From NCBI GenBank assembly GCA_010909165.1, contig MU008159.1:186001-250000 (forward strand): 64,000 nt of DNA, written 5' to 3'. Each line of letters begins with the position of its first letter. Positions within the stretch are counted from its first letter, which is position 1. The notes below the pieces were generated by a model, which searched no databases, was not told where the DNA came from, and was given only the letters and a program-made list of their open reading frames with translations. The position numbers were made by a program, and so were the translations under genes. The DNA is from Anthoceros angustus. Taxonomy: Eukaryota; Plantae; Anthocerotophyta. This document shows positions 1 to 64,000 of the stretch, one piece after another.

Positions 1-700
1 CGCCACCTTATGCCCCGTGATTTCTTCATAGCTTGAGAACCAAAGCCAATTATAGGTGAAGTGTTGAGACGCTCTAGAGTCGAGGTACAAAATCTCATCC
101 TTCTTTGATGCCTGTTGTCCTACCCTTTCTATGGTTAAGACAGCAAAGAGATGTTCTCCTCCTCACTCACTTGATTGGCTTGTGACTCCCTTTCCCTTCT
201 ACTTCAAGTCAGCCAACCTTGTCCTACAATCCTTGGCATAGTGGCTAGGCTTTTTACAATAATGGCAAGTACCCCACACCTTTTTCTTCACATCTTTCTC
301 CTTCGATCCTTCTCCGGTATTGGCTTGTGAAGTCTTCCCACGTGTCGTTCTCTTCTTTGAGAAGAGCATCGAGTCTCCATTCTCTTCTTTCTTGAAGCAA
401 TTCTCCTCCTCCTCTTGTAGGAGCAACCCAACCACGTCATCCAACGTTGGTGGTTTGTCGCTCAGACGCATCGCTACTGTCGTTCTAAAGGCCAACACAA
501 ATTGCTTGTATGCGGATGGTAGGCTACTCAACAACACCACGATAACCTTTTTTTCAGAAGGTTTGACGTCCGCCGCCTTCATTTGATCCACCAAGTTCTT
601 CAACTTGTTGACGTGTTATTGAATGGTGTCACCCTCAACCGTCATGAAGTTCGCAAATTGTTGTTCTTCGATGAGAAGCATCTTCATCTTCAACTTCCAC
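1..700 (-). mobile_element. Ty1/Copia gag-protease relic (degenerate, runs off window start)
   Basis: ORF 199-603 has a UBN2-like gag (VLLSSLPSAYKQFV) and CCHC knuckle CHYCKKPSHYAKDC. The same frame continues past stops to LYLDSRASQHFT (~60-95), resembling the Copia WxLDSGASxHMT protease motif. WKLKMKMLL gag-N motif near 680-700. Confidence 0.8.
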
Positions 701-857
701 AATATGAAGATTGTGCATCCAAACTTCTCCACTAGAAGTGTCTCCAGGCTTGTTGACGTCATGCCTAGCTTCCCTTCAATTGATCGTTAAGATTAGAATT
801 GAGCACCTCACTCAGATGTACTACAAGGACTACTACCAAGACCTTCTCAATTGCACA

Positions 858-1148
858 CAAGTTCTCACAAGCACAAGGCTAAGAGCTATGCATATATACA
901 CAAGCTCTCCACAAGCTCAAGGTTAAGAACTATGCAATTGCAAACAAGTTCTCACAAGCACAAGGCTAAGAGCTATGCATATATACACAAGCTCTCCACA
1001 AGCTCAAGGTTAAGAACTATGCAATTGCAAACAAGTTCTCACAAGCACAAGGCTAAGAGCTATGCATATATACACAAGCTCTCCCAAGCTCAAGGTTAAG
1101 AACTATGCAATTGCAAACAAGTTCTCACAAGCACAAGGCTAAGAACTA
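858..1148. repeat. 87-bp tandem repeat x3.3, itself a 43+44 bp dimer
   Basis: caagttctcacaagcacaagg starts at 858, 945, 1032 and 1118. The two half-units are similar (caagttctcacaagcacaaggctaagagctatgca / caagctctccacaagctcaaggttaagaactatgca). Confidence 0.95.
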
Positions 1149-1470
1149 GGCAATAGGCCTTGACTCAAGTACCCAACTAGCAGTGCAGGATGAAATGTGG
1201 AGGCCAACAATGTCTGCTAGTTTCTTCTTTTGCTCACACTGCTTTTGACCTACAAGGGAAGGCCATTGTCATGAATGCTAGAAGTGTAAGATGTCATTGT
1301 GTCAACTCTGTGTTGTCGAACTTGCTGCTCACGGCTTTCTTCCTGCTTTGCTGCTCTGCTTGCTGTCATCCATTGGTATAGGTTAGCCGCAGCGAAGCGA
1401 GGTCGGGGATGTAGCATCCTAGTAGTAGGAAGTTGCAACCAAAAAGGTCTCTAATCCTGCAGCTATAGAA

Positions 1471-1692
1471 ATGAATACATAACCTGCGATGGTATCTCTT
1501 CCCAAGGTGATATGAATACATAACCTGCTATGGTATCTCTTCCCAAGGTGATATGAATACATAACCTGAGATGGTATCTCTTCCCAAGGTGATATGAATA
1601 CATAACCTGCGATGGTATCTCTTCCCAAGGTGATATGAATACATAACCTGCGATGGTATCTAGGCAACGTATTCATATGACCTTGGGAAGAG
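1471..1692. repeat. 41-bp tandem array x4.7 followed by an inverted partial unit
   Basis: Unit atgaatacataacctgcgatggtatctcttcccaaggtgat at 1471, 1512, 1553, 1594 and 1635. 1670-1692 is the reverse complement of ctcttcccaaggt(c/g)atatgaata. Confidence 0.95.
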
Positions 1693-1740
1693 TTCGTCTC
1701 TCTGTGTTTCAATAATACGATGTATAACATAGGGGAATCA

Positions 1741-1797
1741 GAACCCTTGCTGAAGATTTGAACCCTTGCTCAAGATTTGAACCTTTGCTGAAGATTT
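1741..1797. repeat. 19-bp tandem repeat x3
   Basis: gaacccttgctgaagattt / gaacccttgctcaagattt / gaacctttgctgaagattt. Confidence 0.9.
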
Positions 1798-2087
1798 CTC
1801 CCCCGGGTTTGTTTTGATTTATTTTCAAAATACCAAATTAAAAAAAAGGTCCTGTCAATAATCTCGGTGACAGACGGTCTTGGCTGTGATGGATCTGCTG
1901 AGCCAGGCCTCAGTGGTTGGATGTAGAGGCGTTCGTCCGTCACCTCTGTTCACCGAGACCAGTACTGTTTGCCTACCAGCTTCTTCACCAGGCAGGGCAG
2001 AAGTAGTTGGAGTAGGTGGTCTCGTTGTTTGACATGTCCTGGCATGGCTGGCTGCAGAATCCTTGTTGCTGTCCAGAATGGAAGACA

Positions 2088-4493
2088 TCAGGCAGGCCTG
2101 TAGTCGGTGCCAGTGTAAATCGTGGAGCTGGTGTCATAACTGTTGTGAGCTCTCATGTCTGCAGCATATCTCTTTGCCAGGACCGTTGTGGGAGCCTCAG
2201 AGAAGGCAGGTGGCAGCTCTCTGGGAAGGATAGGCAGCTGGAGGGATCCTGTTAAGTACTGGGTCACCAAAATCATGCTAGGCCTGATTGAGGGATCAGG
2301 GAAGGAGCACATGAGGCCCAGCTGCAACAGAATCATCGCTTTCTCCTTATCGCACTCTACCCTTATGGCCGGAGGTATTGCATCCATCAGCGAGTCCTCT
2401 TTCTCCACATAGAGGCTCCAGACCCAACTCACAAGATGATACTCCTTGGGTGGCCTGCGCCAATCCATTGGCTTCCGCCCGCACACCATTTCCAGCACCA
2501 TCACTCCAAAGCTAAACACGTCCGAATCCGCCCCCACTTTGAAGTTTTCATGGCATTCAGGAGCCAAGTACCCCACCGTACCTGCCCGTCCATGCACTCG
2601 AGGTTAGCTTGACAAAGCTACAAAGCTCTAATTCCAAGGTCACGTTGATCCACATGCAAACTACATCGTACAAGACAGGGCGTGCACTAACCTGCCGCTC
2701 CCGTAACTGTTTGGGAGAGCTTGTCCTTGTTCATGGCAACCCCCAGCCCAAAATCACCCAGTCGAGGAACAAAGCTGGCATCCAACATGACGTTGCTGGG
2801 TTTGATGTCCCTGTGTATCACTGGCTGCTGCCACCCTCGATGCAGATAACAGAGAGCATCTGCCACCCCCTGTATGATGCTAACCCTCGTCCCCCAATCC
2901 AAACCAGTTCCCACAGCCAGTTCCTCCAGCTCAAGCTCGTGGTCGTCCTTGGCAGGGTAGAGGTGCCTGGCAAGGCTGCCATTAGGCATGTACTCATACA
3001 CCAGCAGCAGCTCCTCGTGCTCTGCGCACCATCCTTTCAGCGGGACCAGATTCTTGTGGCTCAGTTGCCCGATGCTCGTCACCTGCTATTCCACAGCACA
3101 CACAAAATCTGCCTGTAATTCATCCGACAGCCATCCAGAGTGCAGCTGTGAAAATCAGACCTAGACTGAGATTATGGTTTACCTCCGCAAGAAACTGTTT
3201 CTCTCCATCTCTGGAACCCCGTCTGATCCTCTTCACCGCCACAAAACCCCCATCTGCCATGACTCCCTTGAACACAGCCCCGAAGCCGCCCTCCCCTAGT
3301 ATGGTGCTGAAATTGCTGGTTGCCTTCTTGAGCTGGCTGTACGCGATGCGGCGAGGTCCATATCCCGCTTGCGGCAGATGGAGATTGTGAACCGATTGTG
3401 TTCTCTTCCTCCGCCTCAAATAACACCAGCATCCAGAACAGATCGTCACTGCTAGCAACATCGGCAGCCCGACCCCGATTGCAAGCCCTAGCTCCGTCCC
3501 CGGGGCGGAAAGAGCAGGAATCTACCCAGCTCCTGGGCTCTGGGGAGCTGCGGCAGGCGACGATGCAGGGATTGAGGGAGCCGGGCTCGAGGCGGGCACC
3601 TCGGATGATGCTGCAACCGGCACAGGCAGCGTCGTCAACGACGTTGTGAAGTCCCATTCAGAGATGATGTTGATCTCAAACTCGGTGCCGGTGGCAGCCG
3701 AGAAGCGCACGAACGATCTCTCCCTCACGAAGGCAGAGAGATTGAAGCTGGAGAAAGTCAGAACCTGCTGCGAATCCACATCCGCGGGCAGATTAGGAGA
3801 CTGGGCGACGGAGATGTTCACCCTCAGCTGCTGGGACACAGCCGAGTACTCGATCCAGGCCCGGACGGTGTTGCCGGCTTTGATTCCCGGCAGCTCCTGC
3901 GACAAAGCGGTGGAATTCAGGCTGTTGAGGTCCAACCCGACGTGAGGAGCGTAGTTGGGGTCCCAGGAATCCACCACGCTCCGGTAGAAGGTATCGAACT
4001 CCACGGCCACCAGGTGCGTGCTTCCATCCGACGGAGCTCCCGACCCTCCAGAAGCCGTCGGAAAGAGACCCAACGCGCCTCCGGTCGCGGTGGGGTCGGT
4101 CGGGGTCGAGATGTTGGGCGCGATGACGAAGGCCAGGCCGTCGGCGATCACGCTCGAGCCGGATGCGATTGTGAAGAGGAAGGAGGTGGTGAAGGATGCG
4201 TACGTCCCTGCAGCAGGATTGAAGAACTGGACAGGCGTCGTGTACATCACCCTGGCTGCGCTGTACTGCAAGGCACTGAGCGGCAGGCCGACAACGCTAC
4301 CTTGGATGACGCACGGATGTTCACACGATAGCGAATCCTGAGCCTGGGAGAAGTTTCTGATCGACAGGCTCACGGTCTGGCTGCCGATTTGGGTGATCGC
4401 GCTCAGCAGAGTCAGGGGAACGGCAAAGATCAGAGCACACCGGTGGAGGAAACATCGGTGCGTGCTGTGGCTGGAGGGAACTGCCACGGCCAT
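2088..4493 (-). CDS. LecRK: L-type (legume) lectin receptor-like kinase with in-frame TAG at 3522-3524 (possible pseudogene or truncated allele)
   Basis: Signal peptide; lectin motifs ADGLAFVI and VAVEFDTF; Ser/Pro/Ala linker; TM GLAIGVGLPMLLAVTICSGCWCY-LRRRK; kinase motifs GEGGFGAVFKG, VAVKR, HRDIKPSN, DFG and GYLAPE. Inferred GT-AG introns 3083-3182 and 2582-2691 restore the frame. Confidence 0.9.
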
Positions 4494-4837
4494 GGCTCAT
4501 CCTCTGCCTCGGCAGCTCACGTCCAATTTGCATGTATTCCCGGCCCGCATCAAGCACGAGCTCCATCTCTGGCCCAGGAGCGCGCGACTCCGAGTGACTG
4601 GGTCAAGGCGTGCGCTCGAAGCTCGTGGAACATGTCACTTCGCTTGTAGGGTCAGGTGCTTGAAAGCCAAAGGAAGGCCGACAGTCTTTCCCGAGAATTT
4701 GATTCCCTGATTGTCATGCAAGCAATGCGTGAGAGTCCGCCAGATGGCAGCTCCTTAGAAACAGCCCACTAACGGCCTGGAGCTTCCCTTCGAAGGGTAG
4801 TCAACTCTCTCTGTGCACAGTGTGAAAGATCCATGTT

Positions 4838-5037
4838 TTTTCTCAGGCATTGTCGTAAAAGGAGCAAGCCCTGCTGTCTTTTCTCAGGCATTGGCGTAGA
4901 AGGAGCAAGCCCTGCTGTCTTTTCTCAGGCATTGTCGTTGAAGGAGCAAGCCCTGCTGTCTTTTCTCAGGCATTGTCGTAGAAGGAGCAAGCCCTGCTGT
5001 CTTTTCTCATGCATTGTCGTAGAAGGAGCAAGCCCTG
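4838..5037. repeat. 41-bp tandem repeat x~5 upstream of LecRK
   Basis: Unit ttttctcaggcattgtcgtagaaggagcaagccctgctgtc; ggagc anchors at 4861, 4902, 4943, 4984 and 5025. Confidence 0.95.
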
Positions 5038-5645
5038 GTGTCGAAACAAGTGTCCTTCAACTGTCACTGATTCGTGGATGACGCTTGATGCAGTTGCAAG
5101 AATCAAGCTTGATGAGTTGCATTTGCGTCATTCAACACGGGGGAACCGAATGCTCACCCGACTGGGCGACTGAGCTAGAACTAGAACTAAGAGTTACAAT
5201 AGCAGTCAGAAGACAAGAACGATACCTACATGCTATGCTAATGGACCTCAACCCTGTCGCCTCATGTGAAAGAAAAGTTTGCAAACTCAACCATTGTTGC
5301 TTGCTATTTTGCAGATCCATTTTAGGTGTAGTCTTTCACTGATTGTACATATGGCTTGGTAGCGGGCAGTCCACATCCTGCACCTCAGCAGCCACTCAAC
5401 TAAGTTTCCCTACCTCTATATCTTTATGGCACAATGCCATTCGGTAGAATGTACAGTTGAAGATAGCCCTGTTTGTGGGCTGTCTCCTGCCAAGTCTGTG
5501 AGATTGGCAACCTCGTGTTGTTAATTTGTCAAGAGTCGATTGTTGGATGTTCGAGACAGGATTTGATCAAGAGCCCATTGTTGGATGTTCCAGCTCCTGT
5601 CTCGAGAGCACGTAAATCTGACAGGGGTTATCTGATGAGGCCAGT

Positions 5646-6608
5646 CTACTGGAAGTTCCTGTCTCCTTCAAACGTCTGCCCAAAGGTCCAGTTGTCGGAA
5701 GCTACGTCGTAGAACGTGAGGGTCTGGCCATCGCTTGTGGTGACTTGGAAGGAAAGACTCTGCCCATCCAGCTTGGAATTGCTCTGCCAGTTCTGCCCCC
5801 AGTTTCGAGACATGGGCTCCCAGCCGGTGTTTGAGCCCTTGATGGACACAGCGTGAACATCACCGGCCCCTCCCACATTGCTCACCAGGACCAGGTTGAA
5901 GTAGGAGTGCCCATTGACGGTGAAGTGGACGCCTCCTTTCTTGACGCAGGAAACCCTGTAGGCGGAAGCATGACCCAAGGAAGTTCAGTTTGACAACTGT
6001 TTCGCAGTTTCAGGACGGCTCAGAATGAGGTAGAATTTGAAGAAACTGTTACCTGCGGTAGAAGACGGGAACAATGCCGGCTCTGTACTGTGCGATTTGC
6101 TGGAATGCTGGCTGTGACATGTCGAAATGCTGCAGGGGCTCATTGCACCAGCCTCCGTTGTCGTTGGGGAGAGAAGGGTTGGGGGGACACAGGTTAGTGG
6201 CAGTGACGACGATGCTTGATGCTCCTGCAACACACCATTCCGGCTGGTTGCACTTGATCTCAAAGCAAGCGCCACAGGATAGCCCGTCGTTGAAGAGTGC
6301 TGTGCTCAATGCTGCTGTGGCGAGTCCATAGCCTTGGCTGTACAAGTTGCTGTACCCACATGCACCGCCTGCAAAACAATTCACATCCACCTTCAGTCTG
6401 TTTCTCAAGGCAAATGGAATCCGATCCTGGGCCCCTGGGCACCGTGATGCTTACCCATTGTACCAGAAGCATCACTCCCTCCATAAAATGTGGCATGCCC
6501 ATCTTGCCAGCTTGAGCCAGCGTAGTCTCCTGACACAGACTTGAGACATGCGGACATGAATGCAATCACTGCCATTGCTACAGCTGGGAATCTCGACTGT
6601 CGTGCCAT
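5646..6608 (-). CDS. EXPA: Alpha-expansin #1 (3 exons: 6608-6455, 6368-6053, 5955-5646)
   Basis: Signal peptide, [61 protein letters not shown] and RNWGQNWQS. Canonical EXPA intron positions. Confidence 0.96.
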
Positions 6609-7947
6609 TCTGGAACTTGGAAGAGGTTGTACAGGATTTGAATGTGATCCTCTTGATTGAGAAGAACTTCAGCAATCAAGTCTACACGTGATCCAACAAG
6701 ATACAGCTGGGACACGAGACAAGAGCAAAGTTGAAAACACCAAGCAGATGATGAGACTCGCAAAGTGGCCTTCAGGGCTGCCTGCACGGTGTTGCAAGGA
6801 CTGAAATTTGAAGCACTCGAGAGACTCCAGATGAGCACGAAGCAGAAGGTGGGTTGCAAGGATTGAATGTGGGTTGTGCAGATGGAGCATGACCCTATAT
6901 GTAGGCACAAGATGCGGTGTCTGCTGTGCTGCACGTTCCCATCATCTGTGCCTCTGACATGGAACAACTTCTGTGCCTCTGATATGGAACAACGTGTCTG
7001 GTTGTCCCCCATCCAAACGTGCCATGTCTGTACCAGGTATTTGCTTTCTCCTGCTACATTTGCTTTCCCCGTCAAATGCTAGCTACTAGCTTCAAACCTC
7101 CGCATTGTTTGATGATCCAGCGCTTCTCTGCAGCTGGTTACAAGTCTTGAAGTCAGTGCATCAAGGACGTCTCCATCAGACATGCTGCACACCCTCCCAC
7201 ACTATTTTGTGGAGTGGCTGAGGGGCATGAGCCCACGACACACTGCATCTTCCAATCACCATCAGCACCAACCTTTGCACCGCCTGCACACCAGCAGGCC
7301 TTTCCACATGAAAGCCTCTGCGCGTGCTAAATGAGGAGAGAGGACTCCTCCAATCGGAACAAATCTCAGTCTGTTTGTTTTATGACGGCCTCAATGGCGA
7401 ACATCTCCCCTCAACGAAAGCCCTGACGCTCGTGGCTTTGATCGCGGCATCTTTCTGAAGTGCCAATCCGATCGATCATGCCGGATGAAACGTGGGACGT
7501 GATGAGGATGCCCAACTGAAGGTGATGTTGGCTTCCCAGCACCTGCAGTTCAAAAGCCTGTCCTCTTTACATTGTTGGCAGAGCTAACGTGATCTAAGCT
7601 ATCTGTGGTAGTCAATGCTTTGGAAGCGGTGGCCTCATCACCACCACAGCAAGTGCGCACTGTGTTGAATTTGTCTACCTACACAGCTCTAACAATGTCT
7701 CTTGGTGGATCCTGTTTGTGGGCTCTCTCCTGCTACTTGTGTCACATGGTGGAATTTTTGGGGCTGCTTCTCTTGGCCATAACTCTTGAGCAATGAAGAG
7801 TTCTTCCAGTGAAAGGTACAACTTGCAATACAGGCATCCCTGCCAAGCAATTTCTCATTCAAAGTAAATCTGTGCCTGCAGCTTCTTCCAAAGACTTCAT
7901 TGATGCATCTATTGTGTAGCACTCAAACGGACAACGTGCAGTCATGC

Positions 7948-8108
7948 TCACCTACCGCTCCCACCATAAACCGTGGCATGCCCATCTTTCCAGCTTGAAC
8001 CAGCGTAGTTTCGTAACACAGACACAATCCATGCGAACATAAATGCAACCAGGCCTGCCAGAGTTGCACCTGACCAACCTTTTTGGAAAAGCTCGACTGT
8101 TGTGCCTT
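7948..8108 (-). pseudogene. Truncated duplicate of expansin #1 exon 1
   Basis: Translates ...VAFMFAWIVSVLRNYAGSSWKDGHATVYGGSGR* versus #1 ...[20 protein letters not shown]. The start ATG is replaced by AAG (8106-8108). No exon 2 or 3 was found. Confidence 0.85.
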
Positions 8109-11100
8109 TCTGCTAAAGCATCACTGGTCGGTTAGCTTAATATTCAGTGCTCAAGAGGTTTGTAGATCTGATGCTTGTGAAGGAGTTCAAGTTCAGCATA
8201 CAGGCTACATGTGATTGGAGAACTGCGGATGTGCATCAGATTCTAACAGGAAACTTTGAGGGCTAATTGGAAGGCAGACACGTATGCAAACACCTTGAGC
8301 AGCGCCTAAGGCAATATGCGTAGATTCTGTTTGGAGCAGGTGAGGCGACAAGATGATGCCACATGCTGAACTGTCTACATAGTTTGGTAACTGGTCCGGC
8401 GCCCCCACATAAGACCACATGCGTGGTTGCCTGCTCGCCAAACGTTGCCATGTCTGTACCAGAAACTAGCTATCCTTCTGAATGCTATAGCTGAATTTCT
8501 TGCTCCTCGTTTGATCTGGACAGCTATCCTCCGCAACGGCTTGGATGTATACATGCTTAACTTATATCACCAATGTGTCCCCATCGCACAACCTGCAAGA
8601 TCACCTTCCCACAGTACTTTTGTGCAGCGGCTGGAGAAGCATGGGACCAGCACCCGCCCACCAGTACCACCATCAAGAGCCCCCGAACTTTGCACACATG
8701 GAAACCAGCCGCGACATGGCATTGTCAGGCCTGTACACTCGAAAAGCAGCCGGCCATGGGCGTGCCAAATGAGGAGAGATCAAGCTCCAGGCTTGTCTGG
8801 CAACATCCTGCCGTTAAGGAAACTCTGCTGCTCCTGCCTTCTGGATCTCCCTTTCAAAAATCTGTCAGCTCTCCAACAGGTTGCATTCAGTAGACATTCA
8901 TCAGTGAGACTGCATGATCAACGTCCTCTGATCACGTTTTCCCAATCTCCCCTTATTAGGATTCAAATGCTGGTTGTGTTTGTTTTTTATCAGTTTCTGA
9001 AAGTGTACTGTTGCTTTGCTTCCTACAGGTGACTCCTGTAGCAGCAGGCATGAGGTCACCCGCAGGTGTATGCTCGCAGTGGCACAGTGACAGACATCAG
9101 AGGTTTGACCCATCATCTCCGAGACCCAGAACGTTCCTCAAGGCTCAGAGGCGGAATCCACAGAGACAGGTAGACAAAACAAAAACCCATCGATAGGTGC
9201 GCCCGGAATTAGAATCGCATGCGCACACAGTTCCGCAACTGGCCTGCAGCCTCACATGGGTTTGGGCTTCAACGCCTGCCAAGTGCTACAGCACAACGCG
9301 CAGACATTCTTCCTCCCGAATCTGATCGTCATGTGGGGAGGCTGCAATTCATCAAATTGCCGCCTTCCAGATGCAGCGTGCCCTTGCTTGGGAACCCGTG
9401 TCTGCAGGTGACTCTCACTGTAGCAGCGCACCCTCCAGCCTGCAGGCGCCCGCCTGCTTCAATGCTCGACGCTTGCTCCTTCCACGTGATTTGGACAACA
9501 GCAGGATGCCACCATGCATAGTGGATTTCCACAGTGGATTTCCAAGCTGGCTCCACCGTTGCGGCAGAGAATGATCTCACACCCGGAGCACTTGCACGCT
9601 TGGGGATATCAACGGATCATGCTTCTTCTTCCTTTCGACAAGCGGCAATATTTTCCAAATGCAGACGCAGCAGTTGCGGGGTGCAGCACTGCGGCCTGCA
9701 TCATGTGGCAATGACAAGCCACTCATGGCCGTCCCGGAGATGCGCACATCATGTGACCGGTACCAGTACAGGAGGAAGAGGGAGCGCTTGCCAAGCTCCT
9801 CAGAAATCCCTGTTCACACGTGCCATCCATGCATCATCCGGCTCTTTGGACAGCTTCCAATCATGCCTAACATGCGGCATGCCTGACTCTTGTCTTCATT
9901 GCAGAGGACCAACTCCGCATCTGGGCTCTCAAATCCCTTATCCTATTGAGCGAGTAGTGTTTGCAGCATTATCGGCTCTGAGTCAAGCTTCCTATCGTGC
10001 GTAACATACGGTGCAGGCCATGCAGTCTTCTTTTAAGCTTGTCTGCATTGATGAGGTCGCCCTCCTCATCATTCTGGGTTCCCTCAAATCTATATCTTAT
10101 GCATTTCTCACAGACTGAAAGATAATTGCCATTCTCCATCCCTTCCAGATCAGACCTTTCCCCCACAGTCTCTTCCTCGAAAATATTTCTTCCAAGCCCA
10201 GCCTTGGGTCCACTTAAGAATCGTTGGGAAGCCTCTACCACATGATACAGCAACAGGAGCTAGCTCCCGTCTTCCTCACCTATCTTCGTCCCAGTGATGT
10301 AGACTTGTAGACAGTAGAATATAAAAAAACTCAGCCTCTGGTGAGCACATCTTAAAAAGAGAGCACTGCTTTGGCATCGTCCTTCTACGCTCAGGAATTG
10401 TGCAGCCTGTACCTCCAAGAGTAGGATGTGAGATGTCGGCTTCCTCCATGTGGAACCGTGCAGCTGGTAGGTGCATGGATCAGAAGCCATGAACCCACCT
10501 AAGGCTTGGAAGCTTTTGCCTGGCAGCTGCTTCTAATACTGCCCCTAAAACAGCATCTGGGTCCTGCAATATTGGGAAAACCAAAGACTTCAGACAGGCC
10601 TGTAGCCCTCCACCAGAGCGTAAGGATATCAGTATCCTTGAACTGCCCAGAAACGTATCCAACCACCGACATGAGACGTTTCACGACTCAGCACAAACGA
10701 CCCACCAACCACACCAATGGTAAGGCAGGGCAGGCGGGCCTCTTTTCCCGTAGATTTGCTGGCCAAGTTCGTGCGAAGCCTGGGAACCTAGAGTAGCAGA
10801 GATCCCATCGCCATTCTCCCACTCGTAGTCTGTGTGGCTTGTCCTAGCCGGTTTCATGCTCCCGGGACCCGTGACAACACCACCAACGTCCTCCAAACTC
10901 CACCCTCCACGTCACCAAACCCCCGGTGAGCTGGTTCGAACCAGGGCGGTCAGCTCCCGTCACGGTCCGGGCCTGGGGACTCGGGCCCAACTGCCAACCA
11001 CCAGATGGACGAATTGGGGGCGATGTTGGCACAAAACAAAGAGCGCGTCTTGCTGCGGTTCGGTGATGAGAATCAGATGCGCAGAAGCAGGCGCAGGCGC

Positions 11101-14090
11101 AGAATCGGGGATCAGACATCAGACGGCAGAGAAGACAGAGAGACAGACGGCGTTAACCCTAAACGCTCTCGACTGCGTGTCGTGACCTGCTGTCTCCTGG
11201 ATCACGAGAATCACAATTTGGTGTTGACGAGCGATCAAGGACACTGGTCCGGACGGAGATGTCACTCCATCGACATAAGCAGAAGACGGCTCTGTGACTG
11301 TACGTGACAGACTGTGCCGGGTGAGTACGATCCGGTCGTCTACGCATGTTTGTGAGGTTCAAAACTCCAGCCAGGCTGACCTGCACTGTCTCACAGTGGG
11401 TTCAAGGGCCCACGACAGCAGGATAAAGCATGTGACACCGCCTTTGCTAACCACTGTGACTACAACAGGTTCCAACAAGAACAACCACCCAATGGCATGG
11501 ATGGCCAGGACCACCCTAGGTTGCACATGAGCGGGCCCAGGCCGCTCTTGATTTGCAGTCACAACTTTCACAAGTTGGAGGAAACTTAGGTCTGCTGTGG
11601 AATCTGTAGGGAGCGTTTCAAATTGGAGCTCGGGTCCCGAGAAGATTGGAGGAGAGAACACGAAGATCCCATCTGGAATCCTGGATGGGCTGGGAATGGA
11701 AATGGAGAGGAAACTGTGCATCCACTAGGGGATCAGCCATGGAGGTTACGACATGCATATGCATGGTTAGTATGCTTATGCATGTGCACACCCGGGTGGG
11801 TCCTGGAATCAGCTGCCATCAGCTGGGAGGTGGCAAGCTTGCGGAAGCGTGAATCTCTCATGTGCTGGTGTTCGTCCTGTGCGAGCATTGCTAGTGGAGC
11901 TCAGCACGACCCATGTGGACACTACCCACCACTATCCTGGTATCCTAGCAGGCTCTTCGAAAGGGTAGTGCCCTGTGCTGGGTGCGTGCGTGCTTGTGTG
12001 AAAGGCCGCTGTTCTGCCGCGGTTACAAGTGCGAGAGAGGAGTGGGACGTTGTTACGGAATCCAGGGCCATGTGATCGATGGCGCTACCTGTCGCAGTCC
12101 CGGTTTCGAACTTCCTGGCCACCCGCCCATGTATCCCATCCATGTCCAGCATGCCTGCCCATGTGATGGCCGGGACGGGCCGTTCCGTTCCACGGCGTTA
12201 CGGCAGGCGGTGCCGCACTTGGATAGTTGTGCTCTCACTTACGCCCATGACAAGCACCGGGTGATGGTGAAATTAGCTGTGCTTTCGTCATCCTGACGAT
12301 GCCTTGAAGTTCGAATTCCTACTGGTTTGGTTGATGGGAATCGAGGTCCTTTAAGTTCCAATCCCACCATCACCCAACAAGCCTTGCCGAGCTGTGCGCG
12401 TACTTGGCCAGATGCAAATGACACCACAAGCAGCTTTACGAAGCAGAGATGATGGAAGTTGCAGTATCTTTCTGTTTGTATGTTTGCTCTAGACTTCTCA
12501 CTTGTCTTACATGGGGGCTTTGCAGGCAGCAGGCCTGGAAGAGGGGGTTTTCGGCATCCTGTACTCTTGCCCTTGTCCTTTTGCAGAGCAGCCATGGGCG
12601 GTGGCCTGCAGTGCAGCCTCAACTGCTTGTAGGGCCGCCATGGGAGTTGTACTGCACCCCAACTGGTAACGGGGGGACACTGTACCGATGAGAGCAGCTG
12701 AGAGGCCCGGGGCCCTCCATGCTGTGCGAGCAGTTCTTGTGGCTACAGAGCCTTCTGCATGGCAACTGGTTTGCAGAAAAGGTTATCCTTATGGAACCCA
12801 GACTGGGCTGCAGGGAGCTTGTGGCTGCCCAGGGCCTGGTGCTCAGATATTAATCTGAGCCATGGTGCCATCACTGAAGCTGTCTGCTTGGTCTCCGACA
12901 CTCCAGTCGCCTTCAACTGCCATGGGAACGTGATCGAGCCAGTTGTAAAAACATTGAGCGACAAGCCAACTTGGCAGCAAAGATAGGATAGGATGAAAGG
13001 TTCCATGCCTTGCAATCTGCAAATCAGCACAGCTGGGAAATCTCATCCTGCAACAGTCTTGAGAACATGTCCTGCAACAGTTTTGTTAGTTGTTACTCTA
13101 ATCTTGGAAACCTGGATAGTGTAAACAATACAATGCTTCGGAATTTGCAGACAAAAATCCTTTCTTACCTGCAAAGGTCACAAAAAATGTATGGAATGCA
13201 AGCCCTAGTAGTTTCATCAGGTTAGGTTTAGGTCAGGATTGGACGATTGGACGATTGGACGATTGGACAAAGAACAAGAGAGAGAACTCGTGTCAGACCA
13301 GCCATGTGTGAGGAACAATAATATGCAAAAACCCGGATGTGCTCTGACACCCGTGTCGTGGGGTGTCGTGCAGGAAGCTTAGAAAACCATTGTCTACACA
13401 GGAGAAGCCCAGTCTGGAGAGCTACTGATCGATCGTCCATTTTGTGGGCCCGTTCAGACAGAGACACTGACTTGCATTGAATGTCGTCCAAGAAGGCCTG
13501 GGTAAAACTGAGTGGAGATGTCCTGATGTGGTGACTGCCAACCCAGTTTTGGATGCAAGCAAGCCTGTTTTGGGCTCCTCAGCTACCAGATTGTACATCA
13601 AACTATTGCTTCTCTGACAAATTGAAACGAGTTTAATGCAGGTCCCCGTTCTCACCGAATGATTGTGGAGCACGCCTGGTTCTCCTCCCTCCTCCATCGC
13701 CAGCGCAAGCAGTAGTGAATGAGGCACTGGTAACGTCACACGACTGTTTCAAAATCGTCGGGCATGTCATATAAATTGCCTGCATCCCAGCCTCTCTGCA
13801 CTCATTCAAACATCTGACCTGCTTTCCTTGGCTCCTGGACCTGCGCTGTGCAGCACTGTCTGGCCTGCCCTGACTCACCTCTCCCCCGCGCCTCCCACCA
13901 CATCTAGAGCACCCACCTGCTTGTGATGCAGATTTCGGCCACCATTTTCTCCTTCCTGTGCATCTTTGTGGTGGAGATTGATTTCCACTATCTCGAGCTG
14001 CAACTCCTGCTCTTCAGAGTCACAGTTGATTGAGCTCAGCAGGACCAGCAGCACCAGCATCCTTCTGCCCCTCCTCCCTTTCGTGAGAAA

Positions 14091-15193
14091 ATGGCGGTTT
14101 CTCTGCAGAGATTGAGCACGACGGCATTGGTGGTCGTCCTGTTCCTACTTCCTTCTCCCCAACTCGTTCTTGCGAAAGGAAAACACGGAGCTACAGTTGG
14201 GCACCACAAAGCTGGAGGCGGTCACCACAAAGCTGGAAGCGGGCACCACAAATCCGGAAGTAGCCAGAAGAAAGGTGGCAGCTCTGGTGGTGGTGGTGGG
14301 AGCTATTCTGGAGGGGCTGGCTGGTCATCTGCCCATGCTACATTCTACGGAGGCAATGACGCCTCTGGGACACTGGGTATGCAGCAACCGATCAAACTCC
14401 TGCTCTCCTCTCCGCTTTGCTTCCAATTTCGAAGCACAGGTTCTGATCTGGCCGGCTGGTTGCAATTGCAGGGGGCTCATGTGGATACGGAAACCTGTAC
14501 GACCGGGGCTACGGAACCAGCACAGCAGCTCTGAGCACAGCGCTGTACAACAATGGAGCCTCCTGCGGGGCCTGCTTCGAGATCCAATGCACGGGCTCCA
14601 GGTGGTGCAAGGGATCTGCCCCCATCACAATCACTGCCACCAATTTCTGCCCTCAGAATCCAGCTCTCCCCAACAACGCTGGGGGCTGGTGCAACATGCC
14701 TCTGCAGCACTTCGACATGTCCGTGCCTGCGTTCCTGGAAATAGCAGAGCAAGTGGGCGGCATCGTTCCCGTTAACTACAGAAGGTGAGAGGCCGCCATG
14801 GGCTATGCTGAATGCACCACATTGCTGAAATTGAATTTGAAGCTGGTCGTGAACCGTGGCCTGACGTTTCCACTGCAATGTTCGATGTGCAGAGTTTCGT
14901 GTGTGAAGAAGGGGGGCATCCAGTTCACAATCAATGGCCATGCCTACTTCAACTTGGTGCTCATCACCAACGTGGGCGGAGCAGGAGACGTGCACGCTGT
15001 TTCCGTCAAGGGCTCTAAAACCGGATGGGAAGCAATGACGAGAAACTGGGGCCAGAACTGGCAGAGCAACTCCTACCTCAACGGCCAGAGCCTCTCCTTC
15101 CAAGTCACCACCAGTGGCGGCACCCTCATTTCCTACGACGTCACACCTGCTGGCTGGAGCTTTGGGCAGACCTTCTCTGGAGCCCAATTTTGA
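14091..15193 (+). CDS. EXPA: Alpha-expansin #2 with His/Gly/Lys N-terminal extension (exons 14091-14376, 14472-14784, 14893-15193)
   Basis: Signal peptide, (GHHKxGx)x3, [34 protein letters not shown] and [12 protein letters not shown] introns at standard positions. Confidence 0.95.
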
Positions 15194-16344
15194 AGACTCC
15201 TTCACCTTACTTCTTTTCCGTCAAATCGGTCTGCTGTGTAATTGTATGGATCTTCAACTCTTTCTGTTGGATAGCCTTCTACCCAATGCAATGGGCGCAA
15301 GGCATGTATCATAGTTAAAGGTATGGACTGAGAAGTATGTAGATGGGAGCCCCATTGAAGGATAGCCTCTCATCAGGGTGCTTGGTTTTGACACATGTGG
15401 TCATAGCTCAGTTGTGTTAGTTTGCAGAAGAGGTGATTTGTATGCAGCTATTGCCACCCTCTGCACTACACCACGGATGCCAAGGTCAGGCCTCCATCTA
15501 GACAGCAGTTTATTGTATAAATAGATAATAGACTACCACGAGTTGGAGAACATTCTGCTCCTACCCTACATGGACGAGTTCCTCTTATTAAATGTAATGC
15601 CATTTCCACACAAGCCTTCTCCTTCTAAGCGTATTTCAGTTTCCTGCCATTGATGGCAAAGAGAAAAACGCTTCAAATTCTTTCTAATTTTTTTTGCGTT
15701 GCAGTCTCTGGATGCGATGAATGGAAATTGGTTTCCTCCCAGCCAGGTGCTCAGCACTCATTCCACTCTCTAGGAGGAGAATGTGCTGTACCTTTTGTCT
15801 GAAGGGGTTGTAAATGTGGGGAGCTATGCACATGTTCGTCAGGAAAGGTCGATTTACTGCACTCAATGTCCAGCGTTGATTTGTCGATACGGCGTTGCAG
15901 TTGCTCATGCAGCTGTCCAGTAGAATGTTTTCTTCATACCGCAAGCATAGGCGGCAGCTTGGCCGATTCCTTGGGTACAGCAAAAATAGTGTTGAAATTT
16001 TGTGAGTGGCGACTTCCTGCAGCTTCCCACATCCCGAGAAAACGACTGCGTCAAACAAGACCTCAGCAAACTGCAAAGTAGTTGTTGTTACCAGGCAAAA
16101 TAAGAGTAGAGTACACTGGCTGTGCTGCGGGGATCTGAATTTGATTCTGGCCCGCAGCCTGCTACAAAGCGTTTCTAACAGTCTATCCAGTGAGGTGCTT
16201 GGACGGTCCGACGGACCATATCCACTCACATGTTAGTGTTGTATACATGGAGCTGCGGGGAGCTCTAAAGCGCTCACCTCGGCTGCTCTTTCGTATAAAA
16301 GTACAAGGAGTTGGTGCAGGCAGAAGGACAAGACAAGGTTGCAG

Positions 16345-17454
16345 TTATCCGCGAAATTGCCTTCCTTCGTAAGTGGTCCCGAACTTCCAGCCAGCAGGGA
16401 TGACGTTGGGGCTGTTGCAGAATCTGTTGTCGCTGGTGATGACTTTGATGGAGAAGGATTGCCCGTCCAGGTAGTCGTCGTTCTCCCAGTTCTGTCCCCA
16501 GTTCCTCTTCAAAGCCTTCCAAGAAGAGCCGGAGCCGACTTGGATGTAAACTTCCCTCACGTCTCCTACTCCTCCCACGTTTGTGATTAGAATAAGGTTG
16601 AAGTAGCTGTGGCCGTTGATCTGAAACTTGATACCTCCTTCTTTCACGCACTTCACTCTGGGAGACAAAGCGGCGCACACAATTCAGCAATCGTTGCAAC
16701 AGAAGGTGCAAAGTGTAACAAATCAAAAGATTGTTACAACAGTGGTCCCATGACAACGTAGGGCCGCAGCAAACGATAAAGCGTACCTGCGGTAGTTGAC
16801 AGGCACAACTCCAGTGACCGCGGCGGCCATCCTGGTGAATGCTGGCTGGGACAGGTCGAAATGCACTCTCGGCGCATTGCACCAGCCGCCGGTCGATCCT
16901 TCCGGACAATAATTGGTGGCCGTGACAACAATCTTAGGCGCGCCGGAGAAGCATCCGCCGGTACATTTCAGCTGGTAGCAGGCTCCGCAAGTTTCCCCTC
17001 CCCCGAACAGAGCCGAGCTGAGAGCGGCGGTGTTGGTGCCGTATCCTTGACTGTAGAGATTTCCATACCCGCACGCCCCGCCTGAAACACAAAATCAACA
17101 AGAAGGTGAGACGAAGGCAACAAACATACAAACATGCATCCACATCGATTCTCCGTTGCAGAAATTACGAAGAACGTGCGTGTTCCACTTCATGCAGTCC
17201 CTGGACAACAAGAAATGCTACAGAAAAAACGAACAGTCTCTCGACAGCAAGAAATGATACAGAAAAAGTCATCTCCTCGTTTCCTGCGTCTCCATCAGCT
17301 CATACTCACCGTTGGTCTCCGATGCGTCGGATCCTCCATAGAACGTCGCATGCGCCACTCCCTTCACCCAGGGGTAGCTAATTTTGCCGTGAACTATCCG
17401 GCAACTGACCAAAACAAGAGCCAAAACCAGCTGCAAGCAGCTGATTCCTGCCAT
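16345..17454 (-). CDS. EXPA: Alpha-expansin #3, short-loop type (exons 17454-17310, 17081-16787, 16657-16345)
   Basis: [18 protein letters not shown] signal, [50 protein letters not shown] and RNWGQNW. Confidence 0.93.
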
Positions 17455-20400
17455 TCTCACAGTCTGAAATCTGAGCTGCGCCTGAAGGCAGTGACTGGAA
17501 TCCGCTACCTTGACAGCAGCGTTCAGGGACTCATTGACGAAGGGAAAAAAAACAGAGAAATTCTGAAATCCTCCACAAGAGAACGACAGAGCAATGCTCC
17601 ACGACCGGAGCTCCAAACACGAGACAAGGGCTCAGAATTGAGACGAATTCAGCACAGACGGAGAGACGAGCGTGCAGTGCAATGCGATGGTGAGAGCCTG
17701 AGGAGGGAAGGCAAGAAGCCGCGACTTAAAAGGCCTTCCTGAAAAAACGATTAATAGCAAAAGAGGCTTTCGCAAAAGAGACGGCAGGAAGGGAGGGAGG
17801 TGAGTGGGCGAAACGGAACGGGCCCCGTCGGGCGGGCCTGACACCGGGCACATGCTGCAGGTGCCAACCCTGGTGAGCGTCGGGTTGACTCGTCCGCTGT
17901 GATGTAAGCGCAAGCGCACCAGGCCACACCAGAACATGAATATCCTATCCCGCGCGGAACACTGGAAACCATGTTGTCGGCTCGTCTCGTCGCGTCTCGA
18001 TTTGTTACGAATCGCTTCGCAAATTGGCTTCGCAAAATGGCATCCGGCTTGTGCAGGAAATGTGTGTGCCTAAATGAGGAGCATTTTTCGGATAAGAAAA
18101 AGGCTGACAGATTAATAGTAATAGGAAGTGGCGGGGACGAGATCCCGGGCGCAGAGCACCGACAATCGGGAAAGGGCCAAAGGCATAAAAGAGAGAAAGA
18201 AAGCAGCGGCCCGAAAGGGGCTGCAAGCCATCATCGCCCGGGCGATGCGCTCCAATGATGAAACGCAAAATGCCTTTCGCCGTGGGCGGGGACCGGGTAG
18301 AGCGACCGACCCGCTCCCCAAGGCGCGTGTCCCCATGTCAGTGGGCCCCGGCCAGGGCCCGGGCCCGGGCCCGGGCCCCGGCCCCGGCCGGAGAATGGTT
18401 TTTCTTCCTCCTGTCGGTGGGAACGCGGTGCCGCTCCGAAATCGCCCGATAGGTGAGCCCGGGATAGGGGTTCGGTTTTACCCCGCTCGTGTGGCCTCGT
18501 GTTGCGAGATTCTGGTGGACGTTGCGTGTTGCAGGGTTGCAGGCACGCGAGGGGGAGCGTTGGACGTGGTCGCGCCCGAAGTGTGTCAGTGCGAGGTCCG
18601 AGCGGCCGATGGGAGCCTGCGAGGGAACGGCCGGCCCGGCGGAGACGGGCTGCGATGGGACCACAGCAGACGACGCAGAGGCAGCGAGGCCGCGAGGGTG
18701 GAAGGAATGGGACGGCATGCCAAGGAATGGAATATGGAATAACTCACTCCGGAGATGCAGAAGAGGGCAAGGAACTGAGAACTTGGGACTTCGCCACCCG
18801 AGAAAGTGGTTTAGCGAGGCCAATAATTGAGAGGCGGCAGGTACAGGGATGCATTGTATAATCTAGGTGGTGGAGGTGGTTCTGGTATGCATTGACGCAT
18901 TGATGCAATGATGCAATGATGCATTGATGCATTGCTGGGCAGTGGCCCGGCCAAACAGTGCCGCCGATCGGGCTTCCCGACCCGATCGCGCACAACCGCA
19001 AACCAGCATCGAGCCCCATTCGGCTTGCTGGCAATCCGGTGCTGGAAAGTACCACAGCCAGACGCACGACCGGTGCAATGCACCAACAGCTGGTCATGAG
19101 TCCGGAGTTTCAGTAGCTGCAGTAGGTCGTTGCAATTGCGGCGTTGGGACTCTCAGCAGCCCGATTCGGGCTCCTGTTTGACGTACCTGTACGCAAGGCA
19201 GTGATGAAGGCCCCCTTCCAGTTCCCTGCTTCCTGCCTGCGTGCGGCCGCTGTGAAGCGAGCGCCAAACGCATTCGTAAGATCATGCCGTGTGTGTGCGT
19301 AATGGTGATGTGGGTCGTGATGCGATCACAGTGACGCGCGTCCTGCCCCGGAATCTGCATGCCACACTGGTGCGCTGCGCACCCCGGCACCCCACAGCCC
19401 GACCGAGACGTGCGTCGTCCCTTTCGCGATGTACTTGCATGGACTGCGCTCTTTCTTACTGTTTCTTGCTCCACCAACAAGCAAACCAAGAACCAAATAA
19501 AACAACGCTAATCACTCTCTTCTAAACCACCCCTTAGGTTGGGAGCTTAGTCCCTCTTTTTCAGTTCACCCTCAGGGTCCGCCTTGGTTGTCCCTGCTGG
19601 ATGGGCTTCTTCCCATCGTTTCTTTTCCTGCTGGATAGGCTTCTTCCCATCATTTTTTTTCCTTTTTTTCCTTATTAGAAAAAGAAAAGAGACCCTCTAC
19701 TCATCATATACCTAGACCACGGGTGGATCTGATTTTGCATTTGAATTCGGAATAAGCACAGTGAGGGCATGATGTTTGAAGCTTCCCCTTTTGGGTTCTC
19801 CTGGCGTCCTCGGGACGCAAACATTGCCCTTTTTTTGGGGCTTTGAGGCCACCAGTACGCACATGGCCATGAACAAGTCCGGACCACGGCGCGTTTGCGG
19901 CCCGACCCGGGCTTCTGGTGGTCTGGTCACCCGCCTCCCCGACACCCGTCCCGTCCGCGCGGACTGGACGGCGGAGGCTTGCTTGATGGAAGGTCCAGCC
20001 GTCCGCGGCGACGTGGCGTCGTCGCCGACTCCGGATGCTTATCGCTGATAAGGGCATTAAAAACAATAATTCGGCGAAGGCCGATAGCCGAGAGCCGAGA
20101 GCCGAGATCCGGGACCAGTCGCAGGCGGGGCATGTGAGGTGGGGCCTCCTCCCGCCCGGACAACTTCCAAAACTGCCATTACCGGCCCGGCCGAGTGGCC
20201 TGGTGGGGCCTGCGTTCCGTCTGCCCAATTAGACGGCGTCAGAATCCCATGGTTTGTCCGGAGTGAGGAGCGGGTAGCTACGAGCGGCTGTCCGCCATCC
20301 GCGCTCGGCCTATTCCAAAGCCCCGCCATGATGACGCTCATCGACGGCTGCGGCTCCCCGGCTTCCATCCGACGGCCGCCGTGTCCGGGCCAGACGGTCG

Positions 20401-22039
20401 TTAATTCCGTTTGGGCAACTGTCAACGGCCGCGAGTTGACCTTCTTGGGCTGCGCCCAAATCGGGTCGTGATAAAATTTCGGGCTGCTGCATTTTCGGGC
20501 GTCGGATGGGGGTGGGCCTGGCGATCCGGCGGTGAGGGACGGCCGTCTGTTTTAACCGGGCTCGGCTCGGCTCGGCGCGGGGACAAGACGGCGTCAACGG
20601 GCTCGGCGGTTACCGGATGCGACAAGACAAGAAAGCTATTATTCGGGAGCATTACGGAGTAACGCGATGCACGATCGGCTTGTTGGTTAGCGCTTTGGAG
20701 TGGGGAACAGGACTGTTGAGTGCCGGGATCGAATCCGATGCGCGGCTGGTAGGGTTGATTATCGATCGAGTTCCTCATACCCCGACATTAACGTCCGACA
20801 TAGATGCTGCGACAGCATTACGCGCGTTAATAAGGTTCAACGCCCGGCCGGCCCCACGGGATGGTGGCCTTGAGTTTAGGGTTTGCGAGGCCCAATAGAA
20901 CATTGTCATCGTGCTGAAGTGGGTCTGGCAAAGCGGGGCCCGGGCTTAGGCGCTTTCTCTTTATGCGCCTTGTCTTTACGTAAAGTGCGGCTTGTGACCT
21001 CACTTATCTGTGCGCGAAGACGGGGTGGCGGGCCCGGGAGATCTGGATCGTCCATTAATCGTCTCATAAATGGCTGGGTAATGGAATCGTGTGAAGGGGG
21101 GTGTTAACGGGCACTGACCTTTGACCGGGACCGGCTGCTTCCATTTTCACCTCGGCTTTACTTTTTGGAAGCGCGTTATTATTAAAAGGCAGAGGGCAGT
21201 GCAGGCCGGGCCCGCGGACCGGCGCCTAACCCGGCCCGTGTTTGAGCCACAACCACCGTGACGACATTAAATGACCGGCCCGGTTGTAACGGGACCTGGA
21301 GTGTAACGGAGATGGGTGGGCATGCATGTATGGCATGTGCAGCGTGGGGCTGGGCAGAGAGGAAGTTGGCCCACATGAGGAAATTGCACATTTGCGCTTG
21401 GCCCACCCCCTTGTGTTTTCCACATGGAATTCCATGGCCTTTGCGCCCTTCCCAATGCAACCCACTCCCATCCAACTACAGTATCCGCGTACTGCAAGAT
21501 TGGAAGCAGAAGGAGAAGGAGAAGCAGAAAAAGAAGGAGAAGGAGAAGCTGGTGGGATATTTATTCGCATGAGAATCAGGTTTCGCTCCCCAAGAGATTT
21601 GATAATGTTCTCCTCTAATTGCTGAGCATTCATTGCTCCGTAAGTAAGGAGACTCTTGGGATGCACATGTAACTTCATTCATCCAAGTGTTTGGATTAGA
21701 AAGCATTGGATTAACCCATTAAAATTGAATGCATCATGAAAACTTGCCAACCAAGATCATACCCTATCAAACCCTATCAAACTTGGGTAAGGATATTTTC
21801 AGTGTGGGTAGTGTGAAAACTAGGTGTGAACCCACAACTTGAATCAATAAAAGACATGTCGGAGTACTTATTGTCGTCCCATGTGTGTCGTACCTAGGGC
21901 ATGTTTGAGTTCATCATCAGGACTAGGTAGTACCATGAGCATGGCCGAGGGGTTCAAACGTAGTAGTACTCTCAACCTTTTCTAACACTGGGATGTCATG
22001 GAATTCATACGACTCTTGCATTAAATCTAGCACGCAGAG

Positions 22040-22392
22040 ACATAATGAACGGCATGGCCAACAGAACGTCTAGTCTCATCACCTTACACTTACATGTTCG
22101 TATACACACAGCTCTTCTCATCAAGTGCGACCGACAATTCTCTTACAATCTCGCACGTATTGATATAATGGAAGGCATGGGCGATGAAACGTCTAGTGCC
22201 CATCAACTTACACAGAGCTCTTCTCATCAATTGCGACCGACAATTCTCTTACAATTCTCTCGCAATCTCGCACGTATAGATATAATGGAAGGCATGGCCG
22301 ACAGACCGTCTAGTGCCCATCAACTGACACTTACACTTGTTCGTATATCTACGGCTCTTCTCATCAAGGGCAGCCGACAATTCTCTTCCTAC
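22040..22392. repeat. Degenerate ~110-120 bp tandem repeat x3
   Basis: Recurring cgtctagt..catc, gctcttctcatcaa, ccgacaattctctt and caatctcgcacgtat..atataatggaaggcatgg blocks. Confidence 0.8.
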
Positions 22393-23808
22393 ATCAAGAG
22401 ACTCTGACATAACAACGTACCCAAGACTTACCATGACTAAGTTGCTCGGACACAACTTCTCACATCAAATACAGCTAGCTTCTTATGACATACTAACTTC
22501 TAAAAAGAACGGAATTTATGTAGTCATCTAATCTCGCACACTTGTGCAGCAATCTCATAATTCACAGCCTCCTTGTATAAGCTTGTACAAAGAGAAATAA
22601 ATAGGCATGCAGAGGTGGTGCCCTAGGTAATTTAAAACTTGCTACTAGAGCAAGTCGGGACCAAAGAAACCCTAATGCAAATTGGCGGGAGATTTGAGAG
22701 CTTGCAACGCACGTTGAGTGGGAGTGATTAGGGTAAAGAGGGGAGGCCGGTATTGACCGGGAGGGTGGCGGTTTAGCGCGGCGGTTAACCGCTTTTCCCG
22801 CGCCCGCCAGGGCGGGACCCGCTTACCGTAACCGCCCGGGTACCGGCAAATGGCGGTCTTGATTGACGGGGCGGGGTAAAACGGCGAAGCGACGGGCAAG
22901 GGACAAGCCACGGGCAACACCACGTGAAATGAAATGCCGGGTGGAAAGCGGTTACCACCATCATGATTCAAACCCGGGGTGGTTACGCGGATTAGGGCCG
23001 GCTAAACCGGGTCGGCCAGGGCCTAACAGCCGTTAACAGAACCCAAGAGCCGCACCCCGGGCGCGTCTGTTTGGTTAAGCGGGCAAGCGGTTTCTGGTTT
23101 CCCTGCCCAGGAAACCTGCCTCGCTTCCAGCGCTCCATCCGTCTTGTTTCCGATCTTTCTTCCCACCATCGGCAGCGGCATCGCATCACGGCTGTATGTA
23201 CATACATACGAGCCATCGTGCCCTCCAGGACTGGCGCCCAGTTGATGGCGATGCTGTTTTTCATCTCCCTGCATTTCTCCAATTCCTCGTCCTGATTTCT
23301 GAGCTTGCATTCCATTCATCCTCTTCTCTCCTCTCGCCTCCCCCACCTCCATCCTCCTCCTTCCTCCGCCTCTCCTGCTGCTCTGCGCTCTCCCCTGCTC
23401 TGGCCCAGATGATCTGCAGCACCAACCCAAAGCAAATTGGTCATCAGCCTTTCATCGCCCATTGATTTCCTCTTTGCCGCATTTAGCCCCGCTTTTGTCC
23501 GGACCCGCAGCTCGCCGCTCTCTCTCCTCTGCCATAGCCTGCCTCTCTCTGCGAGCCTGCGGCTGCTGGGAGCATAAAGGCCCGGCCTCCGGCCGTCGGT
23601 AATCCTCCGCATTTGCTTCCTCGCCTCCGGCTCTCCTCTCAGGCAGCCTGCATTCCGGCCCAGTTCTCGGCATTGCCGCCGCTGGCATCTTGCAACCTGC
23701 CTGTCCCGAGCATTTAGCTTCAGCCCAGGAGCAACTTTGCAGGAGCTTTGCCGAGCTCGCTGCCTGCTCACTTGCAAGCCCGCTCTCCCGTCCCCCCTTC
23801 CCCCTGCG

Positions 23809-24885
23809 ATGGCGGTCCTGCAAGTGAGCGTTTTCTTGGCTGTGTTTCTCGCGGCGGCTGTGCAGCAGGCGGGGGCTGTGGGAGGCCACCCTCCCGGCGT
23901 GGGCCACCACCCCCCCGGCCATGGCCACCACCCTCCCGGAACCGGGCACCACAAGAAGGGGTCTCAGACTGGGAGCAGTGGCGGGGCTCTGGGAAGCTGG
24001 AACAGCGCCCATGCCACATTCTATGGCGGAAATGACGCCTCGGGAACAATGGGTGAGTGTCGCCGTCTCCCCTCCTGGAGCTGCTTTCTTGGGCCGGACA
24101 GAATTGGGTTCCTTCTTTGCATGCAATGCTTTCGCCCTTCCACTTTTCTCACCTTCCTGCTCCATCTTCAGGCGGAGCATGCGGCTATGGCAACCTCTAC
24201 ACTGAGGGATACGGCACCAACACTGCCGCCCTGAGCACTGCCCTGTTCGACAACGGGCTCTCCTGCGGGGCTTGCTTCGAGATAGCCTGCGACTCCTCCG
24301 GCACCAAGTACTGCCTCGGTTCCAACTCCATCACCATCACTGCCACCAATTTCTGCCCGGAGAACCTCGCCCTCCCCAACGACAACGGCGGTTGGTGCAA
24401 CCAGCCCCGCCAGCATTTCGACATGGCCGTCCCCGCCTTCGACCAGCTTGCCGCCCATGTCGCAGGAATTGTGCCCATCAAGTACAGGAGGTGGGTCTCT
24501 CGCCCACGAGCGCTCTCTTCTTCGGCAATGTGGCCGGAAGTTGGGTTTCTGACGTGGTTTCTTTGTCTTTCTGCTGCTCAGGGTGTCTTGCGTGAGGAAG
24601 GGAGGAGTTCGCTTCCACCTCAACGGCCACGACTACTTCCTGCTCCTGCTGGTCGACAACGTGGGAGGAAACGGAGCAGTTCACTCTGTGTCGCTCAAGG
24701 CCGGCAACGGGCAGTGGAAGGCCTTGAGCCAGAACTGGGGCCAGAACTGGCAGAGCAACGACTACATCACGGGCCAGCCTCTCTCCATCTCCATCACCAC
24801 GGAGGACGGCAAGACATTGGTCTCCAACAACGTTGCTCCTGCGGGATGGAATTTCGGGGAGACCTACGCCGGCTCGCAGTACTGA
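23809..24885 (+). CDS. EXPA: Alpha-expansin #4 with His/Pro/Gly N-terminal extension (exons 23809-24052, 24172-24490, 24582-24885)
   Basis: Signal peptide, [61 protein letters not shown] and NWGQNWQS. Confidence 0.95.
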
Positions 24886-27800
24886 GCAAAGCAACACTAC
24901 GGGCCGGTCTTGTGTACCATAGCAGCAGGACTCTCTATTTGGTGCAGCAGCTTTTCTGTTTCTTGTATTTTTTTACGTCGAATATGCGGATGCAGTGGCT
25001 GATAAGGCAGCCCGCTCCACAGCCTTTCAATCGCAGCTGTGCAGCAGCGGAAGGTGGCTCTGCTCTTGCCTCCCGCTGCACAGTTGCAGGATTGAGCGGC
25101 CTAGTTTGTTAGCCCTACATTTGAAGGTAGCCGAGGTGGTAAATAGCCACCCGCTGTGTTCTATAGCGAGGAAGGTTGAACAGGGAATACCTATTTGGTC
25201 TTGGGTTGTGTCTCTGCGAAGTGAGATCGGCTTCTTGCCGTCCCTTCCAGGGTCCCAAGCACTCTTATCTAATCAGCCCTCAATATGAGCTGTGCATCGT
25301 CCAGTGCGCCAGTCTTCGTAATACAAAGTGTTTGTGGCCCAATTTGGTCCTTGAAAATATATCACTCTCTCCCTCCACTATGCTAATTACAATCGTCTGT
25401 CGTGCCATGTCCGATCCTCTCAATCTCGTACGTTTCCGTTTGCTGCAAACAAATCAGCTGCCATTTCCATTTCGGCAGGGCCCGTCCGACAATTGTGCTC
25501 AGACGGTTGTCTGGTCCGGTCTCGTGCATTCTTGCGTGTCCGTTTCTGCTTCTGCCTCTGGCTCTGGGACTGAATTTCAAGTTTGAACCTGCGCTATTTT
25601 CGATCGAGTGCTCAAGAGGGATGTGCCCGGGCCCCAACTCGTGTTATTACGGGGTTGGTTGTACTGTTTGCAAAACCTGACACAACAGCAGCAGAAAACA
25701 ACATCGGAGAGGGAATCTCGTGTGCAATCCCCGAGCCGGTCTACATAAGCATGACCTGCTCTGACCGGCCCTCACCTGCCCTGACCGGCCCTCCTGCTCC
25801 TGCTGCACAAGTCTCGCCAAGCCTAAAGCATGATCAGAGTGTGACGAATGTGCGCACCTCCCACACCTGCAGCATTCTTTCCCAAGGTAAAGATAAAAAT
25901 AAAAAGAAAGCAGAATGTGAAGTCATGTTGTACCACCCATTGCCTGGGCTCTGGGTTGCAAAGGTAGCAGATGAGAGAGTGGAACACAACCATTGGGCGT
26001 TGGGCAGGTTGGGTGGGATGAAACGCCCACCTTCTCACGCCCACCCAATGAGGATACCAATCTCTCATCTTGCGTGCAAGCTGCATAACTGCCTAGGGTA
26101 AACCGCGGTGCCTGCTGCCTGGAGGGCCAGGCTTCAACTGGCTGCCAGTTCCAACTTCCAGTTCCTGGCTATGGTGATGAGGTCACCCCGAACGCAAGCT
26201 GATGTCATGGATTGATGACTTTGGCAACGTTGTCGGATTCGAAGAGACTCTGTTTGTGCGTGCCACTGTGGGCTGTGGGTCTCGGGCCGACCAGGAGGGA
26301 GGCAGGCACGCCTGCGAGCTGCAACTGGCTCCTGGAGGAAGCGATTCGCGGCGCGCTGCGAGGCTGCGAGGCCAGGCAGGTGCCCACTTGATGGACGCAC
26401 TGCAAATGTAGCGAGTGGCACCAGTTTCGCCCGACCGGGGCCCAGTTGCGCCGCCCGGGCCGGCCCCACGCTGCATGGGACCATGGGACTCGGCAGATGT
26501 CGGGCCGGGGCGTGCTGTCTGGGGCAGCGTGTTGCCGGGCCGCGGACACCGGCGGCCTGGCGCGGCCTGCGCCGGGCCGAGTTTAGGGTTTTTTTATATT
26601 TGCTCTTATCGTTTTCCGGCGAGTGAGCGAGCCGGGAGCGCATTCGCCACTCATTGCGAAACGGGATGGGATGCAGGGAACGGCGCACGGGGCGGCCGCG
26701 TCCAACGGGGGTGGGGCCGAACGGTACGGCGCTGGACGGGACGGGGGGGTCGGGACGGCCCGCCACCCCGCCACCGCTTGCTCAAGTACAGCAGGAAGCG
26801 ACAAGCGACGCATGTGCCCATGGCCCCATGGGCTCGCCCACACATGCCCATGAGACGTCTCGCAATGGCGAAAGGAGGAACGGTGAAGGGAAAAGGGAAA
26901 AGGGAAAAGCAGAGCCCTCTCTTCGGCATTGCTTCCAGATGGGAGAGTCTGCGTAAAAGAACATTCTGGGCGGCCTGGCCTGGCCGGGCCTGGGCCTGGC
27001 CGGGCCTGGCCTTGCCTTGCCTGCCCTGCCAACATTGATGGCTCCTCACCACCTTCAGGCCCGTTCTGAGGCCGGTGTCATAAATCCCAGATGGGTTGCC
27101 ATAAGTGAGGTAACAGAGGACTGATGAAGCTGCTGCGACCACAACAGGGGTGCAGACCTGCAGTCTGCACCTTTTGCAGCAGGCTTTTGCAGGGATGGGA
27201 GATAAAAGACGGATCGATGCACAGAGGAGGATTGAATGAGTGAAGGGCGAGCGTGGTGGCACTGTAGCCACAATCGGGCTGGGCTCTGGCCATGGCCACT
27301 GGGCTCTGGAGTCTGCAACTGGGCAAAGAAGCAGCATTTTCGCTGACCCAAAGCCTGCGCGGGATTTCATGTCAGATAGTCGCACCCACAACACGCATGG
27401 GGCTGATTTTGGATTGAAGGATGCAGTTGGGATCCAGGATTTTCTTCACCACAACGTATGGACGTACTGTTGTTGCGTCTTGTATCTATCCTTTCTATCT
27501 ACCTCTGTCTACCGGGCGAGGGAGACTGTTGCATCAACTGCCAACCACCAACATCCCAACTTCCGAGCGTCCCAATCCCGGGAGGCGGAGCCCGATTCAG
27601 GGGTCGGGCCCAGGGTACAGTCAACTGCTCCAGGTCCAGGTGCAGCCTCCTCCGGACCGGTTTGGATGCAGTGGCAGCATCTCATACACGCACATTCGCA
27701 CATGCGGTGCGCGCTTGGAAACAGACAACGTGAACGCACGTCTCCTCCCACGCCACTGTTTCTTCTCACACTCCACCGCATGCGCTCATCTTTTCTGTGT

Positions 27801-29475
27801 GAATGTATTTGTGTAACTGGAATGCGCTGTGTAGGATTTACTATGAATGGCATGGGCGGTGTGTTTGGTTTCAGGCAGTGGAGCCCATTGGCCGATTGGG
27901 CGCACGCTCGCTGCATGTGTGAAGCTTTGTAAAAGGTGACGGGGAAGTGAAATGCCTTTCTCCTTCGTGAGCCCTCCGCCGTCTATAACCTACCGCATCC
28001 CACGCAGGCGCAAGCCTCGCCCGTCCTTCGCAGCCACGCAGTTTCTGCGCACCTCTTTGTTTTCTTGTGGGAGAATCTGTTCCAGATGTGACGGCCTCTT
28101 CGCTCTTTCTCACTGCTTGCAACCGATTTTCATCCTCTTTGCTTGGCTGCTTGGTGAGAGAAAGGGCTATGGGTTATCCAAAGCCAATAAGTGCTGAGGA
28201 CCTGGGAATCATCGTTCGAACCAGTTCAGAATAGAAAGCAATTAAGAGAGCAACCGAGATGCTCGCATTTAAAGCAAAAGTGAAGACACTGGCAGCCGAG
28301 TTCCCCTCAATATGTATCGTCTTCACCAGACTTTATTGTGACTTGGTTGCACCGAATTTGGATTCTCGTCAGCACAGGCTTCATTCTCATTGATGCATGT
28401 GACTCAGCAGCATGTGAACTTCATTGCCTGCTGAATACATATGAGAGAGTGTCAGCTCACCTTAATTCACACATTGGTGATTCTCGGATTGCGGTCTCCA
28501 ATATACTTGGGCACTTCCATGATCCTGTTAGCCAGCAACGAGATGAAATGGGCTTGTCTCCGAACGATGATAGCCAGACGGGTCGTTGGATCCAGAAAGC
28601 TGTAAAGTTGGAAACTTGTGATTATGCTGCCCTGACGCTGGAGAAGTCCTCGAGGCAAGACACATTGAGACCGGCAGCTCACCCAGCCTGAGGGAGGAGA
28701 TAAAAGCTCCACTCTCCACCCTGACAGGATCATACATCGATTATCGTAAACAGACAAAAAGACAAAGCTTGGGCGCAGTGAGCAACTCACCACTGGATCC
28801 CTGTAGCAGTCAACCAACTTCCAAGTACACAAAGGAATAGGTGTTCACACAGGGAAACTCAGGTAGTGGTCAAAGTTGGAAATGAAACAGACCGACTTCA
28901 AAAGACTACGAAATGCTGGAGTGTCTATAGCGATGCAGTGGAACGAATAATAAGTGAAACAGCCAGTTTATTCAAATGGAAAATAAAAAATGGTGACATC
29001 CACATTGCTGGGGTGCACGATGGCTACACAATTCGGGTGAGCACACAATAAATAATCATCTACAAGGGTAAGATCCATAAGCGGGCATTTTAGGGGACCA
29101 CTGGGTTTGATGTTTCCCAATGACCCCCGCCTCAGCTTAAGATCCATATTTGCTGGCATGTTTCATGTAAAACAAACACCAGAACTGTCCAAATGACACC
29201 GAGCAGGTGGCAGCTGAAACAGATGGAGCATCAGATTGCACAAGTTGGGCTGGGCGGGACTTCCGTTGCTGGAAATATCACCTACACACCAAACATTAAG
29301 CCCATAGCAGGCCCGCAACTTGTGGGCAACTTCGGCCGCGGGCGACTGAAGGCCAAACCACAGCACTGCCAAAGTAATAGCTGTCGAGCTTCATGAAGGA
29401 GGCTAGCACAACCTGTACAATCTGCAAACCTGCTGACTCTGCTGGCGCCTACTCCTTGCGCCATGCACAGTCAGC

Positions 29476-30729
29476 TTAGAAATTCTGTGCAGACTGGTAG
29501 GTCGAGCCGAAGCTCCAGTTGGGAGGAGCCACATTGTAAAGAACAATCGACCTCCCGTCACTAGTTCTGACCATGAAGGAAAGTGGCTGTCCTGTCAGCA
29601 CTGCACCGGCTTGCCAGTTCTGTCCCCAGTTCCTCTGCATCGGGACCCAGTTGCCATTGCCCTTGATGGACAGAGCCGTCACAACACCATCCCCAGCAAC
29701 ATTGTGTATCAGGACGAGATCAAAGTTCGGGTTGCCGCTGATGGTGAATCTGATTCCACCTTTGCGAACGCAGGGCACTCTGCGCAGTAGACGACAAACG
29801 ACATGAGCAAACTCCAACAGCCACCGTACTACTTGCAAACCATTCGCAAGAAATGAGGGATCGGTACTGACCTTCTGTAGTTCACTGGAACAATTCCTCC
29901 AACGTAAACTGCAAGCGAGGTCCAAGCAGGGACGGACATGTCAAAGTGCTCCCTGGGAGGGTTGCACCAACCACCATTGTCGCTAGGTAGGGCCCAGTTG
30001 GGAGGGCAAGAGTTGGTAGCGGTGATGGTAATGGAAGGGTTTCCAGGCAAGCACCACTTGGATCCGTAACATTTGATCTCATAGCAGGCCCCGCACTGAG
30101 CTCCGCTGTTGAAAAGGGCATAGCTGAGGGCGGCATTGGCGATCCCGTAGCCAAAGCTGTAAATGTTCCCGTACCCGCATGCACCTCCTGCACAAGGACC
30201 AAATCCAAGTCAGATCGGGCCACTCCCTCCGCATCTGGAGCCGGAATGAAGCAGAATTAGCATAAGAAAGCAAAGCCTCACCATTAGTTCCCGAAGCATC
30301 GTTTCCTCCATAGAACGTCGCATGAGCAGCCTTCCACGGCCCGCCAGCTCCGGATCCTCCACCGTATGAAACCTTGGGAAGAGTAGGCTTCTTAATCGGC
30401 AGCTTCTTCTTGGGAATGCGAGGCTTCTTGATCTTCGGCAACTTCTTCGGCAGCGACGGCTTCTTCTTCGGCAGCCACGGCTTCTTAGCATAAGGACTCG
30501 GCTTCTTCTCCTTCTTCCCCTCACTCTTCTTCTTCTTAGCCTTCTCCTTCACGCTATCCTTCTTGTGCAGCTCAACCTTCTTCTTCAGCGGCTCAACCTT
30601 CTTCCTCAACTTCTTCGGATCCAGATTCTTCTTCTGGTACCTCTCCAGCACGCCATCCACCTCAACGGCCTGGTACGCCACGAACATCATCACGGCGAGC
30701 AGCAGCACCTGCCATCTGATGGACGCCAT
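29476..30729 (-). CDS. EXPA: Alpha-expansin #5 with ~93-aa Lys/Pro-rich N-terminal extension (exons 30729-30282, 30187-29872, 29779-29476)
   Basis: [26 protein letters not shown] signal, poly-K/KKP tract, [46 protein letters not shown] and RNWGQNWQ. Confidence 0.94.
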
Positions 30730-31040
30730 CCCTGCAAACCTGCAACCAATCGTCCCCCTCAGACACAGCCTCCGGCCCCCAGCTCCCCGAACCCTGCCTC
30801 TCCACAACAGACAGCCAGATCCGATACCGCACAGCCAGCACAAACAACAACAAAGCAAATCTGAGCACCAAAAGCCACCAACCAAACCAGCACAACCAGA
30901 TCCACACCACCACACAAGAGCGGCATATGCACCTGGAAGCTCCGATCGAGCTCTCCGAGGCAGGCAATGCGCGCGAGCTGCAGGTACGAGGGCTGGTGAC
31001 GAGCGATGTGCGATGTCCTGGCAGGCGGGAGCAGCGAGGC

Positions 31041-31046
31041 TATATA
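31041..31046 (-). promoter_or_regulatory. Candidate TATA box of expansin #5
   Basis: tatata in GC-rich context. A plausible 5'UTR intron (donor ~30932, acceptor ~30732 or ~30740) would leave a short leader exon. Confidence 0.4.
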
Positions 31047-33091
31047 GCGGGGCGACGGCATTGAGCGGGTCCCGCCGGCGTCGCTCCAAGTCAGAGGAAT
31101 GCACCAATCTCTCTGTCAGCAAGGCGCAAGGACGCTCGAGACGCGATCGGGGCCGGGGCCGATCGAGCCCGACGCCGCCTTGTTCGCCTGCTCGCCAGGG
31201 CCGGGCACTCGTTCCCACGACCCGCCCTTCCCGAAACAGCAAACACCAGGCTTGTTAGTCGGTGCGGTGATTCGTAACCGCTAACCACACAGTCGCACCA
31301 GGCTGTTGCATTCCTGTTCTGTTACCGCGTCGGCCCATGCGCCGCACACCGCCCGGTCCTCCGCGTGCCTCGACTCCCGCGACCGCTTCCCCCTGGTCGC
31401 CCGTCCCCCGCCCCATCATGCCGTCTTGCTTGCTTTTGACCTCCCCAACTGCCGCCAACGGTCCCTCCGTAAGCCGCACTTTCTTACTTCACCCCGCCGG
31501 CGTGCGACGTGCTGGTGCCCCGGATCATTGATCATTTCCGATCCCAGCCTACTTCACGAATCATGCATGAGCCCGCCATCCATCAATCACCCCGCCCATC
31601 TTCTTCCCAGTTGCCAGTTGCGTTCCATCGAGTGTCTGATGCTCCGGTATGTACAAGGAACAAGCTGGGTTGGATCATGTCGTTAATTCGCATTCTGGTG
31701 TGAGCTCCGCCTAAACGGATTCAAACTTCCAAAGGAAGTCCGTCCTGCAGACATCTCTTCAGAATGCGAAGACGCGAGTGGGATATCTCCTGTACATTTT
31801 GCAATCAATTCCATCGGTCCATCAATTCCGTTGGCAAGGGATGTGGGCAGGCTTTGGAGAGCACTAATCGGGGCTCTGACACCTCGTTAATTATTGAGAT
31901 GCTCTGACCCGCCAAAGCAGGCTGTTTACAGCGATACTCTTCTGTCTCCTGACCCGATAATTAGGCCCAAAGGGCATGCTTCTATTTTAGCCTAGCGGTT
32001 CAGGCGGAGGCCCCGCACAACCAGGTCTGGGGTTCGATTCGCTGGGGCAGCGATAACGACGCGACGGGGGAATGAAAAAATCATTCAGTACGGCGGGCCG
32101 ATGCTGCTGCCGAGGATGTGAGATGTGAAGCCTGGACGAGAATGGCGTTGACGAGGCGAGAGGGCGGGCTCGAAATTTGAGGAAGGGCGCGAAGGTCGCC
32201 GAACCCGAACTCGGCGTTTCCGGGAGGCCAATGGGAGTTATTATGGGCCTAACCATGTTGCAAGCACGTGGTTGCAGCGAGGGAAGATGGAGACGCTGTT
32301 CGACTGAGAACATGGAGGACTGTGGGCCAGCAGCAGGCGCAGCAGTGGACCAGCCCCAGCCCCGGCCCCGGCCACCGGTTACTGTTTCAAATTCATTGGG
32401 CTGTGGTATTGGCCCCCGCTTCGGGCGGATGTCATGGCTTACGCAATCTTAAAACTACAACCGAAAGAACTGCCGGTCAAGTAAACGCCAGCTTGTGAAT
32501 CAAAAACTGTGTAACTCCCGAAAAGAGACCCGACCGCTGCCACCCCAGCTACTGTACAGTCGCCGTCAATTCAATCCTTTCTCATCAGACCAAGCTACAG
32601 TCGGAGTCAATGTTACATACAAAAGTTTCTACCGTTTATGTCATACTTTTTATTATAAATATCATAAACAATAAGGTATGGTAAAGTATAATTTACTATA
32701 TAAGGACTATTGAAAACCTCCAAGGTTGTATTAGTTCCAAGAGCCCTGATTACCAAGAGCCCTGATTACGAGGCTTGTTAGGCTTGGCCAAAAACTTGGC
32801 ACAATGTGTTGTCCTTATGCACCCATTGTTTAGCGACTTTGGGGACCACTCTCTCTCCAACTTCTAGGCTATGCTCCACAAAGGTTATGTTTTGATGAGC
32901 CTTGAGTTGGTTGAGGCCATTCCTTAAGCTCTCCATGACCTAAGATCCTCCCTAATTGCATCAAATGGGTGGGTTGATACAGCCTTTTGTTACGAGTTTG
33001 TTTGGAGCTTCCCTTGAACACAAGGGCTCTTGTTTTAATGTGTTTCTGTCTCTTGCTGCAGCCCAAAATGTATTCGAGAGACATGTTCTAT

Positions 33092-34086
33092 TGCCCCACC
33101 AGTTGGGATCTTTTGGTATTCATTGATCATTCTTTATAACAATTTTTAGGACCTACAAGTCGTTAAAAAAAATCTCACATAAAGTCACACAAAGTATGGA
33201 CATTGAAAATACAAAATTATAAGAATAACTACAATTCATCCAAGTTTTAGATCCTAGACTCTCCCATGTTCAAAAGAAGCCCACTAAACCAGAAAAACCT
33301 CCAAACCTCAAAAACCAAAAACAAGGATGAAAAATCATTGAATTAAGTGGTAAGTACTCTCAATGAAAAAGAATTTGATTAAGCAATAATTCATCTCCAT
33401 GAAAAATCTTTGGATTAAGTGGTAAGTCGTCTCAACTTCTAGGTGCGCTATACTCTCCTGTAAATTCAAAAGTATGACACCACCCGATCATATTGTATAT
33501 CGTCCAAAACCAATAAGAAGATAGCTAGGCATTCTCACCAAGCACAACTTGAAATTAATAAATAGAAAAGGCTATAAAAAGATAGCAAATCATTCAACAG
33601 ATCTCATTACATAATCATGCTACCTCAATGTCTTTCCAAAGTCAATGCATTCCTTCATAGAGACCCAAGTCAATTCACCTATTCATTTGAAACATAGGTT
33701 TATGAATACAATGTGACAGTAGAGAAATAATGCAAATGTGGGGATGATTGGTAATTGGATTGTAGAGACAATGATTAAAATTATTCTAAATTTTTTAATA
33801 TATATAATATAGAATGTTTGATAATAAAAAACACTTGATCACAGTAGAAAAAAGAAGTGGTGAAGTTAAAAGATTCCCTTAGTCTATTCATGTTAACAAG
33901 CATATCTTATAAATTTGTAACAAGCATATAATCTTATCTTTACAAGATATGCTTCTTATAATTTTGTATTTTCAATGTCCATACTTTGTGTGACTTTATG
34001 TGAGATTTTTTTTAACGACTTTTAGGTCCTAAAAATTGTTATCAAGAATGATCAATGAATACCAAAAGATCCCAACCAGTGGGGCA
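33092..34086. mobile_element. ~1-kb non-autonomous foldback/TIR element with 134-bp inverted repeats
   Basis: 33092-33225 is the near-perfect reverse complement of 33953-34086 (tgcccca...ggggca ends). tat lies immediately outside both ends. No internal ORF. Confidence 0.8.
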
Positions 34087-34384
34087 TATTATTTTGTTAA
34101 CGCTTTTCGCCACCGGTTTTTTGTGTTATTTTTCATATACTCATATCTCAAAGCAATAAAAAAATCTCTTCATGTTGCGCTACCAGTTGTTATTACCAAT
34201 TTCAAAAATTTCTTGACAAAATTATGTGTCAAACTTCAAAAGTTCTTCCTCTCAAACATCTTATTACATAGCATTTATTTAACATGTTCTTTATCTTAGT
34301 TATATCGGGATGGACAAGCTTTATTATGGTAGCACGTATACAAGTGTATCTACCATCTATGTATCTTAGAAAGGCACATCAAGC

Positions 34385-34965
34385 CTTAGCACGCATTCAA
34401 GGGTTCTCCACTTACATAATGGAGACCAGGTGTCATCAACATACATCAAGTCTAATATCTTACAAAATCATGTCAAACTTGATATTTTACAAAGGCACTA
34501 CAAGCCTTAACACGCATTCAAGGGTTCTCCATTAACATAAAGGAGATCAAGTGTCATCAACAGTATTTTAGAGAAAGTCTCGCATGAAGACCATACACGG
34601 GGGAGGTTGGCGCGCCACTCGCATAATGGAGACCGGGTGTTATCAACAATATTTTAGAGAAAGCACGAGGGAGGCCGACGCGCCACTAGGATAATGGAGA
34701 CCAGATGTCATCAACAATATTTTAGGGAAAGCACGGGGGAGGCCGGCGCGCCACTCATATGATGGAGACCAAGTATCATCATCAATATTTTAGAGAAAGT
34801 CTGGCATGAAGAGCACACACAAGGGACGCCAACGCGCTTAGGCAAATTGGGATACCTTTACCAGAACAAATTTGCCCAATCGGGCAGACCGGGACAACTT
34901 TATCAAAACAAATTTGCCCAACCGAGCACACTGGGACGACTTTTCCAAAACAAATTTGCCCAACC
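34385..34965. repeat. Degenerate tandem repeats (~65 bp units, then acaaatttgcccaa x3)
   Basis: Recurring ataatggagacc..gtgtcatcaaca(a)tattttag.gaaag and gggagg..ggcgcgccact; acaaatttgcccaa repeated near 34866-34962. Confidence 0.75.
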
Positions 34966-35616
34966 GGACTCAAAGATTGTGAGAGGATAGTTTCCCATCT
35001 CAGTACTAATCCACCCACAAGCTGCTCAATTGTGCAGTTCTTATTTCAATTAGTGTATGTACATCTCAAGACGATCATGTTATGCCCATTTCACAATCAG
35101 TTTATCATGGATGACAAACTTCTTGCAGCACAAATGTCTGCACATGTTGTTGACATCATGGCACTCATGTTTTGTTGTCATGGCTTGGATTTTTTGCATT
35201 GAACTGGTTCACTTCATTATGGTAGCGAGAGACGTACTTGATTTCTCAGGGCTGATTTAGGTGGTAAGATGGACTTGTAATCAACTGTCTGTTGGTGTAC
35301 CATGCTGGTGCTGGCTACAGTCAATTTGGTTTTGCTCCCTTATTTTTCGGGAGTCTCAATTGTGATAAGCTATTGGCATTTCATGTTGCATTGGAAGGGA
35401 ATCGGAGTGAGGTAGCCGTAGACTATCAAAGCAAGTATGTTGTTTGTATTGTTGAGACTGCTGGAGGGGCACACTGAAATCAAGATCAAGTTTCTGAGTT
35501 CCATGAGAGTAGTCGGATCTCTCAAGTTCTAAAAGCTAGCAGGCTAGTTGCTATTGCCATAGTGCAACTATAAAATTAATTATCATACATGATGATTTCT
35601 ACACACTTATGCATAC

Positions 35617-35860
35617 TATTAAATAATATGTTCATTATTATGAGTCCATAATAATTATAAATAGGTTTAGAGGTGAAGTTGAAACGTTATTCTTAAACGT
35701 CACTAAGTTTAGGTCTTGTAGTTTCATTTTAGGGTTTCGATTCGGTTACGACTCTTCACACACTTTCTTGTACCTTTTCCAACCTCTCCGTAATTCATTC
35801 TCTCATGTGCTAAGAACTGCATAATCTTCCAGGCTGTGATCATGTTACCATAACTTTTTA
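35617..35860 (+). repeat. 5' LTR (244 bp)
   Basis: Matches the 3' LTR except for 8 substitutions and one 9-bp indel (hand alignment). Confidence 0.95.
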
Positions 35861-38800
35861 TGGTATCAGAGCTATAATCATATCCTATGCTAGCTTGCAT
35901 ATGGTGAGATCTACAATTGGGCCAAGGATGTACAACCAGACTCATTTGACGCTCACCATCTGCACACAAACGTGAGATAAATTGATCCTGTGAAATTTCA
36001 TGGCTAATTTTCTACTCTAACTTAGCAGGCCTACAAATTATGAAGAGGCGCTCCTTCTCCAGTCACTTGAGATCTCTCCAGTGACTACATACAAGGAAAT
36101 CAGCCAGAATTCAGTAATGTTGCTTGAAATTAACACTTTTTTCTTCAAGCATCACTCAGCACCTATGCTAATTACCTAACCTGGCAGCGGAAATGACAAG
36201 GAATCACAAATCACAAATCACATGGTCATTACCTCAAACATCTACTTGTGTTACCAAATGTTGTAACAGTCATTGTCACAACACACCTTGTCATTCTCCC
36301 CAATTCATATTAAATCAGGATAATAGCAATAGAGGTAAGCGAGGCACTATAAAATAAAGTAAATCTGTCCAGAATCTCCTCACACCTGTACCACATAAAA
36401 TCCAGGTGTTAGAAGAGGAAATTTCTGAATTGAAGCGCAAGGCAAAAGTTGATAATACTCTGCTACGTAAGGAACTAGATCAACTAGCATCTAAATTAAA
36501 CTGGCTAGAAACCAAAACACGTCTTTTGGAACCCATATCCAAGCCAGTTTACTCTAGTTGTGACCCTGTAGTCTCTTACATACCTGGTAGCAGCCCATAT
36601 CAACCTAAACAGTAAGCTAGTCTTAGCTTCAGGAGTCCCCTACCATGACATACGGCACCAAATCCATGACCACCAACACACATGGTGAGAAACAAGCCTT
36701 AGTTTCAGATGCTAAACTTGGAGTTAGCACAACTTTCCTTTGGCACAGCAGACTATGCCATCCTAGCCATGGATACCTACAGCAAGTTCTAAGACATCCA
36801 AACCTATATAAGGATGGACTTACTTTTAAAGCTGATGACAACTTGTTTTGTGAGAGCTGCCAGTTCGGGAAGCTCTCTCAAAAACCCTATAATGATCCAT
36901 CTCCTACTAGGGCTACACAATTGTTGGAAGTAGTCCATTCAAATATATGTGGACCAATGTCCACTCACTCTTTTGGCGGAGCAATCTATTTTCTCTCCTT
37001 CCTAGATGAATGGAGTCACTGATTATATTTCCTATATAGCCATACAGACTTTTCCAAGTTTCTTGAATATGCGCTATGGCGAGCACAAACAGGACATGTT
37101 ATTAAACGGCTGTGTAGTGACAACGCCAAGAAATATCTGAGTGCAGAATTCACAAATTTCTGCAAACAAAAGGGGATCATACATCAGCTCACTGTCCCCT
37201 ACTATCCACCACAAAATCCTCTATTTGAAAGATATACAGACAATTCAGAAAGGACAAGGCTCTCTTATTTGGACTTACAAGGATATTGGTGATTCGATCA
37301 ATTATGGCCAATAGATTGCCTCCGAAACCACTCTATGATACCACTCCCTATCAAAGGTGGACTGGCAACAAGCCTCGGATCAGCCATCTTAGGACGTTTG
37401 GCGCCTCAGCCTATGCTTTTGTACCTGAGGATAAAAGACGCAAAATGGACAACAAGGCCACCAAGCATATCTTTGTAGGATACTCAGATACTGTTAAGGG
37501 ATACAAACTATATAACCCCTTAACAAAAGAATTGACCATTGCCAAAAGTGTAAGTTTCAATGAGACTTACATTTTGAAGTCTCATCTCCATGCCGTATCC
37601 GACCCGATATGCGCCGCGTCATTCCATGGGCATACCTCGATCGATTTCAAATCAAGATTATGAGGATTATTATGAATCACTCTATGAACCTGATGAGGCT
37701 ACAAACAATTTACCTATTCCAGAAATTGCTCTTCCTCCAGATCTGGATCCAATTATTGCTGACCAGGACATACAGGAGATCCAGCCACCAGATCTGCAAT
37801 TTCCAAACTTGAATTATGAATAGGAGCCTGATCCTGCACAGGAAGAAATTTTATATTAGCCTAATCAACCAAACCCAGAGATGAATTTTCAGGCTGATAA
37901 TAGGGACCCTGCACATGATCCCTTACCTCTTCGTCGTTCAGCCAGACCGCATAGACCTAGATCTGAATGGCTTGAGCCTCCTCATGTACCAGGCGATAGT
38001 TTTGTTTCTTGCCCAAGCTATAGTGCAGTAGTCGCTTCAGACAATGTGCGTGCCTCCCTAACACAAATAGCACACCACATGGCATTAGCAATTATGGAGC
38101 CACCAGATACTCCTATGACTTATAAAGAAGCACTCTCATCACCGCAAAAGGAAGAATGACAAAAGGCTATAGACAGTGAATACCAGTCCTTAATAGAAAA
38201 CAAGACGTGGAAACTAGTAAAATTACTTGCAGGACGTAAGGCTATTTCATCTAAATGGGTCTTTAAATTAAAGCTCAACCCTGATGGGATAGTAGCTCGT
38301 TATAAAGCCCGTTTAGTAGCCCGTGGATACACACAAGTTCATGGACTTGACTACGATGAAACATTCAGTCCAGTAGTTAAACCAACATCCATGCGTATCC
38401 TGCTTTGTTATGCCATCCAGACCCATCTATTAGTCCACCAAATGGACGTTAAGACAGCTTTCTTGAATGGGCCATTGGACATAGTTATTTTCATGCGGGA
38501 AGGAAGGTACATTTGGACCCTTCTCTAGTCCGCTCAATCCTTGTACGGGCTTAAGCAATCAGCCCGCATTCGGAATGGTAGGGCTGCCGCAAAACTCAAG
38601 GCATTAGGTTTTGTGCCACTAACTGCTGATTGCAGTGTATTCATCCTGCGAACAGCACAAGAGTTGTGTATTATTGCGTTATATGTAGATGATAATTTCA
38701 TCTTTGCGGCCGAGTCGCGACCGAGGATTAAGAAGAACTTATTTGATGAGTGGGACATGACGGATGTCGGTCCTCTTCGATTTGCCCTTGGGATACAGTT

Positions 38801-40431
38801 CCACTTTAATCCAATAGACTCCTCAGTAACCCTGCACCAGGAACATTTTATCAGGCAGATACTAACCAAGTTCAAGTTAGAAGATATAAATCCAGTTGCT
38901 ACACCTGTTGCTGCAGGTGAGAAATTATCTTTATAGGACTGTCCAATCACTGCTGAAGAGAAACAGGAAATGTTGGGCATACCTTATCGTGAGGTGGTCG
39001 GTAGCCTCCTCTACTTAGCAGGATGGACACAACCTGATATATCACAAGCAACAAGGATTGTATCAAGATATCTATCTAATCCGGGCAAACGTCATTGGGT
39101 AGCTGTTAAAAGAATCCTACGCTATCTCAAAGGGACCAGATACTTATGCTTAAAATACACCAAGGCCACAGATTTTATCCTAACCTGCTACTCGGATGCA
39201 GATTGGGCAGGCGATGTTGATGGTCAAATCAATTGCAGCTTACAGCACTTTGCTCTGTCGATCAGCAGTAAGTTAGCAGAGTAAGAAGCTTTCTACCATT
39301 AGCCTTTCCTCCACGGAAGCAGAATATAGCGCCCTATCACTCGCAGCAAGAGAAATCAGCTGGTTAAGACAGTTTCTTAGCGAGATCCATGTCCAGCAAA
39401 AGACTCCTACTACTCTCCAATGTGACAACCAATCGGCCATTGCTCTGTTAGCTAACCCTATTCTACATGCCAGATCAAAACATATAGAAATCCAGTTTCA
39501 CTATATAAGACAAGCAGTTGAGCAAAAGGTGATCAAGCTAGTTTATGTACTCATTGCCCAGAACGTGGCAGATCTCCTGACAAAAGGCCTTTCAAAAGTC
39601 TTACATGAGCAGCACAGAAAGTCAATGGGACTGTATCTGCAGGACACTCAACTCACAGACAGCGGTGAAACAGCAGGCTAGCATGCTTCTTGCCGAGCAC
39701 AGTGTGGGCACAAACACAACCTCTTATATAATTTGACATTCAAGTATTGCGTCCCTGCCACCTGCAGACCCAGCACACATGTTAGACACGGCCATAGGAG
39801 AGACCAGCACACATGTTAGACACGGCCACAAGAGAGACCAGCACACTGGACAAGGCCACAAGACTGATTCATCACAGGACGCACCTGCAGCACCCTGGAG
39901 GAAGCTCAACTACGATCTAATCAGCGTGCAGCAGCGACAAATCCTCACCAATCCTTAAATTCCTTCTTCACAGCAGCGATGCCACACATGCAGTTTGATC
40001 AAGGCGTGCAGCTCCATGCCTCTCACGGGCAGACTCAAGCGAGTCGTATAGGGCTGTGCCTCCTCTTTTGCGCTGCAGGCAACAGCATCGGGCTGCGCCC
40101 ACCTTCACCACGATTTGATTCAGCGTGGCAGCCATGTGATGTGGTGCGCCTGACCAGATCGGATCACACACCGGGAGCGGCGGCGGATCGGGCGGTGGGG
40201 CGGATCGGCGCTCGTGTTGCGCTGCGGCCTTGCGATGGCGCTCACCATCTCGCGCCCGGCTTGCATTTTTCGCGGCCATCCACGAGCGGTCGAGTTTTCG
40301 CGGCCTCACTCATCGAGTGGATAAGGCACGCGAATTCGACCGCGAAATTTCGCCTTATCTGTTTTTTTTACCACCCTTGCGGTTTACCTAGGATCATTAT
40401 TATAATTACCAAGGTTAGGACTGAGAGGGGG

Positions 40432-40684
40432 TATTAAATAATAGGTTTATTATTATGAGTCCAACCCTAACTTAATAATTATAAATAGGTTTAGAGGTGA
40501 AGTTGAAACGTTATTCTTAAACGTCATTAAGTTTAGGTCTTGTAGTTTCATTTTAGGGTTTCAATTCGGTTACGACTGTTCACACACTTTCTTGTACCTT
40601 TTCCAACCTCTCCATAATTCATTCTCTTATGTGCTAAGAACTGCGTAATCTTCCAGGCTGTGATCATGTTACCATAACTTTTTA
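40432..40684 (+). repeat. 3' LTR (253 bp)
   Basis: Follows the PPT, carries extra accctaact relative to the 5' LTR and is followed by TSD catac. Confidence 0.95.
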
Positions 40685-42470
40685 CATACATATCGCTTCC
40701 TCTAACAACTATTAGTAATAATCCTTTTACTTTCTTAATTATGAAGAAGTCTCCACAAAACTCACATGTGGGTATATTTTTCGAATAGAATCTGCTTATG
40801 GAGTTAACTCTAAAATTTGACCAAATGGTTTTCTTTGGTAATTACTAGTATTACCACTTTCCTATCATTAGCTGCAATCTTACAAACTTCTACCAAGTCC
40901 GTGGAAAATTGTGCTTTGCATTGATCTTCTGCTATTAATTCCTTTATAATTTCTAAATTTTTATTGACCAAGAAAACTCTTGATCTCCATCATGTGTCAC
41001 CAGCGATGATTCAGCATATTGATTATCTTTTGAAGGTTTTGCTTTGTCTTTACTGCTTAATATTTGAATCTCTCTTAATAACGTATTAGTCTTCCCTCCA
41101 AACATAGACCTTCTGATGAGATGTATGCTTCATGATGTTTCTTCATCCATCAAGGTATGTCATACCACATACAGCATTTGCATATTGCATCCACCATTTC
41201 AATTCGTTTGAAAGTAGAAAAACGATTAACAAGCTAAGTTTTGTTCTAAGTTTATCTTATAAACCGATTTTAGACTCTAATTAAGCACAATTCAATTCAC
41301 AAAACCAACAAAAAACAATGATTCAATTGATAAGTTCCTACTTATGATCTTTCATTAAATTGGAATTACAGGTCTGAGAGTTTCCACACAAGATTGAGTT
41401 TCCACACAAGATTGTTTTGCATGCAAACTAAGAATATTTTCCCTTATTTATTATTTTTAAAAAATCATTATTGTCTTACCCCCAAACATGGGTCCCAATT
41501 GTAAGATACTAAGTATAAATCCATAATTCTCATCATCATTCAGAACGAGTAATCTGCATTTAGTCAAGCTTCATGCTAGTTTAATATTGATTAACTTAGT
41601 TAAGGTTACTCTATTTGATTAATTAATTAATTGGTGCTAGGGCATAGGTGGTCATTTGAGGTGGTTATATAACCTCTTCATATGATTTAGACATTATCAA
41701 TTGTACTTGTCAATACGTTCTTCTTAATTCAACATATAGTAATCAATGATGAGATAATTGATTGGTGGTATGCCTCAAGTTATCCATATCTTGACAAACT
41801 ACATCATAAGTTGTCATCTTATAAATTGATGTTGATATTACAAGACATCGTCAACAAACTCTCGATATTTCAACGATCACAACAAAAGAGTCTTAATTCA
41901 ATTGATAAATGTGAGCTAAATAATTTGCATTAAGCTTATAGCAAGGTTTAGAAAAGACATAAATGAAATCATGCGTATGCGTGAGCATTACCACTCTTAT
42001 CCGATGCAACACAATTTCGGATGTTTATCCCTTAAAGATCCACATTTCAAATCTTAAAACTCTTACACCATGACCTCAAAAAACATAAACAATTCAATCA
42101 CTTCTACTTCTAATATCAAAATAAATAAATAATATAATGGAGTCAATGTTTATGCACCACCAATTTAAGCTAAAAAACTAATAATTATGAGCATAAATCT
42201 TTTGAGCATTAAAGTTTATCATTGAAGTTCACAAACCTTAAAACTCTAATACCATGATATTCAAGAACATAATAGTCCAATGAATCCCATATATGTACAC
42301 CACTTGCATACGCCACTTACAATGTCTAGAAGTGATCATTATGCACGTTATTCCCTTATAGATCTATCCTTGAAATTCAGAAACCTTAAAACTCTTACAC
42401 CATGATATTGAAAAAACATAAATAATCCAACAAAATCCGTTTGTATACACAGCCATATGTAATCGGTAAA

Positions 42471-42602
42471 CTTAACAGTTATTTCTTAAAGGTCTTTCAT
42501 TAATATTTGAAACCTTAGAACTCTTACACCATGCTCTTAACAGTTATTTCTTAAAGGTCTTTCATTAATATTTGAAACCTTAGAACTCTTACACCATGCT
42601 CT
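42471..42602. repeat. Exact 65-bp tandem duplication within a degenerate aaactcttacaccatg repeat region
   Basis: cttaacagttatttcttaaagg... at 42471 and 42536. Related motifs lie near 42055, 42240 and 42390. Confidence 0.9.
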
Positions 42603-42790
42603 AAAAGAATAACTGATCTAATGAAATCATTATTCACTAGAAAACATTCTAATGGAATCCATATATGTGCATTATCACTTGTAATTAAAAACTAACAATT
42701 ATGAGTGATACGCTTGGTTTTGTTCTTCAATTGCTCCAAATGCACATCTCACAATGTTCCCGCACCACATAAGAACTACATACATATATA

Positions 42791-42879
42791 ATACACACTT
42801 AAATCAACTGAATCTATAGATTCAGTTGATTTAAGTGTGTATCTATTCAGTTAAAAGAAGATAGATCTTCTTTTAACTG
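42791..42879. repeat. Two adjacent perfect inverted repeats
   Basis: 42791-42842 is a 52-bp loopless palindrome. 42848-42879 is a 15-bp stem with a 2-nt loop. Confidence 0.95.
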
Positions 42880-43292
42880 TCCTTATCTCCAATTTTAACT
42901 TGGTATTATAGTGCAAAGTAGCGCGGGCAACCAGCAAAAAATGTTTAAGGCGCGAGGTTCCAAGACAATATATTTAAAAGGAATTGCAAGAACATGAACT
43001 CAATATCTTCAAGATCCTCCTTATCATGCACCTAGAAATCAACTAGTTACTTAAACATTTAACCCTTAGTCTTTAGGCACAACCTTGCAACACGTTTTCT
43101 TCGAGCTTAGGTTGTCCAAGGAAGATTGTTTCCATGATTAGCAAAATAGTTTTCCCGTTTAGAACGCTTGTATGACCAAAACCACATGATAGTTTTGAAA
43201 ATCGGTTTCTCATAGGCACATGCTCCAAACTAGTAACCTCATCTCACCTTGGCAGTGCTACTCCTGTTTCGGTACTTATACTTGTTGCTACC

Positions 43293-43625
43293 ATAGTTGA
43301 TAGCTATCTTGATTGCATCCACTAGTGTTTTGCGATTTGTTTGGTCGATTGTCTGCATGTCGTTCATACTTCAACCCACCTATGAACTTTTTAGTTTTCA
43401 GCTCATCTAACCTTGACATGTCCATTATCAGTTGCAGGAACTTGTCACAATATTGCTGCATAGTCCTACATTGTTGAATCTTTCAGAATTAGTGATACAG
43501 CTCTCTCCAATGGTTTACAGACAGGAAATGCTCAAAGAAGATTTGATGTAAAGAGAGCCATGTGGAATTGGAGGTTAGCTAGAGGTCCGTTGAAATTGTC
43601 CTTTTATCCAGCTCCTCGCTAGGAA
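43293..43625 (-). mobile_element. Ty3/Gypsy gag relic
   Basis: STWLSLHQIFFEHF...KIQQCRTMQQYCDKFLQL...KFIGGLKYE, then after a frameshift KTLVDAIKIA. This fits the retrotrans_gag pattern W..F..F...Q..V.EY...F..L...F..GL...TL..A..A. Confidence 0.6.
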
Positions 43626-45816
43626 AACTAATAATCGCAATCTTGATTAATTATTGCTAGGCATTGAATAGAGCATGATATGAGGACTAGAGAGGGCTGT
43701 TTGCCCTTAAACTTAATATGTTTCATCACTCTCACTTATCTGACATAGTAATTCTTTCTTTTCTCAAAATTCTGACATTGAAGTCAATTGACACCCCTCC
43801 TACGATGACATCTAGCACCAGGTCTTGTGTTGTCAGGCTTGAAATGGTGAGAAAACTTTAAGAGATTGTTTTTTATAAGAAATGTGTCAGGAAGCACAGC
43901 CTACAAAGCGCTCTTCCCAACCACGAGATGAGCGTGGTAGATTTGCTGCTACTGCATAGTCGAGAAGACTTATCAGCGATGTTCTTTCCCTCAACACGTA
44001 GCGAAGAGAAGCCAATTAACCCTTATGTGCATTTTAGCTATCAAAGAGAAGTAGCCAAGGCCGACAAAGTGTGCAGTGATGAAGTAGCCAAGGTCGACAA
44101 AGTGTGCAGTGAAGACGTAAAGAAGGCCTTGTGGAAGTATAACTTCCCAACATATTAGATTGGGTTGCCTGGCTCGTGCACTACCTGATTTAATGGAGGG
44201 TGGATAATTCTCTTTAGTGGGCACTTACAATACCTTGAACTCAACTTGATTTACGGTTTGCCCAATAAAGTGATGTTGGATTTCTATATGTTTGCTCCTT
44301 GCATGAAAGATAAGATTTCTTGATAGCGCAATGGCAAATTGATGGTCGCTTAGAAATTTTTTCGAGAAGAAAATGCTCAAATTAATAAAACAACAATGGG
44401 TCACTACATGAGTTAAGCTTTGCCTACTTATGTATCAAAAGTACTTACTTATCGATGACCAACCATATTTCTATGACACCATATTAATTTTTAATATAAA
44501 TAATTATGATATCAAATAGATGATGCATTGAAAAAATGGTTGAAGTCAATTTGTAAGTCTCGATCCAGCAGACGAGAGGCGGAAGGTCGAAATTGTCGTG
44601 CGTTTAAGAGAGCCTACCTGTCGCGGGCTCGTGTTCTTGTACACCCACGGCTACGACCTGGTTTGACCCTAGATTCTTAACCATAAGTATGCTTAATTGG
44701 TCTAGTTGGTAGCTAAGTTAGTGTCATCTGGGTTAGTTTAATTTCTTATCAATCTAACCTTGGTTGGCCTATCTATATATATCTACCAGCTTCCTAGCGC
44801 GCGTTCTAGCCTGCTCGTTGCTGCATCTTCCACTCCTAGCTTGCAGTCCGTCTAGCTACTGATCACATAGCTAGCATCTACCATCAAGCCGGCTTGTCTA
44901 GCTTGTCCGCTCACAGTGTGCATGCATCTGACAATGACACAATTGACAAAAAAAGACAGCCAATTGTAGGAAAAAACAATAGGTCTGAACAGATCGCGGT
45001 GTGACAACCGTAAAGGACGAGCTTAGCACAGAGCTTGATGGACATGGCCTGAGCCATCTAATCCATGGCCAGAAGGAGTAGCCACCGACAGCGGAGTTGC
45101 AGCAAGCAATAGGCCTAGCTAAGATAGTCAGGTTAATCATAGTTAGCCTAACCCAGGACAACTACCACATCAATGGCAAACTGAACGGTAACAAACGTCC
45201 TTACAAATGTTTTTAGGAGCTTCTAGGTATTCAATGTTTATCGAACAATTTTGCTACTCATGTTCACAATGTTCAAGCTTTGATGATAGCGGAACACTTG
45301 TCCCTACAAAGGATAATATGAGTATGGGTTGCAAAAGAGCTTATCCACTCTATCATGAGGCTAAGAACTTTCATATGCTAAATCATAAAAAATTGTTTAT
45401 TGAGGAAGCTCATCCTAACCTAGTGGGAGAATTTATTACGAGGAATGAGAGCTAGTTCCATGGTAAAAATGATAGAAAAAATCATTGTATCTCATCAGCT
45501 AGTGATTACCACAAAAAGAAAAAGAAAAACATTGAGTTCAGAAAACTAAAAAAGAAGCTGAAAAAAATTGCTTTTACAATTTACAATGGGATATGTCAGT
45601 TGATGAGCACTTTAGTGGTTTTTTTCTCTCCATTAATAGTTTCACGAGTTTTAAATAGTGCCGCACACATATTTATATTGAGTTTCCACAAAAAAATATA
45701 TTTGAGTTCATACATCTAAATTTAAGTATTCAAGTCATGTATTTCAATGATAACTCCTCAAGGGAATGTTCAATATGGCTAATTTTTTGAAATTGAAGGT
45801 AGTAAAACATATAATA

Positions 45817-46735
45817 AGGTGCGAGTGCAAGGTTTGGTCTCCCTCTGGCATTGTGCCTTTTCTTCGGTATCCGTAGGGGGATATTGCTTTTCCGCTGGGG
45901 CTTCGGGTTCTTGGTGTCCCGGTTGGGCATCCTACCTTCATCCAGGATTATGTGGACGCAGCTTTGGCTGAGGATTTGGCGCACATCGATGACCTTTCTT
46001 AACTGGCAGACCCGCAAGTGGCGTTTGGGATCCCCTCCTTCTGTTTTGCACGCCGGCCAGGGTACGTTCTCCGAACAGTTGCCCGTTCCCTGGTTTTCTG
46101 GTTTAGCATAAGGAATTTTGACAAGCGGCTTATGCAGGTTTTAGGCAACATCATCGGCCGAGGATCTTGCAAAGCAGCAGGCGTTCCTTCCCATTGCTTT
46201 TGGGGGCACTGTTTTCTAGCACACGAAGACCTCCGCACTAGCAGCTTTCTTTGGGAGCTGGGCTCTCTCTGCCCCCATCTTGTCCTCCCTTTTCTTAATT
46301 CGGCATTCACATATCCAGGAGGCTTTTGTCGCATGTGTTGAGGAGGGGACTTTTCCCATGCAGGCCTCGCTAAGATTAGCCAGGGACTCTTTATCCTTCG
46401 AAGCGAGGGCTGCCATGCCGTCTTTTTCCTCACTTGCCGAAGTTGGCCTCCGGGGGCTTCAGGCGTCCCTCCTGGAGAAATAGTACGGGCAGGCGCAGTT
46501 GGCCCTCCTTCGGGATTCTTCCATTCTTAAGCCCACTCGGGCTCGTTTCCGCCTGCTCGGGAAGGCGGGTTCACGGCTTGGCTCGACCCAAGATTCGGCA
46601 TTACGCATCTCACCAAAGAACTTTTTCCACTGCCAAGCGTTTTCACCTGTGAAACGATTGACGACGAGCAGGCCACTCACGTCATGTACTACACACCCTT
46701 AGATCCGATGCCGCCATGACCAGGCCGCAGGAACC
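45817..46735 (+). mobile_element. CRE-clade-like non-LTR retrotransposon relic (RT thumb to CCHC/RHD of a REL domain)
   Basis: CKVWSP...GLRVLGVPVGHPTFIQDYV...L*LADPQVAFGI..FC..RRPGYVLRT, and later CETIDDEQATHV-(frameshift)-C..RCRHD (46712-46720). Multiple stops and frameshifts. Confidence 0.6.
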
Positions 46736-47319
46736 CTATAAAGTACACGTATTTCTCCTTGTATGTATATCAGCTGATACTGGGTATAAAGGGATAAATA
46801 ACTAAATAGGAAAATAGATCAATAACTCAATAGGAGAGTAGATCAATAACTCAATAGAAAAATAGATAAATAACCCTAAATAGCGGAAAACAAGATAGAT
46901 TGACAACGAAAAGCCGTTGTGCCGGTAAAATCCCGAGATAAGACGGGCACATAACGCGAATACCCCAAGAAACGGAGAAGCTAGACGGACAGATGCGGCC
47001 ATCTTGGCCCTGCCCACACACATGTATTTGTATCCATTCCGAACATGAGAAAAACGTTCATTCTCTGAAGCTGGAACTCGATAATTAATTAACGCCGAAT
47101 CACCCCTTGGAGTACGGTATTATTGGTATTTTCTCTAGTGAGTGCCCTTTATTAGTCATTACTGGTATTTTCTCTTGATTAAAAAAAGATTGCAAAGAAG
47201 ATTTTCTCTCTCGATGTGTTGGCTACCACCGAGGACAATGATCGCCATGGTGGGGGAGAAAGTGAGACATTTCTTCTCCATGGTGGAGGAGAATTATCTG
47301 CACATTCTCCCATGTATGC

Positions 47320-47810
47320 AAGTAATAAATTAGCTTGAATTTAATTTAACAAATTAACAAGTAAGTGGTAGTAAAACTTTGGTTAAGACTTAAGAAAATT
47401 AGCTTGCTTGAATGAGCTTGGATTCAAATTATTAATTTAATAGGTTAGTGGTTGTAAGAATTTGCTTAGGTCGTTAGAAAATTAGCTTGCTTATTATCCT
47501 GGATCTAAGTTAACAAGTTAATTAGTTAGTGATAGTAAGGATTTGCTTAAGACTTAAGAAAATCAGCTTGCTTAAATTAGCTTGGATCTAAATCAATAAA
47601 TTTAGAGATGGGTGGTGGCAAGGCTTTGCTTAAGGCTTAAGAAAATTAGCTTGATTGAATTAGCTTGGATCTAAATTAATAAGTTTAGAGATTGGTGGTG
47701 GCAAGGGTTTGCTTAGGGCTTAAGATAATTAGCTTGCTTAAATCTAAGTTAATAAGTTAAGAGGTTAGTGGTAGTAAGGTTTTGATAAGAACTTAAGAAA
47801 ATACTTAGTA
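47320..47810. repeat. Degenerate ~82-bp AT-rich tandem repeat x~6
   Basis: aaaattagcttg anchors near 47395, 47478, 47560, 47642 and 47725, with shared ggatctaa and tttgcttaag.cttaag blocks. Confidence 0.85.
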
Positions 47811-49016
47811 TTTAAGAAGTTTATTACTCAGAGGTGAAATATATCTATTAGGCTAATCTAAGTGAGACATATTCTAGCACTTTGTGCCACCTTGTTGTTA
47901 GAATGAGGTGCTTACAATGTTTTAGAAACAGGTGCACAAGATGTTTTGAAGAGGAGATCGAAGAATTGGAGCTTGATACGTACACGATCAATATGCCTAC
48001 ATATACATGGTCAGCAGTTTGATCTTCCTTGTACTGTTTTTGTTTTACTTGAATAACAATGCTGTGCTGTCCACAAGTCATCCATGGATGGACTCCGGGC
48101 TACTTGAAAGCTTAGTGCCGGTATGTTGGTATGTGTTCCATACATGAAGGGTTGGAGGCTTGCTACCGGTACGGTGGTATGTGTTCTGATATATGAAGTA
48201 TTGTAAAACTATGTTCCTTAAAGTTCCCTACATGTTCCGATACATGAAGGGTTGTAAAACTATGCTCCCTGAAGTTCCCTTACATACCTAGTGAGGTTGA
48301 GGGTTGCAAAACTATGTTCCCTAAAGTTCCCTATGTGCAGACCTAGTGAGGTAGTAGCCGTGCTCCCATCCAGTGAGCAGGTTGCAAACCACCAAGATGG
48401 GCGATGGGTGGTAGATAGTCTACATTATGTCGCGTCCCTGCATGGCAACACGGAGGCGAGCGAGGAGGGTTGGCAGCAGAAGGTACTTTGGAGGACATTC
48501 TAAGCTCACCATTGATGAGGAACGGGGACGGGCCACATGGCAGAAGGGGCCCCGGGACTCCGACAGGGCCCGTGCATCGGCGCGTTTACGCCGAGCCTGC
48601 TCCCGCCGCTGCCTCTCGTCATTTATGTCAGTGTCACGTTGATGTCGGATGCTGGAGCTTTTATTACCGTCAGAGATGAGGCCCCCGAGCTCCGCTTCCC
48701 TTCTCTTCTCGCAGATTCCCTCATCAGCCTCCGAGCCCTGCCTCTGGAGCAGCGACCATGCCGACGCTTTATCCTCTTGGCAAACCGCGCAACTTGCGCG
48801 TCTCTCTACACCTGCCTCCCATCCTTTTCCATGTCACTGATGCCGCCGATCTTCCGACTGAATCCTCACTAATTGTTTAATCTTTGCGGCGTTGCATAAA
48901 AGACAGCCCCGCTGCACTCCTCCGTCACCCGCTGCCTTGCTCCTCTCCTGTGCCATCGCTCCCGCGCCTGCCTGACTTCTGCGGAGTTCGCGTTCTTGAA
49001 TTTCTCTGCAGCTGCC

Positions 49017-50350
49017 ATGGCGTGAGTGAAACTCCGCTCCAGCTCGTGCTTGTGATTGCCTTGTGCCCCTGCCCCTGCCGCGCGTGCTGCCCTTGCTTGA
49101 TTCTTGATGCTCGTTCTCCATCGGATCTTGGTTCGCATCCGCCGCTGTGATGTTGGAAAGGGGAGAGGATGCCATGGCCATTTTTGACATCCCAAGTGCT
49201 TGCTTTTTCTGTCCAGGACCCGGAGAATTTGTGAGGTTTTGGCAATCGGGTTTGTCTTGCTCGCAATTTGCCGTGGCGCGAGCGGGCAGACGAGTTGGAC
49301 CACCGGCGCCACAGCCACGTATTACGGCGGGTCAGATGCATCAGCCACAAATGGTGAGCGGACAATTTTTCTTTCATAGCTGCCGGACGATGGACTTCTT
49401 CCCCCGGGATGCGATGCAATTGCGCATGCGCAGCCGTGCTGTAGCTAGGATTACGTGTTGAGACTTTGCGGCAATGGTTCTTGATATAATGTTCGCTGCT
49501 GTACTCAGACTGTCGGAGTCCGACTGCTGTGGTTTCTTTTGCATCGAAATCGGGGCATTCTTGAATCTTTCCCTGATTGTGGCATTCCCGGCTGTTGAAA
49601 TTCGCATCGTGTAGGAGGAGCGTGTGGCTATGGGAATCAGCTTGCTCTCTACGGTACAATCACAACCGCGCTGAGCAGCGCATTTTTCCAAAACGGTGCC
49701 ACCTGTGGAGCCTGCTACGAGATACAGTGCACCGGCTCTAGCTACTGCTACAGCGGGAAGACGGTCAGGGTCACTGCCACAAACCTCTGCCCCGACGGGA
49801 GCTACGGAGGCTGGTGTGACGGGAGCAAGAAGCACTTCGACCTCTCGCAACCGGCCTTTACGCAAGTCGCACAACAAGTCGTTGGCCATTTCGCAGCGCA
49901 GTACCGCAGGTGAAGTGAAGTCCCCCCTTGTCCTGCCTTCTCTTGAATCTTGCGGTGTTTTCGTGTATTCCCGGTTTTGGAGAGGCACGCAGGCTGTGAT
50001 ATCGATGCTCACATGTGTATATCGTTCTTCTTGATCAATTCAGAGTCCCGTGCACGAGGTCGGGCGGTGTTCGATTCACCATCAATGGCAACGCTTACTA
50101 CAATCTGGTGCTCATCCAAAACGTGGCGGGCGCTGGTGACGTGACGGCAGTGTCCATTAAAGGCTCCAACACCGGCTGGTTGAGTATGTCGAGGAACTGG
50201 GGAGAGAACTGGGAATGTGACACCAGGCTCGTGGGACAGGCGCTGTCATTCCAAGTCACTCTCAGCGACGGCACAACGAGGACATTCAACAACATAGCGG
50301 CATCGAATTGGGCATTCGGCAGCACGTATTCGTCATCGGTCCAATTCTAG
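49017..50350 (+). CDS. EXPA: Alpha-expansin #6, short-loop type (inferred exons 49017-49021, 49217-49353, 49615-49909, 50044-50350)
   Basis: ATG GC|gtgagt...tccag|G ACC gives the signal [25 protein letters not shown]; [55 protein letters not shown] and RNWGENW. The first micro-exon is inferred. Confidence 0.9.
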
Positions 50351-51296
50351 GCCATTCTCCAGATCCTCGCAAGCTGTGGCGTGCAAGGTAGCAGCCCGCT
50401 TATTACTCCACCGTCCCAGCCAAACACCCAGATAGGCAGAAATTTTGTCTTAGAGTTCATTGTAGCTTAAGTCTAGGAGATCATGATCGGCAGAGGCGAA
50501 GCTGCTACAGCCGCCCTTACTACTTGAGGCGGGCAAGAGAGGTGAGCGATCCGTCACCCCTGCCACGCTTACTTTAAAGATAGAACAAGCTTGTTGCCAC
50601 TAATTTTTGGTAGTCTGCCGATGGGCGGTTTGGCATAGTTTCACTAAGAAATTCAAAGTTTTGAAGTGAAAACAGACCGGCGTTCAAACTGCTCGTGCCT
50701 AATACCCAGATTCTGGACGAAGGTGCGACATAGCACAGACTTGGTGTGGTCCCTTGCTTGATCAATTGTCCGCAAGGCTACTAGTAAAAGGCCTGCTCAT
50801 AAGCGACAGAATGGCAGAGGGCTATGTCAGATTTTACCTCATAGCCACGAGCTACAGCACATTTGTTGATTGATGCGCGCGCACTGTGTGATGTGATATA
50901 TTACAGAAGAGTGATGTTATGTCATGGAGTTGCGTTCGTTGCCGGTTATGCCCAGCAAGACGAGCATGGGGTGTTTGGTCTCCGTTCCACCGAAGAGAAA
51001 GATGGGTGCTCATATATCCCATACTGCCGAGGGAACGCACTGCCAAGGCAGGCTTTTAATATCAGATGTATAAAGGGCCAGTCTCAGATATCTCCTCAGT
51101 AGAAAATGGAAACGCTTTGTCTATTTTAAGTAGTTTCAAATACGCAGATATGTGTAATTCTTGCTCCGATTCCACCGGCTCAGGTTGCCCGATTCTTGCT
51201 CCATCCATGTATGGACCCAAAAGTAGCTTTGCATAGAACTCGCTGTCCATACAACTCAGTAACGAAGGGGACGCGGATGCGGAGGTGCCCGTGTAA

Positions 51297-52190
51297 CTTC
51301 CATTCATCCATCATTCCTTTGTCCACCTGATCCCATCGAGTAGCAAACAACCACCGGGGGAACATTTTGCCAAAAGGAGCGACGTGGCCTGCACAAGAGA
51401 GCTTCTGGAGAGTCAGTTACGTGCTTTGACGTAGGCAGGCGTCCAAAGGCATCTGCAAACACAACTTTCGCATTTTTCCTTCTTAGCCTCTGCTACAACT
51501 CTTCTTGCGATTTCAACAGGACTTGTTTGGTTTCCAGCTTCAAACAAAGATACCTCGACCTGTCACGTATAAGAGCCGCGTGAGACACCCAACATCTGGA
51601 TGCGATTCGTTCAACGATACGCAGAAGCTTACCTGCTTTCTCACTGTGACAAGCTGATCGACGGCAGCAGGTCTGTACACTTATCAGTTGCCACCATCAT
51701 GCAGCTTTTGCCCTGTGAGCCATATGTTAAGTTATTAGAGTGATCAATTCTGATACCGTGGGAGGAGGCCAATTCGAGGGATGGCTTGCATATACCTTCT
51801 TCTTGACATAGAGCGGACAACTTGCCACATGCTGTGGTCTTCTCCACACCTTGCAAACCAGCCATAAGGATGACGGTTGAACCTTTTAGCTGCGTCGTCC
51901 AGGCCAGCCACCTCCCCTCCCATCAGCAGTCAGCTCGTCATTTGCAACCTGCAAACCCAGACGTCAAACTCACCATCCTCCCTTGTCTGCTACACTCTTC
52001 ACAAATTGTCGAACTACTGGCAAACTTACCTGGAAGTGGTAAGACACAGTTCAGCTCAAAGGCAGGATAAGCAAATGACAACAAGCATTTCACAACACCA
52101 AGGTCCATGGTGGGAACATACAGCTGCTCCTAGAAGGGCCCTCCTGGTATCTTTCATGGGCTTGGTGATGTTCTCTTTCGTCAAAACATG
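51297..52190 (-). pseudogene. cpSRP54: Chloroplast SRP54 (cpSRP54/FFC) NG-domain pseudogene fragment with introns
   Basis: Successive exon-like blocks VLTKENITKPMKDTRRALLGAA, VSLPVVRQFVKSVADK, ANDEL..LMGGEVAGL, STVILMAGLQGVEKTTACGK, GKSCMMVATD..VYRPAAVDQL, VVFADAFGRL and VDKGMMDE. Several frameshifts, P-loop GVGKT changed to GVEKT, and the rest of the gene is absent. Confidence 0.88.
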
Positions 52191-52890
52191 TGCACAGGGA
52201 ATCCTCAGTCCACTACCGCATCCAAATTATCAAAAGCTACCCTGCCGTGTAATTTCTCAAGCCACAGCCAGGTGTTACATCCACCTGCTTTTTGAAGCGT
52301 CTACTACCACACTGGTCGACACCTGGTGGAAAACGGCTGCACCGGTGACAACCAAATTCGTTCTCTTCCTCACAGGCCTCCATACTCCCATGTGCAGGTT
52401 GGACCTTTCCATCCCACATTCCAGATGCCGGTGCACCTACAATCACCCGACCCATCACGACCCATAATATTTGAATAGGTGTGACAACGAGCATTTAGGG
52501 TTAACAGGTTAACACTGGGAACTCAGGAACTACGTCCTTACTTACTATTTACACTGTCCAGCCCTAATCGATCTATACACAGTGCCAGGGTTAGAGGAGA
52601 AGCGATGGGCATGGTGGTGAACCTTCGTTGTAAGGTGCGTGTTCTCGTTCCTTTGCCTATTGTGGCTGCTTAGGTGTGCGCATCCTAGGGTTGATACTTC
52701 AGAGTATGGGTTTCTTATCTTTCTGCACCCCTTTGAAGCAGAGTTCGTGCTTTTATCATCTGCGCGTTTGTTCTGTGTGCTGCTGCAGGTTGTCTCCATT
52801 GCTGTGATGTTATTTAACCTGCAGTTGTGATTCAACAGTTCAGTGGGTCAATATTGATGAGGAGGCTACCTCTTTCAGTCTGTGATTTCC

Positions 52891-54399
52891 ATGGAGCGAG
52901 CGATGGATAAGGGTGTTATGGAAGCTGCAGGCGTCAGCGTGAGACCAACCTTTGCAATCTCCACTAGGTATACTGGTCCGAAGAGAATATCCGCTGATCA
53001 CCCAATGGGCAGAGCATTCACTGTGAATCTAGAACCAGAGCTGGCCAAACATGATGATGAAGAACTAGAGCGACGTATGTATGTGCGAACTTCCGAGCTG
53101 GGCACACATGACGAGGGGGAATTACAGCGGTCTACATCTGTGCGAACTTCTGCTGGTCTAACTTGCACGAGGTTCGAACGTGCAGCTAATGAAGCATTTC
53201 AGACTTCAAGTTCGCTTGGGTATGCTGGTAGCAAATGTAGTGATAGTGAAGCAGGTTGTGCTCTGCCAACGCTAGAAGAGAGCTGGTCTGCATCTGTTTC
53301 TCTGTTAGAAAAGTACAAGCAGGCTGCAGAACTGCATCCAAGAAGTAAGGAAGGTTTGGATGCAGAATGGAAGGCAGCTCGTAGAGGTAATAGGTGGAGG
53401 CACCAGTGGCTGTCGGTACGCTTGAGTCAGCTGCAACTGGAATCTTCAAAATATGATAGGATTTTAGCTTCTATGAAACCTGAGACGTATTCTGACACAC
53501 ACCAGAAAGCTGAGAGTGATCTTTCAGCCTCAGGGACTACTCTGGTACAGAAAAGTGCAAAGCATAGGCACAAGTCCGCACATAGGTGTGGAGGGAGGAT
53601 GGAGGTCGGATCAGACCTGGAATATCACTCCGAAGTGGACCCTGTAGTCTCACAATGTACTGAAGGTGATAAGGACCATGATAATAAGGTAGAGAACATG
53701 GGCGGTGTTGTTGAATCCAAAGACCTGCAACACAATTCGTCTGAGCATCGATTCCTTATTGAGCAGGGCCCTGTTGGTGGGGAGGAGTCATTTGAAGAAC
53801 TCCTTTGGAAAGTGGAGTGTCTACAAAATCGAGTGGAGACTCTTAGATATCTGTTGCTTATGGGAGCACCTGTGACGAAGAATGGCGCAGAGTCATCCGC
53901 AATGACTGCACCAGCAGTTGGTGGTTCTTTAACAGCTCCACCTTTTCCTGCTACCACACATGCTACAAGATCTGTACCAGCAAGCACTCGAAGACGGGCT
54001 TCTGATTATGATATAGATAACATGGTAATGCCTGTTAAGGTGGGGACTAAGTTTGTGGAAATGGTCAAACCAGCCCACATAGAGACTCCTCAATGGCGTG
54101 TTGTAGATGAGACTTCTGTCGTTGAAGATGAAAGCTCCAGTTTGGAAGCAACAGATGATGAGGCTTACGTCAAGCGCCATGCTCTAATGGAATTTAGAGA
54201 GCGGCAACAAAGGTGTCTTCCACGCTGCAATAAGAAAGGCTCACATGTGGACGCTACCAGATTTGGTCCTGCAGTGGGAAAGGTGGTGGATGAGAGAAAA
54301 AATGAAGCTCCTAAAGTGCAGCTGACAAGTGCATCCTGGTCTTCAAGGCCTGTTCCTCGTAGAAAGAGGAGCAGAGCGCCTAGAGGAGAGAAAGGTTGA
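52891..54399 (+). CDS. Intronless KANSL1/MSL1-like (PEHE-type C-terminus) protein
   Basis: ~500-aa ORF with RWRHQWLSVRLSQLQLESSKYD coiled coil and DYDIDNMVMP...HIETPQWRVVD...EATDDEAYVKRHALMEFRER. This resembles KANSL1 FDINNIVIP..EILTPSWR..EDLSD.AF..H...E.ER. Family assignment is from recalled motifs. Confidence 0.6.
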   Translation: MERAMDKGVMEAAGVSVRPTFAISTRYTGPKRISADHPMGRAFTVNLEPELAKHDDEELERRMYVRTSELGTHDEGELQRSTSVRTSAGLTCTRFERAANEAFQTSSSLGYAGSKCSDSEAGCALPTLEESWSASVSLLEKYKQAAELHPRSKEGLDAEWKAARRGNRWRHQWLSVRLSQLQLESSKYDRILASMKPETYSDTHQKAESDLSASGTTLVQKSAKHRHKSAHRCGGRMEVGSDLEYHSEVDPVVSQCTEGDKDHDNKVENMGGVVESKDLQHNSSEHRFLIEQGPVGGEESFEELLWKVECLQNRVETLRYLLLMGAPVTKNGAESSAMTAPAVGGSLTAPPFPATTHATRSVPASTRRRASDYDIDNMVMPVKVGTKFVEMVKPAHIETPQWRVVDETSVVEDESSSLEATDDEAYVKRHALMEFRERQQRCLPRCNKKGSHVDATRFGPAVGKVVDERKNEAPKVQLTSASWSSRPVPRRKRSRAPRGEKG

Positions 54400-55492
54400 G
54401 GAAGCTTTCCAAGGTGCTTAGATGGTTTGTTGGAACATGACAGAGAGATTTCAAACAGTGTTCAACGATCAACCTATTTTTGTGCGGATCAAGCCTGCAG
54501 CATCAAGGCCACCCACCCAGCGGCTACAATGTCTGCTTGTTCAAGACATTGACTGAATACTGGATTGTGGATGCGTGCGCTCTGCCACATGTTTCTGTTG
54601 GGAAACCATCCATTCCTTGCCTGCAGCATCAGTTGCTCTACTACTACAGGGATATATACTTATTCAAACTGGGCAGCCTGGCAGCTGTAGTTGAGTTCAC
54701 TGACCTGATGTAGCTGCGCAATGCTGGCAAAGGTCTTGATTTTTTAAAGGTACAACAGAATTTCACACAAATGTGACGGCCCAGAGTGCAATTGAAGCAG
54801 GAAATCTGTTCTTACCTTCCCTGTGCACTTGACAGTTCCTGTAGGTTCTTTGTGGAATGGATGAAGAAGCGTATCCCTAGGGATTGAGCTGCTGGGATAA
54901 CTTATTAATCTGGAGAAGGGTTGAGATTGGATGGTGAGAGCGCCAAATGCAATTTTGATGGGAGAGTGGTACAGCGGCAGAAATGGGAGAAGAACCGATC
55001 TTGCTCAGTATTCCAAGTTTTCACTCTCGTGAGTGAAAAAGGGTGCTCTGCCATCAGTTGGAATATCGTGTGTCTTAAGTTCGATCCATTGATCAACTTC
55101 TGTATCTTCTCTCCTCATGGAATGTGGTGAGCGCCTTCTTATGCTGCAGGATTCCTGTGAAGGAGATTGTCTGACTTGATGAGACGAGTCTGGATCTGTT
55201 CTGATCCTTATGCTCACTACCTGCTCAGGACGCAGAGCAGGGATCCGGTTCTACGAGGATGCAGAGCTCGCAAAACGTTGGCCCTGTGTTTTCTTGTATT
55301 GCTTTTTCATCGTTGTCCAAAATTACTGCATGGTCCAAGGACCATGATTGTATGTCTATTATGTGGTTCATGACTCTAGTTAGGCAAGAATGAGCCCTGG
55401 ATTCAAGGGCTTGTTGAGTTGATGCCCACAAAATCTAAAAAGCTAATCAGCTTGTATCTATTGCGCGGCTAATCTTACAGTGATGAACGGAA

Positions 55493-56614
55493 TTACCCCA
55501 GTCCTGGAGACATCAGAATTCCCGATTCCAACGCCACAACAGTCGCGTGGACATCAGCCACAATTTGCTCATAAGATTCATGCAGGTGCATGTTCTGTAA
55601 GGCAGTCTCCGCGGCCTGGAGAGCATGGGGAACGACTGGAGAAGGGCCGCGCTTAGCACCTCTGCGACCTTGTGGTGCAGAAGGAACTTCTTTTTCAAGT
55701 TGCCATGCTGTGACATTACATCGGTTTGGAAGAACCCATAACAAGTCGTCATAGGCCACAACCACCGACACCATGGCATCAGGCAGTTCCAAGGAGAACT
55801 CAACTAGGTTGTAAGGCAAGCTGTGGTAAACCTCTACCACCTGGTCGCCTCTTGTTTCCCTCAACAAGTTCAGCTGCTGCCGACGTGCAACATAGGCTTG
55901 AAGAAGGCCGTCAATTTTGTCAATAAACTGCTTAGGGCTGGTGGCCAGAAAAGCCTTCTCTCCATCCATAGATAGGAAAAAGGGCACGGTCTGCTCGCAC
56001 ACAGTCAGCTTGTCCGACGACGACTCACTGGTAAGCGCACAGTAGTAGCTCTCATACGCCTGTCCTCCAAAGCTAGTCTCGAACCGGATGCCAATGCGTC
56101 TCCTAGGCAAACCGCAGATGACAATCCTGGCTCCTACTCTATACGAAAATCTCTCCTCCTCCGAGAAAAGCTCGGCAGCCATGCCCGCGCCTCCCGCGTT
56201 CAGACTGTCCCCGTAACACGCCTCGCTCTCCACTCTCTGCCACAGAGCCGTGATCACCTCGTCGTTCCAAGCTTCTCCATCAACTTCACACTCGGTAGAC
56301 TTGAGCACGGCGAAGTCCACCTCCCTCTGCAGCGGATCCCTGGTAGCTCTCTCCCCCGACAGCCGCTCCCGCAACTCTCCGTGCCTCTGCTTCAGACTAA
56401 GCAGGCCATTCTTCGCGGCATCCAAGACGACGCCTTCCCCGTCCCCTCCCTGCATCTCCTCCTCCTCCTCTCCAGCCAGCCGCCGCGTCTGCTTCGTCAG
56501 CTGCTCCAGGTGCTTGGAGGACGCAGCCAGCACCCGCTTCACCCTCTGCTGGCTGGTTCTCCGCTCCCTCACATCCTGCTTCTCCGGCTCGGCCTCGTCC
56601 TGAGCCATCGCCAT
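55493..56614 (-). CDS. CENP-O: Centromere protein O (CENP-O/Mcm21), intronless; start codon uncertain (ORF open to 56734)
   Basis: N-terminal coiled coil, then IGIRFETSFGGQAYESYYCAL, CEQTVPFFL and KQFIDKIDGLLQAYVARRQQ, typical of plant CENP-O. Confidence 0.85.
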   Translation of the reverse strand: MAMAQDEAEPEKQDVRERRTSQQRVKRVLAASSKHLEQLTKQTRRLAGEEEEEMQGGDGEGVVLDAAKNGLLSLKQRHGELRERLSGERATRDPLQREVDFAVLKSTECEVDGEAWNDEVITALWQRVESEACYGDSLNAGGAGMAAELFSEEERFSYRVGARIVICGLPRRRIGIRFETSFGGQAYESYYCALTSESSSDKLTVCEQTVPFFLSMDGEKAFLATSPKQFIDKIDGLLQAYVARRQQLNLLRETRGDQVVEVYHSLPYNLVEFSLELPDAMVSVVVAYDDLLWVLPNRCNVTAWQLEKEVPSAPQGRRGAKRGPSPVVPHALQAAETALQNMHLHESYEQIVADVHATVVALESGILMSPGLG

Positions 56615-57343
56615 CTCCACCACCGCCCGCTCCCGCTTCTTCCGCTTCTCCCTATACATGAACAGTTGTGACATATCCTTCCTTTGCCACAGGCTCCCTG
56701 GCTCCTCAGCTCTCAGCCAGATGCATCCCACCACTCCTCATCTCAATGTGTCTTCCTCCCCGTCCCACCCGACTCCCGCCTACACCTGCGTCGACTCATT
56801 GCAAACACGAAATTGTCAAAATCAGGCCCTTCGAACCCCCTGCCATTCACGATCTTGAACGGCAGATCCCGCTTTCCTTTGCTACCGAGCTAGTTAAGGT
56901 GCTACCTAGTTCATATTTATAAGCTAGTTTCTTTTCGCTATAGTATATTCGTTCCAATTTCGTCACCCTATTATCGGTAACGTGTATCCGCTCTTGTGTG
57001 TTCACCAGAGTTTCAATCTCGTTACCCGCGCTCCTTTTCGTGTTTTGTTTTCGTCTACCACTTTCTTCAATCAGCTGACTGTTGAAGAGTCACAGATATG
57101 GTAAGGTGAAGGGTCGCCTCCAGCCGGCCTGTTCTGTGCTGTTGTTTGCGACCTCATTTGGGCACGCAGCAGATGTGTTCAGAGTGCAGTGCGGCGTGAA
57201 AGCGGCAAGGTCCGAGATCGTATGTGCATCTTCGGCCGTGAGGTTTGTTGATTTCTGATGTTTGAGGGCACCTAGTTCCGTGAGTGCTTCATGGACAGGG
57301 TCTTCGTGTTTCTGCGGGGGAGACGAGGGTGAGAGACGGAGAA

Positions 57344-57736
57344 ATGAGCCATCGGTTGGCAGTTATCCGTTCTGGTAAGGCCGGTCTTCCTCGCCGTGAC
57401 GTGCTGACAGACTGGGAAGCTCAGTTTCAAGACTTCCAGACGGTGGATCCGGTTTATGATCCGCATCTGAAGAACCAGACGTTCCACCTCGCGGCTGGCA
57501 CTGGCCGAGTCTGTACTGTCTCCAGATTTGACGACTTTCCTCTCAGAACAAAGCCTATTCCGGTGCCGGTGGTTATCCAGGTTACCCCGGAGGTCCAGGT
57601 TGTTGATCTGGTTGCTTTGCAAAAGCGGTACGCAGGTGTGTCGGATCCTTTGCCTCACTTACAGCCGTATCACGCGGAAATCGTGAAGTCGTCAGGCTAC
57701 AACACCATCTCCACTCGCGCACCCTACTGTCCCTGA
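57344..57736 (+). CDS. Unrecognised small ORF (or last exon), paralog of the N-terminal domain of 58063-59208
   Basis: About half of ~110 residues are identical by hand alignment to the next ORF. The 5' exon structure is unresolved. Confidence 0.55.
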   Translation: MSHRLAVIRSGKAGLPRRDVLTDWEAQFQDFQTVDPVYDPHLKNQTFHLAAGTGRVCTVSRFDDFPLRTKPIPVPVVIQVTPEVQVVDLVALQKRYAGVSDPLPHLQPYHAEIVKSSGYNTISTRAPYCP

Positions 57737-58062
57737 TCTCGTCCTGCCGGGTATCTTCCCTTCCATGTTATGGTGCACTGTGACGATGAATAGGTCCAGG
57801 CCAGAGTTCACTACAACGGCATCAGGTATTGTGGTAAGTGCTTGCCATGGACATGTCAGAACTCTGCATTACGATAGGCTTGCGTCTGAGCAATTATTCC
57901 GGGCAGGTATCTGTGGTTGAAAGAGGGGACAGCTTGTCATCCAGCATGCTCATCCTGTGTGAGATTGCTTGTACAGATCGTTGGGAAGGGTTTGATTTTG
58001 GTGAATTGTAAAGGTTTGCACCTCGGGTTGGCCAAGGCGGAGGTTGTGGTAGACTTGAGAAA

Positions 58063-59208
58063 ATGGGGTATGTGCTAGCAGTCCGTCGATCGCCAGTCCT
58101 CCCTGCTCTTCCTGATTACTTCAAGGTGAAACTCCCCTTGAAGAGTACCTTTACAGAGTGGGAGTCTCAGTTCAAACAATGGCAAGACCCAAAGCCTGTG
58201 TATAACCCTCACCTGGTGCAGACTTTCTACTTAGAAAGTCAGACAGGGTATGTGTATCCTGTGACCAGAACTTCGTCATTTCCTCCGCGCACTAAGCCTA
58301 TACCCAAAGAGATACAGGTAACGATTCCCAAGAAACTGCCTGTGATAGACATAGTGGAACTGCAGAAAAAATATGCAGGCATTGCAGACCCGTTGCCACA
58401 CTTAGAGCCTTACGACTGGGATCGAGTTAGGCAGTCAGGCTACAATATTTCCATTAGGATAGCACCTTACCTCCCCCTAAGACCAGGGGAGAAAATCATT
58501 ATCCCGCTATCTGTACTGGTCCAGCCTAAAAGGGATCCTAATGCCAAATTACTTGGTGAGATAGAACATAACTTAGAACGTCAGGAGAAGGATGGACTGG
58601 ACTGGGCAACGCAGCCCAACTACTTCTCTCGTCAGGGAATAGAGCTAACTTGGGAAGTTCTAACACCCTTAGGAAGATGTGCGTTTGAAGTGATGGAGCA
58701 CATCCATGAGAAACTCTCAGTTCACATGAGAAACTTCTTCAAGAGGGTAGCACCTCCTGTCAAAGACCGGAAAGGAAGAGAAGAATTTTACAGGATGTTG
58801 AGGGAGTCCATACAGTGTGATGAGCTTGAGGAGCTCCGGTATGAGAATCTGCTTAAAGCTCTCAAGAAGAGACAGTGGGAATACAACCCTCTTCTAAATG
58901 CAGCACTCAGGGTAGTGCAGAAGAGATGGGATGAGGAAAGATGGACCCCTGATGAAGACCCAGCAGACTTAGATGATACCCCCATCCATGAGAGGATGCG
59001 CAACTTCAAGAAGCTCAAGAAGAAACCTCCCCAACCTCTTCCTATGACCCGAGAAGTGCTCCTGGCCCTGAAAGAGGCTTGTAGGAAGAAGGGGGAACTT
59101 TGCAAAAGGCTAGAGCTGGTGACAGACCTTGTCGACTATGGTTGTGAGTTCCTATTGAAGAAAATGCAAAACACCTGGGTTACAGGGGAGAAGCCGCACG
59201 AGATCTAG
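58063..59208 (+). CDS. Unrecognised 381-aa protein (N-terminal domain shared with upstream ORF plus helical C-terminus)
   Basis: Long uninterrupted ORF with protein-like composition. No family recognised. It may have upstream exons. Confidence 0.7.
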   Translation: MGYVLAVRRSPVLPALPDYFKVKLPLKSTFTEWESQFKQWQDPKPVYNPHLVQTFYLESQTGYVYPVTRTSSFPPRTKPIPKEIQVTIPKKLPVIDIVELQKKYAGIADPLPHLEPYDWDRVRQSGYNISIRIAPYLPLRPGEKIIIPLSVLVQPKRDPNAKLLGEIEHNLERQEKDGLDWATQPNYFSRQGIELTWEVLTPLGRCAFEVMEHIHEKLSVHMRNFFKRVAPPVKDRKGREEFYRMLRESIQCDELEELRYENLLKALKKRQWEYNPLLNAALRVVQKRWDEERWTPDEDPADLDDTPIHERMRNFKKLKKKPPQPLPMTREVLLALKEACRKKGELCKRLELVTDLVDYGCEFLLKKMQNTWVTGEKPHEI

Positions 59209-59502
59209 CATACCTGGGTTTCTAACCACGCGAATCCTTAGCTCCGATCCTGATTTTGCGCTCACCGTGATCTCTTACAAGCGTGATCTCCGCTTGCTAA
59301 AGAGTGAGATGGCCCAGAATCCCCTTCCGTTTATGGTCGCGAACGTAAGATTTGGCAAAGTGGGCCAGGGGGAAAGCGTTTAAACCGGCTGTCGCATTAA
59401 CGTGTCTCACACTCAGCGTATGGTTCTGGAACGTCTATCAGAATGTCACTAACTGGTGCAAGCAGCTATAGCATTGTAGAATGAAGACTTCCAATTCTTG
59501 CA

Positions 59503-59585
59503 CCTCCTGTTCCTCCTCCTGCTCCTCTTCCTCCTCCTCCTCTTCGCCCTCCTCCTCTTCCCCCTCCTCCTCCTCCTCTTCCTCC
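59503..59585. repeat. Imperfect (CCT)n polypyrimidine tract
   Basis: cctcctgttcctcctcctgctcctcttcctcctcc... Confidence 0.85.
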
Positions 59586-59804
59586 AAACCCGCAAAACTC
59601 TGAACAGGTTTCCCTCACAACGTTAGAACAAACTCAAAAAGAGCGATTTTCAAGTACCGACTGCTAATAGAGTAAATGTAGATTGCAAGCGGATGCCATG
59701 CTTTACAACTACACTGGATCTCTCTGTTCTGACCTGGATGGCGCTGAGCCGAAAGCGGTCAAGGGTAGACAGGGAGGCGTTGATTAGGCTGAACGCTGCT
59801 CATT

Positions 59805-59884
59805 CGACCTCATGAATGAGCCCAAACGACCTTCATGAATGAGCCCAAACGACCTTCATGAATGAGCCCAAACGGCCTTCATGA
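59805..59884. repeat. 23-bp tandem repeat x3
   Basis: catgaatgagcccaaacgacctt at 59811, 59834 and 59857. Confidence 0.9.
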
Positions 59885-60343
59885 TTTCAGACCCTGGCAG
59901 CAACATGACAAGGGAACCTGACGGTTACCAAAACAAGCTTCACTGAAATTCACAGCTGCTTCGTGATGAATTACAACCACCACTTAGAATGCTGGCATAC
60001 TCCGGAACTTAGTAAACACAGATATAACCAACCATCTCCACAAATGCCTCTACACGGACTCCTACGCTTGTGAGTACTGCGGCCTTGGCTCCAATATGCC
60101 TGCTTACCTGAGGATAATATGTGCCTGTGAGCAGTATCCATCCGCAAAGAAAAAGGATAAGGCACCCATGTCAACTCGTATCCCTGGCCACCCATCTTGT
60201 ATCATATCTTACCCGCGAGCCACCTGGAAAATGCGAGGTAGAAGCCGCAGATCAGCGTACTTTGCTGACACAACAGCAAGAAGCCCTGAGCTTCGATGTC
60301 TTAGCACCATGTATTTTGTCTAATGTGCAGGATTCCAAATAGA

Positions 60344-63300
60344 CTAGCCAGCACCACCTCTGCGAGGTCTCTTCCGGTCCCGACCTCTGATAATACCTGC
60401 ACTGTGATTGGAGGGTCCACCTCTTCCTTCCTGGCGAGTCCCTCCCCTCCCTCCTTGGCGCACCTCACCCCTTCCTCTAAAGCCATTATTGCCACCACCA
60501 TTCTGGGATGATTCTGGGCCACCAACGTGCCTCTCAGGCCTCTGAGGAGTCTGAGGAGGTCTTCCAGAACTTGTGCCATGCCCAAGCCCATTAGCACGGA
60601 GGGTGCTTCCTGCAGAGTTGTTGCCACGGATGCTTGCACTTGGCTGATTCCTTGCAGCCCAGGAACCCCTCAACTGTGGCTGACGAGTTGCCAATTGAGA
60701 CTGGCCACCGGGTTGAAGATCCAAAACACCATCATAAGACAGCAAGCAGGCAACAGTATATACAGAAAAAGCAAGCATTTCTGGAAGGGGTGCACGAGGC
60801 TGCTCTATTTTGTGCTTGATAGCAGCAAGCATTCTCTTCCTTAAATGGAAGAGTGCTGCTGCTTCTAGGGCAGTTGCCTGGAACTCCAGCCATCTATCTA
60901 ACACTACAATGACCAGGTTCTCTGGACGAGACATCATCTGCTTCTGCTTTCTCTCAACATCTGTGTCTGGTCGATCCTTTACATCTTCCTCGCTGTCAAT
61001 ATCCTGCTCCTCAGCAAGCCCATCATTGGGAAGGGAAACATGTTCTTCAGAGTGCTGGACTGGTTTAACTACCATCTCCGTGGAGATCATAAGTACAGGG
61101 TGTGGTTTGACCAACGTACTGTTTTTCAGATACACCTGCCTCTCTCCCCGGGTTATCTCATCAAACGCTATCAGAGCCCCCTGATATTCCTTCTGATTCT
61201 TGCGATTCAACTCAAAGTTAGCAGAATGTGGATGAATCCGAACTTTCTGTCCTCTGGACGTTTGCACCAGAACTTTTTGATTACCTGACACTGGTGGTAG
61301 TAGTGTTCCAATCATTGGATACAAGCCAGCGGCTATAACAGCCCGCACAATGCCAGGGTCCCCTGCATTCAAACTGCAAGCATGGTTTTCACTTGAAACG
61401 AATCCCTTTTGAGCAAGCTCCCGTTGCAGCTGCTTCCGCATACCAGACAGCATAGCCATAGTTCCACCTGAAACAAAATTCTCTGAACAGAACTGCTGCT
61501 CCCTACCAGCTGTTTTGGCAGCTTCCCAATCCTCGAAGGCAGCAACCACTGCTAAGTGATCACTGTAACCCCCAAATCTAGCTGCAAATTCTCGCTTGGC
61601 TGCAGCGGCACGCAGCTTCTCCCAAGGGGCTATGGGCAAAACAAAAGGATCTCGGAAGCCGCCCGCACAAGCAATAGTTAGAGCAGGGTCAAGACAATTC
61701 ATCAGTATGGAGAAGAGCAGCATTTTACTGGTCGCAGGATGTACAGGCAGTGACCCGAGCTGTCTCCCCAGGTCGGTTAACTTTTCATCTCCTGTTAGTG
61801 CTCCAATGTCTTGCAACAAAATCACAGCATTTTGCACAGCTAAGGCAAGTGGAGGATCAATGGCCTTGGATATGAATTCTGAGATTATGCCCTCAGGTTG
61901 CATCAGCTTAACCTGAAGACACAGCTCTTCCAGTGGGGCTCTTTTGATTTCAGGAAGTTGGTACTCAGTCATGGAATCTACCCTTAACCTAGACACCAGA
62001 TGATAACATACTCCTGGTCGACAACGGCCTGCTCTCCCTCCTCTCTGTCGCATACTAGCTTTGGAGATCCAGGTTGTTTGCAAAGTGGACACGTTCGTGT
62101 ATGGATCATAGCTTTTCTCCTTTGCACGGCCCGAGTCAATGACAAATACAACATCATCGATAGTAATTGCAGTTTCAGCAATATTGGTTGCGAGAACAAT
62201 CTTGCGTACACCTGGAGGTGGACGTTTGAAAACTTTTTTTTGCTCACTTGAAGGCACCATAGAATGCATCGGAAGAATTAAATACTTGGCCTTCGCAGCA
62301 AAAAAGCTGGAGGTTGCCAGCTGTTGCATCACCCTTGAGATGTCATCCCACCCTGGCAGGAACACTAAGATGGCTCCAAAACCGTCGTCAGTGGATGTCC
62401 TGCATATATGGCACAATAATCGTTCAATGAGGGCCACATCAATTTCCTCCTGGTCTGTGTTGCTTTGATACTTTGACAACAACACCATTTGCTCTTGCGA
62501 GGGTGGACCTTGGGCAGATCCAAACTTTTTTTGTTCAGCATTTCTCTTGTAACTGGACAGTCTTGCAGCAGCCTCAAGTTGCCCATGCTTATTAGCCCAA
62601 TCAAGTGCAGTCATTCCATCTTCACAGGTTATAGACATATCAGCCCCTAGCGATAGCAATGTTGATATATCATCAACATGACCTTTGCCCGCAGCAAACA
62701 TCAGAGCCGTAGCTCCTGTATGTGAATGCTGGTAGTTGCAAAGGCGTGGGCACTCAATCACCAAATTCATCAATTCCTCAAAATCACCATCTAACCAGGC
62801 TATCGCCATAGCACTATCCATATCATCAGCATCACCCTGGTCCACAATGAGCTGATCCTCTGCTTGGTCATCCACATTATCTATAGTTGCGTTTGGAGTT
62901 TCCAGCAAGCTGAGCACATCCTCCAGATAATAAGTTCGTACAGGGTACGTGAAACCTGGAACAGTAATGACAGGACAACCCCCAAAATATCGGGAAAACA
63001 AGTCTGAGTCCAGAGTAGCGCTCATTAAAATTAGGCGTAAATCTGGCCTGACTGGAAGCAGGTCCCGCAACACAATCAACAGGAAGTCAGCATTCCGATC
63101 ACGCTCATGAATTTCATCCACAATTACATGTGTGGCATCCACCCCATCTTCTGAGTCATCGTCAGCATCTGCATTCCTTGCTGAATGCCCTCCATACTTC
63201 ACCAGTTTCCGCAGGAGGACACCATTGGTCTGAAACATTAAAGAACTATGTCTCCCTCCTTTAGTCTCTAACCGTATCTGGTACCCAACAGTCGTACCCA

Positions 63301-64000
63301 CAGGCTCCCCTCTTTCAGCAGCAATGCGCTCAGCCACAGAAATGGCTGAAATTCGTCGTGGCTGTGTACATATTACCTTGCACGGCTTACCTTCAGACCA
63401 CATATGCTGAAGAATGAACTGAGGCACTTGAGTCGTCTTTCCACAGCCTGTTTCTCCAGCAATCAAGACAACCTGATGGTTATCCACAGCTGAAGTAATC
63501 GCATCCTCATATTGGGCAATTGGCAGCTGCGACCTGTCCTGCACTATCTGCTGCAACGCTGGTAGCCTTTTGATGCGATCTGCCAGAGATGCTACCTGTT
63601 TGGCAATGTCAGTGGCAGCAATTGGGGCCTGAACACGGACAGGCTTTCTGTGAGCAGGTCGAGAATTCTCAGTCCTCCTCACAGGTTTCAGTTCCTGATC
63701 TTCCTCTTCTGTTGGAGGGAACCGTGTAAAAAGCTCTGAAATGGCATCCTGTGTATTAGCTGACATGGAGAGCCGTGTTTCTTTTGTCTTCAGATTGTCC
63801 CCAGCGGACTTCGACACAGTAACACTTCGGTCCGCACCCTTGCCATAACTCTTGGACTTGAACCCCATCTTCTTGCAGAATTCATGCACCACTGCTCTGT
63901 CATGATTGCTCAAGTCACTCTCAAATTTCATCTCCATTGCTGGACTGGCTCTAAAATCCTCAAGCCGGTCCTCAATGTTAATGCGGTCCGACTCAGAAAC
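60344..64000 (-). CDS. DExH6: YTHDC2/DExH6 (HVT1/NIH)-type DExH RNA helicase, 5'-partial, intronless in window
   Basis: R3H (NHDRAVVHEFCKKMG), GETGCGKTTQ, TQPRRISA, DEIH, SAT, ankyrin insert GATALMFAAGKG, TNIAETAITIDD, QRGGRAGR, HA2 and OB-like regions, and an RGG-rich tail. The frame is open to the window end. Confidence 0.95.
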   Translation of the reverse strand, partial: VSESDRINIEDRLEDFRASPAMEMKFESDLSNHDRAVVHEFCKKMGFKSKSYGKGADRSVTVSKSAGDNLKTKETRLSMSANTQDAISELFTRFPPTEEEDQELKPVRRTENSRPAHRKPVRVQAPIAATDIAKQVASLADRIKRLPALQQIVQDRSQLPIAQYEDAITSAVDNHQVVLIAGETGCGKTTQVPQFILQHMWSEGKPCKVICTQPRRISAISVAERIAAERGEPVGTTVGYQIRLETKGGRHSSLMFQTNGVLLRKLVKYGGHSARNADADDDSEDGVDATHVIVDEIHERDRNADFLLIVLRDLLPVRPDLRLILMSATLDSDLFSRYFGGCPVITVPGFTYPVRTYYLEDVLSLLETPNATIDNVDDQAEDQLIVDQGDADDMDSAMAIAWLDGDFEELMNLVIECPRLCNYQHSHTGATALMFAAGKGHVDDISTLLSLGADMSITCEDGMTALDWANKHGQLEAAARLSSYKRNAEQKKFGSAQGPPSQEQMVLLSKYQSNTDQEEIDVALIERLLCHICRTSTDDGFGAILVFLPGWDDISRVMQQLATSSFFAAKAKYLILPMHSMVPSSEQKKVFKRPPPGVRKIVLATNIAETAITIDDVVFVIDSGRAKEKSYDPYTNVSTLQTTWISKASMRQRGGRAGRCRPGVCYHLVSRLRVDSMTEYQLPEIKRAPLEELCLQVKLMQPEGIISEFISKAIDPPLALAVQNAVILLQDIGALTGDEKLTDLGRQLGSLPVHPATSKMLLFSILMNCLDPALTIACAGGFRDPFVLPIAPWEKLRAAAAKREFAARFGGYSDHLAVVAAFEDWEAAKTAGREQQFCSENFVSGGTMAMLSGMRKQLQRELAQKGFVSSENHACSLNAGDPGIVRAVIAAGLYPMIGTLLPPVSGNQKVLVQTSRGQKVRIHPHSANFELNRKNQKEYQGALIAFDEITRGERQVYLKNSTLVKPHPVLMISTEMVVKPVQHSEEHVSLPNDGLAEEQDIDSEEDVKDRPDTDVERKQKQMMSRPENLVIVVLDRWLEFQATALEAAALFHLRKRMLAAIKHKIEQPRAPLPEMLAFSVYTVACLLSYDGVLDLQPGGQSQLATRQPQLRGSWAARNQPSASIRGNNSAGSTLRANGLGHGTSSGRPPQTPQRPERHVGGPESSQNGGGNNGFRGRGEVRQGGRGGTRQEGRGGPSNHSAGIIRGRDRKRPRRGGAG

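What the first reader, a model, noticed from the sequence alone, without database searches (positions are those of the whole stretch)
14091..30729. Expansin cluster in which three paralogs carry cationic low-complexity tails
Seen: #2, #4 and #5 each have a positively charged, repeat-built segment between signal peptide and the W..AHATFYGG start of domain 1, ending in a Gly/Ser linker. #1, #3 and #6 do not. Established: canonical EXPAs are signal + DPBB + CBM63 with little N-terminal extension, and polybasic segments of wall proteins can bind de-esterified homogalacturonan. Inference: this may be a modular system that addresses the same wall-loosening core to different wall polymers or pH conditions. 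I cannot check whether it has already been described.
Basis: partly seen in the sequence, partly recalled or inferred. Interest (0 to 1): 0.75.

Follow-up and report, generated by a model that had tools for sequence, protein, structure and literature searches.

The report
Alpha-expansins with cationic N-terminal tails
A plant (probably hornwort) gene cluster encodes six ordinary wall-loosening alpha-expansins, three of which carry an extra positively charged, repeat-built tail that probably tethers them to acidic pectin; the histidine type also occurs unremarked in rice and lycophyte expansins, while I found no match for the long lysine/proline type.

Summary
The window carries six three-exon EXPA genes. 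In three of them, exon 1 encodes a cationic low-complexity segment between the signal peptide and the conserved Trp that starts domain 1.

- **g2 (14091-15193, +):** a 49-aa tail with three GHHKAGx heptads and a Gly/Ser run.
- **g4 (23809-24885, +):** a 40-aa tail with three GHHPPGx heptads.
- **g5 (29476-30729, -):** a 110-aa tail, 34% Lys, net charge about +30.

All three tails are built of in-frame 21- or 36-bp tandem repeats. The DPBB and CBM63 cores behind them are intact.

The His tails are not unique. Similar His/Gly-rich tails sit at the same position in EXPAs of Selaginella, Diphasiastrum, Acorus and the grass EXPA5 group. No paper I could search discusses them. I found no counterpart to the Lys/Pro tail of g5.

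The best reading is that the tails are disordered electrostatic tethers to pectin, switched by pH in the His type and constitutive in the Lys type. That function is inferred, not shown.

Limits: no RNA evidence and no hornwort orthologues were reachable. Spliced proteins were searched exon by exon, and the joined search was left out. Earlier scan notes cover this same stretch only, not other DNA.

The parts
5646..6608 (-). g1: EXPA gene without a tail (exons 6608-6455, 6368-6053, 5955-5646; 259 aa)
   Evidence: About 7 aa lie between the predicted signal-peptide cleavage site and the conserved Trp.
14091..15193 (+). g2: EXPA gene with a His/Lys/Gly tail (exons 14091-14376, 14472-14784, 14893-15193; 299 aa)
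   Evidence: One search gives the model. In one search, exon 2 matches DPBB_1 (5e-20) and exon 3 matches Expansin_C (1e-30). One search shows 44/49 and 33/33 conserved EXPA residues kept.
14175..14321 (+). g2 tail: 49 aa with three GHHKAGx heptads (21-bp repeat at 14199-14260), then a Gly/Ser run
   Evidence: The AF2 single-sequence model shows no secondary structure and pLDDT about 50-56.
16345..17454 (-). g3: EXPA gene without a tail (exons 17454-17310, 17081-16787, 16657-16345; 250 aa)
23809..24885 (+). g4: EXPA gene with a His/Pro/Gly tail (exons 23809-24052, 24172-24490, 24582-24885; 288 aa)
   Evidence: One search gives the model. One search gives DPBB_1 at 2e-20 and Expansin_C at 2e-29. 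One search covers the conserved residues.
23878..23997 (+). g4 tail: 40 aa with three GHHPPGx heptads (21-bp repeat at 23886-23952), then a Gly/Ser run
   Evidence: The heptads align in register with those of g2.
29476..30729 (-). g5: EXPA gene with a long Lys-rich tail (exons 30729-30282, 30187-29872, 29779-29476; 355 aa)
   Evidence: One search gives the model. One search gives DPBB_1 at 4e-20 and Expansin_C at 8e-29. One search shows 45/49 and 32/33 conserved residues kept.
30337..30666 (-). g5 tail: 110 aa made of a Lys/Glu-rich part (aa 22-75, modelled as a helix), a Lys/Pro-rich part (aa 76-121, LPKK/KKP units from 36- and 21-bp repeats) and a Gly/Ser linker
   Evidence: The frame is open in only 2 of 2000 dinucleotide shuffles, and the other two sense frames hold 3 and 8 stops.
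49174..50350 (+). g6: divergent EXPA gene without a tail. The exon 1 reading frame has no ATG, and the nearest ATG (49174) is in another frame.

Best explanation
g2, g4 and g5 are intact, secreted alpha-expansins whose first exon has gained a disordered, positively charged N-terminal module. The module grew by in-frame tandem duplication of short units.

The module lies between the signal-peptide cleavage site and the normal mature N-terminus. It would therefore be a free, flexible arm on the mature protein.

I propose that it acts as an electrostatic tether to the carboxylate-rich pectins of the wall (de-esterified homogalacturonan and RG-II). The tether would set where and how long the loosening core stays in the wall.

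The His-heptad arms of g2 and g4 would be pH-gated. They are strongly cationic at the acid pH at which expansins work and lose much of their charge near neutrality: g4 nearly all of it, g2 about half, because its seven lysines stay charged. The Lys/Pro arm of g5 would bind at any wall pH.

Shown here:
- the gene structures;
- the position, composition, charge and repeat origin of the tails;
- the homology of the g2 and g4 tails;
- intact cores;
- the same kind of His tail in other plant lineages.

Inferred: presence of the tails in the mature protein, pectin binding, and any effect on wall loosening.
For: Coding status:
- Each tailed gene has a single ORF running from Met and a hydrophobic leader through the tail into W..AHATFYGG. 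No later Met follows the tail.
- The g5 tail frame is open in only 2/2000 shuffles.
- All repeat periods are multiples of 3.
- No splice pair of the type used by the ten introns of g1-g5 can remove a tail while keeping the signal peptide.

Functional cores:
- Pfam finds DPBB_1 and Expansin_C in exons 2 and 3.
- 44-45 of 49 and 26-33 of 33 positions that are at least 95% conserved in 80 EXPAs are kept, including all Cys, HFD, GGWCN and NWGxNW.

Retention of the tail:
- The g2 and g4 heptads align in register, with 59% identity over exon 1.
- Their cores are only 71% and 58% identical, so the tail has outlasted an old duplication.
- His/Gly tails sit at the same site in Selaginella, Diphasiastrum, Acorus and six grass EXPA5-group proteins.

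Charge and disorder: charge values are. The g2 tail is unstructured. The g5 tail is modelled as a helix followed by an extended Lys/Pro segment.

Published analogies:
- Polyhistidine and the AGP31 His stretch bind RG-II reversibly, best at pH 2.5-5.5, while polylysine stays bound (PMC10707938).
- EXLA1 is anchored by de-methylesterified HG through electrostatic forces (Men et al. 2026, as cited in PMC13477033 and PMC13493406).
- The GHHPH repeats of mammalian histidine-rich glycoprotein bind heparin when protonated or Zn-loaded (PMC5372734).
Against: - There is no transcript, proteomic or binding evidence.
- No hornwort orthologue could be retrieved, so conservation within the lineage is untested.
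- Open reading frames over the short GC-rich g2 and g4 tails are not significant by themselves: 457/2000 and 1498/2000 shuffles stay open.
- Low-complexity repeats can spread by slippage without any function.
- Strong binding to pectin could lower loosening activity by holding the protein away from its target sites between cellulose microfibrils, rather than help it.
- The per-exon trees are too poorly resolved to tell shared ancestry of His tails from convergence.
Confidence: 0.5

Rival explanations
1. The His-rich arms of g2 and g4 are metal-binding modules (Zn, Cu or Ni) rather than pectin tethers. They might buffer apoplastic metals, or acquire charge through metal loading.
For: GHHxxG repeats resemble the GHHPH/GHPPH repeats of mammalian histidine-rich glycoprotein, which bind Zn and Cu (PMC5372734). 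The tails hold 7-8 His within 40-49 aa.
Against: This does not explain the Lys/Pro tail of g5. At the acid wall pH where expansins act, His is protonated and binds metals poorly. In HRG, metal loading and polyanion binding work together, so this reading may complement the main one rather than replace it.
Confidence: 0.12
2. The tails are propeptides that are removed, or act only in the secretory pathway. They might keep the expansin inactive, or escort it together with pectin, until it reaches the wall.
For: The N-terminal extension of maize EXPB1 has been suggested to serve recognition, transport or packaging (PMC4021193). The Gly/Ser linker followed by a canonical mature N-terminus would suit a processing site. 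Cationic peptides are proposed to meet pectin already in the Golgi (PMC10707938).
Against: No recognisable processing motif was found. Grass EXPA5-type tails are kept in annotated proteins, but their maturation is not known either. Nothing here tests cleavage.
Confidence: 0.13
3. The tails are tolerated by-products of replication slippage in exon 1 and have no function of their own.
For: They are simple tandem repeats. Their content differs between paralogues. The short g2 and g4 frames would often stay open by chance.
Against: The g2 and g4 heptads are kept in register, with the His-His pairs unchanged, across a duplication old enough for 29-42% core divergence. The 330-nt g5 tail keeps one frame open against odds of about 1 in 1000. 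All three tails have the same sign of charge. His tails recur at the same site in distant lineages.
Confidence: 0.15
4. The tails are gene-model artefacts: the real mRNAs splice them out or start elsewhere.
For: No transcript evidence was available. The models are mine, built from motifs and GT-AG rules.
Against: There is no Met with a hydrophobic leader downstream of any tail. No in-frame donor/acceptor pair like the ten real ones removes a tail without destroying the signal peptide. Annotated proteins of rice relatives and Selaginella have the same layout.
Confidence: 0.07

Closest known systems
Canonical alpha-expansins (EXPA; signal peptide + DPBB domain 1 + CBM63 domain 2)
   Same: All six genes have DPBB_1 and Expansin_C domains, HFD, GGWCN (GGWCD in g6), the conserved Cys and Trp residues, and introns A and B.
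   Different: g2, g4 and g5 carry 40-110 extra residues between the signal peptide and the mature N-terminus. In 201 reference EXPAs the median length up to the conserved Trp is 33 aa.
EXPAs with His/Gly-rich N-terminal tails in public databases: Oryza glaberrima expansin-A5 and grass relatives (P0127-P0129, P0085, P0153, P0155), Selaginella SELMODRAFT_179212 (P0078), Diphasiastrum (P0182), Acorus EXPA10 (P0200)
   Same: The position is the same (after the signal peptide, before W..HATFYGG). The content is His-Gly rich, often GHH or HPH units, followed by a Gly run. This is the closest match to g2 and g4.
   Different: The repeat units differ (GHHKAGx and GHHPPGx heptads here). The grass group forms its own well-supported clade, so common descent of the tails is unproven. 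None has a Lys-rich tail like g5.
His-rich and Lys-rich stretches of arabinogalactan proteins (AGP31, AGP17/18/19) and synthetic polyhistidine or polylysine acting on RG-II
   Same: These are short cationic stretches on secreted wall proteins. The His type binds pectin reversibly with an acid pH optimum, and the Lys type stays bound (PMC10707938). This matches the two kinds of tail seen here.
   Different: Those stretches sit on AGP backbones and are discussed as borate-bridging chaperones. Here they are fused to a wall-loosening core. No sequence homology is claimed.
Expansin-like A1 (EXLA1) binding to de-methylesterified homogalacturonan
   Same: A member of the expansin superfamily is held on pectin by electrostatic forces (Men et al. 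2026, cited in PMC13477033 and PMC13493406).
   Different: EXLA is a different family, absent from bryophytes (PMC13493406). I could not read the primary paper, so I do not know which part of the EXLA1 protein binds the pectin.
N-terminal extension of grass group-1 allergen beta-expansins (maize EXPB1)
   Same: It is an extra N-terminal segment on an expansin whose function is unknown (PMC4021193).
   Different: It is an EXPB, with a short conserved VPPG-PNITT-type motif. It is neither repeat-built nor polycationic.
Mammalian histidine-rich glycoprotein GHHPH/GHPPH tandem repeats
   Same: The repeat unit nearly matches the GHHPPG unit of g4. It is a documented pH and Zn sensor that binds polyanionic glycans when charged (PMC5372734).
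   Different: It is an animal plasma protein, so the likeness is convergent. It serves only as a functional analogy.

Membership tests
EXPA (alpha-expansin) | Domain 1: double-psi beta-barrel with the HFD motif and conserved cysteines | tested here: met
   DPBB_1 scores 2e-20 to 5e-20 on exon 2 of g2, g4 and g5. HFDM or HFDL is present in all six genes. All conserved Cys columns are kept.
EXPA (alpha-expansin) | Domain 2: Expansin_C / CBM63 with conserved aromatic residues | tested here: met
   Expansin_C scores 1e-30 to 8e-29 on exon 3. The NWGxNW motif and Trp columns are kept.
EXPA (alpha-expansin) | EXPA-specific HATFYG motif and alpha-insertion with GWCN | tested here: met
   HATFYGG is present in g1-g5 (ATYYGG in g6). 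GGWCN is present in g1-g5 (GGWCD in g6).
EXPA (alpha-expansin) | Ancestral EXPA intron pattern (introns A and B only) | tested here: met
   There are two introns at the same two codon positions and phases in g1-g5, and at the same positions in g6. This pattern is described as ancestral for EXPA in PMC13493406.
EXPA (alpha-expansin) | Cleaved N-terminal signal peptide | tested here: inconclusive
   Each has a hydrophobic core (mean Kyte-Doolittle 2.7-3.2 over 10 aa) and sites fitting the -3/-1 rule. No dedicated predictor was available.
EXPA (alpha-expansin) | pH-dependent wall creep activity without hydrolysis | not testable with these tools
   This needs extensometer assays with the purified protein.
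Proline-rich / hydroxyproline-rich wall glycoprotein module (considered for the g5 tail and the PP units of g4) | Repeated Pro-containing motifs that are hydroxylated, glycosylated or cross-linked in the wall | tested here: inconclusive
   Repeated LPKK/KKP units make up 12 Pro and 17 Lys in 46 aa, but no Pfam family matches. The only hit is DUF4770 at E = 0.006, below its cut-off. Modification cannot be tested here.
EXPA subgroup with a His/Gly-rich N-terminal tail (not a named family) | His-rich repeats plus a Gly run between the signal peptide and the conserved Trp | tested here: met
   g2 and g4 meet this. Eleven retrieved database EXPAs show His-rich N-terminal tails, one of them (Sphagnum P0103) only weakly. 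Common descent is unresolved.

The most novel reading that the evidence does not exclude
His-heptad N-terminal arms may be an old accessory of a subset of land-plant alpha-expansins. They would have been overlooked because alignments are routinely trimmed at the conserved Trp. In this reading they work as a pH-gated pectin dock that couples expansin retention to apoplast acidification. The 110-aa Lys/Pro arm of g5 would be a previously unseen second solution that fixes an expansin permanently to pectin, giving spatially confined wall loosening.
Probability: 0.2. Interest if true: 0.7.

Novelty: new variant of a known kind. Interest (0 to 1): 0.45.

Why it matters
How expansins are positioned and retained in the wall, and whether pectin takes part in acid growth, are open questions. 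A natural series in one locus would give a ready-made test set for electrostatic targeting of wall-loosening proteins: no tail, a His tail whose charge depends on pH, and a Lys tail that is charged at any pH.

The finding also points to a class of EXPA tails, including rice EXPA5, that gene-family studies discard when they trim alignments. Still, the cores are ordinary EXPAs and the function of the tails is only inferred.

Tried and rejected
Searches that found nothing useful:
- Word search with g5 exon 1, through the stop-free ORF 30082-31242, region 172-320: no hit at E <= 0.001.
- Whole-library HMMER search with g2 exon 1: only 5 hits, all exon-1-sized fragments or chance. The query is too short for a library of 1.8 billion proteins.
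- Metagenome scan with g5 exon 1: one unrelated EXPA, matching only the HATFYGG stretch.
- ESM Atlas look-up for g5 exon 1: nothing at or above 0.9.
- Rfam on the window: no match. The bacterial promoter and terminator scan is irrelevant for a plant gene and found nothing.

Other dead ends:
- No hornwort protein was found in the word-search database. The best identity to g4 exon 2 was 74%, so orthologue conservation could not be tested.
- The per-exon trees were too unresolved to decide between one and several origins of the His tails.
- Carey and Cosgrove 2007 (the Physcomitrella expansin paper) is not held. The 2026 bryophyte expansin paper has no held supplements.

Procedure notes:
I reran it from window coordinates.
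- I made no search or fold with joined spliced proteins. All searches were exon by exon. A joined CDS was used only inside the script, to count its length and stops.

Rejected readings:
- The tails are not introns.
- The g5 21-bp units encode KPWLPKK-like units, which are unrelated to the GHH heptads.
Full report
**What is there**

A six-frame motif scan found six alpha-expansin genes in the window. I built models from the conserved motifs and splice signals.

| Gene | Coordinates | Strand | Protein length |
|---|---|---|---|
| g1 | 5646-6608 | - | 259 aa |
| g2 | 14091-15193 | + | 299 aa |
| g3 | 16345-17454 | - | 250 aa |
| g4 | 23809-24885 | + | 288 aa |
| g5 | 29476-30729 | - | 355 aa |
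| g6 | about 49174-50350 | + | not determined |

g1-g5 each have three exons. Their two introns lie at identical codon positions and phases, and all ten introns read G|GT...CAG|. g6 has the same two intron positions, but its exon 1 start is unresolved. This is the A+B pattern regarded as ancestral for EXPA (PMC13493406).

Pfam finds DPBB_1 in exon 2 and Expansin_C in exon 3 of the three tailed genes. It finds no family in exon 1. An earlier scan note calls the genome probably a hornwort. I did not test that. It fits the lack of any close protein in the databases, where the best identity was 74%. For comparison, the hornwort A. agrestis has only 7 EXPAs in total (PMC13493406).

**The observation**

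It holds. From Met to the conserved Trp before HATFYGG there are 78 aa in g2, 64 in g4 and 132 in g5. There are 34 in g1 and 31 to the position just past the Trp in g3. g6, read from the start of its open frame at 49200 because it has no in-frame Met, gives about 33 to its Trp.

Behind a hydrophobic leader the three tails are as follows.

- **g2, 14175-14321.** 49 aa with 7 His, 7 Lys, 19 Gly and 8 Ser. It has three GHHKAGx heptads from a 21-bp x3 array.
- **g4, 23878-23997.** 40 aa with 8 His, 6 Pro and 13 Gly. It has three GHHPPGx heptads from a 21-bp x3.2 array.
- **g5, 30337-30666.** 110 aa with 37 Lys, 3 Arg, 15 Pro and 10 acidic residues. It is built of 36-bp and 21-bp arrays. It has a Lys/Glu-rich half, then a Lys/Pro-rich half of LPKK/KKP units.

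All three tails end in a Gly/Ser run. The last residues of that run correspond to the normal mature EXPA N-terminus.

Calculated net charge at pH 4.5 and pH 7.5:

| Tail | pH 4.5 | pH 7.5 |
|---|---|---|
| g2 | +13.9 | +6.7 |
| g4 | +9.8 | +1.7 |
| g5 | +35 | +29 |

**Are the tails coding?**

There is no transcript evidence, so this rests on sequence.

- Each tailed gene has one ORF running from Met and leader through the tail into domain 1. No Met with a hydrophobic leader follows the tail.
- For g5, the frame is open in only 2 of 2000 dinucleotide shuffles. The other two sense frames hold 3 and 8 stops.
- For the short GC-rich tails of g2 and g4, openness alone means little: 457 and 1498 of 2000 shuffles stay open.
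- No donor/acceptor pair of the type used by the cluster's ten introns can remove a tail in frame while sparing the signal peptide.
- Annotated EXPAs of other plants have the same layout (see the section on tails elsewhere).
- Single-sequence AlphaFold models give an unstructured g2 tail with pLDDT about 50-56. For g5 they give a long helix over the Lys/Glu part, about residues 38-71, followed by an extended Lys/Pro part. These are weak models and serve only as a hint.

**The cores**

g2, g4 and g5 keep 44-45 of 49 positions in exon 2, and 26-33 of 33 in exon 3, that are at least 95% conserved in 80 reference EXPAs. These include every Cys, HFD, GGWCN and NWGxNW. So the tails sit on what look like working expansins.

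The six paralogues are old. Pairwise identity is 52-71% in exon 2 and 47-76% in exon 3. This is not one core with exchangeable tags.

**History of the tails**

The g2 and g4 exon-1 products align at 59% identity, with the three heptads in register and the His-His codons unchanged. The exon-2 tree pairs g2 with g4 (SH-aLRT 85). So the His tail most likely predates their duplication and has been kept since.

The repeats of g5 encode different units, and I see no sign of homology to the heptads.

g1 lacks a tail yet is as close to g2, g4 and g5 as they are to each other. So either g1 lost a tail or the tails were gained more than once. The per-exon trees cannot decide.

**Tails elsewhere**

Two word searches gave 228 plant EXPAs in all. 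One used exon 2 of g4, read through a stop-free ORF. The other used the N-terminal 90 residues of a Selaginella hit.

His/Gly-rich segments at exactly this position occur in:
- Selaginella SELMODRAFT_179212;
- a Diphasiastrum protein;
- Acorus EXPA10;
- more weakly, a Sphagnum protein;
- a well-supported grass clade that includes Oryza glaberrima expansin-A5, Leersia, Arundo and Aristida.

An exon-1 fragment from an unidentified plant read set also shows GHH units. OsEXPA5 is cited as an expressed cell-elongation gene in several rice papers.

None of the 228 proteins has a Lys-rich tail. The few with long N-termini are mis-called starts upstream of the signal peptide.

**Literature**

Full-text searches returned no paper whose title or abstract concerns such tails. 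The searches combined expansin with N-terminal extension, histidine-rich, lysine-rich and Anthoceros.

- The 2026 bryophyte survey (PMC13493406) and the Selaginella survey (PMC3680112) do not mention them.
- One methods section states that expansin alignments are trimmed from the conserved Trp onward (PMC3191482). That would hide these tails.
- The only N-terminal extension discussed is that of maize EXPB1, whose function is unknown (PMC4021193).
- I could not read Carey and Cosgrove 2007.

**Most likely mechanism (inferred)**

The tails are flexible polycationic arms that hold the expansin on the polyanionic pectin matrix.

For His arms the charge, and so the grip, rises as the apoplast acidifies. 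That is when expansins act. The Lys/Pro arm is charged at any wall pH and should bind more lastingly.

Published parallels:
- Polyhistidine and the 22-aa His stretch of AGP31 bind RG-II reversibly, with an optimum at pH 2.5-5.5, while polylysine stays attached (PMC10707938).
- De-methylesterified homogalacturonan anchors EXLA1 through electrostatic forces (Men et al. 2026, cited in PMC13477033).
- The GHHPH/GHPPH repeats of mammalian histidine-rich glycoprotein bind heparin once protonated or Zn-loaded (PMC5372734).

The rivals are metal binding by the His arms, cleaved propeptides, neutral slippage products and gene-model error. They are weighed in their own sections of this report.

**Limits and procedure**

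- Spliced proteins were never joined for a search or a fold. Every search used single exons or stop-free ORFs by reference. A joined CDS was used only inside one script, to count its length and stops.
- Conservation in other hornworts, transcript support and all biochemistry remain untested.

**Verdict**

- The His tails are new members of an existing but undiscussed kind of EXPA tail.
- The Lys/Pro tail of g5 is a new variant, with no counterpart found.
- The functional reading is plausible but unproven.

Noticed in passing
window 49140-49360 (g6 exon 1): The sixth expansin has no ATG in its reading frame. A stop at 49185-49187 precedes the leader. The nearest ATG (49174) is in another frame, with T-runs lying between the two. 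It is either a frameshifted gene copy or an assembly error. The g6 core is also the most divergent, keeping 36/49 conserved exon-2 positions and reading GGWCD instead of GGWCN.
   Followed up: partly
window 3522-4493 (-): An intronless 323-aa ORF carries a legume-type lectin domain (Lectin_legB, 4e-47). It lies next to the expansin cluster and may be another secreted wall or apoplast protein.
   Followed up: partly
window 60344-63937 (-): A 1197-aa ORF encodes a DEAH-type helicase (DEAD, Helicase_C, HA2, OB_NTP_bind). It has an R3H domain at the start and ankyrin repeats inserted between the two helicase lobes.
   Followed up: no
window 52882-54399 (+) and 55493-56734 (-): Two long ORFs carry a PEHE domain (2e-08) and a CENP-O kinetochore domain (7e-12). 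They look like ordinary nuclear genes flanking the cluster.
   Followed up: no
window 32000-47000: The G+C content drops from about 0.50-0.60 in the expansin cluster to 0.35-0.45 over about 15 kb between g5 and g6. This may be repeat or transposon DNA. I did not examine it.
   Followed up: no
L001 1453-1746 (Logan run SRR36092047): An EXPA exon-1 fragment from an unidentified plant read set has RGHH..GHH units before W..AHATFYGG. An Expansin_C exon lies downstream on the same contig. This is another His-tailed EXPA.
   Followed up: partly
PMC10707938, section 2.1.3: [quoted passage not shown] The next paragraph speaks of 'cationic extensins', so this is probably a slip for extensins. I did not use it as evidence.
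   Followed up: no
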